Of a stretch of DNA of 64,000 nucleotides, positions 1 through 64,000 are shown piece after piece. The DNA is taken from positions 85,064,001-85,128,000 of the forward strand of contig NW_025963779.1 in assembly GCF_023055435.1 (NCBI RefSeq), written 5' to 3'. A program made the translations under genes and the position numbers. Each line of letters starts with the position of its first letter. Positions within the stretch are counted from its first letter, which is position 1. The stretch comes from Haliotis rufescens. Taxonomy: Eukaryota. The notes below the pieces were generated by a model. It was not told the origin of the DNA, searched no databases, and was given only the letters and a program-made list of their open reading frames with translations.

Positions 1-247
1 GGCGTTAAACCCAATTCACTCACTCACTCACTCACTCACTCACTCATATCATCACAGATGTTTTAGTGAAACTAAGGAGCTGACAAACCAAGAAACATAA
101 TTAGGACAAATCCGGGAATTGACCTAATCACAACTCCGCACAGTGAATTTGCACAACCTCAGACATTAGGATGGCACGTGGCAGCACTTCCTCCTCTACC
201 CAAGATTATGATAATAATCTAATGTGCCTGTAGCTGAAGATACTCAC

Positions 248-3200
248 GCCAGGGATGGTGAAGAGCTGTGACCCCATGATATCAAACACATCGACGGCTC
301 CACAGCTCCGCGAGCAGGCCAGCATGGTGTTGTCCGGGCTCCATACCACACAACGCCACTGAGGGCACGGGTCACGAGGGAAGGAGCCCCGCCCCACTGT
401 GGACTCATAACCATCTCGGTGCGATCTGACAACAGAAGACGGTTGTCATGACGACCGATCATGTAAAAAATCCTCCTCCAAAGCATGTTTGGTCAAATCA
501 ACAGAAACATAACCATGATGACAGTTCTCCTATGCAGTACCGTAGAGGCAAAGTACAAATGTTACAATATCATAGAGTAAAATCAGCTAACAATCTTTAG
601 ACAAAAAGCTCTTCTGATGGAGTACAGATACCAGCTAGATTAAAATAATTTCTGAACAAATTTTGAAAATAGATACTAGTACCAAAATCCAGCAAGTTTT
701 GACAAACCACACACAAGATTAATGTTAATATCATCAGCGTTAATGATTCATTGAATAAACATCCCATGTTGTCAATGTTTGTCAGTGTTCATCACAGTGT
801 CATGTCAATGTTTGTCAGTGTTAACCACAGTGTCACGTCAATGTTTGTCAGTGTTAACCACAGTGTCATGTCAATGTTTGTCAGTGTTAACCACAGTGTC
901 ATGTCAATGTTTGTCAGTGTTAACCACAGTGTCATGTTAATGTTTGTCAGTGTTAACCAGTGTCACGTCAATGTTTGTCAGTGTTAACCACAGTGTCATG
1001 TCAATGTTTGTCAGTGTTAACCACAGTGTCATGTCAATGTTTGTCAGTGTTAACCACAGTGTCATGTCAATGTTTGTCAGTGTTAACCACAGTGTCATGT
1101 TAATGTTTGTCAGTGTTAACCACAGTGTCACGTCAATGTTTGTCAGTGTTAACCACAGTGTCATGTCAATGTTTGTCAGTGTTAACCACAGTGTCATGTC
1201 AATGTTTGTCAGTGTTAACCACAGTGTCATGTTAATGTTTGTCAGTGTTAACCTCAGTGTCATGTCAATGTTTGTCAGTGTTAACAAGAGTGTCATTTCA
1301 ATGTTTGTCAGGGTTAACCACAGTGTCATGTCAATGTTTGCCAGTGTCAACCAGAGTGTCATTTCAATGTTTGACAGTGTTAACCACAGTGTCATGTCAA
1401 TGTTTGTCAGTGTCAACCAGAGTGTCATTTCAATGTTTGTCAGTGTTAACCACAATATCATGTCAATGTTTGTCAGTGTTAACCACAGTGTCATGTCAAT
1501 GTTTGTCAGTGTCAACCACAGTGTCATTTCAATGTTTGTCAGTGTTAACCACAGTGTCATGTCAATGTTTGTCAGGGTTAACCACAGTGTCATGTCAATG
1601 TTTGTCAGTGTCAACCAGAGTGTCATTTCAATGTTTGTCAGTGTTAACCACAATATCATGTTCGTGTTTCTATGTAGTTTGCCAATTGGAGTGTAAGAGC
1701 TGGTTTCAATGAGGCTGCACAGTTACCAATAGGACCTCTATGTCACTGTGCTCATAATGTGTGTTGCGACTGTCCAACCCACCTGATATCTACACACTGC
1801 TCCTGGAGGATGGCAACCACCTTCCCTTCTCTGGAACACATAAGGTACACACATAACAACAAGGGACAATCTTTGAGAAACAAGATAAAAAGGTTTGTGA
1901 GTGAGTTTGGTTTAAATTAGCTTTGAACAGTATTTCAGTTACAACACGGTGTGTCAGCCTGATATTGGAGGAAAGCCCGAAGTGATGCTGACAAATACAA
2001 TAAGAGTGAATCATGGATTTGAACCCACGATCACAGGTTTCTGGCAGGTCTAAGGGACACAACTCTGCACAGCGAATTGCGTTGCCTTACACAACTGGGC
2101 CACCCATGGCCGCAGATAAAACACAGACACGGTGACTGTGACATGGAAACCACAACAAACTTCAAGAAGGATGAGATATTTTAGCCTATTAATGAAATAT
2201 CAAGCAATCACCTAAACAGTTATACATTATTAAAGACAGTTTGTCAGTGTTTATGTCACTGTTTGCTGATAAAAACATCAGTATTTCCCCTGCTTCCTCA
2301 CTGAGGGCTCACTCCTATCGTTTAAAATTACCCTTATGATGCATTAAAATAATTAAAGTTAATGATAGTTTGATTCTATATAATATTAAAGATCCCAAAA
2401 TAACTTGAACAAGGTCACGATGACCTGTATGTTTCCATGGCGACCTACCCTCCGACAGCAATGTGCCAGTTTATCTGACTGTTGACCAGCTTCACCAGGG
2501 CTTCGGGCAACAAACATGGAGTCGCTGTCCTGGAGGGGGCAGACAGAAAATGATGAACATGTTTATTATCAAATTTTAACATTTTTTTCCATTCTGATCG
2601 TCAGGACACAGTCACATGCAACTATTACTACAGAAACACATACTGATTCCAGCCCAGGGCCTACAAAATTATGATATATAATTTATATTGCTTAAAATAG
2701 CATGGGAATCCCCAGTGGTATTCCCCACTGCTCAGCCAATCAGATTGCTGTGTATCATCATGATCTTGGAGACGCCTACTAACATTCCAGGCAACTCAGA
2801 AATATGATGGGTGTTAATTCGTAATATGAAAGGGAAATATTGAACACGTCGGTGTTTGTTAACTATGTTAGTAAACAAATAATGACAATTCTAGGTCAAT
2901 ACCTGTTCTTGTTGTATTCACAAAAATAGTCATTGACCTCTATCATGTGTATACACTATTTTTGTATCTATCAAGGCAGCTTTAAATAACCTCCACCCAA
3001 ATATCTAAAAAAATTAAAAATCAAACTGCCGACTTGGCGCTTTAACTGTTCTGACACAAGGGTCCAACAGTCACAGTGTCCAAAACAAATGTGTATCATG
3101 TTTCAATATAAGTCCAAGTCCACTGCCCAGTATATGGAGGTGCCACATTAACTATGTCCTTAATCCACAGTTTACTGTTTGACATGATACAGAAAAAAGC

Positions 3201-6200
3201 TTCAGCTGCAGATTGCCAGATAAACCTGGGCACGGTGCCAAATGGCTTTTGTTCATTCCTCATCAACAGACCAGGAATGTGAAAATAGAACCACCTCCCT
3301 GCTGCATGCAACACAGTATCTGGTTACCATGGTTACACTTGTTGTAGATGCAGAGAGCTAGTAACTCCCTGTACACAGTGGTAGGGAATCACAACATTCG
3401 GATCACATCAGCCATTTACCAGGATTTGATTTTTTGAATTTGTAGATTCAAATAATACCAATCCATACTAGTCCACTTTTGATACAGATATTTTATCTTT
3501 CCCTGATACACAAAACAGATTCTCACAATATGCCAAGTGTATATTCAAATAGAATGACATATCTCATAATCCCTATCAAAAGCTGAGTAGGATATACCCG
3601 ATAATTAATATCTCACAGAATCAGTGTTCCATTATCATGATAATATACACGAGCTTCCCTTCAGTTTATAAATTGTGTCATTAATTATATCCTGTTGATG
3701 TCTAAACATACAAATAACCATGAAACTATCGAGATGTACATGAATCATACTCAGATATACTTTCATAGCTATTACCAGTGATTTTCTCTACGTGTTACAG
3801 TATCAGACAAAGACATAACCATGGTAACAGTAAAAATGTGTCATAAGCATGATCAGTGTAGATTTGTAGTACGCAGGATATGGAAAGCATAATCAATATT
3901 ATCACAACTTACTGTAGAGGAACCCCGACTGTCCTTAGAAACGTCCACACAGATCCTAAAAAACACACAAAATATAGCCATTGACTAACTTAAAATATAC
4001 ATTTAAATATTATATAACTATAAATTCACAATGCATAAACATTAAATAGAGAATCTCACCCGAGTGTCTTTTGATATCAAATATATCAACACGAGTTGAT
4101 AAAAGTGGAAAAATTCCAAGGCTTGCCGAGGATTTTTGCCACTTTTATCAACGAGTGTTGATATATTTGATATCAAAAGACACGAGGGTGAGATTTTATT
4201 TATCACCCAACATCATTCTTTCAACTTTTTCAATTTGTAGACAGTAATTAGCAGTGTCTTCAGTGTAAAAAGTACTGCAAACAGCTTCAGTAGCAGAGCC
4301 ATTAGTGATGTCATTTGATTGTGACGTCATGGTAACCAGTGACGTCACAATGGTCTGCAAAGCATTGTGATGTAATTTCATTGCAGCGATATCGCTTGAT
4401 ATCATCCAAGCGATATCTCCTGTGGGAGCCAGTTTTGGATGATAAATAACTATAAATGCACAATACATAACCATTACATCACTACAAACACCCAATACAT
4501 AACCATTCAACAACTATCATGACTATAGATAGACAGTATTAACCATTACAAGCGTACACATGATACATGTATGGTTCTCTAGTCATGTCTGTAGCTTCCT
4601 GCATGTACATTATATAATCCTGATAGTGATACAGAATGCACTTCCATAATTACATTGACAGTTCAACACTTCAAAGTCCTGCGAACCAATAAGAGAAATT
4701 AATCAAAATAAATTATATCCATACTTATCAGCAGAGCATCACTATTCATTGTCTAGACCATGTTGTTATCGCATGAAGAAACATTACGCCCAGACTTTGG
4801 TATATTCAGTGGGTACTTAGGTTTACTGTATTGCACAAAAACATTACAGATCAATACTACAGACTGACTAACATGATTAATAATGCAAAATACCCTAGCC
4901 TCGGTAATGTTTTTAAGGAATTTTTCCAGAGAATACTAGTGTTTCTGTTTACCGGTAATTACCAGTTTTTTACTGGTAAAATGAGGCTTGGACCAGTAAT
5001 TCATGTGACTGCCAGACCCTGTGGACCGTCACATCAAGTACCTTACAAATCTTTGTTCTTAAACAAACAATTGGCGACAATCAATAAAGTAAATTTTTTA
5101 AAGAAGTCAGTTTGTCTTTAATTATCAGGGTTTCCCGTTGTCAATTTTTAGTGCAAGGAAATTACATTATGCCTTGCTTTGAGGTTAAATATCTATTTGT
5201 AGCAACTCAGTCTTGAACCAAAGTGAAATTTTTAAAAATAAGAGAAAATTGTGATTGAACATTAAGGGAATGACATGTAGCTCTAACTTAGTTACTTTAG
5301 AGATGATGTCATTGAATTTGTCATCCATGGATGCAGGCTACATTGAACATGGTGTTGAAAGAATCAAAACCAAGTACTTTTCAAGCGATTTCTTATTTGT
5401 CCAAAGCTGAAACAAACAAAAACTGGGGAGGACTTTAGTTTTTAGAGCTGCCTGTCCACTGGGACTGGTCATTTCCAAAGCCAGCAGGAACCATTTAGAA
5501 AGTGGTCAAATGTCCGAATGTTGTCAGACTTTCATTTTTAGGGAAGCCTTGGCGGCTGAGTGAGTTAGATCGCTAGCTTTGTGTGCTGGTGATTAGGTGC
5601 CTCACTCTGGCAGTGTGGGTTTGAATCCCGGATGGGACTCAACCCAAAACAGTACTAGTATAAAGAAAATGTTATCCCAAATATAACTTTTGTTACACTG
5701 AATACAATGACACAAAATTGTAAGAAAGACCAAGAAGACATGTCAATCTGTGAATTCACTTGCTTGCCAATAATCGAAAACAAACACTTGATCTCAAAGG
5801 TCAAATATAATGAACCCATTGAGTACCATAAACTAAGTCTGACCAGAATAAATTGGTTGTTCTAGCAAGTCATGGGATACCATAAATACTTTTAAAACTA
5901 TTTTTCCACAGAGTCCTATGTTACAGAACTGCATTGTCCGGAATGAGCAACGTTCAATCTGTGGATTCAGCCTCTAAGAGTCAACAACCAATATGACAAT
6001 GCCAGTACGATTCTCACTGACGAGACATACCAGAAGTCTGTGGCAGTCAGATCTGACCAATCCATCAAGTACCCCTAACATAGGACTCTGTCAGTCCTAG
6101 TAATATGTTTATTCAAGTCATTTCAACACCAATTTGTTTGACTCCCGACTCAAATGTTATGATGGAGATAAGTCAAGCAGATAATGGTTACCCTAATAAC

Positions 6201-9013
6201 AAAGGTTAATGTCCACATTGTATATGTGGTACTAAATACAAAGTGTAGACCGAGATTTGTAAAGGGCACCAGACCATGAAGCATCATGCCTCTCTAAGAC
6301 CAGCCCGATCACAGTTGAGAGTACTGTGAGTGTTGTGAGTTGTGATTACGCCTGGTGGTCAAGTATTACACACACGTAGCAACACTGTGGTCACATGACC
6401 CATCATAGCTACCCCAGACAACAAGCAATTGGTAAAAGACTTCCCCTGCCTCAAACTGCTAACATAATGCATCCAAGTCTATTACCATGCTTACTGTGGA
6501 CTTAATCTTACAGTTTTCAGCATGTTCGGTTGTCATTGTTGACTTAATGATATTTTCCATGAGCATCCAACATATCTAACAACAAAGGGGAAATGAGAAA
6601 GCTTCTTGATGACAATTTCCTCAATGCATTAAAGTTGATGCTTGTAAACAATCCAACTTACTTAGAGAGGCTGATGCTAATCGTCCAACAATAGAAACCT
6701 TGTCTTTGTCCCTTGGACTTCTGGTCTGGAAATGTAACAATGCAACAATAGGTCAGCATGGTTAGTAACACTGTCACTGACATCATCAGCTGATGACTCT
6801 TATTGGCATGGTTAGCAATGGTTAGCAATGGTTAGTACATGTAGTATGGTTCAAAAAGAGCATCAACTAAATACCTGGTATAAAAAAAACCAGGTTGAAA
6901 CAACACATCCAAAGTTCACAACCATTGCAATTGTGCACATAGAACTATATACCGTATTCGACGTAATACGCGCCCAGGGCGCTCTCAAAATTAGAAATAA
7001 GGGGCTCTTATTAGAATGGTATTTTGGTGGAAAAAAAGAAAACAGAGTTGAAAGATAAATTTCGTGGTTTATGCTTACAGCCTGAAAATGTTTGTATACG
7101 ACAGATATATTTTTTCAGAATTTAATTGCCCATAATTAAGGGTGCATATAACACACGAGTGCGTATTATACACGAATAAATAAGTCTTGTGTACATCAAT
7201 CAGAAGGGGTGCTAATTGGGATTGTTCATGAGCCAATATATTAACAAATATCGCCGTGGGCGCTTATTAGAGCGGGGCGCTTATTACGTCGAATACGGTA
7301 TGTATGTTTCATGTGTGATAACACAAACCTGAGATAAGAAAAAAAAAACCACCACTGAACATGCTGAAATCAAACAATATATTTGAGAGCCTGACAGTTG
7401 AAAAGTTAATGATAAGCATCAGTGGTGCATAATCATGCCTATATACTTAATTAGAAATATTTACCATTGTTCACAAGTCAAGTTACATGCAGACCTAACA
7501 TCCAGAGTATTTAGATTTGTACATCATAACTATTGTTAACATTAACATGATAAAACATACCAATATTAGATACTGATCATTTTACTTCTTCTGCTTGTTG
7601 ATGAAATGAATATACATTCAGAAACTCATCTAAACAGATATTCTAGCAAGAAAATATGAAATTGAAAAAGTATGTGCCATTTCTTAAAGGACACATTTGG
7701 GGGATTCTGAAAATATCCATTTAAACTTAAAGATGAATTCCTCTCTCTCTCTCTGATATGATGAATATGAAAGAGAGAGAGCAATACTTCCTGACCTAGC
7801 AATACTCTGTAACTGTAAACATGGTAAAATATTGTGGAATAATGTTTACTTCAAGCCTGTGTCTATTTGCTTGTTGTTAACACTGCAGTCAGCAATATTA
7901 CAGCTATTTCCGCTGCACAAGTCTGGACCAGACAAACCATGCCATAACTGAAATTTTGCACAACATTCCACACCTTTGGGGAATGAAAAATTGAATCAAC
8001 AGCAATAACAATCTGTATTGAATTGATTTGAATTACGTGAGATGTAAACATACATATGATAAGCATAAATAAGATAGATCAACAATAAAATGAAAATTGA
8101 AATCTTGTGTTTTACCTTAGAAAATCGAATTCCTGGCAATCCAGTTATAACAGATGACAGTGAATGAATTGATTTCACATACTTTGAGCTCATTGTTTTC
8201 ACTAAAATCTATACTAGACATGAAAAAATCACTCTCATAATAGCTCATTTTAAAATTCCACAGTACGCCCATGCTTGGTAATGGCAACACGTGTGGCTGT
8301 ATGCCAGAGTCGTAGTAAGCTATTATCACTGTTAAGAGGTCGGTTCAAGCTCTTACAATATGTAATTATTGACCTTTGGCTTGGATGAGGAAGGAAGGAA
8401 GGTTGATACATGTGACTGCTGAAGCGGGGCACTTGATACAATTATACTGATAGGCAAAATGCCAACAATGTGACATGTACTGATATCAACTCGACTCAAG
8501 ATAAACTATGTGAACATTATCACTGCAGGTTAGTACACTCTCGCATAATCATAACACCTGTTATCAGTTCGCAAATTGTAATCCGTGAAGTAGTGTGAAG
8601 CTTAACAAACGTAAAAAACTTCTGTGACCCGTTAACAGGTGTCAATGACGAAGCAATAAAGTGCAATCAATAATAATTTGGTGTCATAAGACATTCTTTT
8701 CCTGTAATATGAAATTTAAACTTGCCAAATTATGTTAGACATGAGACATGAGTAGATAGAAGATGCAAAATGCAAGAAGATGTGTTCGGGAGAGGTGAAC
8801 TGTGTTTTTTGAGAACACGAGATGATGGTCCGACACTTTGTGATGATATTATTGCGAAGAGCGGTTTCGTTGGATTTAAAATCATATTGCATGAATGTAA
8901 TGGAATGTTGAACGTACAAATAGTTCGTTGTCAAGGCGCCATTCAGTCTGAACAGACAAATCATATAAAATATTCTCTTCTGCTGCATCCACGTCGTCTA
9001 ATTCTGCCGCCAT
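248..9013 (-). CDS. NBAS: NBAS (neuroblastoma-amplified sequence, NRZ tethering complex subunit), 5' coding exons 1-6; gene continues beyond the window start
   Basis: Exons (minus): 9013-8918, 6725-6662, 3955-3913, 2529-2449, 1830-1783, 425-248. All are GT-AG and phase-compatible. Spliced translation MAAELDDVDAAEENILYDLSVQTEW...PCLLPEALVKLVNSQINWHIAVGGEGKVVAILQEQCVDIRSHRDGYESTVGRGSFPRDPCPQWRCVVWSPDNTMLA...VFDIMGSQLFTIPG matches the remembered human NBAS N-terminus (ETILYDLLVNTEW, LLPDGLVRLVNKQINWHL, DQCVEIRS, DPKPQWRRVAWS, VFDLMGSELF). Confidence 0.93.
767..1660. repeat. 33-bp minisatellite (GTCAATGTTTGTCAGTGTTAACCACAGTGTCAT)n in an NBAS intron
   Basis: About 27 tandem copies. The 33-bp period explains the repetitive ORFs on both strands. 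Confidence 0.97.
1895..2110 (-). mobile_element. tRNA-derived SINE (V-domain-like family), decayed copy
   Basis: Shares blocks with 29965-30209 (ggaaagcccgaagtgatgc, aagggac-caactctgcacagc, actgggccacccatg) and has a (CACT)n tail. Confidence 0.75.
4047..4449 (+). mobile_element. Non-autonomous DNA element with a long terminal hairpin (family A)
   Basis: Imperfect palindrome at 4052-4195, inverted repeat tttatcacccaa...ttggatgataaa, and a reverse-complement copy at 18688-19467. Confidence 0.8.
5545..5705 (+). mobile_element. tRNA-derived SINE with a long-variable-arm (Ser/Leu-like) head
   Basis: A-box-like tggcggctgagtg and B-box ggtttgaatcc. Reverse-complement copy at about 61415-61590. Confidence 0.7.
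5909..6090. mobile_element. MITE with 15-bp TIR CAGAGTCCTATGTTA (possibly P-type)
   Basis: Perfect 15-bp TIRs. No clear target duplication seen. Confidence 0.5.
6952..7298. mobile_element. Tc1/mariner-pogo type MITE
   Basis: TIR CCGTATTCGACGTAATA...TATTACGTCGAATACGG flanked by TA on both sides. Confidence 0.85.
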
Positions 9014-9489
9014 GTTTAAAATCCTCACAAAGTGTTTACTGTATAAATTACACAATACATCGTTAATACCATCCCTAATCCAAACTTATATATGAAATAT
9101 ATTTTTTTAATCTTAACGAAATTAATTTTGAGCATTACAGCATTAGATAGAGTCCTGATCATGACATACAGTAAAAGTGATATCTGTTAGAGGCTAAAGC
9201 TATGGCGTCTGCTATTATATATGTGGAGGAAACAGGCTGTAAGTTACGAGAGATATATACATGTTTGATTAGTTGAAACTCCAAATAAGAGATAAAATAT
9301 ACAAACACTGTGATATAAATATAAATTATAACTTTTTTATTTATTTTTTATTTATAGTACATATATCGTGTCGATATCTCAAACCAAATCCCCCTTTCAA
9401 CAAATGAACCAATCCGGGGAAATCCCAAACAAGGTGCACATTTCAATCAATCTGTAGCGGGATTTCCTTGTCATTGTGGGTTAATCTAG
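9014..9489. promoter_or_regulatory. Bidirectional promoter region between NBAS and PPCDC
   Basis: The divergent ATGs are only 476 bp apart. CCAAT near 9409; kappaB-like GGGGAAATCCC (9416-9426) and GGGATTTCC (9459-9467). Confidence 0.7.
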
Positions 9490-12400
9490 ATGGGTGAAAG
9501 CAACGTACTGGTTGCCTGTACAGGTAGCGTAGCATCTATCAAGATACCAAAACTGATAGAACACTTAACAAATTCACATACGAAGGTACGTGTTTTCTTT
9601 TTTTAATCATTTAAGGTCACATCTATTCATAACCTGCAACTTTTACAATGTGGACTATTTGCTATTTTATTGATATTATCATTAAATATATTTCATGAAT
9701 GTAAATCAAATCATACTCTAAGGTTTTATTAATAATATAAAAAAATATACTTGTATCCTTACTAGATTATGTGCATGATTATGTGTATGAATCCATTTTG
9801 ATAGCTATTTTTTTTCTGCAAAGCTATTGGATTTTGGTCTTTTTGATCTGGTTATATATGGATATTATTATTTTTTTAATATGAGCAAATTCAGATAATA
9901 ATTGTATTCTTTTTTTTAATACATCATATTTTGCAAACTTTGTGGTAATAGATCCACTTTTTGGAACTAAATAAGCCTACTAATGTTTTGTTCTACCCTA
10001 GATAGAAGTCAAGTTAGTGACGACACAGAATGCCACACATTTCTTCAACCCAGAGGAGTTGCCAGTTAAAGTTCACAAAGATGCTGAGGAATGGGAGGTA
10101 TACAAACCTAAAAATTACATAACATTTTGTAGCTGAATGGTGTTTGCAAGACTGTTTGTTATTTTTTTGCATAGGTGTATATCATGTTATATTTGTCACC
10201 AGGGTCATGAGCCATTTTTAAATTATATTATTCTTTCTTCAGAATCTTATGCTCCCATTTCTTTATAAGGAACTGTGTACCATATATAAGGGATTAATTA
10301 CCTAAAAATAACTCTCTTCTCTCAATCATAACTAGTAAATGATATTCAAAAGTTGACGAAATATTAACATCTGCAACGAGAAAATAGAAAATATTCTCTT
10401 TGAAAGTAAAACAATTCAAATGGTCGACTTTATTTTGGTCAAAGTACAATCTCATTGTAATCAGATCTTTGTTCTCACTACCACCAAACAAACTCATGCA
10501 GTATAGCTTGAGAAAGCTGGTGTCTGATTGGCTCCCGACTTCTTGTTAGTCATTTCATTGGTAGGTCAAAGTTCTCAAAAGGTCGTTATGTCATGACCTG
10601 TAACAGAATGTCCTCAGATTTTTGTTTAGCGGTAACAAGAACTAAATAAGAAATTTCTCGAATCATGAGGACATACATATATGATTCAAATCCAAATAAG
10701 ATTGACTGTTTCTTACATAACTATTCTTAAAACAAGTATCTAATAATAATACTCGGTTTGATATTAGCAGAGTTTCAAATTTCTTTTACTATATCAACTG
10801 TCTTCTATTGTTTCATGTTCCAGAGTTGGAAAAAAATAGGGGACCCAGTGCTTCACATTGAGCTGAGGAGATGGGCAGATTTAATGGTCATAGCACCTCT
10901 GGATGCCAACACCATGGCGAAGATTACAAATGGCATCTGTGACAACTTGTTGGTAAGTTGATTTTTTGCTTATTATCAGTGATTAAAGTAGTGCCTGCCA
11001 GACAGTTCGAGACGGTCTGTTTTGCTGATGGACGGTCAGTTTTGAAAAGTTGCACACTTGATTGTCAGGTTATTATTGTATTTCGTAAATTACCTAAATT
11101 ATAATTTAATGGAAGAGGTAAATTAACTGTAAATGTTAAACATATTATTTATGAATAAAATTTCAAAAAGTTAAATTTACTAAGTTGATAATCCACCAGG
11201 TTGTTGTTGTTTTTCTAAAGACTAACATTAAACAGTACTATTCTTATGTGTACCCTATTCTTTCCTTTTACACTTGTCTTGAAAATTCTGGGCTGGCAAC
11301 ATTTTATCTGGTCTGGTGACTTTGCAAAGTTGCCAGCCCAGTTGTCTGACTGAAATTTTAGGGTATTTTGAACACTTATTATATAAGAACAATTGCAATA
11401 CAAAGAAATAGAAAATGTACTCCATGAAAGTGTACCATTCCCAAATGTTAACCCCCAGGAATATAATGACATAGTTCAAACTTTACAAAAATTTTAACGC
11501 CCTATGTCACATACCGGTACTCACTCAATAAGAGTTGTCTTGCATTTCAGAATAATGTCATCTGTTACAGTCAGTAGGTAGCAAAGTAAAGATTTCTTAT
11601 ATGTACAATTAATCACTGAGGAAATAATAATGTAGGGACTTCGGGTTAGAGTAGGGCCACAGAAACCTTTATCCTTGTCTTGAGAAGCGACTTAATGGAT
11701 CTGGAGGTCGGATTCTCAGACTTGGTTGATTGCAAGTCATCGGACTTAAAGACAAATACATTGCTTATAATACCAGTCACTGGTTTGTCTGGTCCAGACT
11801 CAGTTATCCACAAGCCACCGTATTGTATCTGGTATACTGCTGAGTCCATTAATATACAAGCAAACAATATAAAAAAAATAATTAAAAAATGATGAAAACA
11901 CATCAGTATTATATATAGTGTTTAATTAACCTTTCTCATGTGGTATGATGTTGGTAATGAATGAATGTGTGTGTAACAAACAAGGTCAGGTTATATATGT
12001 TCATGATTAAATTGTTAACAAATATATAGAGGTTATCACGCGAGTGTGTTTGGGGATGGTAAATATCCTGCATTAGGAATAAACATTGTATTTAGCGAGC
12101 CTTGGCGAGCTAAATACATAGTGTTTATTCCTAATACAGGATATTTACCATCCCCAAACACACAAGCGTGATAACCTCTTTATCCTATAATGTCATGCTT
12201 TAATTCTGTGCTTTAAAATCCCTATCCCTCTCTCACAAACATTACCGAAACATTGCGAGTTTTCCTGGAATGCGCGCATTAATATTTATTACGTCACAGG
12301 GTAAGTGATGTGTCAGTCGGACAGTGACAGTAGCCAATATAGTTCCAACTGAAATCTGTTTCTTATACAGTGGCGAAGCAACATATACGCAAAACAACAG

Positions 12401-15244
12401 TTGTTTTTAATTGCCTTTCGCGGCAATCCATCAGTCTGTCCGCTAGAGTAACTGCCCTTTGTCAAAGGGAAGCTACTCTAACCCTAGTCTATGCAACGTC
12501 ACGGGCACGGTCAGACGTTGACAGTCGGTCTGTCCTGACATAATGTTAAGAAGTGTAGTCAGATGTACACACAGCGACAAAACCAAACAAGGTAACAATT
12601 CAAACATATTTCGGCCAAATCCAACTATTTTAATTTGTGGAGAAGGTTTCAAGTTGCAGAGGTCAACAAGCACAGATATTGCTACTGATCCCGCTTGGCT
12701 AGGCCTCGCGCCCTCGCAAAATTGTTTCGAAATTTATACCTCCAAAGTAGCCAAAACTTATAAAATGCCTTAGCTACGTCACAGTTAGACACTGATTTTC
12801 AGTATATTAGACTGTTCTTTTGATAATGATAGCAATTATCCCTGTTGTTGATCCAGATTCCCGATGGTTAATTTTAACTCGATCGCCGAATGACGAGGAC
12901 GGCGCCATGTTTGTTTATAAACAGTGAAAGTAGTCCTACTTGACCTTTGATATTTGCATCTCTATCCGCATATGACCCCAACAGATATCGTTTTTATCCG
13001 TTGGCTTTATCCTGCCGATAAAACACATTATTATAGTATCTGCTACATTTGTAGTATTGGTGGATTCAAGATCAGTGTTGTTTCTATTTGTGGTGACATG
13101 ACAAAGATGTCTTTGTTTAATAACTATGTTTAATCACTGTAATTGTTGCTGGACACAAGAGCTGGGCTGGTACCTTGTGCTTGTTCTCAGCTGCATGCTA
13201 GTGAGAGTTATCTCCCCTATATTATCTTTGGCTGACCCAAATTAAGGATGGGGCCCATTTAGGGTTTAGCTAAACCACACTATTTACACTTTGAGTCACA
13301 CAAAAATAAACACTTGTATTATAATGATGGTGGTATTTCTATGTTTAGACATGCATTGTCCGAGCGTGGGACATGAAGCGCCCTCTGCTGTTTGCTCCTG
13401 CAATGAATACACACATGTGGGAGCACCCGCTCACGGCTCAACACCTGACGACACTGAAGGGCCTGGGCTACCAGGAGATCCCCTGCATCAGGAAGACACT
13501 GGCATGTGGAGACACAGGTTCTCTTCAGTTTATTATATGCTTTGAAACCAAACAATTAAATTTTTGGGGAGGTGGAATGCGGGACACAATATATGCTCGG
13601 TTACTGCTTGGACGAATGTTCAAGACATTATTTATTTTCTCAGAAAAAAAGCAGCCACACCATTGGACCACAACAAATGCTTTTTCAGGTCATCCAATAA
13701 AAAAAATTAAAAAAATTAACCAATCCAATATTTTCTGGAACAAGTATATGTATTTGGTCCCAAACCATGATAATTAGTATTTAAAGGGCAGGAAGAGTGA
13801 AAAGAATTATTGCAATTTTGCTTATATCAATTTTCCTACATTCATTAAGTCAATTTCCTAGAGAGAATAATTTGTAATATTTCTATTAAGTATTTAAATG
13901 CCTGTGTGAAAGTGCTGAAATCTCATGCTCTGTAATCAACTTCCAAACAAACCCATCTGAGGCCATGGCCTCAAGATACCAGCGCAATAGTGACAACTTT
14001 TTTCATTGGCAATGGTTTTCACGTTTATCTATCTTGTGATTCCTAGCCGTGATACATATACTGTTTCCACTATTTCTGTTAATCTAACATAATAACAACA
14101 TTGCATACATTGTTGAATGTGTGACATGACCTTTGATCTTCACATTGTAAATAATTAACTAACAGTTAACAATCAGTAACTAACGTTTTATTACAAACAT
14201 TCTGTTTTGGTAAGAAAACACTATCTGCCCTTGGCCCTATTCCACACAATCAATGCATGTCAGGCATGAATCCCCTGAGTAAACAACTGAAGGCATAGTC
14301 AGTCTTGTTACTAAGGTGAATTAAGTTGTCAACAGTAATCAAATGTATGAGCAAACAGAAAAATGACATTATGTATTCATAAAATCTGAGGCAGAAGCAG
14401 GCAGACTTGGGGTGGGCCCAATCGTCATGATTGTTGAAATTGGGAAGTGTCTAACAGTTGGAACCCGTTTTAACCCCAGTAAGGGGAATCCCCTCAGTGG
14501 CAGAATTGTTTGTTTGGGTAACAATTTCACCTGTCGTGTTTTATCATCTGTTTTACGCTATTTCCCTTTTTCATATATTATTTTGATGAAGCATTTGTGA
14601 TTAGGTATGCCGCAATGTATTTAGATCTGCAAAGTTGCTGTGCTGACTTTACTTGCCCTCTGAAGTTGATCACTCATTTACAACATGAGATAGAGTGTTA
14701 ACATGGACAGGTGGTTGTAAAGCACTTTTAATCCAGATCAGTTGGTTGGTTTGTTGTATAACGTCACACTCAGGGATATTCTTGCTATATGACATCCGTC
14801 TGTAAATAATCAAGTCTGGACCAGGCAATCCAGTGATTGACATCATGAGCATCGATCCGCGCAATTGGGATCGATGACATGCATCAACCAAGTCAGCGAG
14901 CCTGACCACCCGATCCCGTTAGTCCCCTTTTACGACAAGCATGGGTTGATGAAGACCTATTCTACCCTGGATCTTCACGGGTCTAATCCAGATTAGTATA
15001 CCATGTGGATAGATTAGCTGTAAAGTAGGTAAATACTGGCCAATAAGTGGAAAGTGTCAACCAAAATGTGTGCAGCACACTCCTTAGTGAAAATGTAAGG
15101 TAGTCTTCAGACTGGATTTAAGCTGGTGTACAGTACGCGTGTGTTTCAGGGTATGGGGCAATGGCCGAGGTGGAAACGATTGCAGCCCAGGTGATGGCTG
15201 CTCTACCCTCTCAGCAGCATCCCACATCAAGTCAACAATCGTAA
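9490..15244 (+). CDS. PPCDC: Phosphopantothenoylcysteine decarboxylase (CoA biosynthesis, HFCD flavoprotein), 194 aa
   Basis: Exons 9490-9585, 10002-10097, 10824-10952, 13349-13517, 15150-15244 (585 nt, GT-AG, in phase). Motifs NVLVACTGSVASIK, EEWESWKKIGDPVLHIELRRWAD, APLDANTMAK, DNLLTCIVRAWD, PAMNTHMW, LACGDTGYGAMAE. AATAAA at 15645. Confidence 0.96.
12028..13025. mobile_element. Non-autonomous DNA element with a long terminal hairpin (family B); right boundary approximate
   Basis: About 150-bp palindrome at 12028-12179 followed by tttatcc, with a CpG-richer body; same layout as family A. Confidence 0.6.
14743..14983 (-). mobile_element. Non-autonomous non-LTR retroelement (GACCCGTGAAG-headed family), full length
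   Basis: 14-bp target duplication taatccagatYagt (14729-14742 and 14984-14997) and a simple-repeat tail. Other copies at about 16045-16262, 28530-28790, 48543-48793, 51361-51500, 61667-61935, plus fragments. Confidence 0.85.
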
Positions 15245-15837
15245 TATATCAAGATGAAGATTTACCCAAATACAGATGACTTGGATATAACTAACACCAC
15301 CTTTTAAATCAGTTCCTGGTAGCAGTGCTATCAAAATTAAGAATACAGTTGTCTAACACTATGGTGTGGACTATAACAGGGTGTGCCCTCTATACTGAGT
15401 TATTTGGTTTTTTTCACCACTTTTGACTATATTCCAGAAATATCAGGACTCGACATTGTACGCATGTGGTACACTATGCTAGTTCATCTCATATCCTGGG
15501 TGAATGTATATTGGTTTTGCACTATGAGGCATGTAATCAGTGTTTATTTTACACAACCTGTGTATAAGGGTCAAGGAGGATCTCGTAGATGTGCATCTGT
15601 GGTGAAAGTTAAAGTTTTTGAGTTTTACATTTTGTTACTTTTGAAATAAATTATGTTTCTTTTTGTTTAATTGTGAGTTTTGAGTATGAGTAGATATTAC
15701 GTATAAGTCAGTTCACTGGAAGGGTGGTTGTTGAAAGCAGCCATGGACCCTTAGCCACCTGCTTTGAGAGGACCAACCCTGAAAAATGCTGATATTCTAC
15801 TGCAGAAGTATAAGCCGTATTCAATGTGCCCCTTGTA

Positions 15838-15994
15838 CAGTGAAAGTCATTAATCTGGACACTGCACCAACCAGATGATTACTATTAGGAAGGCTTACAC
15901 TCGTACAAAGTGACATTGCTCTTCCATGATTCACTAATATGAAAAAAAATGTTAATCTGGAAAATTCCATAGCCCGGATTAAAGGGTTTCACTG
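15838..15994. mobile_element. Tigger/pogo-like MITE
   Basis: TA|CAGTGAAA...TTAATCTGG and CCGGATTAA...TTTCACTG|TA termini. Confidence 0.7.
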
Positions 15995-16044
15995 TACAAA
16001 AATAATATGTATGTTTCATATTTGAGTGGCATTATGTATGTTGT

Positions 16045-16262
16045 TTGTTTGTTTGTTGTTGTTGTTGTTGTTGTTGTTTAACGCCGCACTCAGCAATATT
16101 CCAGCTATATGATGGCGGTCTGTAAGTAAACAAGTCTAGCCCACATAGTCCAGTGATTGACATCATGAGCATCCATCCAAGCAATTGGGATACGATAATA
16201 TGCATCAACCAAGTCAGCGAGCCTGACCACCCAATCCCGTTTGTTGCCTCTTACGACAAGCA
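16045..16262 (-). mobile_element. 5'-truncated copy of the GACCCGTGAAG retroelement family
   Basis: Same body and gcggcgttaaac plus (AAC)n tail as 61667-61935. Confidence 0.85.
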
Positions 16263-17769
16263 TAGTGATGAGATACATATACCTGGTATACATTGACCTA
16301 TTAATCAGGGCTATGACATCTCCCGATTAACAATGGTTTCCGTTTACTAAATAAAGGGCATAGAGCACTAGAAAAGGATTGAACAGTTTTATACATCTGT
16401 ATATCATAAACAACAATGGCAAAATGCAAGGCTTGCTAGACACAGGCAATACATTCCTTTAGGAGGATCAAACATGTCAGCCTCCATGTTGTCCCCTTTC
16501 AAATAAACAGATCTAATATTGTTTATATTACATTTTATTTCAGTTTCCCATGCAAATTTACATATATATTACTTTAATTTGCTGAAATAACTGTATGTTT
16601 GTGGGTTTTATGAAAGATTCCTGGAGCATGAAGTTCTCTCATGTGTAAATGAAGCAGGCAGCTACCCTGTAGCAGATGTTCACAGGAAATGAAAAACAGA
16701 ACTGAGTAATACAGGTATTGATCAGGTTCAGAGTGAGTGAGTGAATATTGCTCAACACATCAGCAGTCTTGCAGAAATTGGGGGCCGAGCTGGCGAAATT
16801 AATTAGACCCGAGGACAGTCATATGGAATAACTACACTCACAAGCGTGATAATGCAATTACTTGTTGAAAAAAAAAATTCATTTTCGAATATAAATGTAA
16901 ATTTATGTGTTGATGATCATGACCTGTTTGGACGTTTTAATTTTTGATAAATATCTGCCCGAATATTTAATAGACCAGTGGTGAGGGGAATAGTTTTTGC
17001 ATTATGGTCTGTTTATTACACTGTTTTAGAAATTTGATTTATAATTTGATTTATAATTTGATAATCACATGACAAAGTGCCATTAAAGTGTGCAAGAGTT
17101 ATTTGAACATACCACTCTATTACACGAATCCGATGATCTGATGAAAATTCAGAAATTGTCTGCCTTTTTACCACAAACGTCTCTCTTTCTCTCTGGAAAA
17201 AGGCCCACAATCACCATTCAGTCAGAACAACTTCAGTGCAAGATGTAAGCAGAGAAGAATTCGCTTTCATCCAGGGTCAATTAAGTTATCAATAACTGAT
17301 CCTTTACATAAGTAGAATAATATATAGGTCAATCTTAGGGTCACCACATTCAGAAATCCTGGACCAAGTTAATTAACTCCACACTCGTGACTTGTCTACA
17401 ACATCAAACAAATCCATTCAGAGAGTTCAGTCTTCAAAATTCAAATAAAAATTTCAGTGAGGACAATATCAGGTTTTCACATAGTTCAGTCCATATGTTG
17501 TTGATATTATTTTATATTAAATCTGTGTGAAATCTTTTGCTCTGTTGTACCCGATTTGATAGATTTCTGTTCAGAACAAATGTTGATATTACGTTGTGGG
17601 GTTAAGTAGACTCGGTGGCATGGTACCATGAGGGAATAATTACCAGCAGGCGAAAGCTCAAGTTGGAAATAAAGGCGACAAAACCCTTTCAATATCCATT
17701 AAGAACTACCTTCCGAAAGCAGAGTTGATTGTACGACTCCGACTATGTCATGAGTATGTGTTTATCAAT

Positions 17770-18225
17770 CATTATAGCTAAAATGGATAGAATTATCATT
17801 AAACCGCCCGCACGTTATCAGAAATGAGCGGGCCACTGTAACTTGATAATGCCCTCATATTACTTGACGACGGGCCATTATCACGCCCGTTGTTAGGTGA
17901 CGTCATAGGGTTGAGAAAATGACGTCACGCATTATAGTGACGTCATCTGGTTTGTTTTATGACGTTTCCATATTTGTAAAATGTGGTCAGTGACATTCGT
18001 GTTGATTGCAGTAAATGTTTCAAAACCGATATTGTTGTTTCTTTTTATTTGATAACAAATTCCATCCATTTTAGCTATAATAACGGTAACGCTCTTTTTC
18101 AGGGCATTATCATTTGCAGAAGCCCTCGGTCTTTTCAACTGCCCTCCTTCGTCGGGCAGTTAATGAAAAACCTCGGGCTTCTGCAAATGATAATGCCCTG
18201 AAAAAGAGCGTTACCCTTATATTAT
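17770..18225. mobile_element. Non-autonomous DNA element with a long terminal hairpin (family C)
   Basis: Palindrome at 18085-18215; inverted repeat ttatagctaaaatggat (near 17772) and atccattttagctataa (near 18064). Confidence 0.7.
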
Positions 18226-18687
18226 CACATAGTAATGATGCCAGGTGTTTGATGCGAAAAGGTGATCGTATCCTGACCCACAGGTGGCATCCGTCACACA
18301 TGCAAATATCAACTGTCACCAGAATAGAAAACAACAGGAACATATGGTACAGGTCAAAAAAGGGAATTGCATCAGACATCATTTTTGTAACAGATTTGAT
18401 CAAATTTGGAAATTTGGAGAGAAAAAAATGGTTTTCTGAGGCTTTGAATGTTGTAACCCTTGGTCGAACAACTTCTGAGCAAGAGTCGGTATGAGGCTCT
18501 TTGAAATCTTGGTAGAAATATTATACTTGATTGTACCTCGATAGAGCATGCTCGATTGTACCTCGATTGTACCTCAAAAGAGCATGTTCGATTGTAGTCT
18601 TGTGGAGAGTGTTTTGTCACTCATAATCTTTATTCGTAGGTCTAATTTTTACCATAACAGGGCTAGAAATAACCGACTTAATAAAAA

Positions 18688-19467
18688 TTATTTATCATCC
18701 CAAACTGGCTCCCATAGGAGATATCACTCGGGTGAGATCTACATTGTAGATATCGCTGTAATGAAATTGCATCACAATGCTTTGCAGACCATTGTGACGT
18801 CATTGGTTACCATGCCGTCACAATCAAGTGACATCACTAATGGCTCTGCTACTGAAGCTTTTAGCAGTTCTTTTTACACTTGGCACTGCCTATAACTGTT
18901 TACAAACTGAACAATCTCATGAAAATCAGACCTCAATTCTCGCTACCGCTAAACAAAGATCTGATGACATCCCATCAGGGGTCACGTCAGAACGACCTTT
19001 CATCCAGCCAATCAGAGCATCGCTTACCAGATTATGAAAGTGACTATCATTATGTGATTTCTAATCATGCAACTCGAAACCTTTAACTCCGAACGATAGT
19101 TACATCTGAATCCATACAATCTAGACCATCTATTAGCCATTCCAGGATGTTCTTTTGTTCAGGTTTCAAATTTGTAATCGAGAACTTGTCAAAATATGTT
19201 TCGAAGCGTAGTCGTAGTTCGCGCAAGGTGGGTCTGACGTGACTCGTAATGGGATGTCCTCAGATCTTTGTTTAGCTGTAGCGAGAACTAGGATCTGATT
19301 TTCACGAGATTGCAAACTGAAAAAAGTTGGAAGAATGATGTTGGATGATAAATCAAATCACACCCTCACGTCTTTTAATATAAAAAAATATCAACACGAG
19401 TTGATAAAAGTGGAAAAACTCTGAGGCTTGGCTTGATATAAAAAGACACTCGGGTGAGATTCTCTGT
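18688..19467 (-). mobile_element. Second copy of hairpin family A, interrupted by a MITE
   Basis: Reverse complement of 4047-4449, with an insertion at 18912-19312 and a partly deleted hairpin. Confidence 0.8.
18912..19312. mobile_element. MITE with long TIRs and a 9-bp TSD (Mutator/MULE-like)
   Basis: About 60-bp TIR starting CAATCTCATGAAAATCAGA; TSD caaactgaa at 18903-18911 and 19313-19321. Confidence 0.85.
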
Positions 19468-19710
19468 ATGTGCTCTAGTGCAAATATCACTTCTCATGCA
19501 CCAGCGTATTGATTCCGTAATCCGGACGACATTGTTAAGGTCATTCGAATTTTACTGTGCATAAGGTTGGAATTACGCCACGCATGAATTGACGTCATAG
19601 CTGAGGATTGTTGAAGTCATTGTGATTTTCGGTGGTGATCAGTGCATTTTTCCAAAGGGGAGCTCAAAGGAATTAAGAAACAATGGGTAATAAAGAAATT
19701 ATTACACTTA

Positions 19711-19828
19711 CATGTGTGTCATACTGATTTTGCGAAACGAGTGTCAGAATTCCTGTATTACCTTCTCTCTGGCTCGGGGAAAACAAGAATTCTGATACTC
19801 GTTTCGTAAAATCTGTATGACACACATG
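19711..19828. repeat. Long palindrome (hairpin family D terminus)
   Basis: catgtgtgtcatactgattttgcgaaacgagtgtcagaattc...gaattctgatactcgtttcgtaaaatctgtatgacacacatg. Confidence 0.7.
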
Positions 19829-20973
19829 CTGATATCTAAATATGTATGAGGCGGTCTCACTGGTCTCCTTTATTTCTACTTTTGGGTGGGTAAATCAGTG
19901 AAAAGGAATTGGCATTTTGATGATTAATGAACGATATCCGATCATCGATATTACCTGAAGCTTAAGTTCAACTTCATGGCCAAATTATATTGTTTTGAAT
20001 TTGCAAATCTGAGCAGAAATCCCGATTCATATGCATAAAGAAACAGATCAGCAAGAAGGGGATCACAAGTTGTGCCTATGCGGGTGCCTACTTCCTGTCT
20101 AAATGTCTTACCCCCGAAGTCTAGATATCTACATAGATGTTATCAATGATGAACTCCAACATTTCGCATATTGTTTTCTCAGTAAACTTCAGATGGTGTT
20201 TGCTTCCATTTTTGAAAAATTGACAAAGAAGAGTCTATCTAAGTATGAGTGTGCTCATTTAGTTGATGTTCTCGGATATTCTAAATCTGTTCTAATTTCA
20301 GTAAACACTGATCTTAGTTCTCGCTACGGCTAAACATTGTGCACCGGTGACCAGCGCTAAAATCTGATTTAATTAGATTGACTCTTCAGCAGATGTCAAT
20401 CACTGGACTGTCTGGTCCAGATTCGATTATTAACAGACTGCCGTCTTATAGCTGCAATATTGCTGAGAGCGGCGTTAAACAAACTACCAAAATAATTAGA
20501 TTGAATCTGTTCGGGAAGCAAGGGGGCCCAGTTGTCAAAGGCACCGCATTCATTTTCTGTGCAGAGTTGTGTCCCTTTGTCGTGCCGGAATACCATGATC
20601 AAGGGTTCGAGTCCCAGATTAGCCTAGGCTGGTTATGATTTGTTGCTTTGTAACTACTTGTCAAGAAAATATTCCCACATGTATGAGCGCGAGACTTCCT
20701 CTGATCTTCGTCTTCATATAGTCTGGTTGATTGGTGGGGATTCAAAACTGCAGGCTATGACCCCAGTGCCCACACGCGACAACAAAAAAACGTGGTGTAC
20801 CGGGTGCTTACAATGTGAAATCTGGCTGGCTGTGTCTCCCCCGTTTGCGTTTATCGTTGCTTCTATAACACCACTGGCTTGCCTGGACCAGGCCTGGTTG
20901 TGTTCAGGCCGCTGGAGTAAAACTGACCACGGTGAGACGGTCATTCACTTGCCTGTTGCCGTAAAAAAGTGTT

Positions 20974-21045
20974 TGACGTCACAATACTCATAATGATGTG
21001 ACGTCATTGTGTCGTGTATTGTCATGCTTCACTTCTGTGACGTCA
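20974..21045. promoter_or_regulatory. Cluster of three perfect CRE/ATF palindromes (TGACGTCA)
   Basis: TGACGTCA at 20974, 20999 and 21038, 94-165 bp upstream of the ATG at 21139. Confidence 0.6.
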
Positions 21046-21138
21046 CCCCATTGTGGTATAGTGTTCAACCCAGTGAATGTGTTGTGATGGGGTAGGTTTA
21101 TCTACTCTGTCTACTCCACACCCCAGAGCTGTGACCTG

Positions 21139-22890
21139 ATGGACGGCACCATCCCAGACACCGATATTGAGGAGGACTGTGAAGAGGTCATGTCTGAGGC
21201 ATTCGAGGAATTCTGCCAGAGATGTGATCAGCTTTATAAACGAGCTGCTCATTGTCCTGCGCCACCACAGAAAGAGTTCAAAAAGGACTCCCGGTTCTGG
21301 CTCCACAAGAACAGGAACAGACGATCACAGAAGAAATACGGTGACGATGGCGAGCTCACGTATGACCAAGTCTTCTCAGTCATTGGCAAGAATGGAAGGC
21401 GCTTCAAGAAAGATTCCCGTGTGTGGCTTCACAAGTCAACCGTCAGGGCGTACACGATAAGACAGTTACAGAAGAACTGCAACTGCAACGGCGTTCTCAG
21501 TACCCACGATGAAAACAGGGTGACCGTCACAACCAAGATCACCACCACTAGCGGGAACCCTCGATGGCGAAAGTGTCATACAATAGCCCCTGATCAGCTC
21601 TATGAAAAGTTGAGAGCTGCTGGTTGCGGCCGGAAAAGGAAGAGAGGAGAACTTGTGTCGTCTGCCCCGTCCTCCCCTGCAAAGAAAAACGAATCAAGTC
21701 TCGGTTTGCTGTCACGCAGCCTCGACGGGGCTGTGGGGCTTACAAGATGCGTTGACAGGATTGATGACGATCCACTTGGCCTCCCCCGCATCGCCTCTAC
21801 TGAGAGCGTTTATGGCAGCTCACCAGAGGAGAACCAGGTGGAGAAGTCACCCTGGTCAGACTTTGAAGTCATGTCTGACAACAGGTCCTCCAACAACAAG
21901 CTTAACGATGACCACTCGCCAGCCTCATCAGATGGAAGGTGACATTTCTGTAATTTGTAAACGCTTTCTTTTCAAATACAAAACAACTATATCCAACACG
22001 AGTCTCTGTTAATGAGAGTTTATGCCTGGTGCGTTTTCAGTCCACCATCTGTGAAACATCAAGAAATGTACGACCACCAGAGCACACAATAGATAATTTG
22101 AGGTTTGGATAAAATAATTTTCTAAATCACAGCACATTACCCAGTGCTTGACAGTTTGTTACGGCCTATGTTATTTACTGTTTGTAATTAATTTGTACGG
22201 CTATTGATATCTAAAGCATATAACAGTCCATAGACCAGTAGCTGTCTTCTGGTTTTCTTTGCTAGGCCTAATATAGCGAAGTAGTTCCTTGGGCTGGCGG
22301 ATTTGCCACGCGCCAGGACCTGTACGGAGATTGTGTCTTTGTTTGTAATTTGTGTTGCTATTTCTATTTTAAAGTGTGATCTTTGGTTTGTCAGCACTAT
22401 ACGTATCTGTGATCTCTTTCATTTTTGGCAGTACTCTCACGTTACGTTGACGTGCTGTGATATAACTAAAAAACATTTCTAAGCCGTCCAAAACCATGTA
22501 AATATTTTATTTCTATAGCAGGGGCCCATGATGTATGTGTTAAGGACTTCAATAAAGAATTAGATTCTACATGACGCAAAAAAATACAACCAAACGAAAA
22601 CACTGTAAAGATTTCATATTTCTTTATTTTTCAGCATCAACTTGATCAATGAGAAAATTCATGACTCCTCACCGAGATCTGACACGTCACGTGCGGATCT
22701 GATGAACGACCAGGTGTCATCATTATGTTTCATAGTAGAAGAGTCCACCAGGTACGACCCCCCGATCACACCACCCGGGAGTCCCTGGCATGAGGACTGT
22801 GGGGAGATCGATGCTGAAGTTGAAGCTGCCTTCTCGGAAGACAGCAGCAGCTCAGACTTATACTGGCGAAACTTTAACACCAACAACTAG
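21139..22890 (+). CDS. Uncharacterised two-exon protein, about 351 aa
   Basis: Exon 1 at 21139-21938 ends AG|gtgaca. Exon 2 at 22635-22890 follows ttctttatttttcag. The phase-2 junction rebuilds AGC and joins both ORFs in frame. Both exons are GC-richer than their flanks. Duplicated FKKDSRxWLHK motif, RKRKR, TPPGSP. Confidence 0.65.
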
Positions 22891-24119
22891 GCGATGTGTT
22901 ATCTAATCGATGTATTAGAAAGTGAATAACAGCGTTTGTCTTAAAACACACATATACCAGTAGCATATCTATTAAGGTAAAATCGATAATAATTACAGCG
23001 ATTTTTTTAAACAAACACGTCAAGTATATTGTAACATGTTTTTATTTCAAAATATATTATGAAAGTAATAATTATTTTGCGACAGTTTTCTGGTTTTTAT
23101 CATAATGAATTGTTTTGTTTGATTTCATTGTTGTCATTTGAAATCAATAGTTTAGTTTATTTATTTTTGTTCCATGTGGCTAAATGTTCAAAAAGGTGAA
23201 ACGTTTCTAAACTATACCAGAACTGTGCAGTAATGTAACAGGTTTGTCCAATGCCATATATAATATAGACTCACAATCATATCTCGTTTTGTGCATGTTT
23301 GTATTTCAACATTTTATGATTTACGAAATGGGTATTACTTATAAATACGTGGGTCTTACTCGCCCACAATAGGCAGTTCGGCACCTGGAGCTAGCATATG
23401 GGAAAAGCATATTTCACGGAGCATCGCTGTTATAGTTAATATCCCCTTGCTATTGTGACACAATGTTTCTAAAGAAAACGTTTCCTGCACACAAAGACAA
23501 GAGGAATGAGCAAGCGGGAGCATACCAGTGTGGCTTTCTATTCCTATCTGCGATATTGTATATTGTATTAATTCAAATAGCGCTTTATTGATGTAATATC
23601 TCAATCAGTGTATCTCGCATACATTAACAACACTGTATTTACATAAAATATGTCATCATGTTGAATATGTTCTCCTTTTGTCTTGTTTCGCTGGCGTGCG
23701 GTGATGCGCATACAGAATCTAGCATGTGGGGGGTCATATGTCCGTGCAAAACTCCTGAATGTTAGGAGCTGGTGTCAGAATTTGAATGGATGAATATTTT
23801 ATGTCTGTTTCAAATAACTTGTCCAGGTTGCAAACATGAATGTATGGGTAGGAGATTATTCGCCTGCGCAGGGGTTCACCATACCCATACCACACCTTCA
23901 TTGGTCAGTTCACTAACAGTTTCTGCAGCCTCTCCCAGTGATTCAACATTTGTACAAGAAGCGGAAATATATCCTCATTCACTCACTCAGTTGGGAAGCC
24001 CCATCAGCAAACACCTCAGTGGGAATTGTATCACTATATGCCAACTGTGTACACAAGACGCCTTGGCTTGTCAACAAATGTCCCATAGTAGAAGGAAATC
24101 AAACATCCCACATTATTGT

Positions 24120-24783
24120 GCAGTGTCAAATCAACCCATGCCACAGGATTGTAGAGTCGAATCAATCCATACCACAGAATTGTAGTGTCAAATCAATCCA
24201 TACCATGGGATTCTAGTGTCATATTTATCTATACCACATGATTGTAGTGTCAAATCAATCCATACCCAGGATTATAGTGTCATATTAATCCATACCACAG
24301 GATTGTAGTGTCAAATCAATCCATACCACAGAATTGTAGTGTCAAATCAATCCATACCACATGATTGTAGTGTCAAATCAATCCATACCACAGGATTGTA
24401 GTGTCAAATTTATCTATACCACAGTATTGTAGTGTCAAATCAATCCATACCATGGGATTGTAGTGTCATATTAATCCATACCACAGGATTGTAGTGTCAA
24501 ATCAATCCATACCATGGGATTGTAGTGTCAAATCAATCCATACCACAGGATTGTAGTGTCATATTAATACATACCACAGGATTGTAATGTCATATTAATC
24601 CATACCACAGGATTGTAGTGTCAAATCAATCCATATCACAGGATTGTAGTGTCATATTAATCCATACCACAGGATTGTAGTGTCAAATTTATCCATACGA
24701 CAGTATTGTAGTGTCAAATCAATCCATACCATGGGATTCTAGTGTCATATTAATCCATACCACAGGATTCTAGTGTCAAATCA
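24120..24783. repeat. 31-bp minisatellite (CCATACCACAGGATTGTAGTGTCAAATCAAT)n
   Basis: About 21 tandem copies. Confidence 0.95.
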
Positions 24784-25030
24784 ACAACAAAACAACATCA
24801 ACAACACAACAACACTCTGCTGTATTTATTTTCAAGAAATAGTACAGTAGCATATTTAGAGTAGCACTTGTAACAATCAAGCTGTGATGTCCTGGGTCAG
24901 GATACGCTCACCTTTATTTGTCTCGTGTCGTCCAAACCCAAGTCAAACATGTCGTTTCAGAGCAAGATACATAAATCAGACACCACATTGTCAATCACAT
25001 GCCTCGTCACAGTAGAGTGAAGAGGACCTT

Positions 25031-25095
25031 GTCCAGGTATCTTTCAGTCCAGGTATCTTTCAGTCCAGGTATCTTTCAGTCCAGGTATCTTTCAG
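25031..25095. repeat. 16-bp tandem repeat x4 in the POLR2M 3' UTR
   Basis: (GTCCAGGTATCTTTCA)4. Confidence 0.9.
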
Positions 25096-25117
25096 ACCAT
25101 GTTTAGGTCCATGTCGA

Positions 25118-28100
25118 TCAATCGTCATTGTAACCACCCATTTCCGGTTCATCATCACTGTCTGTGTCAGAGGCTGGCACACGGTAACTGGTAGGGTTAA
25201 GGAAGCATTAATTGCTCAAAGATAGTTTCAAGCTGAAATAAACTACTTTCATCTAAAATATAGAACCTTATCCCTTATTGTGTGTGTGGTGCATGTGATC
25301 CAGGTCCAGATATTGTGAACAATGATCCACGCCATCTGGGTACGAAGACACACAATAAACCGCTCACCCCTTTAAGCCACATCCTACGACCAGCATACAT
25401 TGCTGGGGACCTATTGTGACCTGGAATTTGAGCACATAGAAAGGATACTCCATGTTGGTTCCCTCTGGGTTGTAGTCGTCCAGCCGGATGTGGAGGCGGC
25501 CCGCCAGCCTCTCCGTCGCCTGTCTCATCATCAGCTCCTTGGAGACAGAAGGACCATCATTGTACACAAACATCAGTAGTGAGGTCAAGTGAGTGAGCTA
25601 AAATTTAAGTTTGCATCGGCATTATTTCAGCCATATATGAAACATCAGTTGTATGCCCCCTACATAAACATCAGTAGTATGCCCCCCTACATAAACATCA
25701 GTAGTATGCCCCCCTACATAAACATCAGTAGTATGCCCCCCTACATAGACATCAGTAGTATGCCCCCCTACATAGACATCAGTAGTATGCCCCCCACATA
25801 AAAATCAGTAGTATGCCCCTCTACATAGACATCAGTAGTATGCCCCCCTACATAGACATCAGTAGTATGCCCCCACATAAACATCAGTAGTATGCCCCCC
25901 TACATAAACATCAGTAGTATGCCCTCCTACATAAACATCAGTAGAATGCCCCCCTACATAGACATCAGTGGTATGCCCCCCTACACAGACATCAGTAGTA
26001 TGCCCTCCTACATAAACATCAGTAGTATGCCCCCCACATAAACATCAGTAGTATGCCCCCCTACATAAACATCAGTAGTATGCCCCGACGTTTACATTCA
26101 ATAACAGAAGCAGCTGTCCCCTGATGTAAACTGTTTTTGAGACAGTAAGTGACCCCTATAATTATAATGAAATAAACATTAATCAACATTTATGGGCCCC
26201 TTGTCCCTACTGAGAGAAAATATCCTGCGTCAATCTATAAAATACTGTGAGAATCCTGCAAGGCGGCTGCCTCGTCAGAACATTGTGTAGCCCTACCCCA
26301 TGCTGCTTCCTCTGCTGTGAGACGAGCTGCAGTGACTCCTCCACAGATATCAGCACACTCTTGTCATGCTTGTAGTCCGGCAGTACCACCGCGGACTCGT
26401 CCTTGGGCCTGGACTTTAAAGAGTCCACTGAACTCTCTGCCTTCCTCTCAGATCCAACTGACACTCCTGAGCTTTGACTGACCTTCAACCTGTCCTGTTT
26501 TGATCTGAACTTATATACTTCTGGTAGGTCTTCCACCTTTGATATTTTTAAAGTGCTGAAAGTAAGGGTGGTTGAATTAACTCAACAAAGACTGATACAA
26601 ATTTCCTGATGAAGTAATTTGTCTGTACTATTTGTACAGAACTGTATGAAACAATAACTAAAGGGTGTCTGCGTGTACATCAATAATCCATGATATGCTT
26701 AAACACAGAATCTGTAACTTGTAATTCCTATATGCCTGAACCATATCTTTGAAAAATATAAAACTTGAAGATAATAAAACAAATATATCTCTAACAAAGA
26801 AAACAACAAACTAGTGGACTAAAAATGTTAGTTTCTGCCGCTAATAAAAGACACAATACAAAAATGATATACATCCTTACATAACTTTACATCTGAGGTA
26901 TAGTTCAGTATCTGAACCAGCCTAATTTAAATAACTTTACATGAGGTATAATTCAGTATCTGAACCAGCAGAGTTTACATAACTTTACATCTGAGGTATA
27001 ATTCAGTATCTGAACCGACATAGTTTACATAACATTACATCTAAGGTATAGTTCAGTATCTGTACCAGCATAGTTTACATAACGTTACATCTAAGGCATA
27101 ATTCAGTATCTGAACCAGCATAGTTTACATAACATTACATCTAAGGCATAATTCAGTATCTGAATGAGTATAATTTACCTGTTTGGTTTGAATGCTTTCT
27201 TTAGTGGTGTTTGTTCATTCGCCTTTTTGATAACACGTTCGTAACTGTTGATGTACGCATCCTCTCCCACAGATACACGATGATCAGTAGATATAGTCAC
27301 CCGCTCCAAAACCTCACTCAGTCTGTCACTCACATCCATAGCAGTGGACTTATCTCCCCTTAGTTCAGTGTCATTTCTTGTGACAGAAGCTTCACACACG
27401 TCAGCTTCATTTTTGGAGTTGTCTCCCTCTTGCTGCACTTTCCTCTCTTGATTTGTCTCAATAGCTGCGACTTTCTTGTCTCTATGCCTGTTGGAAGTCT
27501 GTTTGTCTCCATGACCTGATATTGTCACACCCTCTAGAGTTGCAGCTGCCCGTTCTATTTCCTCTCTCTGGGCAATCAGTGTCCTCAAGGTTTGGGCAAA
27601 GGTTTTCACTTTGACCCCCTTATCTGGTAATGTTTGAAGAAATTTCCTGTAGATCAAACATAACATTTGTGAGATTGACAGAAGTGGAATTGTATGGAAT
27701 CAAAAAATATATGGATATCAATGTGACCACCAAAACAAGTGTTATCTTCTTTTTTTTAAACGAACAGATCTATTAACAGCAAAACAAATATCAAATATTC
27801 ACTTTGTCGACACTGTCTGTTTATCAAATACTCACCATGCTAACAATGTTTGTTTATCAAATATTCACAAGATTGACAGTATTTATCAAATATGTCTGAT
27901 TATAAAATATCTACCATGTCGACAGAGATTTTGTTTATCAAACATTTAACATGTCGAGAGTGTTTATGAAATATCCACCATGTTGACAGTGTTTATCAAA
28001 GATTCACCTTGTTGTCAGTGTTTATCAAATATTTATTCCAACATGTCTCTTTATCAAATATTCACCATGTCCACAGTGTTTGTTTATGAAATATCCACCA

Positions 28101-31100
28101 TGTCCACAGTGTTTGTTTATGAAATATCCACCATGTACACAGTGTTTGTTTATGAAATATCCACCATGTTGACAGTGTTTGTTTCTGGAATATCCACCAT
28201 ATTGACAGTGTTTATCAAAGATTCACCTTGTTGATAGTGTTTATTTATCAAATTTTGTTTTGCCTAATCTCCTAACTGACTTGACTAAAGGACCATGTAG
28301 GATAAGGGCCCTTAATGGCCCACAGTAGCTGCAGAACTTAATAATTAAGCAAGACCTTTACAAATTGTTAGGAATATTTCAACAATTGAATGTTTGGTTC
28401 TTACAAGACAAAACGCATAGGTAAAATGTAGTGACAAAATTATCTACCAGACAATCTAAGTATCCAACAGAATTTTGACAAGTCTATATGAATTTTAAAT
28501 AGCCTTGGAATAATGTAATAGCATATTTATTTTGTTTGTTGTTAAACCCTGCACTCAGCAATTTTCCAGCTATATGGCAGTGGTCTGTAAATAATCGAGT
28601 CTGGACTAGACAATCCAGTGATTGACATAATGAGCATCAATCCACACAATTGGGATATGATGACATGCATCAACCAAGTCAGCAAGCCTTATCACCCGAT
28701 CCCGTTGGTCGCCTCTCATGACATGCACAGTCACCTTTTACAGCAAGCATGGGTTGCTGAAGACCTATTCTACCCCTGATCTTCAAGGGTGGTGATAGCA
28801 TAGACATCGCACATTAAGAACACTAGTGATAGCATAGACATCTCACACTAAGAACACTAGTGACAGTACAGACATCACACACTAAGAACACTAGTGATAG
28901 TATAGACATCGCACACTAAGAACACTAGTGATAGCATAGACTTCGCACACTAAGAACACTAGTGATAGCATAGACATCTCACACTAAGAACACTAGTGAT
29001 AGCATAGACATCGCACACTAAGAACACTAGTGACAGCATACACATCGCACACTAAGAACACTAGTGATAGCATAGACATCGCACACTGAGAACACTAGCG
29101 ATAGTATAGACATCGCACACTAAGACCACTAGTGACAGCTTAGACATCGCACACTAAGAACACTAGTGATAGCATAGACATCGCACACTAAGAACACTAG
29201 TGACAGCATAGACATCGCACACTAAGAACACTAGTGACAGCATAGACATCGCACACTAAGAACACTAGTGATAGCATAGACATCGCACACTAAGAACACT
29301 AGTGCTAGCAAAGACATCGCACACTAAGACCACTAGTGATAGCATAGACATCACACACTAAGAACACTAGTGATATAATGAACCATTTCCAACAAGTACA
29401 ATCCATGTCAATTTTTTAAGACAATGACAATCTAAAAGTACAGCCGGTAACAGCTTGGCCTCATTAAAATGGTAATAATGTCCCCACCTGTTGAATATGA
29501 TAAGTTTACTCTGTGGGAAACTAATTCATTATGAAACACAGTATTTTGCATATTGCCCAGTCATCTTTATTCATGCATAGCTCAGTGCAGCTGTCGAATA
29601 CTAATCCCATACAATTCAACAACAATACACATAAATTGATAATCTTTGTTCTTTTGTGTGGCATTAGGTGAAGTGAAATGGGGTTTTATGTTGCCTTCAT
29701 GATTATTGCACTTAAATGACATATACATGATAGATGTATGTGGGAGTGTGTGCCTTCTTGTGATAGTCTGGACTAATGCTGGTATATAGCGTTAGCCCAC
29801 TGACACACCATGAACACCCCTCTCAGACACAGTATACCGACTCCGAAACAACTATTGCTTGTTTTAGCCCCTAATGCTAAAATCACCTTTAACACGACCA
29901 TCCACTCACCAGGCAGACACCCTATGTGAAGGATAAAGCACTCCTCCTAGGTTATGGTCAAGGAGTGAGTGAGTGAGTGAGTTGGGTTTAACGCCGCTTT
30001 TAACAGTGTTCCAGTTATATGACGGCGTGTCAGCTTAATGTGGGAGGAAAGCCCGAAGTGATGCAGGTCTCAGACGTTTACCACTTCGGGTATGGTGCTG
30101 ACAAACCTAGAAACATAATCGGGGTGAACCGGGATTCTGGCGTGCCCAAGGGACGCAACTCTGCACAGCAAATCGTGGCGCCTTAGACGACTGGGCCACC
30201 CATGCCCCCTATGGTCAAGGAAGTAAGACCGAGGTAAGAGGGTATTTGCTCCTCGGTTTTACATTGCCGATAAAATGACTGGCGAGGTCTTACTTCCTCG
30301 ACCATAACTGAGGTGGAGTGCTTTATCTCACTTATAAACCGTCCAAATGTTAGAAATAACAGAAAAATACGAGAAAACATCAAGATATCTAATAGTGAAA
30401 CAATACAGTGTGTCGCGGTATAAAAGGAATGCAATCAAAGCGTGTGAGATAGTGTAACCGGGTTTGTGTTGGCGAATACAAGGTCCAACACAGGCTACGG
30501 GTGTGAGTCTTTATTGCCTTATTAGTAGATAACAATGACACCCTGTAATGTACAAACAATAAGATTATAAAAACAGTAGTACACAGGTTTCATACACACA
30601 TATATTAATACAATACAAAGCAACCTTTCATTTAATATAAACATAGTCTATATTCATTACATCAACATGAACTTAATAATCAATGATATATAAAATCATT
30701 ACCTTACCCTGAAGTAAACAAACGATTGATCAAGGGCGATAACTCGATCCCGACATTACTGATAAGATTACAATATATATATGGTCCACGGTTCCAACAT
30801 ACAATGAACATTACAAATTCAATTACCACTTTGTTGAAACTACTATATTAATTCATTACCTGATCATACATTTGGTATGATACACTATTTACAAAATATA
30901 CTTCATGACACAACAAACATGTAAATTATGCGTACCCTGTGGGTGACACTGGGGTGTTTGTCCTCTCTAGGCAGCCGCCTGGCGTGGTAGCTTTGTAGCT
31001 GTCAGCACGCTCCTAATTACAGAATCAACTATGAATAAATGTAACATACAGAATACAATTTAGGAAATATAACTAACTACTAACTACCATACAATGATTG

Positions 31101-34100
31101 ACATTGCATACAAATTCAGTATTTACACAATGATAAAAATCAACGCATTCACTCAAACATTCACACACAGGAAGAAGAAGGATGACAAGCATTTATAGTG
31201 TTTACTTAGCCTTATTTAATTATTAACTTAGTAATATGGTGACACAATCACCATACCAAAGATAAGCATGTTAATAATACTGAAATTACATTCCACATAA
31301 CTTAGATAACATAAGTTATATTATTATACAAATACATAGATATTAGCTAGCAATTTTATAGATTACTAACCTTAATAATCGAATTATTTATCCCAGATCT
31401 GTCCGAGTCCAAATTGTTGACTGACTTCTGAATTGGTGTATTGTCAAGTGCAAGATGGATGAAAAGTGCACAGTTTGAACAAGCCAATGAAAACAAGGCT
31501 TGGGTTAGAACAAAGAGGAGAAACAATGACACAAACATAGACCAACCCAACCACCCTCTACATTATAAGTAAACTAATCCAGAAGCCCATAATATATATT
31601 GAATTAAGAACCTACTTTCCTAACAACTTAAAATAACATACAAACCTAAAGGACCTCAAATAGATAAAACATATATACAACAAAACTGTATGTTAATACT
31701 TGTGTCTGCCACATACTTCCCCCCACAGGAAAATGATGTCTCATCATTTGACCTTGCCGCTGACAAGATCGAGAAGAGTATCAGCCACTCGGTGTCGCTG
31801 ATCCCGGAATCTATCATCAGCTAGCAGAGAATTGAGATAGTTGGCTCTGGCAAGCCATTCTGGATTTCCAGGATCACTTATGGCAGAAAGAACATATTCT
31901 CCACTTCTCATCCAGTTGGGCTGTGACCTGGTTCTGGTTGACCGCCGTGGCTGAGAAGCATCTTCTGGCTGCAAATTGGGTTGTTCTTCTCTGTCATCCT
32001 CACTACCTGTGGCCCCAGTCTCAGATCTGTCTTCATCTTGCTCGTTCTGGTGAACAGTATTATCAGTTGGCTCTTCTTCTTCCCTCCCTTCTTCAGTAGG
32101 AGTCTCATCTCCTTCTAAAGCTTCTTCTGACTCTCCTTCAGTTGGCCTTTCCACTGTGATCTCAGTAGGAACTGAAGGTTCTGAAGAACGGGTATAGCCA
32201 ATTGCTGATTCCTCATCAGACAGATCTTCACTTGTTTCGACAGCCGTGTTCTTCCTCGGCTTAGGCACAGGTATTGGTACTTGTCGTCGTCTGGGTTTAA
32301 TGGCTGGTGGCATTTTGACTGGCAAAGAACTAACTGGCAGCAAGAGGTTACGATGTAGCACTCTATTTCTTCCCTCTCCATTCTCCTTTCCAACCTCAAA
32401 GACAGGTATCGATGGATTTGGATGGCGCAGCACAACATATACATCTTCCTCCCATCTGTTAGCTAATTTATGTCTTCCATCAAAGGCCACAATCTTTACA
32501 AGGACTCGATCTCCTGGTTCCAACATTGCAGCTCTGGCCCTCTGGTCATAGTAAGTCTTCTGCTTGGCCTGAGATTTCTGAGATGCTGTTGAAGCTATGT
32601 CATAGGCTTGCCTCAAACGGTCCTTCAAGGATTTGGTGTACTCTGTTATGGACTTGCTTTCCTGAATTTCCATGTCCAATCCAAAAATAAGATCAACTGG
32701 AAGTCTTGGATGTCTTCCAAACATCAAGAAGAAGGGAGCTACAGATGTTGTCTCATGGCGGGTACAGTTGTAGGCGTGGACGAGTGGACCTACATGCGCC
32801 TTCCAGTTCTTCTTTTCATTTGGTTCCAAAGTACCAAGCATGTTACAAAGAGTACGGTTGAACCGTTCTGTCATCCCATTGCCCATTGGATGGTATGGCG
32901 TTGTCCGGGACTTTTCTATTTTCAGAAGCTGGCACAATTCCTGCATCACCTTCCCTGTAAAATTGGCTCCTTGATCAGAATGGATTCTTTTTGGAAGACC
33001 ATAATGGATGACAAAATTGCTGAAAAAGGCTTCTGCTGTTGTTTTTGCTGACATGTTCTTGGTTGGGTAGGCTTGGGCGTAGCGAGTGAAGTGATCTGTC
33101 ACAACCAAGACATGTTCTATTCCTCCTTTAGAGGGTTCTAGGGAAAGGAAGTCCATGCATACAAGCTCTAGTGGCTCGGAAGTCTTGATGCTGATTAAGG
33201 GAGCTTTGATGTTGGTTGGAGTTTTCCTCCTTAGACAACACTCACAATGTTTTAGGTGGGTCTCCACGTCACGTGTTATCCCTGGCCAGTAGAATCTGTC
33301 CTGTAGAAGTGATACAGTCCTGTCTCTTCCAGGGTGTCCAACATTGTCATGGAGGCTCCTCATTGCCGCAGTTCTTAATCTAGAGGGTAGAACTAGCTGT
33401 TCCCGGTCTACGCCATTAACACTGGCGACTCTGTATAGAACTCCTCGCTTGAGTTTGAACTGACTGTAGTTCTTCATCAATGATGTCATTTCAGGATCCT
33501 TCAGGTAGTTCATCCGGTCTGGTCTTGCTCCATTCCTCAAGTGTGTGATAATTTCTACTAGGGCTTGATCTTTAGCCTGTGATCGTCTCCAGTCTCTGGC
33601 ATTCTGTTCACATCTGTCCTCAGTTAAGTCAAGGTCTTCATCTTCAACCACATCTGCAGAGAGGCACAAACTTTCCACAAGATTCGTCACATGGGTTGAA
33701 TGACAAATAGCTGTGACATAATCTTTGGCAATCTCATCCATGTCATCATGGTCTTCCTTGACTGGTAACCTAGACAGAGCATCGGCATCACTGTTGGATT
33801 TCCCAGGGCGGTACTTAATGCTGAAATTATAGCTGGAGAGAGCAGCAAGCCATCTATGACCTGTGGCGTCTAATCGAGCACTAGTCAGCACATAGGTCAA
33901 TGGATTGTTGTCGGTAATAACCACAAATTCATGACCCCACAAGTAGTCATGAAACTTCTCTGAGATAGACCATTTCAGACACAAAAACTCCAGCTTGTGT
34001 GCTGAATAATTTCTCTCAGAACGACTGAGTCCTCTACTTGCATAAGCTATTACTCGTGGCTGTCCGTCCTGCACCTGGTAGAGTACTGCACCTAATCCAT

Positions 34101-37100
34101 GACCACTGGCATCTGTATGTAGTTCAAAGGGCTTGGTACAGTCAGCATATCCCAGAATTGGTGGCATGGAGAGTCGCTGCTTTAGTTCGTTGAAAGCACT
34201 CTGTTGGGCTTCCCCCCACATCCAGTTAACGTCCTTGGGTTGCTTTGACTTCTTTGAAGCTGACTTTGGCATTAACTCTGAAAGTGGTTTGGCAATTTTG
34301 GCAAAATCTTTGATGAATTTTCTGTAATAGCCAGCGAATCCTAGAAATTTCCTGACTTGTTCCGGGCTGGAAGGAGTTGGCCAATGTTGCACTTTGTCAA
34401 TTTTCTCAGGGTCAGCTTCAATTCCATGTTCGGAAACAATGTACCCCACATACCGAACTTTTCTTTTGAAGAACTTGCACTTCTTGGTGGCGAGTTTGAG
34501 CCCACATTCTTGTATCCGCTGGAAAACTTGTTTGAGTCGTTCAATATGTTCTTCATACGTGTTAGAGAATATGATCAAATCATCGAGATAGATCAAACAG
34601 ATGTTTAGGTGTAGACCTTCAAGGCATCGTTCCATGAGACGCTGGTAAGTGGCTGGGGCGTTGGTAAGTCCAAATGGCATACGATTGTACTCGTAGAATC
34701 CTAGAGGTCCTACAGTGAAGGCAGTTCTTTCTTTATGAGCTTCCTCGATCTCCACCTGGTGATAACCACTTTTCATGTCAAGGACTGAGAAGAACTTGTT
34801 TCCACCCAAACAATCCAGTAAGTCTTCAATCCTCGGCAGAGCGTAGGAATCTTTAATGGTTCGGTCATTAAGCTGGCGAAAATCTGCACACATCCTGAGA
34901 CGCCCATCTTTCCTTCTGGCAAGTACAATATTGGATGCCCAAGGACTGTGTGACTTCCTGATTACTTCAGCTGAGAGTAGTGTTTGAAGATGGTTCCGAA
35001 CTTCATCATACATTGCAGGTGGTATTCGGCGATGTCTCTGTTTGAAGGGAACTTCATCAACAATATCTATCCGATGATGCACCATGTTGCTACATCCAAT
35101 GTCATCATCATGTTTGGAGAAGATGTCTGTGAACTTCATGATGATGTCAAGTCCCATCTGTATCTCTTCCCTTGTCAGGTCAGTGTCATCAACATCGACT
35201 TGGTTGATGATGTCATCTGGGTCACCTTGTTCTCCAGGGGTAGCTCCGGAATAGATACAGGCTGAATCTCACACAACAGAGCTCTAGGAGGGACAACTAC
35301 TGTTCTAGTTGTAATGTTAGAGATGTGCACGTCCACTGGGTTCCGACTGTCATAGTTGTAAGATATAAGCGTAGGTGCTATGTCCAAATCCCGTGGTAAT
35401 GAAGCAAAGCTGGTAGGTTGGAGTAAAGCACATATGACTGGTGAATTGAACCCCTTGGTTACTTGTCCTTTGATAACCATGTTGGTGTTGGGTGGAATGA
35501 TGAGGTTCTTGTTCTCTGTGCTGCGAACAAATCCAAGGCAGTGTCCTCGTCGCTCCAGTTCTTTATCCCGTAATGCTAAAGTCCTGTAGGCTAAGTACCA
35601 AGGAGTGTGGAGATTGGCCTTCTGAAGAAAACGTGCTCCGTGTTGTAACTTACACTCATTCAAGAAATGCTGCAACACATTAGTTCCAAGTAAAGCGGGT
35701 ACCTTGGCATTGTATCTTGTTTCAGGAACAATTAACATGAGGCATGAATCCGAAGTTTTGCTTATTCCTCCACCAATGATATTGAGTCTTACACTCACAT
35801 ATCCAAGATATGGAAGCTGTTCCCCTCCGGCACACTCAATATCCAAGATATCACTGATTGGTTCCAAGGGCAAAGACTGTAAATTATTCTTGTAAAATGT
35901 CTCAGATATGATAGAGACTGTAGCACCAGTGTCCAACAGAGCACGAACAGGAAATCCTTCAATGCTGATCTCAACTTCTGTGGCATCTCCTACTAGTCCG
36001 TCTGGAATCTCTTTATACTTGGGGCGCCCAATAAAGCCTAATGGTTGCCCCCTCCCATAGGCCTGGCCAAGTTTAAAGGGCATCGAAGATGGTCCAGTCT
36101 CACTCTACACCCAACTGCAATATGTCCAGGGTATCCACAGCGGTAACAATAGATGGGTTCCTGTGGTTCTGGCGGCAATCCATACCCATCAACTTGAGGG
36201 GGTTGTGGTGGTGGAATATGCTGGGGCATATATGGCGCTTGTGGCCTTGGAGGCGCAGGCTGACTGTAAGAATGCTGTTGCTGAGGCATAACAGATGGCA
36301 TCTGGGACTGGAACGAGCTTGTCGGATGTGATGGTCCATTCCGTTTCCCATAATGTTTGCTGTTCCTCCTCCAGGAAGTCTGAGGAGTACCTTGAGAGGC
36401 TGGTGATGGTTGATGAGGCTGTTGAAAAAATACTTGAGCTGAATGTTGACGTTGCTCCTTTAGGTCAGCTAGCTCTGTCTGGATATCCCTCATCATGGCT
36501 TTAAGATCCATCACTTCTTCCTTAGTAGCAACAGCAGAAGAAGAGTCAGAGGTAGAGGCCATCTTTATGGTTGCTGTCTTCTTTCCTGTGCTGTGACTTT
36601 GATCCCGCTTCATGTCAAACTCAACTTCCCTTAAACATAGTCGAAGCTCATCAAAGTTGAAGATGTTATCATACTTGTGGGCAGCAAGGCTCTTCAGTTC
36701 AGGCTTAAGGCCATCCCACATCTTGCTTCGGAGCATTTCATCCTGTTCCTCAAAGTTCATCTGACGTTGGGAGGCTATCTGGTACATGAGGTTCTCCAGC
36801 CGGCAACCCCATGCTGTAACATCTTCCTTGTCTCCTTGGAAAGTACCATAAAACTGTGACATCAGGGTCTCCTTCCTTCTCAAAGTTCCAAAAGCAGAAT
36901 GGATCTTGAACAAGAGGTCCTCTACTGTGGCAGTGTGTCCAAGCTTCATGGCAACCAGTGCGGCTTCTCCCTTCAAAGATTTTCTGATAACCTGGAGTAT
37001 AACATCTAGAGAATGAGTCTTTGACTGTAGAAGACAGTCAACTTCATATTTCCACAAGTCATATGGAGTGTCCTTTCCAGTCTCTCCGCTAAAGAATGGT

Positions 37101-40100
37101 ATCTTGGGAAAGTGGTGATATGTTACGCCAGAGGTTGAAGGTGGAGCAGCAAGTTCAGGATTAGTGGCTGAGAAGGCGCCTTTGACATCAGGCTCTGTCT
37201 TTACAATAGGTCCTTCCTGTTGTGCCATTCCTTGAATCCAGGCTTTAAAGTCATCCGGATTCTCAACCTTTGGAGACAGTCCCATCTTTGTAAATATTGT
37301 TAACAAACTTTTCATCTCCTCTTCTTCAAGATTCATGATGTAAGAGTATGATGCAGTCGAGTGGAAGGATTACAAAATCTAAATAAAGATCACAAAAGCC
37401 TGTGAAGAAGATGTGCAACGACTATAAAAAGTCACAGAAGTTTTGAAAGATGTTGATAACTGAAATCTAAAAATTAATAGTGATGATCACAGAGTCACAA
37501 CTGCAATCAGAAAGAAAAACAGCTGCAATGGAATATAAAAAAATGGATTGCAACACTATTGCCTAGAAACAAAAAATAACCTCAGTGAAAAATAAAAGTA
37601 GATACTAAAATGCTACATAATGAAATAAAGTACCTAAGATAACTAATACCCGGTGTGAATATAAGACCCACAAAACAACACGAAGGAATAGATCAAGGCA
37701 TGCTGTTATGTAAATGTGAAAAAAAAAAAAGAAGTGCAGATGGGGAAAATGATTTCAAACTAAGTCAGTCTGTGGTAGGGCAGTCAAAAAAAAACAACCC
37801 AAACTAATTCTAATCTGATTATTATTATTATTTAATACCTATCCAAGTTTATTTGCATACGTGTAGAAAGGTGAAAGAAGCAAATAGAACTGATTCAAAC
37901 ACACACACTCACCTGGTTATAATTAAAGATTATACTTTATTGAAACTAACTCAACAACTAATCTAAAAGTCTAACTAAATACTAACTAAACCAATCTAAG
38001 GAAACCAAGTCTACCTAAGGCAGGCAAATATTTCAAACTTTATTGAAACTAACAAAACAGTTTAGCCAATAGTCAAACTAAACTAAACTAAACTAAACTA
38101 AACTAAACTAAACTAAACTAAACTAAACTAAACTAAACTAAACTAAACTAAACTATCGATACATGCTGTAAACAAATGTACACAATACCAAAGTATACAA
38201 ACTTGGTGATCACCGAAAAAATGTTTTCACAAGTTGTGAAATGCTACATAACAAGGTTTACTGGCCAGATAAATATCTATAATTACAAATGTAGAGAAAG
38301 GTTGAATGTAATTACAATTACGAAAACCTTACATAAATGCAGATAATTGAAATATATGTACAATAATGAAAAACTTAAGCCGGCAAAGACAAATAGATAC
38401 TATGAAGTAAAATATATTACATGATTGATTGCAAAGGGAAGTAATTTACAAATTACCAGATATCAGAAATATGCTTTGTGTACGGGAATAAGGTACAAGT
38501 TACAAAATACACAAAGTTATATCCACGTAGTATCCACAAATGTCAATACACAGAAGTCAGTCACAGATGCCGTGAAAGTGAAGGGAATCACATGGCTTGG
38601 CAGATCACATGGCTTGGCAGATCTCAGTACATGTGCCTGTACACAGAATGGAAGGGGAGCTGTCTATCCCACGAAGAGGCTGGCTGACATTTCTTAGGCA
38701 AATGTCCTCACTGGGGGCTCCATTTTGTAACCGGGTTTGTGTTGGCGAATACAAGGTCCAACACAGGCTACGGGTGTGAGTCTTTATTGCCTTATTAGTA
38801 GATAACAATGACACCCTGTAATGTACAAACAATAAGATTATAAAAACAGTAGTACACAGGTTTCATACACACATATATTAATACAATACAAAGCAACCTT
38901 TCATTTAATATAAACATAGTCTATATTCATTACATCAACATGAACTTAATAATCAATGATATATAAAATCATTACCTTACCCTGAAGTAAACAAACGATT
39001 GATCAAGGGCGATAACTCGATCCCGACATTACTGATAAGATTACAATATATATATGGTCCACGGTTCCAACATACAATGAACATTACAAATTCAATTACC
39101 ACTTTGTTGAAACTACTATATTAATTCATTACCTGATCATACATTTGGTATGATACACTATTTACAAAATATACTTCATGACACAACAAACATGTAAATT
39201 ATGCGTACCCTGTGGGTGACACTGGGGTGTTTGTCCTCTCTAGGCAGCCGCCTGGCGTGGTAGCTTTGTAGCTGTCAGCACGCTCCTAATTACAGAATCA
39301 ACTATGAATAAATGTAACATACAGAATACAATTTAGGAAATATAACTAACTACTAACTACCATACAATGATTGACATTGCATACAAATTCAGTATTTACA
39401 CAATGATAAAAATCAACGCATTCACTCAAACATTCACACACAGGAAGAAGAAGGATGACAAGCATTTAAAGTGTTTACTTAGCCTTATTTAATTATTAAC
39501 TTAGTAATATGGTGACACAATCACCATACCAAAGATAAGCATGTTAATAATACTGAAATTACATTCCACATAACTTAGATAACATAAGTTATATTATTAT
39601 ACAAATACATAGATATTAGCTAGCAATTTTATAGATTACTAACCTTAATAATCGAATTATTTATCCCAGATCTGTCCGAGTCCAAATTGTTGACTGACTT
39701 CTGAATTGGTGTATTGTCAAGTGCAAGATGGATGAAAAGTGCACAGTTTGAACAAGCCAATGAAAACAAGGCTTGGGTTAGAACAAAGAGGAGAAACAAT
39801 GACACAAACATAGACCAACCCAACCACCCTCTACATTATAAGTAAACTAATCCAGAAGCCCATAATATATATTGAATTAAGAACCTACTTTCCTAACAAC
39901 TTAAAATAACATACAAACCTAAAGGACCTCAAATAGATAAAACATATATACAACAAAACTGTATGTTAATACTTGTGTCTGCCACAATAGAAGAAACACT
40001 TGCAGCATAGACAAAACTAAGTCATGACATCTAAAATTGAACGTTCTTTCACCACCTGCCCACGTGGCTCACTGGGAAAACAGTTGATTACAAAACTTAA

Positions 40101-41518
40101 CACGATATGTGAGGTTACAGGTTCAATTCCCATCATCCATAATGAAAAGGTTTCACTTCCTGTCTTCGATTTTAGAACATTGGACGCTTGAAACAATTCC
40201 ATCTGCTACTCACATCATCAGGTCTTACTAGCACAAGTAAAACCTCAAACCAGGTCTTACTAGGAAAAAGTAAAACCTCAAACCAGGTCTTACTTTGAAA
40301 AAGTAAAACCTCAAACCAGGTCTTACTAGGAAAAAGTAAAACCTCAAACCAGGTCTTACTTAGAAAAAGTTAAACCTCACACCCGGGATGAGCTCTTACT
40401 TCGAAAAACTAAAACTTCCCAAGAGGTTATTACAGGATAGAAAGATATGTACAATACAAAATGCAAAAGTGGCAGTAGGTTTATAACCACTTGACCAAGC
40501 ACTGACAGTAGGACACAACTACAAGTTCATTTCATATTAAGTATGTGCATCACAGTAGTGTTTGTTACCGAGTGTACTATTTTTTTAATGTTACTGTCGC
40601 ATGGCGTGGAGTCAACCTTAAGGAGACAAGGAGACATTGTTACTATCCACTATGATGGGGTTAACTACTTTGGTCATGTGACCTCGGACATGACTATCCA
40701 CGGTTTAAATCCCATCAGACAATTTAAGGCTGGTATATGAAAATGTAAATCGATCGAGGGTCTGTGTGGCAAGCAACTATGTGACCATCTACCTCATTAG
40801 GACAAGTCTGTAGTAGGGCTGGGATTGGTTACTCAGGTACTTGGGTCGGGTGGGTACTGAGTATGACCCTGGTACCCACAGGACTACCCAGACTTGTGGT
40901 TAGTCATGATATATTGTTTAATGACAAAAATTATCTGGAACTCCATGGTTACACAAGTCAAGTTACTTCTGACTGACTATGAACGCATTCCTTCTGACGT
41001 TTGTATGTTTGAATAAACTGCAGTCAACTTCAGTGTATGCATGACCAGACTGCTTTATACGGTATCTAAACACATTCTGCCAGGGCTACAGCCAAACTAT
41101 TCCCAATTGGACATTTTGTACCTATCTCTTGAGACCTACAACAGGTGCCCAGGTAGGGTCAGGTAATACGGCAGTGTGTACCTGGGTAGTAACTTTGGAC
41201 TCGTCCCGGGCCTAGTTTGTAGTGAGTGAGTGAGTATGGTTTTACGCCTCTTTTAGCAACATTCCAGCAATATCACGATGGGGGACACCAGAAATGGGCT
41301 TCACACATTGTACCCATGTCAGGAATCGAACCCAGGTCACTTTGGCGTGACAAGCGAACACTTTAGGTTACCTGACCACCACCTAGTCTGTAGTGAACCT
41401 ACTCTTTCTTCAGCAGCTTGTCCTGTCTGTCCAGCAGCTCACGGAGTTCCTGCAGAGTCTTCTTGGTCAAGTCTCCTAGTTGCCCCTGCTTCTCGGAGGA
41501 AATCGACATGGACCCCAT
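25118..41518 (-). CDS. POLR2M: RNA polymerase II subunit M / Gdown1 (GRINL1A), about 333 aa
   Basis: Exons (minus): 41518-41403, 27646-27179, 26555-26297, 25537-25449, 25187-25118 (1002 nt, in phase). Motifs DLTKKTLQELRELLDRQDKLL, KFLQTLPDKG, LISVEESLQL, QATERLAGRLHIRLDDYNPEG and YR plus an acidic tail match remembered human Gdown1 (LVELREMLKRQERLL, KFICKLPDKG, LLSIEESLAL, AAQKLAERLNIKMRSYNPEG). Confidence 0.92.
25188..25448 (-). other. U12-type (minor spliceosome) GT-AG intron, last intron of POLR2M
   Basis: 5' splice site GTATCCTTT at 25448-25440; branch site TTCCTTAAC at 25204-25196 just before CAG; no polypyrimidine tract. Confidence 0.9.
25640..26087. repeat. 27-bp minisatellite (ACATCAGTAGTATGCCCCCCTACATAA)n
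   Basis: About 16 tandem copies in a POLR2M intron. Confidence 0.95.
26875..27165. repeat. About 51-bp tandem repeat
   Basis: About 6 copies of ttacataactttacatctgaggtataattcagtatctgaaccagcatagt-like units. Confidence 0.85.
27790..28250. repeat. Degenerate minisatellite, about 33 bp
   Basis: Repeated gtttatcaaatattcaccatgttgacagt-like units. Confidence 0.75.
28530..28790 (-). mobile_element. GACCCGTGAAG-family retroelement copy
   Basis: Full-length, diverged copy; approximate TSD tRatagcata. Confidence 0.8.
28791..29374. repeat. 34-bp minisatellite (TGATAGCATAGACATCGCACACTAAGAACACTAG)n
   Basis: About 17 tandem copies. Confidence 0.95.
29965..30209 (-). mobile_element. tRNA-derived SINE with a V-domain-like core
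   Basis: 12-bp TSD tatggtcaagga (29953-29964 and 30210-30221); A-box tggcccagtcg, gggctttcctcccac core, gcggcgttaaac plus (CACT)n tail. Confidence 0.8.
30453..31713 (-). repeat. 3' LTR
   Basis: Direct repeat of 38726-39986; preceded on minus by the PPT-like tract GGGGGGAAGTA (31724-31714). Confidence 0.97.
31744..35240 (-). CDS. pol: Gypsy pol: reverse transcriptase, RNase H, integrase
   Basis: YLDD in RT, TDASG and TDNNPL in RNase H, HHCC zinc motif and D-D-E in integrase. The frame is open upstream of Met 35157 (GEQGDPDDIINQVDVDDTDLTREE) to a TGA near 35270. Confidence 0.97.
35175..36077 (-). CDS. Gypsy aspartic protease and following beta-rich domain (-1 frame relative to gag)
   Basis: LLDTGA active site and LLGTN motif; entered through the UUUAAAC site. 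Confidence 0.92.
   Translation of the reverse strand, partial: FKLGQAYGRGQPLGFIGRPKYKEIPDGLVGDATEVEISIEGFPVRALLDTGATVSIISETFYKNNLQSLPLEPISDILDIECAGGEQLPYLGYVSVRLNIIGGGISKTSDSCLMLIVPETRYNAKVPALLGTNVLQHFLNECKLQHGARFLQKANLHTPWYLAYRTLALRDKELERRGHCLGFVRSTENKNLIIPPNTNMVIKGQVTKGFNSPVICALLQPTSFASLPRDLDIAPTLISYNYDSRNPVDVHISNITTRTVVVPPRALLCEIQPVSIPELPLENKVTQMTSSTKSMLMTLT
36021..36077 (-). promoter_or_regulatory. -1 ribosomal frameshift signal (U UUA AAC plus predicted pseudoknot)
   Basis: Heptamer at 36077-36071 in the gag frame, 7-nt spacer, stem GGCCUAUGG/CCAUUAGGCU, loop GGGGC pairing with downstream GCCCC. Confidence 0.8.
36038..37336 (-). CDS. gag: Gypsy gag (PNMA-like capsid plus CCHC knuckle), 432 aa
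   Basis: FSG...YDLWKYEV...IRKSLKGEAA capsid signature and the zinc knuckle CYRCGYPGHIAVGC. Confidence 0.95.
   Translation of the reverse strand: MNLEEEEMKSLLTIFTKMGLSPKVENPDDFKAWIQGMAQQEGPIVKTEPDVKGAFSATNPELAAPPSTSGVTYHHFPKIPFFSGETGKDTPYDLWKYEVDCLLQSKTHSLDVILQVIRKSLKGEAALVAMKLGHTATVEDLLFKIHSAFGTLRRKETLMSQFYGTFQGDKEDVTAWGCRLENLMYQIASQRQMNFEEQDEMLRSKMWDGLKPELKSLAAHKYDNIFNFDELRLCLREVEFDMKRDQSHSTGKKTATIKMASTSDSSSAVATKEEVMDLKAMMRDIQTELADLKEQRQHSAQVFFQQPHQPSPASQGTPQTSWRRNSKHYGKRNGPSHPTSSFQSQMPSVMPQQQHSYSQPAPPRPQAPYMPQHIPPPQPPQVDGYGLPPEPQEPIYCYRCGYPGHIAVGCRVRLDHLRCPLNLARPMGGGNH
38075..38154. repeat. (AAACT)16 microsatellite in the Gypsy 5' leader
   Basis: Perfect pentamer run. Confidence 0.95.
38705..38722 (-). 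other. Primer-binding site, probably tRNA-Thr
   Basis: Minus-strand TGGAGCCCCCAGTGAGGA lies 3 nt after the 5' LTR and is complementary to a tRNA 3' end ...TCCTCACTGGGGGCT-CCA. The tRNA identity is from memory. Confidence 0.8.
38726..39986 (-). repeat. 5' LTR
   Basis: 1261-bp direct repeat; only one mismatch to the other LTR noticed (39469 A versus 31196 T). Confidence 0.97.
40218..40415. repeat. 33-bp minisatellite
   Basis: About 6 copies of caggtcttactaggaaaaagtaaaacctcaaac. Confidence 0.9.
40814..41214. mobile_element. hAT-type MITE
   Basis: TAGGGCTGGGA...TCCCGGGCCTA termini and 8-bp TSD gtYtgtag; homologous to 51623-52009. Confidence 0.85.
41223..41382 (-). mobile_element. tRNA(Asp-like)-headed SINE
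   Basis: Same family as 61197-61370; flanked by the duplication ctagtYtgtagtga. Confidence 0.85.
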
Positions 41519-42283
41519 CTGTAGACCACATTCACATTACTATGAAGCAGAGACTCACTGAATGTTCTACATATCTGCAAAACTCTTACACAATTTATTC
41601 TAAGGATATGCTTTTGATGTTTGATAAGCCTAAATATATAGAGGATATTTGTGTATAGTCTTGTTTAGGTCATTGAGTGGCCTAAAAAAGGTTGATATTT
41701 TTATGAGTTGCGCAGTCATGGGTAAAAATGTCAACTTTGTTGACAGAATAATAGTTGTGTTTCATGTGATTGCACGGATCAACAACCAAGATATATTTCA
41801 CTTCCAGAAATATCAAAAACTGAGGCCAAACTTGATTTGTTGCAATATATAAACATCTATCCCCAGACCCCTGCATCAATATATATTTAAGACAAAGTAA
41901 CTTTAGTAATCATAAATAATACTGTACACACATGAACTCGTTATTGGTCAAATGTATATCAGTGTATATATATATAGGGATGTATATTTTCATTTACTGA
42001 GCAATAACAAGTTCCTGTGACTGAAGTACTGGGAGTATTGATGCTGCGGATCATTGTTTTATTTACACCTGTAGTGTACATATATCTCTCAATGTCTCAA
42101 TCATTTTATGACATAACGATATCCATGTGCGTTGACAGTTTGTCACACTCACGAAAACGGGGTACGTTTTGCAACCATGACTGTTTCAGCAGTTATGGAT
42201 CTCGACTGAGTAGTGTGCTGAAATGACAAGCATAACTGCCTTACACAGCTAGGTTCAAGAAAACGTGTATGTACCTTTCCCAT

Positions 42284-42830
42284 TTTACTAGTTATCACCT
42301 TGTCATCTGACAATTTACAGGCCATATCGTACTGAGAATACCGCAACTGCGTACGGACAGGGTATAACGCATTTATATAGCCTTCTCGACACTGCGCCAT
42401 CTATCGGTTGACTTATTCCATTCCACTTAGGGGGGTGGGGTGGTTGAATTTCCATAGAGATGTTTTTTATGTGGTAGGCCTCAAATATTCAAATTGAATA
42501 TAAAACAATAATACTAACTTGTATGTTATAGGAACGTGTACCGGCTGGCAACATGTACACTCGGATACTGTGTGTGCCTTCTATGTAAACATATTATTTC
42601 CTGTGCATCCCTGTATTCAATACTGAAATGGTGTATCTCTGATCAGCCGCTGAAAACTGGTTCTCTGTTGATACGCACACCGACCCGTGCGTTGAGGCGT
42701 GTAGACAGTATCCCAGTACACTATAAATAGGCGTTGTCCGTCCCGGATCTGTCAACCACGAACTTGTAGAGTTGGCACAGTAAAGTGCTGTTGTAATCTA
42801 AGTCGCGCCTTGCTTTTCACAACTCACAAA
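42284..42830. promoter_or_regulatory. Putative bidirectional promoter region of POLR2M and SWEET
   Basis: CpG-richer segment. TATAAATA at 42722, about 110 bp before the SWEET ATG. Candidate POLR2M first exon ends ATGGGAAAG|gtacat at 42283-42275 on minus. Confidence 0.55.
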
Positions 42831-45800
42831 ATGGATTTCCTTAACATAGTGGAGTGGTCGACAATCATTTTCACCATTCTCATGATGATGTCAGGAATGT
42901 AAGTTTGTAAACTTTTTATGAACTTATTAAAGGCAACTTTAGTATTTTTCAGAGACCATATAATAGATATTATATGGTCTCTGGTATTTTTGTATCAGAC
43001 ATTAAACAGATCAACATGCATTGGCGATAATGTTTACAAAAGGGGTATATGTTGTATATATTAACCGAGAAACCTTATTCCTGGTTCAACATACTTGGCC
43101 GACATGTTTTTAGAAGAGTTGAGAGTTGTCATTATATCCCTTTTAACCATAATTTCTGTTTCAAGAAAGAGTGAAACTGTTTGAATAGTGTGGACATCTC
43201 TCAAGTGTGTCATTCTGTGTTTACCTATGTACAGTAACAGTTTTGACAGCTTTAGAAATTGGCACTAGTCCTGTGCCCTTGCCAAACTAGCCAATACTTA
43301 AGGTATCATAAGGACCAGAAGAATTTGCCCTTTTTAAGGGTTTGTGTATCAGTATAAGCAGAGACCATATAATCTATTATATGGTCTCTGGTATAAGGAC
43401 TAGTGGACTAAAACTGTTAGTTTTTAACGCTGAGTTATATACGGTTTAATTTCATGTTCATTGGGAAAGGAATAAATTAATACTATTGTTTGTATATTTG
43501 TTCAGACATTATACTTTGGGGAATGAGGGTTTGCAGTTGAAAATGATCTCTCATCTGTCTGTACCGGTGCAGTCGGGTAACCTAGTGGTTAAAGTGTTCG
43601 CTCGTCACGCCAAAGACCTGGGTTCGAATCCCGACATGGGTACAATGTGTGAAGCCCATTTCTGGTATCCCACACCGTGACATTGATGGAATATTGCTAA
43701 AAGCGGAGTAAAACCAAATTCACTCACTCTCTCGGTACCATCAACTTACTGCTATCAATCCACTGCAGTTCTCCAACTATCCGTGTCAAGCCTGTCCCCT
43801 CAATAAGCCATATGGTTACTCTAACTGATGAGAAACTGCCGAAAACACTGCATTTTTAGCCACTATCAAATATTGGTGTATGCCCTCTTTCGACAGGCAG
43901 TTTGTGTCATCTCATTTTCCGTAAGAATTGGTCCAGGTTAATATTTAATTATTTAATAAATAATTTTGATAACCGATCTGGTTTTCACAACACAAATTGA
44001 ATTGGACTGCTGTATTGTAATCCAAACCAGGGCTCCACACAATATATTTAACCAAAGTTTGAGTATTTACTCACGGTATAATTCACATTGGGTATTGATA
44101 GTTTTCTTTGGGTATTAAATTTGTAATCTCTTGGGTCTAGTTTATTGGGTATTGTAAACTGATCACTGGACAATTTTCAAAATGATTCTTCTTCTATGCT
44201 GTTCAGGTAACTTGGAATTAGGATATGTTTATGTGCTGTTGTGATATGTGTTACAATAAGCAGGATGTCGCACATCCATTATTCACTACAGTAGGTTCAT
44301 ATAGGCATCAGTTAGAACAGATCCTTTAAAACATGCATGTATTCAAGCTCTAATAAATACATTGGGCAATTATGCAGTGTTGTATACTATTTGATGATCA
44401 AATTTCTTCATGCCTATTTGTAAACAAGCAGCTCAACATTAATTGGGTTATGGTGAGTTAGTGTGTGTATTTTACAGAAATATGCAGCTTTTCTGGAGCT
44501 CTGACAAACAAAGGAATGGAATATTTTAGGTTGAAAATAATATTAGGATGATGCAGCAACTAAAGCCAGAATTAAGTTGTCATATTTGTCCATATTTTAG
44601 GCCAAAGACTTTAAAATTTTAAAGATTTGTCACTGATAAAGAGCTAAATCTGGCCCTTGTCTTTTGTGACACCCCCAAAGAGTTTATTGGATGTGTGGCT
44701 GGTTGAATGTGACGATGGAATGTACACACCTGATGCATGTGCTTGTTTATAGATATATTACTACAAGTACATTGTACAAGTCATAATAAAAGATGAAAGT
44801 ACTGCTTGTGTTTCTGGGGTGTTTCCGTTGATATTTTCACTGTAGCCGTCAGCTCATCAGAACTTATGATGAAAAAGTTTGGCTGTTTATTTGTTTAAAT
44901 TACTCTTATGCAAACTGAAATAACATGGGAAAAAAGTAAATTTAATCAAACAAAATATCACATTGAATGTGAAATGTGAAGTATAACAATATAACAATAA
45001 CAAAAAGAAACATATTAACGTGATGCATTTCCCCTTCTGTAACCGTATGACACATTTCACCTCTGAGCGCCTTACATGATTAACTGAAAATGTAACTAGC
45101 CATATCAATTAATGCCAATTATGTAATAACAATCCCCCTTCACAGGAATAACCTCTGTTTATATGATACAACATATACTGTTGTTATCCTCTGGCCAGTA
45201 GTTCACAGTATTTAGCACATGGCATACTTACCGACTTATCGCGAAGATAAAAGTGACAGCTGGGTATTGAGAAACAAGCACAGTTGGAGATGGGGATGTG
45301 TTTGGCTTGTAATACACTATAAAACCTGAATGTCAATCCTTTTGTATGAATCAAACACCAATGTAATATTTACACACACACACACACACACACACACCTT
45401 AAATTACTGTGTAACACTGACCCATTTTGAAGGCGGTCTGTGTTTCCCGGTCATTTAAAGGTAGGGTGTGTTCCACAGTCTATTAAAGGGATCTGTGCTC
45501 CTAACTAATTTAAAGGCGCATCTCCCACATTCATGTTCTACACTTTAATGGAGGGGCTATGTTCTACCCTTTGGGGAGGGGAGGCTATGTTCTACACTTC
45601 AAAGGGGTGCTAAGTTCTACACTTTAAAGGGGGAATATGTTCTACACTTCAAAGGGGGGCTAAGTTCTACACTTTAAAGGAGGGCTTAAATAAGACAGAC
45701 AGGTGACCCATGAATGTTGCCTGCCCTTCTTTAAAGTTACCTGCCCGCATTCAGACATTCTAAATTTTTTTAAAACGCAAAAAATAAGAGAGAAATTATG

Positions 45801-48800
45801 TCTTGATTCAGTCGAAATAATGGTTACAATTACTTGAGAATCTACAAGAAGTCATATCGTCCGCAAGGACCCTTCAAATTCATTATTAGAGGTCCCCTGG
45901 ACCCCCACCTATGTAAGTTAGGGTAAAACCATGTAGACATATGACAATTTTAGTGCTGTTAATGGACAAGCCAGTGCTATGTGTAATTAAGGTGCTCCTC
46001 GTTCAATATGCAATGTGAAACTTGCGTGACGTGAATCGACTTGCCAGGACTGCCAGTTGGCAAGAGCCTAGTCGCAATGTAAAGCAAGTCATTGAAATTT
46101 CCAGCATTCATTCGACTATGGCAATAAACACTCGGAGCCTGGGACATGTACAGAATTGTGTTAATAAAACATGCTCCCAACCTCCAGTCCAACAATATCG
46201 ATAATGCCATCTCACCACTGACATGCCTGATTCATCTCCGGGCCACAGTAAAATGCCACTTTGATACTTTTAGTGATGGATTACTGATTAATTGATCACC
46301 TTTTTCTGTATAAACCTTCATATCAACCTTTTTGAAATATAAGATCAATATCGTCAGTAACCAGGTACACAAATACTAGTGGGACTTGCATACTCAACAT
46401 GATCTACATGTAAACTTACCATTGTAAACATGACAGTATTTAGGCCAAACTATTTTAATTGTTAGTTTCATGGATATTTTCCAGCTTTTCCACACAAGGT
46501 TGGTCAAAATAAAAATAAAATAAAATAGCTATGTTAATCATTTATTTATTATATTTATTTATCTGGAAGTCTTTCTGCTGTTGAGACATATTAAAAATAC
46601 ATATTTTTGTGTTTAATTTATTTCTTGGAAAGGCAGCTTTTCAGTAGGGGTGGCAAGCCCGTGAAACGAAAATTTAAAATGTGTGGTCTTACATATAAAT
46701 TGGACAAAACCATCACACCTAGGTTCAGTGTGAAACTATTTCATGGCTGTCATATTGTCTTCCATTGACATATTGACTACTGGTGCCATTATAGATGGAA
46801 CCAATCGTTACTCCTGTGTTTATTTTCGTTATCACAAAAAATCAATAATGTCTGATTGTCCCTTGTCCAGGATTAATTAGCAGCATGACACTCTCTGTTC
46901 AAGGCTACCTTTATCTGGCTGGCCGTGTTGTGAGAGGGACAGTGTTAATAGGCTATCAAGTGAGGTGTCCTTTATGTCTGATCAATAAGGTTGTATTGCT
47001 GTGATGTATATGCAAATATGTGATGGGAGTGAGAATTACATGATGCCCCAGGAGAGAACATTGAACCTCACCTAAGCTCGTAGAAAGGCTTCCATTTCTG
47101 CATCAGAGCAGCTGATCAGCGATTTTGTTGACACCGCATTGATGGTATTGATTGCTTGAGATGGAGAACCAAGTTACATCAATTTACCTGATTCAATTCT
47201 TTAAGGATTTTTACTTTTTGAAAGGTTAAATGTAAATGTTGTGAAATATTAGTGTTTACAGACAAATCGTGAAACCGTAAAACTTGCAAAGAAACATTAT
47301 GAAATGTGTTTGAAAATAGAAGTTGCTCCTAATAAATGATTTGAATATTTTTAATAATAGGTTCAGCCTCTTTCTTTTAAAGGATTTGGCTTATTTGCTT
47401 TTGTAGGACCTGAAAAATTATGATTTCATTTGGAAGTGAGCTCATCAGTGTTAATCAAACAAAGCATGACAAAGCAAAATATCACTTTTTCAATATTTAA
47501 TCATGCAATATTAATGCTGAGGTTTGCACACACAAAGATCTTTGTATTACATTGTATTACATTGTATTACATATACAGTCACTTATGCTTATATAAATAA
47601 ATAAATAAATAAGTACATAAATCTGTACAAGATGCTTTAACCGTCAGTATCAGAGAAATGTGCAGAGCTACGAGAAAGCTACTGGTGTCATTCAACCATG
47701 TATTTCCTTAAGCCAATATTCCATGGCAACAATGTTTTCACAACATGTGTTATTTGTGCTGATGCTTTTGTCCCTGTAGCCTCAGGATGTGCCCATGAGA
47801 AGGAGTCAGAAACTCTCCTGGTACTGATGGAACCGCAGACGTTGTTTTGTATAGAACAAGACGATGTCCACCAGCTGTTGAGCATGATAGTCATATATTG
47901 ATTATCATATTTACTTTAACGTCTATTGAGCATTTTATTATTGATAAACCTTTGGACCCGACCTCTTAAAAATGTTCATTATAATGTTAACAAGCATGCA
48001 TGACAAGCCATAAGCACACTGGCAATGTGTTTTGAAATCAATAGTAATCATTACTATTGATTTCAATGAAATATTTAATGCACAATTATGCCCCTGAAAG
48101 ACATATGAAATATTTAATATACAATTATGCCCCTGAAAGACATAAGCAAGCTCTCTGTGTTGGGTAGGTAATCATTAACACATTCATAAGCATGTCCTGA
48201 CTGACCTTTCCTTTGGTTCCAGACCACCATGTATAGCCATGTACAAGACGAAGGACACAAAGCATATTCCATTCTTCTTCTTCCTTATCTGCCTCATGAA
48301 GTAAGTATCACAAATCCATCCTCGGCACACAGGACTATTTTAAGTCCATTAGATTTACACCCTTGGTTTATCCATTAACCAGGGTAACAGTAATGTTGTG
48401 CCATGTGCATTCTTATGTTAATGGAATTTGGTGCATTATAGATGCACATTTTATTATCATCATCATCATCATAATCTGAACAATGAGGTAGCCTAATGGT
48501 TGAGTTGTTCACATGTCATGCTGAGGACCCAGGTTTGATTCTGACCCGTGAAGATCCAGGGTAGAATAGGTCTTCAGCAACCCAGTCTTGCCATAAGAGG
48601 CGACTATCCTTGTCGTAAGAGGCGTCTAATGGGATTGGGTGGTCAGGCTCGCCGAATTGGTTGATGCATGCCATTGTATTCCAATTGCATGGATCGATGC
48701 TCATGATGTCAATCACTGGATTGTCTGTTCCAGACTTAATTATTTACAGACCGCCATCATATAGCTGGAATATAAACAACAAACAAACAAACAAGGTTTG

Positions 48801-51800
48801 TTTCCCAACATGGGAATCCTTTCATTAGATCATCTGCCATAATATTGCTTGAATATTGCTAAAACCAGCATGAAACCCTACATCTCCCTCTTATCCATGC
48901 ACAGTTTGTGATATTCCTATGTGTCTACATAATATATATATATAAATATATACTTATCTGACATAGAAATCATATTGCACATATTAATATTTCACTTTGG
49001 CCACTTGCCAATAATCCAGGCCTTTGTTAAATAATCCATAGCCCTGTGATATGATGTTGTTAGGCAGGTCAGGATTACGGTATAATCCTGAAACATTGAA
49101 TGATAAGGGACTTTTTTCAGTGCTCAGGGACTGAAAGACGAACATATTTTTTAGAGGGGTGCCAAGTTTATTCAGCCAGTGTTATTTACCCGGGTCGGGT
49201 GGGTTCCAGGAGCAAAGGCTGCCCCAGCAGTCTGAGATATGTAAACACTCGAGTCCTGCCAGTCTAGTAATATTATTCCAACTTATACGATAAGATAAGA
49301 TAAGATTACACTTTATTATCCCGAAGGAAATTTGGGTAACAGAAGCACATGGCCTCAGCTTATTATCCCCCGCCGCGCGAAAGCGCGAAGCGGGGGATAT
49401 AGTATTCACGACCGTCCGTACATCCGTCCGTACGTCCCACCTGTTTGTTGCCGCGATATCTCAAGAACTAAACACTGGATTGTCTTCATATTTGGAACTA
49501 TGGTGTATATACAGACTCCGCAGACACCAGTCGGTTTTGGTGACCTTGACCCCATTTTCAAGGTCACAGCAGGCATATCTGCTTTTGGAGTTGGAAAACG
49601 GTGTTGCCGCGATATCTCAAGAACTAAACACTGGATTGTCTTCATATTTGGAACTATGGTGTATATACAGACTCCGCAGACACCAGTCGGTTTTGGTGAC
49701 CTTGATCCCATTTTCAAGGTCACAGCAGACAAATCTGCTTTTAGAGTTGGAAAACGGTGTTGCCGCGATATCTCAAGAACTAAACACTGGATTGTCTTCA
49801 TATTTGGAACTATGGTGTATATACAGACTCCGCAGACACCAGTCGGTTTTGGTGACCTTGATCCCATTTTCAAGGTCACAGCAGGCAAATCTGCTTTTGG
49901 AGTTGGAAAACGGTGTTGCCGCGATATCTCAAGAAGTAAACACTGGATTGTCTTCATATTTGGAACTATGGTGTATATACAGACACCGCAGACACCAGTC
50001 GGTTTTGGTGACCTTGACCCCATTGTCAAGGTCACAGCAGGCAAATCTGCTTTTGGAGTTAGAAAACGGTGTTGCCGCGATATCTCAAGAACTAATCGCT
50101 GGATTGTCTTCATATTTGGAACTATAGTGTATATACAGACACCGCATACACCTGTCAGATTTGGTGACCTTGACCCCATTTTCAAGGTCACAGCAGGCAA
50201 ATCTGTTTTTGGAGTTGGAAAACGGTGTTGCCACAATATCTCAAGAACTAATCGCTGGATTGTCTTCATATTTGGTAGTATGGTGTACAGGCGGGGGATA
50301 TTTCGTCACTCTGTGACAAATACTTGTTGATTAACACATTCGGTGTACATGTAAATAAAAGCATCACAAACGTAATTAACGTTAAATGTGGCATTAGCGA
50401 ATAGATGCGTTTGTTCTCAACATCGGCAATTGCAGAAGGAGGAAGTTGATACTCCGAATGTAAAATATACATGATATTGTTAAATATTTCACTTGCTTTA
50501 TTTATTAACTATTTGCTGTTCATAAATAGTCAGATTTATGACTGACACCACTCGAATGTTGTGGGACCTGTCTATTGGCAGCCATTCTGTAAAACAATAC
50601 AAAGTTGAAATAATTTAAAGGACAAACATACACAATAACAGTCAAATGTTACGACATAAAGAACATGTACAGATAGAATATATGCACATATATACATGTA
50701 TGTGTATACATGACGTCACACGATGAGTGCATGTGGAATGATGTAATGATGTAACTTCAGCATGCATTTATCATTCACATGGCAGAACAAGCAGCGCCAT
50801 CTGGCGTTCTTTATTTTCAACATTGTCCTTTAGCAGTTTAGTGTCCTTTTTGTACACTGAAGTTTGATAGTACACATTGTTCTATTTTTAAATATGACAT
50901 CTTTTGTTTGCGAGTTGTTAATTGGTATCGTTTCGTATTTTGACTTCATTATTCATATGTTAATAGTGAAATATATTTGTAACATTTTTTGTTCATAACT
51001 TTTGTCCTTTATTTCAACTTTGTAGTTTTTTTACCGAATGGCCGCCCATAACCTGTCTTGTGTCATCCGTGATGTGTTGTGTCTTGTATTGCAGTAGCAT
51101 GATTGGACTCTACTATGGTTCGCTCATCGACAACGGCATGCTGAAGATGCTCAACTTCGTGGGCACCTCATTGTGGGCCACCTACATTTTCGTGTATATC
51201 TTGGTGTCTAAAGTCAAGGTACCATCTCCCCAGTGACACGCTTGTGTTTTATTCTTTTACTCGTCCGACTTAGGGCAAGTTGTTGTTTCTTTGTTGTAGT
51301 GTGACAATGGGATCTTCCTGGACTCAGGAAACTGTGTCATGAAGCACTAAGAGTGTCCCTAGTCTGTAAATAATCAAGACTGGACAAGATAATCCAGTGA
51401 TTGACATCATGAGCATCAATCTATGCAATTGGGGTGACATGCATCCACCAAGCCAGCGAGTCTGACCACCTGATCCTGTTAGTCGCCTCTTACGACAAAC
51501 ATACGTTGTTGAACCTGGTTCTGCATTAGGACTATACATTTATTATTTCTTAGTAACACAAATAACATATATGGAAAAAGTAGGAATTTTCCACAGATGA
51601 ATCTAATTAATATTGATTATACTAGGGCTGGGACGGGTAACTTGGGAACTCGGGTCGGGTGGGTACTGAGTAGGAGCCGGATACCAACAGGACTACCCGG
51701 ACCCATGGTTAGTCACGTGATATGTTGTTTAATGACAAAAAGTTATCTTGAAATCTACAGTTACACTTCAAGTGACTAAAGTTTGCATTTCCTTTTGACT

Positions 51801-54480
51801 ATGCATGCATTCCTCCTGACTTTATATGTATGAGTAAAGATAAAACTTCAGTCAACTTCAGTTTATGCATGATGTGTATCTAAATACATTTTGCCAGGGC
51901 TATGGTCAAACTATTCCCATCTCTTGAGACGTACAGTGGGTATCCGGGTAGGGTCGGGTAATAGGGGGGTGGGTACCCGGGTAGTAATTTTGGACTCGTC
52001 CCAGCCCTAGATTATACATATTTGTAGATCCATATTCTATGATAAATGAGATGCTTAAACGACCAGTAGAATCCACCATTGTTGATGAAGGATGTCATCT
52101 GCTGTCATAAATAGGTTGCTAGTCACTGCCAAGGTGTTCCTTGTTTCAGAGTGAGCCTGTTTCCAAGGTAACGGGTATGTTTGCCCTGTTCCTGTCCCAC
52201 GTGGTGTACCTGGTCTACATCGTGCAGCAACATGACGAGATTGTGGCCCGGCTAGGCAGCATGCTGTTCCTGTGGACTATCGTCTTAGTGTGTCTACCAG
52301 CAATGGAAATAGTGAGTATATGAGTCATTGATTACACGAAGGTCAGGTGAAATGGGGCTGTTGCATTCAAGATTATTGCACTTATGTAGCGTGGAAAACT
52401 GTTCAAAGCAGCGTTGAAACCAACTCACTCACTAACTCATTCCCTTGATACTGAGCGCCAAGCAGGGCAACAAGCACCATCATTTAACATCTTTTTGTAT
52501 GACATGGCCTGGGATCGAAACCATCAACCTTCTGGTTTCCAGGCAGATGCTCTATCACGAGACAGGGAACAAACATGCAATGAAGAGTGAGATGGTTCCT
52601 GTAGTTCAAACAACCTTGAAGTGTCGGTGATGTCTGCCTGATGTATGGTGTCTTGTTTCAGGTGGAGGTTGTGAGACGGAAGAGCTCAGAGGGCGTGTCT
52701 CTCTCGCTACTGATGGGGGGTCTCATGTGCTCCTTCGTCTGGCTCCTCTATGGGTATATGCTGAATGACTTCAACATATACGTGAGTACTGTCAGTAGAG
52801 TTGTAGCCCAAAGAATGTTTGAAATGAAGTGTATTAGAGAGAAGGAGTAAGTTACGCATCTTTGACAAATATGTCTCATTACACAGCTGGGTGTCTCATC
52901 AGGATGTAGCTGGATGTCTCATCACACAGACAGATGTCTCATCACAGTGTAGCTAGATGTCTCATCACAGTGTAGCTAGATGTCTCATCATGGTGTAGCT
53001 AGATGTCTCATCACAGTGTAGCTAGATGTCTATCACAGTGTAGCTAGATGTCTCATTGGGGTGTAGCTAGATGTCTCATCACAGTGTAGCTAGATGTCTC
53101 ATCACGGTGTATCTAGATGTCTCATCATGGTGTAGCTAGATGTCTCATAACAGTGTATCTAGATGTCTCATCACGGTGTAGCTAGATGTCTCATCACAGT
53201 GTAGCTAGATGTCTCATCACGGTGTAGCTAGATGTCTCATCACAGTGTAGCTAGATGTCTCATCACGGTGTAGCTAGATGTCTCATCACGGTGTAGCTAG
53301 ATGTCTCATCACGGTGTAGCTAGATGTCTCATCACGGTGTAGCTGGATGTCTCATCACAGTGTAGCTAGATGTCTCATCACAGTGTAGCTAGATGTCTCA
53401 TCACAGTGTAGCTAGATGTCTCATTACAGTGTAGCAAGATGTCTCATCACAGTGTAGCTAGATGTCTCATCACAGTGTAGCTAGATGTCTCATCACAGTG
53501 TAGCTAGATGTCTCATCACGGTGTAGCTAGATGTCTCATCACAGTGTAGCTAGATGTCTCGTCACAGTGTAGCTAGATGTCTCATCACGGTGTAGCTAGA
53601 TGTCTCATCACGGTGTAGCTAGATGTCTCATTACAGTGTAGCAAGATGTCTCATCACAGTGTAGCTAGATGTCTCATCACGGTGTAGCTAGATGTCTCAT
53701 CACAGTGTAGCTAGATGTCTCATCACAGTGTAACTAGATGTCTCATCACGGTGTAGCTAGATGTCTCATCACAGTGTAGCTAGATGTCTCATCACGGTGT
53801 AGCTAGATGTCTCATCACGGTGTAGCTAGATGTCTCATCACGGTGTAGCTAGATGTCTCATCACAGTGTAGCTAGATGTCTCATCATGGTGTAGCTAGAT
53901 GTCTCATCACGGTGTAGCTAGATGTCTCATCACGGTGTAGCTAGATGTCTCATCACAGTGTAGCTAGATGTCTCATCGGGGTGTAGCTAGATGTCTCATC
54001 GGGGTGTAGCTAGATGTCTCATCACAGTGTAGCTAGATGTCTCATCACGGTGTAGCTGGATGTCTCATCACGGTGTACTGGATGTCTCATCACGGTGTAG
54101 CTAGATGTCTCATCACGGTGTAGCTAGATGTCTCATCACGGTGTAGCTAGATGTCTCATCACGGTGTAGCTAGATGTCTCATCACGGTGTAGCTAGATGT
54201 CTCATCACAGTGTAGCTAGATGTCTCATCACGGTGTAGCTAGATGTCTCATCACGGTGTAGCTAGATGTCTCATCACGGTGTAGCTAGATGTCTCATCAT
54301 GGTGTAGCTAGATGTCTCATCACGGTGTAGCTAGATGTCTCATCACGGTGTAGCTGGTGTATAATGTCTGACATGTTTCATGTGTTTCAGGCCCCCAACA
54401 TTCCCGGGGTCATCATCAACGTCACCCGCCTCGTCTTGTTGATAACATATGGAGATGGTGCCAAGAGCAAGGTTGAGTAA
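42831..54480 (+). CDS. SLC50A1: SWEET1-like sugar transporter (SLC50A1, MtN3/saliva family), 213 aa
   Basis: Exons 42831-42898, 48223-48300, 51095-51218, 52150-52311, 52662-52781, 54391-54480 (642 nt, in phase). Seven hydrophobic segments; KTKDTKHIPF, LYYG, LNFVG, VVRRKSSEGVS, WLLYG and APNIPG MtN3 motifs. Confidence 0.93.
42950..42983. mobile_element. 34-bp TIR-only palindrome with an 8-bp TSD (P-element-like footprint)
   Basis: gtattttt|CAGAGACCATATAATAG A TATTATATGGTCTCTG|gtattttt. Confidence 0.75.
43359..43390. mobile_element. 32-bp TIR-only palindrome with a 7-bp TSD (P-element-like footprint)
   Basis: gtataag|CAGAGACCATATAAT CTATTATATGGTCTCTG|gtataag. Confidence 0.75.
43565..43730 (+). 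mobile_element. tRNA(Asp-like)-headed SINE
   Basis: A box, B box ggttcgaatcc, body gggtacaatgtgtgaagcccattt and CACT tail. Confidence 0.85.
48543..48793 (+). mobile_element. GACCCGTGAAG-family retroelement inserted into a tRNA-SINE
   Basis: TSD aggtttgWttc (48531-48541 and 48794-48804); host SINE halves at 48487-48541 and 48794-48890. Confidence 0.8.
49360..50328 (+). mobile_element. Non-autonomous Helentron-type (HINE / pearl-like) element with a 156-bp tandem core
   Basis: 5' subterminal tatcccccgc with nearby gcgggggata, CCGT microsatellite, 5.4 copies of a 156-bp unit (49446, 49602, 49758, 49914, 50070, 50226), 3' ggcgggggata, hairpin gtcac-tct-gtgac and TT end. Confidence 0.85.
51623..52009. 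mobile_element. hAT-type MITE
   Basis: TIR TAGGGCTGGGACG...CGTCCCAGCCCTA and perfect 8-bp TSD gattatac. Confidence 0.92.
52885..54358. repeat. 23-bp minisatellite (TGTAGCTAGATGTCTCATCACRG)n filling the last SWEET intron
   Basis: About 64 tandem copies, ending about 30 bp before the acceptor at 54390. Confidence 0.97.
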
Positions 54481-54678
54481 CATCCTCAGCATCACTCTCC
54501 CACCCGTGCATAATATAGATGGCTGCTGTGTTTCCTGCCATATGCCTGGAGGTTAACAGGAGCAGTTTGATTTCCAAGCAACAAAGTGTGAAATGTTCTT
54601 ATTATGGGTGTATCGTTATGAGGTATAATGCATTTTAACCATGTGAAGGCATTTTCCCGAGACAAGGGCATTTACTGA

Positions 54679-55127
54679 CTATGAAAGTCCAGTTTCCACC
54701 CTTGCTGAACTAGGCTGCAATTTCCAGGCTTGATTGTAGCGCCACCAGTGGCTATTATGAATTATGTCCCTTCAAGGTTCTTCATTGCTTCAAACATATG
54801 GCGGCGTCCAGTCAAGATGATATGCTCAATAATCAAGGTCTATATTGTAATAAAACAGGTTTTACCCTGCAAAGTGCATCAAATAACGTGAGCACCATGA
54901 TTAAAAATATGAAAGAATTTGCAAAATATCTGTTGACGCCCAGTTGGCAGTACACATGCTTTGCAAATTCTGCATGTTGAAATCAATGTTCCTTACAAAC
55001 TGGATGCCTATTTCGGTAAGCAATTTTGATTGGACTATGCATAGACTCGTCAGTCAGACTCGTCAGTCCAGCCTAAACTCCAGAATTGCAGCCTAGTTCG
55101 GCAAGGGTGGAAACTGGACTTTTATAG
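54679..55127. mobile_element. MITE with about 45-bp TIRs downstream of the SWEET stop codon
   Basis: ctatgaaagtccagtttccacccttgctgaactaggctgcaatt...aattgcagcctagttcggcaagggtggaaactggacttttatag. Confidence 0.8.
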
Positions 55128-56899
55128 ATGTGTGAAGCAAGTGTTTATGAAATGTATGGCCTTGAATGTTTGCACTGATTATTACTCACACCTTCCAGTT
55201 ACAGTTCTTATTTACCGGTCAATTATATGAGACTCTTCAAGTGAGAGGAAGATTTGTAGATGGATTACAAGAAAACAAGGTGCAGGAACTCTTTTCAAAA
55301 CTCATTCGATGTGTTAAATAACAAAGGATGGTGTATGAAAATTGATGTTAGTTTTTACATTCCTGTTTTTGTATTTTGAAACTTTTGGATGAACCCATTA
55401 TCATTATTATTTACCAGCATATTAGCATTATTATATTCACACATTTTATCTGGACACCTGTGTTTGTTTGATATTTTTACTCATTATTTGTTTTAGTTGA
55501 CTCTGGAGGAGAAAATAAAACACAAATAAGTAATAATATACACCAGCAGACATTTCAATTAACATCTTTAAAAGTGTGAGTGTTGTGACTGTTTTTCATA
55601 TGTTGACCGGGGCGGTGGGGGAGCCTTGTGGAAGCCCATTTCTGGAGCTCCTGCCCTGATATTGCTGGAATATTGCTAAAAGCAGCATAAAACCATACTC
55701 ACTCACTCACACACTGACCACATTACATCTCAATAGATATGTTATATAATACCCTGACTGATCTCATTTTGTCTGTTAAATGAAAAGGGTGACCAAACAA
55801 ACCGTGTGGTAGTTTACTGAGGGACAACAGAATTTAAGTTCCATGTTAAGGCAGTGGAGAGTGCACCTGTTCTTGCTAATTGGGAAATCTGTCATAGGTT
55901 CGAGAAATGTTTTTTTGTCAGTCTTTCATATTTCAAGAGTAGGGCCACCCTTGATGATAAACCTGTAATGTGATAGCCTTTGTTATGGTTGTGTCCTTTA
56001 TAATGATCAAAAGATGTGTTTATTAAGTGCAAGAACAAATACTATTTCTCCAAAACTTATTGCTGTTAGCTGCATTCGTATTTGTGCCAAACTGTTATAT
56101 GAACTTATTATATATGATGATGCAGATTAGTTTATTTGAAATGTTTGTTGTTTGACAGTATGTGCAATGTTACTGTTACTGTTCCATTCAAGAAGTGTCT
56201 GGAGTAATATATTGAAACAGAAGTTATCATATAAATATATTCATCACAAGATTCTACTTTTATAACAGGCTGTTGATGATTCTTTCTTATATTGTCAGTA
56301 CATTTCATTCTTGAAATATACAAAAGTTATAGAATGAATAATTTCATTCTAAAATTTAATGAAGCCCACATTGACAAAACTTGTAAACTGTCAAAGGTTT
56401 GACCACCCTTTATGTGTTCAAGGAGCTTGGCAGTAAGTGGTTCAAGGATGAAGACAGTTGTTTGTAAACAGTGTTCTATTTTGTATGACAATGTTCTACT
56501 TTGTATGATTTGGTCTGTGTATAACTGGTCTGTATATTTTTTTTCCTGCTGTTTTAAGGTCTTTTTGTACACAGTTATTGATGGATTATTATCATGGCGT
56601 ATTCTTCATGTAATCTTTTGTATTGGTGGAGAAATATACATCAGAGTTTCTTATACTCTTTATTTTATGCACACCTCACTTAGAATACCTCAGATGCTGC
56701 TGGCCTGTGTATGTGTTGGAATGATGTTTGCTCAAACAGAATTGTGCCGGTATATATGACATTTGTTACTCACAAGATCCATATATTTTGCATTAAACAA
56801 TTGAACCAATTTCTGTTATTTCTTTGATGCATTTATGTTCATGTGGCAACACACAATTTATTTATTTTGTTTAAAATATTATATTCATCTAACTGCAGT

Positions 56900-58118
56900 C
56901 GTCCTTATGACCCAAACAATCAATGGTCTAGTGAGCCCCTATCTAGCATCTAGACCTACTCCTTACGACCCAGTCAACCAATGATCAAGTGAGCCCCTAT
57001 CTAGCATCTGCCTGTGATAGTCCTTACGACTCAGTCAACCAATGGTCAAGTGAGCCCCTATCTAGCATCTGCCTGTGATAGTCCTTGCAACCCAGTCAAC
57101 CAATGGTCTAATGAGCCCCTATCTAGCATCTAGACCTACTCCTTACGACTCAGTCAACCAATGATCAAGTGAGCCCCTATCTAGCATCTGCCTGTGATAG
57201 TCCTTGAAACCCAGTCAATCAATGGTCTAATGAGCCCCTATCTAGCATCTAGACCTACTCCTTACGACTCAGTCAACCAATGGTCAAGTGAGCCCCTATC
57301 TAGCATCTGCCTGTGATAGTCCTTACGACTCAGTCAACCAATGATCAAGTGAGCCCCTATCTAGCATCTGCCTGTGATAGTCCTTACGACTCAGTCAACC
57401 AATGGTCAAGTGAGCCCCTATCTAGCATCTGCCTGTGATAGTCCTTACGACTCAGTCAACCAATGATCAAGTGAGCCCCTATCTAGCATCTGCCTGTGAT
57501 AGTCCTTACGACTCAGTCAACCAATGGTCAAGTGAGCCCCTATCTAGCATCTGCCTGTGATAGTCCTTGCAACCCAGTCAACCAATGGTCTAATGAGCCC
57601 CTATCTAGCATCTAGACCTACTCCTTACGACTCAGTCAACCAATGATCAAGTGAGCCCCTATCTAGCATCTGCCTGTGATAGTCCTTGAAACCCAGTCAA
57701 TCAATGGTTTAATGAGCCCCTATCTAGCATCTAGACCTACTCCTTACGACTCAGTCAACCAATGGTCAAGTGAGCCCCTATCTAGCATCTGCCTGTGATA
57801 GTCCTTGCAACCCAGTCAACCAATGGTCTAATGAGCCCCTATCTAGCATCTAGACCTACTCCTTACGACCTCAGTAAACCAATGATCAAGTGAGCCCCTA
57901 TCTAGCATCTGCCTGTGATAGTCCTTGCAACCCAGTCAACCAATGGTCTAATGAGCCCCTATCTAGCATCTAGACCTACTCCTTACGACCTCAGTCAACC
58001 AATGATCAAGTGAGCCCCTATCTAGCATCTGCCTGTGATAGTCCTTACGACTCAGTCAACCAATGGTCAAGTGAGCCCCTATCTAGCATCTGCCTGTGAT
58101 AGTCCTTACGACCCAGTC
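56900..58118. repeat. 58/61-bp two-variant minisatellite
   Basis: The anchor gagcccctatctagcatct recurs at spacings of 58, 61, 61, 58, 61, 58 and so on; about 20 units. Confidence 0.95.
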
Positions 58119-58581
58119 GTGGACCAATGAAGCTGAAATCTAGAATGGTGTCCCAGCAGTGACCACAACTGATGTCGTGAAAAGGCCTTGAGCCTATATC
58201 CTCATAGCCACTATTGCATCCATATTAAAAGAAAATCCACTGGAAAGATTCTGGGATGAAACAAACTCTTGCACTAACAACAACGCAAACTCTTGAGTGA
58301 GTGAGGGAATGTTCTTTTGTTCCTTACACAGAAATATCACAGCTATATTTAGTTGCCCTGTAAGTGCGGGAGGTTGGTCAAACCCAGATATTACAGCCAG
58401 GTTCACCTAATGGTGAACTGAACAAACTATAGGAATCCAATTGTTCGCAACTGTTATCACCTCTCTGGTTGGGGGGAATATGACAGACAACTCTTCCACT
58501 GAAACAAAACAACTGATTGGCCCTGATGCTGTGTCAGGTGACTTCTTCCCTGTGGCAAACCATGTGACAGAATCACTGCCA

Positions 58582-58735
58582 GGGGCGTCACGGTAGCCCA
58601 GTGGTTAATGCGTTAGCTCGTCATGCAGAAGACCCAGGTTCAATTCCTGACATGGGTACAATGTGTGAATCCTATTTCTAGTGTCCCCCACTGTGTTATT
58701 GCTAAAAGCAGGGTAAAACCAAACTCATTCACTCC
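58582..58735 (+). mobile_element. tRNA(Asp-like)-headed SINE
   Basis: Same family as 61197-61370. Confidence 0.8.
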
Positions 58736-60858
58736 TACTCCCAAATCGACCTGTGACATGATTTGGGTTGCTCTCCTACAATTAACACACTGAGGCAAAG
58801 GATTGTGTGAGGTTATCTTATATGACAGAAATATCCGGGGTCACCCCTACCTGTATACTGATCATTATCTTGTGGGTCATGAATAAAACAGGTTATTAAC
58901 CTACTGTGCAAATCTCTACCAATCTATAAAAGAAGGAAGCTCTGGAGTTCCACAAGCTCTGGAGGCCTGGCCTGGAATCTACTTGATTTGTGTACGTGCA
59001 ACAATTGCATGATGTCCTGTCGTCGTTATTCAATACGCGTGTGTGGTTTATATATACGAGACACCGCACAGCCTGGCCTGCATGTGTAATATATGGGAGA
59101 ATCTATTTAATGGCATCTGACACTATATTGCAATTCAAACTAGACGTAATTGACTATGCCCCACAATTTGAGGCCGAGCCATTGCGACTAATGCGTGTGT
59201 AGCCATGGTAACCATACATAAAAGGTCATTCGGTTCATCGATAGCATAAACTTTTGAGTGAGTGAGTGTGGTTTTACGCCGCCTAAATGAATGCTCCAAC
59301 ACTATCTATCACGACGTCACCACCAGAACTGGACTTCACATATTGTACACGTGAATCGAACCCAGGCATTGGGCGTCACGAGAAAACGCTTCGATAGGTT
59401 ACCAACATAAGATTGAGCAGACGAACAGGTGCTTTAGATTGACGAGTTCCCCTTTAAACCTTAAGTTCGTTTCTCGGGAAAACTGCCATCAGTGGACAAA
59501 TGTTCAATAAAACAGACATTTCAGATTTGGTTTTTCGAAATACTTTCTTAATATGTTTACATGCAGTGTTCATGGGGTGTCTTCCGTCTTGTAGTTTAAC
59601 ATTCTGTACACAGTTTTGTGTGGCAAACAAATCATGTCTGTCTGCAATCGCTGGAATACTAAAATACCAAGAAAAGTGATTGAACATATCCCCTCCCCGC
59701 CTTTCCGGGTGTCTGTTTAGGGTCAGCGGAACCGTATATTAACCCAAACCATAAATCAGCATATTGGACCATATCAACAGTATATCAACTGCCGAAATAT
59801 TCCTGAAATTATGGACGCTAATATAATTTATTAGTAGTACTAGTAACAAGTGCTGAATGCTCCACGGTGTCTCATGAACCTTCTCAATACATACCGGAGA
59901 TAAATTCGTTTAATAATGTGTGTCTTATAGATGTAAATGCATACACAACAACCTTATTGATAGTGATGTCCGTATTTGTAAGTTTGTTTGTTGATCAGGT
60001 GGTCAGATTCGCTGACTTGGTTGATGCACGTCATCGTGTTCCAATTGCGTAGATCGATGCACATGATGTCAATCACTGGATTGTCTGGTCCAGACTCGAT
60101 ATTATATACAATGTTGTATTGATAAGTAATCGAGAAGATACGTTATATCGTCTTACACGATATATCGAGAAAATGGACTTCGAGTTAAATGATGCATAAC
60201 TGTATAAAATAAGCGATCTACCAGGTAAGAAAATACATAGGTCCCCAACAACCTATACCTGTCGAAAGAGGCGATTAAATGTATCGGGTGTAAGGTTCGC
60301 TGACTTGTTTGAGTTCATGTTTTTTTTGCTCATAATGTAAATCTTTGGATTGTCTGACCCAGACAAGATTATTTGCAGACCGCCGTCAATTATAGCGAGA
60401 ATACTGCTGGGTGCGGCGTTAAACAACACTGTATCAGCTATAATGCCACATTAGTATGGAAGACTAGACTCAGTCTACACATAACAAGTGTCGAACCTGT
60501 TAAGGATGGCCCATTAAGGAAATGGCGTTCTGACCCAGACAATCTGGATTTCTGGATGACAGGATATGAGCGAGAACACATGGTCTGGTCATGTGAAAAA
60601 CGTCAATGACAATACAAAAACATTTGTTTTTGGATTATATTTTTGCAATCCAACTTTGACATGTACAGTTCGAACCAGTTTGAGATCACCTAGTAATAAT
60701 ATCAACGTCATTTGAGAAGACCAAATTACCATTTTCTACAACTTCCGCAACAAATACAAAGTTGATCACAATGTTTTAAATTAAATAGGTATATACAAGA
60801 AATCCCGAAACCCATCCAGTAGTTGCGCGCGATTGTTTTGTACGCTTAAACCTGAATT

Positions 60859-61021
60859 AGTGAGTGACTATGGTTTTACGCCGCTTTTAGCAATATTGCA
60901 GCAATATCACGGCGGGGGACACCACAAATGGGCTTCACACATTGTACCCATGTCGGGAATCGAACCCGGGTCTTCGGCGTGACACGCGAACGCTTTAACC
61001 ACTAGGCTACCCGGCCGCCCC
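60859..61021 (-). mobile_element. tRNA(Asp-like)-headed SINE
   Basis: Near-identical to 61197-61370. Confidence 0.9.
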
Positions 61022-61196
61022 TAAACCACGACCGAGTGAAGTATGATCATACCGTATTTCCTCCATTAGACGTTGTGTATAATATGCGACTGGGCTGGTT
61101 GTGTGCCATCGTGTCCCGCCTGCATGGGTCGCTGTCATGCTATCAACCACTGGTTTACCTGAACCAAACACGGCCATATGCTGGTTACAATGATAG

Positions 61197-61370
61197 TGAG
61201 TGAGTTAGTAAGTGAGTATGGTTTTACGCCGCTTTTAGCAATATTCCAGCAATATCACGGCGGGGGACACCGGAAATGGGCTTCACACATTGTACCCATG
61301 TCGGGAATCGAACCCGGGTCTTCGGCGTGACGATCGAACGCTTTAACCACTAGGCTACCCGACCGCCCCC
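61197..61370 (-). mobile_element. tRNA(Asp-like)-headed SINE, young copy
   Basis: TAGCCTAGTGG A box, GGTTCGATTCC B box, TSD tacMatgatag and (CACT)n tail. Confidence 0.92.
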
Positions 61371-61414
61371 TACCATGATAGAGGTGATTGTTGACGTCTG
61401 CGAGTAAAACAACA

Positions 61415-61590
61415 TTCATTCTGTGACAAACGTTATATTTGGGATAACACTTTTTTTGTAAAGTACAGATTCTAGTACCTTTTGGGGTTGAGTCCAATCC
61501 GGGATTCGAACCCACACTACCATATAGTGAGGCACCTAATCGTCAGCACACAAAGTCAGCGATCTAACGCACTCAGCCACCGATGCTTCA
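61415..61590 (-). mobile_element. Ser/Leu-like tRNA-derived SINE
   Basis: Reverse-complement homolog of 5545-5705. Confidence 0.7.
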
Positions 61591-61666
61591 CAAATATGAA
61601 AGTCCGAAAAATTGGTAGTCTGTATCACGTACTGACAGAGGGGTACGCAAAGTACGTGATCTAGGT

Positions 61667-61935
61667 TCCGTGAAGATCTGGGGTAGAATAGGTCTTCAGC
61701 AACCAATGCTTGCTGTAAAAGGTGACTATGCTTGTCGTAAGAGGCGACTAACGGGATCGGGCGGTCAGGCTCGCTGACTTGGTTGATGTATGTCATTGTA
61801 TCTCAATTGCGTGGATCGATGCTCATGATATCAATCACTGGATTGTCTGGTCCGCACTCGATTATTTACAGACCGCCGTCATATTGCTGGAATATTGCTG
61901 AGTGCGGCGTTAAACAACAAACCAACCAACCAACA
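61667..61935 (+). mobile_element. GACCCGTGAAG-family retroelement, near-consensus copy
   Basis: Full body with duplicated cttgtcgtaagaggcgact hairpin and (CAAC)n tail. Confidence 0.88.
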
Positions 61936-62821
61936 ACATTAAACTGTCTTTAGTCAGATTTTTTGTCAATCCTGCCCTATTAGTATTTCTTGTCTTTACA
62001 GTTGAAAATGAATAACATGTATACTGCATACTCGACTTGCGTTTCTTTTGCGCGTGAGTATAGTTTCTTTGTACATTCACATCAATGCAGTAATGTGCCT
62101 ATTATACTGTGAGGACAATTTTACCAATTTACTTCGCCTCCAATCAAGATAGCCACCTATACGAAGGTCGGGTGTTATTAACCTACCGAAGAGTACAACG
62201 TGAGTACACTGAAGAGGCTATTTCGATTTAATATTTATTAAAACGTATTTAAACCCTGCTTTTGGTAGTATTCCTGGAAATAAGGGGTGAAGCCCAGAAA
62301 TGCGCGGGGAGAATCGAACATGGACTTTTCCTTGACGAGCTAACGCTTTAACCACTAGGCTAAACCCCATTGCCCCTGAAACCAAATGCCTTGCAGTGCG
62401 GCGTTAAACAACAAACAAACGTGATCTGGACTATGATGAGGGATGTTGAACAAAATACGAGGTATATAATTTCTGCTCTTGGCACATCTGACTCATACTA
62501 CTCCTTTGTTACATATTTCAAAATAATGTGCATTGTTTCGATGTAGCGCATTGGTAGTCAGGAGGGATATGTTTTCCAAACTTGTTATTCAGGCGAGTGC
62601 TGTTTCAAACTGCTTTCTTTGTTTTATTCATTTATTATTATTAAAATCACGCCAGTATTATGTTTTAGCATAAACAAGTGCATGTAAGTTATTTAACGCC
62701 ACTATTTAATTGTCCAAACTGGGACTTGTCATCCGCTTGATTTCAGTTGTCTGATTAGCTATGCAGGTAGGTTTATTTTATGCAGGTTGTCGTCTCATCT
62801 TTGGTTTTGTAACACAAACCC

Positions 62822-62912
62822 CAATCTCATTAAAATCAGATCTTAGTCCTCGCTGCCGCTAAAAGCTTTGTTTAGCGGTAGCGAGAACTAAGGTCTGATT
62901 TTAATGAGATTG
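62822..62912. mobile_element. 91-bp TIR-only MITE with a 9-bp TSD (same family as 18912-19312)
   Basis: cacaaaccc|CAATCTCATTAAAATCAGA...TCTGATTTTAATGAGATTG|cacaaaccc. Confidence 0.88.
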
Positions 62913-63656
62913 CACAAACCCAAACAATCCTAACAAATATCAGTCAGTCTACATGTATTGTGTTGTACTCGTATTGACACATTACTTGCACCAAGTTGAC
63001 ATACAAATCATGACGTGCAAGTATATCTACTCTCTGATATGCAACAAAAAATATTATTCTGTAATATTTGTTCAATTTCGTCAAACATGTATGTATTGTG
63101 TTACTTAATACTACAATGTATGTCTCTAGGATAATAAGGTCGTTTTGGATAAAATAACGTTATCACTTAATTTTTTTTGTCATTACAAAAGTCCACCATA
63201 TACGGGAATTCGTTAAAGTAACTGAAACGGTATTCCAATTGTACAGAATCTTATTAGTGATAAACCAACCTTTGTTGATTAATTGGATCAAAGATTTGCC
63301 TGTTCCGTGTTGCAGGTGATACTGAATGTTGGTCCCCAAGGAAAATTAACAACCTCATACCTCATCTGTTGCAAACGAATTTCTGTCAGTGAACACAGAA
63401 TCATTTCCAATATTTTCAAACTGGTTATTTATAATTAATCACATCCCCCTAATCCAAAATCAATAACTGCTTATTACAAATCGATCGAATTCAATATTAA
63501 TGCAGCTACGTCGGGTACTACTGACCCCATGATGTAGACTTGAGACCGGATGGCAGTATTGATTGTCAGTCAACACACGTGCGCTGACACACTTTCACAT
63601 GTACCGTGTGACATTAGCGAATCAGTGCAGTCTGTGTTATGTTGTTGTGGTATAGC

Positions 63657-63858
63657 NNNNNNNNNNNNNNNNNNNNNNNNNNNNNNNNNNNNNNNNNNNN
63701 NNNNNNNNNNNNNNNNNNNNNNNNNNNNNNNNNNNNNNNNNNNNNNNNNNNNNNNNNNNNNNNNNNNNNNNNNNNNNNNNNNNNNNNNNNNNNNNNNNNN
63801 NNNNNNNNNNNNNNNNNNNNNNNNNNNNNNNNNNNNNNNNNNNNNNNNNNNNNNNNNN
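63657..63858. other. Assembly gap
   Basis: Run of N. Confidence 1.
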
Positions 63859-64000
63859 TGCACATTCCTCCTTGTATAGGCACCAACGAGTCTCTTCAGG
63901 CTATACATAACTGAACAAAAAGCGCCCGCGCCTATATAAGGTTTAATTTACTGCAAGGTTTAACCTTTAGCTGCATAATACCTGAGAGTTCAATTTATAA

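What the first reader, a model, noticed from the sequence alone, without database searches (positions are those of the whole stretch)
21139..22890. Orphan two-exon gene with a duplicated FKKDSRxWLHK motif, NLS and phosphodegron-like motif
Seen: the separately listed 267-aa and 82-aa ORFs join in frame through a GT-AG phase-2 intron (21939-22634) into about 351 aa. The protein has an acidic N-terminus, a basic region with FKKDSRFWLHK and FKKDSRVWLHK about 40 aa apart, scattered Cys/His, RKRKR, an SPAKK CDK-type site, a Ser/Asp-rich tail and ITPPGSP. Known: TPPxS is the Fbw7 phosphodegron pattern of Myc and cyclin E. Inference: a short-lived nuclear regulator that I cannot assign to any family. 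It may be lineage-specific or carried by a virus or transposon, since it sits in a repeat-dense interval between conserved genes.
Basis: partly seen in the sequence, partly recalled or inferred. Interest (0 to 1): 0.7.

Follow-up and report, generated by a model that had tools for sequence, protein, structure and literature searches.

The report
Snail-clam-worm protein with frozen 11-residue motif
This is a real, spliced abalone gene from an undescribed protein family of snails, clams and a marine worm, in which only an 11-amino-acid motif is kept throughout; that motif likely docks onto a conserved, still unknown partner protein in the nucleus.

Summary
The 696-nt GT-AG intron is spliced out in RNA-type contigs of 6 of the 7 such runs laid. 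The 351-aa product is identical to the uncharacterised RefSeq protein XP_046348325.1 of Haliotis rufescens.

It is not an orphan, and nothing points to a virus or transposon. It is single-copy and has relatives in gastropods, bivalves and the annelid Owenia. Across 53 proteins only [FY]KKD[SAG]RxWLHK is kept (82 copies; two per protein in nearly all gastropods, one in bivalves). The best Pfam match among 51 members was E 0.005, and no fold is predicted.

Best reading: a disordered nuclear adaptor whose motif likely binds a conserved partner. Lineages add other motifs: a phosphodegron-like TPxGSP (abalone, caenogastropods, mussels) and a PP1-type RVxF (bivalves). Full CRE palindromes sit just upstream in abalone and two bivalve-type loci, against 5 of 95 control genes. 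That hints at CREB induction, but my positive controls failed.

No paper on the family turned up, and this scan had not noted it on other DNA.

The parts
20974..21045 (.). Three full CRE-type palindromes TGACGTCA (20974-81, 20999-21006, 21038-45), 165 to 101 bases upstream of the ATG; possible CREB/ATF sites (inferred)
   Evidence: no listed difference inside the three 8-mers in runs that cover them (only 3 substitutions nearby, so not significant); baseline
21139..21938 (+). Coding exon 1 (aa 1-266 plus 2 bases, phase 2)
21193..21249 (+). N-terminal helix, aa 19-37; the only confidently predicted structure; aligns with Haliotis and Gigantopelta-like relatives only
   Evidence: helix 5-23 of the 106-aa model, pLDDT about 90 in block 11-20
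21277..21309 (+). Motif copy 1, FKKDSRFWLHK (aa 47-57)
21403..21435 (+). Motif copy 2, FKKDSRVWLHK (aa 89-99), preceded by a loosely kept hydrophobic-turn-GRxF stretch
21631..21687 (+). RKRKR (aa 165-169) and SPAKK (aa 179-183): NLS-like cluster next to a CDK-type site; S179 changes to T in three related organisms, which keeps the acceptor
21939..22634 (+). GT-AG intron, 696 nt
   Evidence: joint in 6 runs
22635..22890 (+). Coding exon 2 to the stop codon
22765..22788 (+). ITPPGSPW (aa 311-318), phosphodegron-like; counterpart ITPCGSPW in Mytilus and SPPGSP in caenogastropods
22891..23500 (+). 3' untranslated region (at least this long); holds one TTATTTATT at 23157, which is weak (11 in the window)
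   Evidence: (X1 contig 5)

Best explanation
This single-copy, spliced gene encodes a predicted disordered, likely nuclear adaptor protein whose two copies of an 11-residue motif, kept across snails, clams and an annelid, likely dock onto a conserved partner protein. Shown: gene structure, splicing, selection, family range, motif conservation, variable spacer. Inferred: the motif is a short linear docking site. With two copies on a flexible spacer it would grip a dimeric partner, or two partners. The partner is most likely a signalling enzyme (kinase, phosphatase or ubiquitin ligase) that the protein inhibits or retargets. The basic cluster would take it into the nucleus. Phosphorylation of T312/S316 would trigger its destruction. 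The upstream CRE sites would let cAMP/CREB signalling switch it on briefly. It would thus work like the small inducible feedback regulators of vertebrates without belonging to any of their families.
For: Motif: 82 copies in 53 proteins. L and K after the W, which the pattern did not force, are present in 82 of 82 and H in 81 of 82; 7 invariant columns in a 51-sequence alignment, all in the motif. The spacer between copies runs from 27 to 75 aa in 28 two-copy proteins, and 24 proteins have one copy, so the copies do not form a fixed repeat fold. With the motifs masked, the abalone protein aligns only with Haliotis and two Gigantopelta-like proteins among 52. AlphaFold2 with 51 sequences: pTM 0.24, motifs in coil, no packing between them; full length with 5 sequences: pLDDT 31. 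Basic clusters in 38 of 52. TP/SP-x-GSP in 8 of 52. Same layout, a long first coding exon ending in a phase-2 intron, in abalone, L007 and L008. Full CRE at -88 (L007) and -125 (L008) against 5 of 95 abalone control genes.
Against: No partner was identified or tested. The invariance is partly ascertainment, since a profile built on the motif finds proteins that have it. AlphaFold failure with a shallow alignment does not prove disorder. Orthology across classes rests on the motif, exon layout and low copy number, not on a global alignment. CRE evidence is weak: triple-CRE clusters occur 2059 times in this genome, many in repeats. The Jun-like and C/EBP-like control loci (labels recalled) have no full CRE. 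L005 and L006 have none, though their starts are uncertain. Some RNA-type contigs run across the CREs. The Aplysia orthologue LOC101862445 is absent from the searched files of the 24-h sensitisation list (one file not searched). The degron-like motif is missing in 44 of 52 members. In the motif-bearing core alone pN/pS against X10 is 0.92 on 7 changes, which is uninformative.
Confidence: 0.55

Rival explanations
1. The family is a set of protein phosphatase 1 (PP1) targeting subunits: RVxF binds PP1 and the KKDxRxWLHK motif recruits the substrate or a third subunit, much as GADD34 does.
For: [KRQ]x(1-2)VxF in 18 of 22 single-motif (bivalve-type) proteins examined; [KR]xVxF in 16 of 52 against a shuffle mean of 3.1 (max 10). 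Lottia has RSISF. The top Atlas look-alike of the Mytilus protein is the fungal PP1 regulator Gip1 at 0.84, a lead only.
Against: The abalone protein and most gastropod members have no canonical RVxF. The broader RVxF pattern is not clearly enriched (22 of 52 against a mean of 11.4, max 22). No PP1-regulator Pfam match.
Confidence: 0.15
2. The motif is a tiny nucleic-acid- or nucleosome-binding element: a metal-free beta-hairpin/turn whose G-R-x-F-x3-S-x4-H spacing echoes a C2H2 finger or a WRKY/CG-1-type meander (resemblance recalled). The protein would be a chromatin-bound transcription cofactor.
For: The motif is basic with an invariant Trp and His. A weak beta bridge precedes copy 2 in the model. 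An acidic N-terminal helix could serve as an activation domain.
Against: No conserved Cys or second His. In most caenogastropods and heterobranchs copy 1 starts five residues after the first Met, with no hairpin. No such Pfam or PDB match. Invariant D, W and L suit a protein interface better (inference).
Confidence: 0.15
3. It is a highly diverged member of a known animal family whose single-motif relatives in insects or vertebrates were missed.
For: Single-motif bivalve members scored only E 1e-4 to about 1, so more diverged ones would fall below threshold; only 7991 candidates were scored. The Atlas gave FAM212/INKA at 0.77.
Against: Best Pfam hit over 51 members was E 0.005 and unrelated. 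The only PDB hit is a partial 14-residue match to a mitoribosomal protein mS69 that lacks WLHK.
Confidence: 0.12
4. The gene is carried by, or derived from, a virus or transposon.
For: It lies among repeats, and a Ty3/Gypsy-type element sits 9 kb downstream.
Against: One copy in 1.33 Gb; spliced and under selection; found across mollusc classes and in an annelid with a conserved exon layout. Viral scans: 2 of 19 matches passed, the one inspected (L002) lies outside any matching reading frame, and 0 of 10 passed with the full motif. No long inverted repeat was seen bracketing the gene among the 25 longest listed.
Confidence: 0.03

Closest known systems
RefSeq uncharacterised proteins: H. rufescens XP_046348325.1 (LOC124128866), Aplysia LOC101862445, Biomphalaria LOC106063282, Mytilus LOC143072691, Mercenaria LOC123565854, Owenia CAH1775277.1
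   Same: The window's product is identical to the first; the others share the motif.
   Different: All are unnamed and carry no Pfam domain in the listings; I found no text that groups them.
INKA1/2 (FAM212): disordered PAK4 inhibitors with a repeated Inka box (function recalled)
   Same: Disordered protein of similar size with a duplicated short conserved motif; Atlas feature score 0.77 with the Mytilus member.
   Different: No match to PF15342 in any of 51 members; the score is within what shuffled proteins get.
Inducible phosphatase adaptors GADD34/PPP1R15 (PP1) and IER2/IER5, SERTAD (PP2A-B55) (recalled)
   Same: Compact gene, mostly disordered protein, NLS, possible CRE control; RVxF in bivalve members.
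   Different: None of their Pfam families matched at E up to 1. The abalone protein lacks RVxF, and no helix-loop-helix is predicted over the motifs.
Fbw7 phosphodegron substrates such as Myc, Jun and cyclin E (pattern recalled)
   Same: ITPPGSP fits the TPPxS pattern with a priming SP; the element is shared with Mytilus and caenogastropods.
   Different: No DNA-binding or cyclin domain; the motif is absent from most family members; degradation untested.

Membership tests
Any Pfam-A family | Profile match at or above the curated cut-off | tested here: not met
   none for the abalone protein as a whole; best E 0.0046 among 51 members
C2H2 zinc finger / FLYWCH / CG-1 / WRKY-type domains | Conserved Cys/His metal ligands or a family profile match | tested here: not met
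   No conserved Cys and one His per motif; no such family
INKA/FAM212 | Inka box (PF15342) | tested here: not met
   Not among the 22 families matched at E up to 1; Atlas 0.77 is a lead only
INKA/FAM212 | Binds and inhibits a PAK kinase | not testable with these tools
   needs a binding or kinase assay
PP1 regulatory subunits | RVxF docking motif in a disordered region | tested here: inconclusive
   Not met in the abalone protein; met in 18 of 22 bivalve-type members by a loose pattern
PP1 regulatory subunits | Direct PP1 binding | not tested
   no complex prediction was run; no single-exon PP1 sequence was at hand
IER / SERTAD (PP2A-B55 adaptors) | IER or SERTA domain | tested here: not met
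   no such family; no PDB chain matched
Immediate-early (CREB target) genes | CRE near the start and a compact gene | tested here: inconclusive
   Present in abalone and 2 of 4 other loci; baseline 5 of 95; positive controls lacked a full CRE
Immediate-early (CREB target) genes | Rapid induction without new protein synthesis | not testable with these tools
   only contigs were laid; the 1-h Aplysia paper was not held
Fbw7 substrates | pT-P-P-x-pS degron sequence | tested here: met
   ITPPGSP at aa 311-317, kept in the four full-length Haliotis proteins
Fbw7 substrates | Phosphorylation-dependent ubiquitination and short half-life | not testable with these tools
   needs a chase experiment
Transposon- or virus-borne gene | Multiple dispersed copies, flanking terminal repeats, or viral relatives | tested here: not met

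The most novel reading that the evidence does not exclude
An ancient CREB-induced immediate-early gene of molluscs and annelids, missed so far because it has no domain, encodes a feedback regulator. Its KKDxRxWLHK motif defines a new docking site on a core signalling enzyme, and the Aplysia orthologue LOC101862445 acts in the cAMP/CREB memory cascade.
Probability: 0.15. Interest if true: 0.78.

Novelty: new variant of a known kind. Interest (0 to 1): 0.5.

Why it matters
An 11-residue stretch that stays nearly unchanged between snails, clams and an annelid, while the rest of the protein becomes unalignable, usually marks a binding site on a conserved partner (established reasoning on short linear motifs). 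The motif matched no Pfam family and no solved structure here. Finding the partner takes one peptide pull-down and could reveal a new docking surface on a well-known enzyme. If the CRE hint is right, the gene is also a new candidate CREB target in Aplysia and Lymnaea, the classic memory models, and a possible stress marker in farmed abalone and bivalves. If the hint is wrong, this is still a clean family definition for dozens of unnamed proteins.

Tried and rejected
Searches that found nothing or only chance:
- Pfam on the exons and on all members.
- PDB by sequence and by profile; only a partial mS69 match without WLHK, taken as chance.
- Atlas with the abalone region, no usable hit; with Mytilus, leads under 0.9.
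- Longer forms over 615 aa: 0 of 28 candidates scored (weak evidence).
- Paralogues in the own genome: 1 match of 16 candidates and 1 of 1.
- Viral contigs.

Structure: two AlphaFold2 jobs gave no fold, so I ran no fold search. I ran no complex prediction, because no partner was singled out.

Runs: no holder was on record as RNA ('no RNA holder listed'). X23 did not cover the exons.

Synteny: the PPCDC and POLR2M exons did not match L005-L008; these loci are short, so this says little.

Rows dropped: P0063 was excluded from the family (it lacks WLHK). In the CRE baseline 13 of 108 loci were skipped, and a few used loci were read in a wrong frame.

Rejected readings: a zinc-binding reading of the Cys/His; the AU-rich nonamer as support (11 in the window); the window-wide CRE excess as support (several copies lie in repeats).

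Literature: no paper holds LOC124128866 or six other locus ids. Motif words hit only papers with unrelated titles (16 of 17 listed). One search was swamped by one loose term: 12 of 36 were listed, none of them holding the other terms. One search gave one unrelated paper.

Full report
1. Observation. The window carries an open frame from ATG 21139 to a stop at 21940-42 and a second frame at 22609-22890. A GT donor at 21939 and an AG acceptor at 22633-34 join them in phase 2 into 351 aa. The joint is present in contigs of X1, X5 and X4 and X10, X12 and X13: 6 of 7 RNA-type runs laid, from five organism labels and five studies. The seventh, X23, did not cover the exons. The DNA-like run X15 reads from exon 1 into the intron with no joint. 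The tool marks 'RNA' as a guess for these runs, and contigs cannot show start, strand or level. The product is letter-for-letter RefSeq XP_046348325.1, LOC124128866, 'uncharacterized', of Haliotis rufescens.

2. Copy number, selection, neighbours. The own genome (1.33 Gb) gives one match with aa 38-174 (16 candidates scored) and one with the second motif at E up to 10. Against run X10, for which all 33 coding differences were listed, pN/pS is 0.45 (20.5 non-synonymous on 826 sites, 12.5 synonymous on 227; p=0.015). The core aa 19-118 alone has 7 changes and pN/pS 0.92, which is uninformative; none of them hits an invariant motif position. Against H. rubra and H. asinina, aa 19-118 are 89 and 86 of 100 identical, while aa 119-150 are 12 and 14 of 30. 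The two motif copies share 10 residues, 5 of them through different codons, so the repeat is kept as protein. The gene lies between a flavoprotein (PPCDC-type) exon on + and a GCOM2/POLR2M exon on -.

3. The family. The first search found only Haliotis (3 of 361 candidates). A word-free search of 1.84 billion representatives added Lottia, Nucella, Biomphalaria, Physella and two unnamed proteins. A profile of the two-motif region then gave 53 proteins at E up to 10 among 7991 scored. They include Pomacea, Littorina, Gigantopelta, Aplysia, Elysia, Lymnaea and land snails; the bivalves Mytilus, Potamilus, Sinanodonta, Mactra, Mercenaria, Ruditapes and Dreissena; and the annelid Owenia. One hit (P0063) lacks WLHK and was dropped. 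In the 53 proteins analysed (52 of those hits plus P0006) there are 82 motif copies with consensus [FY]KKD[SAG]R[VT]WLHK[SN][ST]. My pattern forced KKD.R.W, but not the following L (82 of 82), H (81) or K (82). Of 52 non-redundant proteins, 28 have two copies 27-75 aa apart and 24 have one; the named bivalves all have one. With the motifs masked, the abalone protein aligns only with Haliotis and two Gigantopelta-like proteins. The range is a lower bound, because single-motif members score near the threshold. No oyster, scallop, cephalopod, arthropod or deuterostome name appeared, which may be a limit of sensitivity.

4. Gene layout elsewhere. A metagenome scan returned four loci (4 of 5 pattern matches). 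L007 and L008 encode Dreissena-like proteins (45% and 43% identity). Like the abalone gene, each has a long first coding exon (971 and 968 nt) ending at a phase-2 donor, and a second exon is visible in L007. Each has a full TGACGTCA 88 and 125 bases upstream of its ATG, against three at -165, -140 and -101 in abalone; L005 and L006, whose starts are uncertain, have none. For a baseline I took abalone bZIP, forkhead, BTB and bHLH loci. Of 95 usable loci (108 fetched), 5 had a full CRE within 250 bases of the first in-frame ATG and none had three. Against the hint: the set is biased to developmental genes and imperfect; the Jun-like and C/EBP-like loci (labels recalled) had no full CRE; the palindrome is abundant, one per 13.6 kb; triples occur 2059 times, many in repeats; and contigs of X10 and X12 run across the sites. 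L007 and L008 are related to each other, so they are not two independent tests.

5. Structure and known families. No Pfam family matches the abalone protein, the motif units or any of 51 members convincingly. No PDB chain matches beyond a partial chance hit. AlphaFold2 gave pLDDT 31 for the full protein with 5 sequences. For aa 15-120 with 51 sequences it gave pTM 0.24, one confident N-terminal helix and both motifs in coil. The Atlas offered Gip1 (0.84) and FAM212/INKA (0.77) for the Mytilus member, both under the level that counts. Cysteines are not conserved, so a zinc-binding reading fails.

6. Secondary motifs. NLS-like basic clusters outside the motif occur in 38 of 52 proteins (shuffle mean 4.7, max 10). 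[ST]P[PC]GSP lies 24-40 aa from the C-terminus in 8 of 52 (three Haliotis, three caenogastropod-type, two Mytilus; none in 300 shuffles; pattern chosen after inspection). Bivalve-type members carry an RVxF-like site (18 of 22 by a loose pattern) that abalone lacks. SPAKK was seen only in Haliotis, with an S-to-T swap in three related organisms.

7. How it most likely works. A short invariant motif, repeated on a spacer of free length inside a protein that is otherwise unalignable and predicted to be unfolded, is the anatomy of a docking motif (established knowledge of short linear motifs; inference here). I commit to a nuclear adaptor or inhibitor that binds a conserved signalling enzyme through the motif, is cleared through the C-terminal phosphodegron, and may be switched on by CREB/ATF. 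My odds: docking-motif adaptor 0.55 overall; the CREB-induction step on its own about 0.3; the degron step about 0.5. Rivals: PP1 subunit 0.15, nucleic-acid-binding mini-module 0.15, diverged known family 0.12, mobile element or virus 0.03. The last fails on copy number, splicing, range and two viral scans.

8. Literature. Full-text searches found no paper with LOC124128866 or six orthologue ids; motif words hit papers with unrelated titles (listing only). Searches were seen as listings only. PMC6584072 (Helix immediate-early genes): abstract, passages and one supplement searched, no hit, but that file was not shown to use such ids. PMC5602346 (Aplysia, 24 h after training): supplements searched; they use LOC ids and lack LOC101862445; one file was not searched. 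A 24-h list does not test early induction. The supplements of PMC13064417 and the 1-h paper were not available and may bear on the CREB claim. The scan's own notes held nothing on this family.

9. Verdict. The gene is an annotated but unstudied member of a family I could not find described, defined by a new conserved motif. The general kind, a disordered regulator built from short motifs, is known. Novelty: new variant of a known kind. Interest 0.5.

Noticed in passing
window 31744-37369, - strand: Ty3/Gypsy-type LTR retrotransposon with long open gag-like (PNMA), protease and RT-RNase H-integrase frames.
   Followed up: partly
window 17898-17945; also 4262-4449 and 18688-18880: TGACGTCA-rich dispersed repeats. 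The triple at 17898 resembles many matches elsewhere in the genome. The palindrome occurs 98,268 times genome-wide against 35,019 for the reversed control, so mobile repeats may spread CRE-like sites in this genome.
   Followed up: partly
window 18080-18220, 19711-19828, 4052-4195, 12024-12183: Short near-perfect hairpins (arms 52-71 nt), MITE-like.
   Followed up: no
window 20392-20620, 14746-14982, 16062-16266, 28527-28790: A very high-copy interspersed repeat, heavily covered in RNA-type and DNA-like runs alike.
   Followed up: no
proteins P0051, P0055, P0058, P0059 (C-termini): Heteroconch bivalve members end in a VP[SK]LFVLA-type stretch resembling an Elongin BC box (label recalled), and share SSL[GA]DS[DE]A[DE]LxYSE. 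Neither is in abalone.
   Followed up: partly
proteins P0012, P0013, P0019, P0036, P0055: PL[DE]VS, close to the CtBP-binding PLDLS (label recalled), in pulmonate snails and Mercenaria; RTRSS[TE] in heterobranchs.
   Followed up: no
proteins P0028 and P0034 (Aplysia LOC101862445): Isoform X2 diverges immediately after the second WLHK, removing the conserved SS that follows.
   Followed up: no
G000:C1:48.67-48.82 Mb (L032, L035-L043): A tandem cluster of 10 forkhead-domain matches with near-identical domains.
   Followed up: no

Follow-up and report, generated by a model that had tools for sequence, protein, structure and literature searches.

The window, a stretch of 64,000 nucleotides of DNA from Haliotis rufescens, contains a gene whose later exons match the Pfam family MtN3_slv (PF03083) and which was modelled as a SWEET transporter gene. 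The first intron of this gene starts at 42899 with a GTAAGT donor, the next exon candidate is found at 48223, and according to the inferred gene model two short palindromes are both located inside this intron, spaced by 409 bp (Table 1). The first palindrome (34 bp) is flanked on either side by GTATTTTT (8 bp), and the second one (32 bp) is flanked in the same way by GTATAAG (7 bp). Coordinates and repeats agree with the sequence-only reading, which had described two separate insertions about 400 bp apart in SWEET intron 1, each with its own direct repeat. A 15-mer of the terminal inverted repeat (TIR) from which the palindromes are built occurs four times in the window compared to 0.23 times expected (at most two mismatches allowed), and four or more occurrences were reached in 0 of 100 shuffles. 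A full element was seen at neither site of the window.

Table 1. Positions of the first SWEET exon, the two palindromic footprints and their flanking duplications in the window.
Feature	Position	Strand	Remark
SWEET (MtN3/saliva) first coding exon	42831..42898	+	Gene model inferred; later exons match PF03083
Footprint 1 target duplication, left copy (8 bp)	42942..42949	.	In organism C, one contig runs from 42941 directly into 42984, one copy left
Footprint 1	42950..42983	.	18 nt of TIR (42950-42967) and 16 nt of the other TIR (42968-42983), no overlap or insertion; TIR read from the full-length element L126
Footprint 1 target duplication, right copy (8 bp)	42984..42991	.	
High-copy host repeat hosting the second insertion	43247..43433	.	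Depth profile; paralogues with empty site
Footprint 2 target duplication, left copy (7 bp)	43352..43358	.	
Footprint 2	43359..43390	.	15 nt and 18 nt of TIR with one common base (43373); commonest family-A junction
Footprint 2 target duplication, right copy (7 bp)	43391..43397	.	

The arm lengths of both palindromes had to be revised. Copy 1 had been read as 17 nt, one extra nucleotide and 16 nt; as the parent TIR carries an A at position 18, the extra nucleotide is part of the TIR and the copy is composed of 18 and 16 nt. Copy 2, taken before as 15 and 17 nt, holds 15 and 18 nt with one base in common. The supposed limit of 17 nt per end is thus wrong for family A, the TIR family of both copies, because each window copy has an 18-nt arm. 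The 8-bp duplication of footprint 1 is atypical, being the sole exact 8-bp case among 93 family-A footprints. An acceptor-like site at 42942-42954 of the window is formed by the T-run of the duplication and the first CAG of the TIR, approximately 54 nt past the donor of exon 1, and a tandem repeat of approximately 150 bp with open frames is present in a later SWEET intron at 49294-50330.

Sites devoid of the palindromes were found in relatives and in paralogues. In a contig of organism C, 42941 is followed directly by 42984, so that 42 bp (34 + 8) are missing; organism B lacks a net 43 bp at this site, and in organism D two runs enter copy 1, one from each side. For copy 2, four distinct paralogous loci of its host repeat carry the single 7-bp site; contigs of other species break within this repeat. 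Therefore, both copies are insertions with target-site duplications (TSDs). Copy 1 is present in organism D and absent from organisms B and C, and its insertion and excision either fall between the splits of these organisms or reflect an ancestral polymorphism.

Genome-wide, the TIR 15-mer has 1,484 exact matches compared to 4 for the control, and 597 head-to-head pairs (13-nt arms separated by at most 30 nt) were found compared to 0, a number that includes copies amplified within host repeats and hence exceeds the number of events. Ends running on into the inner TIR amount to 269 (control: 29), and from the 597 pairs and these long ends a ratio of footprints to long elements of about 4:1 follows. 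The arms and junctions were measured in 136 distinct footprints out of at least 597, i.e., 93 of family A, 42 of family B and one unassigned; these represent the first rows of long-arm searches and are a non-random sample, which inflates the classes of 17 and 18 nt and leaves the edge between 18 and 19 nt unaffected. The lengths peak at 30-36 bp, and 52 distinct junctions occur among the 93 family-A footprints, which range from 25 to 52 bp. The junctions comprise short overlaps, blunt joins and A/T-rich templated fills, with a one-base overlap in 21 of the 93. An exact 7-bp TSD flanks 74/93 footprints of family A and 26/42 of family B (100/136 for the A/B set in total) as well as 48/69 rows of family D. 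The 100 exact 7-bp TSDs of families A and B, counted in both orientations, favour T at position 2 (138/200) and, likewise, A at position 6 (138/200).

Footprints also cluster across families. On seven contigs with 190 footprints, five cross-family pairs closer than 3 kb were observed compared to 0.21 expected, and 1 of 2,000 simulations reached five, under a null of uniform placement that leaves genome heterogeneity out. As footprints of different families cluster too, local hopping is not required for the 409-bp spacing in the window; shared target hotspots account for it equally well.

The arms of both palindromes match the inverted ends of a P-type transposon of 8 kb, located elsewhere in the genome, over their outer 15-18 bases. 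When the genome was searched for P-type RNase H domains, 28 matches were obtained, among them the long element with the same TIRs and a P-type transposase that the sequence-only reading had proposed to look for. This family-A parent, L126 1860-9883 (8,024 bp), has the identical TIR, perfect over 30 bp, and the TSD ATGAAAG (7 bp). Its transposase ORF is interrupted; the ORF of the sister copy L125 encodes 881 aa with matches to PF21787, PF21788 and PF21789. In a search against solved structures, the only match of the A transposase was the Drosophila P transposase 6P5A (E 1.5e-13). Identical aligned residues are, in the 6P5A numbering taken from PMC7776569, D303, D528, E531, K385, K400, V401, S409, F443, D444 and N447; this includes D303, E531 and all eight GTP-site residues named in PMC7776569, and D230 lies beyond the printed alignment. 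The parent transposase is 100% identical to a protein listed by NCBI under Haliotis rufescens. The full-length elements of families A, B, C and D all have a 7-bp TSD, and homologues of the transposase are present in other molluscs, a hemichordate and an echinoderm. An RNase H DDE core with a GTP-binding insertion, TIRs around the gene and a TSD of 7-8 bp place the element in the P superfamily. TIRs were not found around the remaining P-type loci (L132, L133, L135-L139).

The interpretation as excision scars of the P superfamily was supported by the 597 pairs, the variable junctions and the TIR-bounded element, and none of the outcomes named beforehand as contradicting it was seen: a length peak exists at 30-36 bp, the copies are not identical and the TIR bounds a transposase of P type. 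From the sequences, both palindromes are almost certainly P-superfamily excision footprints. As an overall explanation, end-joined excision scars of the 8-kb P-type transposon, with family tails probably of 18 and not 17 nt, are very probable.

Further long elements with the family-A ends are non-autonomous, 2.1-2.8 kb in length, with the 30-bp TIR and a 7-bp TSD. Such derivatives at L033-L039 (2.1-2.8 kb) are 91-98% alike and 76-79% identical to the ends of the autonomous element. At L031 1183-6653, a 2.8-kb non-autonomous A element is split by an insertion judged by eye to be retroelement-like, with frames of 552 aa and 1279 aa, and at L032 another one is truncated by an unrelated insertion. 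Within the autonomous A element itself sits a 35-bp family-A footprint, flanked by a 7-bp TSD (L125 8485-8519, L126 8679-8713, L134 9540-9574), placed between the C2H2 exon and the second ORF described below, where an element was inserted and then left. A more distant P-type locus, L132 3496-7875, shows the same convergent second ORF; it is enclosed by inverted repeats that are long and imperfect, and a search for a short TIR found none.

The architecture of the parents differs from that expected for a single-gene P or THAP9 element. The element had been called THAP9-like, for which the parent gave no support: Pfam THAP gave no match in the catalytic ORFs or in the 12/12 homologues scanned, and a regular expression for the full THAP motif gave none in six frames of the four elements, a search that a diverged or split THAP would escape. 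The catalytic ORF of family A ends approximately 40 aa past PF21789, the RNase H C-terminal motif. Neither an N-terminal THAP nor a C-terminal domain on the same polypeptide was thus found. Instead, the A, B, C and D elements have a second ORF on the opposite strand and a C2H2 motif located 510-630 bp from one end, and a Haliotis rubra gene model unites C2H2 motif and second ORF in one protein of 501 aa. At E <1e-10, the second-gene family comprises 1,209 representatives, and none of the 150 best is longer than 480 aa. PF12596 matched 4/40 second-gene homologues, all below the cut-off (best E 2.3e-4).

Sequence searches with the second gene against solved structures gave no match, nor did Foldseek with its predicted model (pLDDT 71). 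An exhaustive aligner ranked the C-terminal domain of the P transposase (6p5a_B) first of 48,161 chains with Z 8.6, a value below the safe level of the tool for helical folds, and rmsd 4.1 over 116/118 residues. A match to the C-terminal domain had been expected beforehand from a shared YxxGY...RGGL motif. All four parents appear to be devoid of a THAP domain, and their P C-terminal domain appears to be encoded by a second C2H2 gene in convergent orientation.

The lengths of the footprint arms probably report how deep the TIR is cut. Family-A arms (n=186) show 10 cases at 17 nt, 85 at 18, 4 at 19 and one at 36, while family-B arms (n=84) show 23 cases at 16 nt, 34 at 17, none at 18 and one at 19; the B TIR is one base shorter than the A TIR ahead of the inner motif. 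The first base past a full arm is usually T (A: 71/90, B: 33/35), where the TIR has G. Near-full family-A joins, with both arms of at least 17 nt and at most 2 nt between them, were taken from a whole-genome list without the bias of long-arm sampling: among these 37 loci, 24 are 18+18, 10 are 18+17 and 3 are 18+G+17, and none is 17+17. The comparable B joins are 17+17 in 4/4 cases. The tail of family A is therefore, as far as footprints can tell, likely to be 18 nt rather than 17 nt. The same cleavage geometry as in Drosophila P, assumed by the sequence-only reading, was not recovered, as the arms of family A read 18 and not 17 nt and those of the sister families differ.

Families C and D have unequal ends, so that the contribution of each end to a join can be followed. 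The parent of family C is L124 2131-9456, and 132 footprints were assigned to it. In 12/15 measured footprints the join clearly consists of the left end and the right end, the other three having one arm too mutated, and about 3 of the first 50 loci listed resemble pairs of the same end. These left-right joins exclude a simple hairpin duplication. None of the arms in the 15 measured footprints exceeds 17 nt, and they terminate in C; the joins listed include a clean 17+17 and two 16/17. One long family-C arm was noticed among the loci.

In the parent of family D, L128 531-7801, the inner motif is preceded by 18 nt at one end and by 19 nt at the other. With a query corrected for a private base change in the reference copy, 69 left-right matches were obtained. 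In the 69 rows analysed, with one locus counted twice and one duplicate pair collapsed, long right arms (n=16) match 19 nt in 10 cases and 20 nt in 6, never 21, and long left arms (n=26) match 18 nt in 3 cases and 19 nt in 23, never 20. The extra matched base at both ends is T, which is the next letter of the TIR there and also the letter that usually follows full arms in families A and B; hence the left end reads as 18 or 19. The three left arms that stop at 18 are followed by a base other than T. A 38-bp product (19+19) was found in 0/69 and a 37-bp product in 3/69 matches, and from the missing 38-bp and the rare 37-bp join 18/19 is favoured for family D. Depths of 18/19 had been predicted before informative D footprints were examined, and the right arms then stopped at 19. 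From these alignments, the right end of family D reads as 19 nt and the left one probably as 18 nt.

The arms indirectly support a long stagger, the length of which reads as 18 (A), 17 (B), 17 (C) and 18-19 nt (D). When cuts are aligned in this way, all six ends continue with KGGAY, and we lean toward this inner motif, and not a fixed ruler of 17 nt, as what may set the cut, a rule based on four related families. A ruler specific to each family's transposase (17, 18 or 19 nt from the tip), with the match to KGGAY due to shared descent and family D cut at 19/19, would fit the 19 nt matched by 23/26 long D left arms, and the four families of the sample are related. It is possible but appears less probable, as the 38-bp 19+19 join that it predicts is missing from all 69 D matches, and the 37-bp product, which under 19/19 would be a perfect one-base overlap without trimming, is seen in only 3/69, comparable to the frequency at which full-length arms are joined bluntly in A and B; the D left arms that end at 18 before a non-T base also speak against it. 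A further reading keeps the P footprints and assumes that the cut is canonical or shorter, at 17 nt in A and at 16 nt in B, with a nearly obligate untemplated A added in repair. Since A and B arms both terminate in A, 17+A and 16+A give identical letters, so that the sequences of these arms accommodate it equally, and polymerase theta is able to add untemplated bases. This is nevertheless unlikely: the A is templated at that very place in both TIRs, joins without it are missing in A (17+17 in 0/37) and in B (16+16 or 17+16 in 0/4), and the depth differs between families regardless, as D right arms reach 19. The family-C arms that end in C at 17, with their clean 17+17 and two 16/17 joins, are evidence against an obligatory addition of A.

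Explanations other than P excision fare considerably worse. A self-mobilising micro-MITE of about 32 bp would account for one 32-bp junction at many unrelated sites (21/93 in A), each with its own TSD. However, a one-base overlap of the two tails would be expected to yield just this 32-bp junction, the copies show neither the uniform length nor the uniform sequence of a MITE (52 distinct junctions among 93, 25-52 bp, with a sharp edge of arm lengths), and the copies lack the inner TIR half, with which the transposase makes contact in the Drosophila structure (PMC7776569). With this diversity of junctions and the arm edge, the micro-MITE is largely ruled out and is the least probable of the readings. 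Random internal deletion or aborted gap repair of longer elements could explain the few footprints that exceed the tail, such as the 36-nt A arm and the long C arm, as in aborted synthesis-dependent repair, yet it is highly improbable as a general origin, as random loss gives no edge and only 5/186 A arms and 1/84 B arms go past it. Excision by hAT elements leaves no TIR on the flanks; a hAT origin was rejected, as the transposase is of P type, the TIR is kept and the TSD is mostly 7 bp.

For Drosophila P, the 17-nt stagger and its footprints are established (PMC7776569, PMC2895639, PMC10983969, PMC5466332). In the Drosophila structure, the inner TIR half is recognised by a helix-turn-helix domain and the terminal base is held in place by GTP, and the single strand is looped out across the C-terminal domain, its nucleotides -14 to -18 being disordered; in the review describing it the 17 nt are described as a hallmark and the order in which strands are cleaved, and the mechanism, as not known (PMC7776569). 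The excision of the abalone elements may accordingly be pictured in several steps. The element inserts and duplicates 7-8 bp, as shown by the empty sites. The transposase would then cut one strand at the tip and the other within the TIR, so that each flank keeps a 3' tail of TIR sequence, as suggested by Drosophila biochemistry and by the edge in arm length. End joining would trim, overlap or fill these tails, in line with junction classes that match the Drosophila table. How deep the inner cut falls is likely fixed by the KGGAY motif; in the four families this would amount to 18 nt (A), 17 nt (B), 17 nt (C) and 18/19 nt (D). The enzyme likely consists of a catalytic protein and a second one with C2H2 finger and C-terminal domain, encoded by convergent genes, an architecture that is seen in the elements with a putative cooperation of both. 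Anchoring at two independent points that are joined by a flexible loop would permit 17-19 nt. Taken together, a widespread two-gene P lineage of marine invertebrates, in which the cut of the non-transferred strand is set by the motif, the stagger varies from 17 to 19 nt, even unequally at the two ends of an element, and the looped-out strand absorbs the slack, is put forward as a tentative proposal. If true, footprints in genomes report the cut geometry of a transposase without biochemistry.

The abalone scars resemble the end joining at donor sites of Drosophila P{wa} as given in Table 1 of PMC2895639: TIR remnants lie between TSDs, the arms do not exceed the tail, and microhomology, blunt and templated-insertion junctions occur. 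In contrast to these, the abalone scars are natural, inherited through the germline and found at genome scale in a mollusc, the TSD is 7 instead of 8 bp, and the tail in family A is 18 instead of 17 nt. With the Drosophila P transposase 6P5A, as described in PMC7776569, the parents share an RNase H fold split by a GTP-binding insertion, a TIR of approximately 30 bp and a C-terminal-domain fold present in the element; they differ in that no THAP domain was found in the abalone parent and that the region similar to the C-terminal domain is on a second convergent gene after a C2H2 finger. The zebrafish element THAP9/Pdre2 is likewise a non-insect P-like element that excises (PMC10983969), and has, according to PMC7776569, a 13-bp TIR, an 8-bp TSD and a THAP domain, unlike the abalone parents.

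Galileo has long TIRs and a THAP transposase. Galileo and 1360, both of the P superfamily, are similar to the abalone elements in their 7-bp TSD and P-type catalytic core, a likeness taken from descriptions of these elements. A search of the open literature turned up neither natural P footprints in molluscs nor a variable stagger nor two-gene P elements; the two-gene layout may already be catalogued in subscription journals or Repbase. P excision footprints as such are already known, and what this analysis adds is the identity of the parents, a cut depth that appears to vary and a transposase that appears to be split. With four natural families that differ in the spacing from tip to motif and have 69 to hundreds of repair products each, the positioning of the inner cut becomes experimentally tractable, and a split, THAP-less architecture would constitute a new layout in a much-used transposase family. 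The scars themselves are a large natural record of end joining in the mollusc germline and dated presence/absence markers between species.

Some footprints have been multiplied or altered after their formation. One family-A footprint was copied passively within a host repeat to several loci on C1 (L041, L042, L146-L148), and a family-C footprint was amplified to at least 8 copies in a tandem array at G000:C41:209161-210014. The family-B footprints L097 and L256 have long TA runs between their arms and are possible microsatellite seeds.
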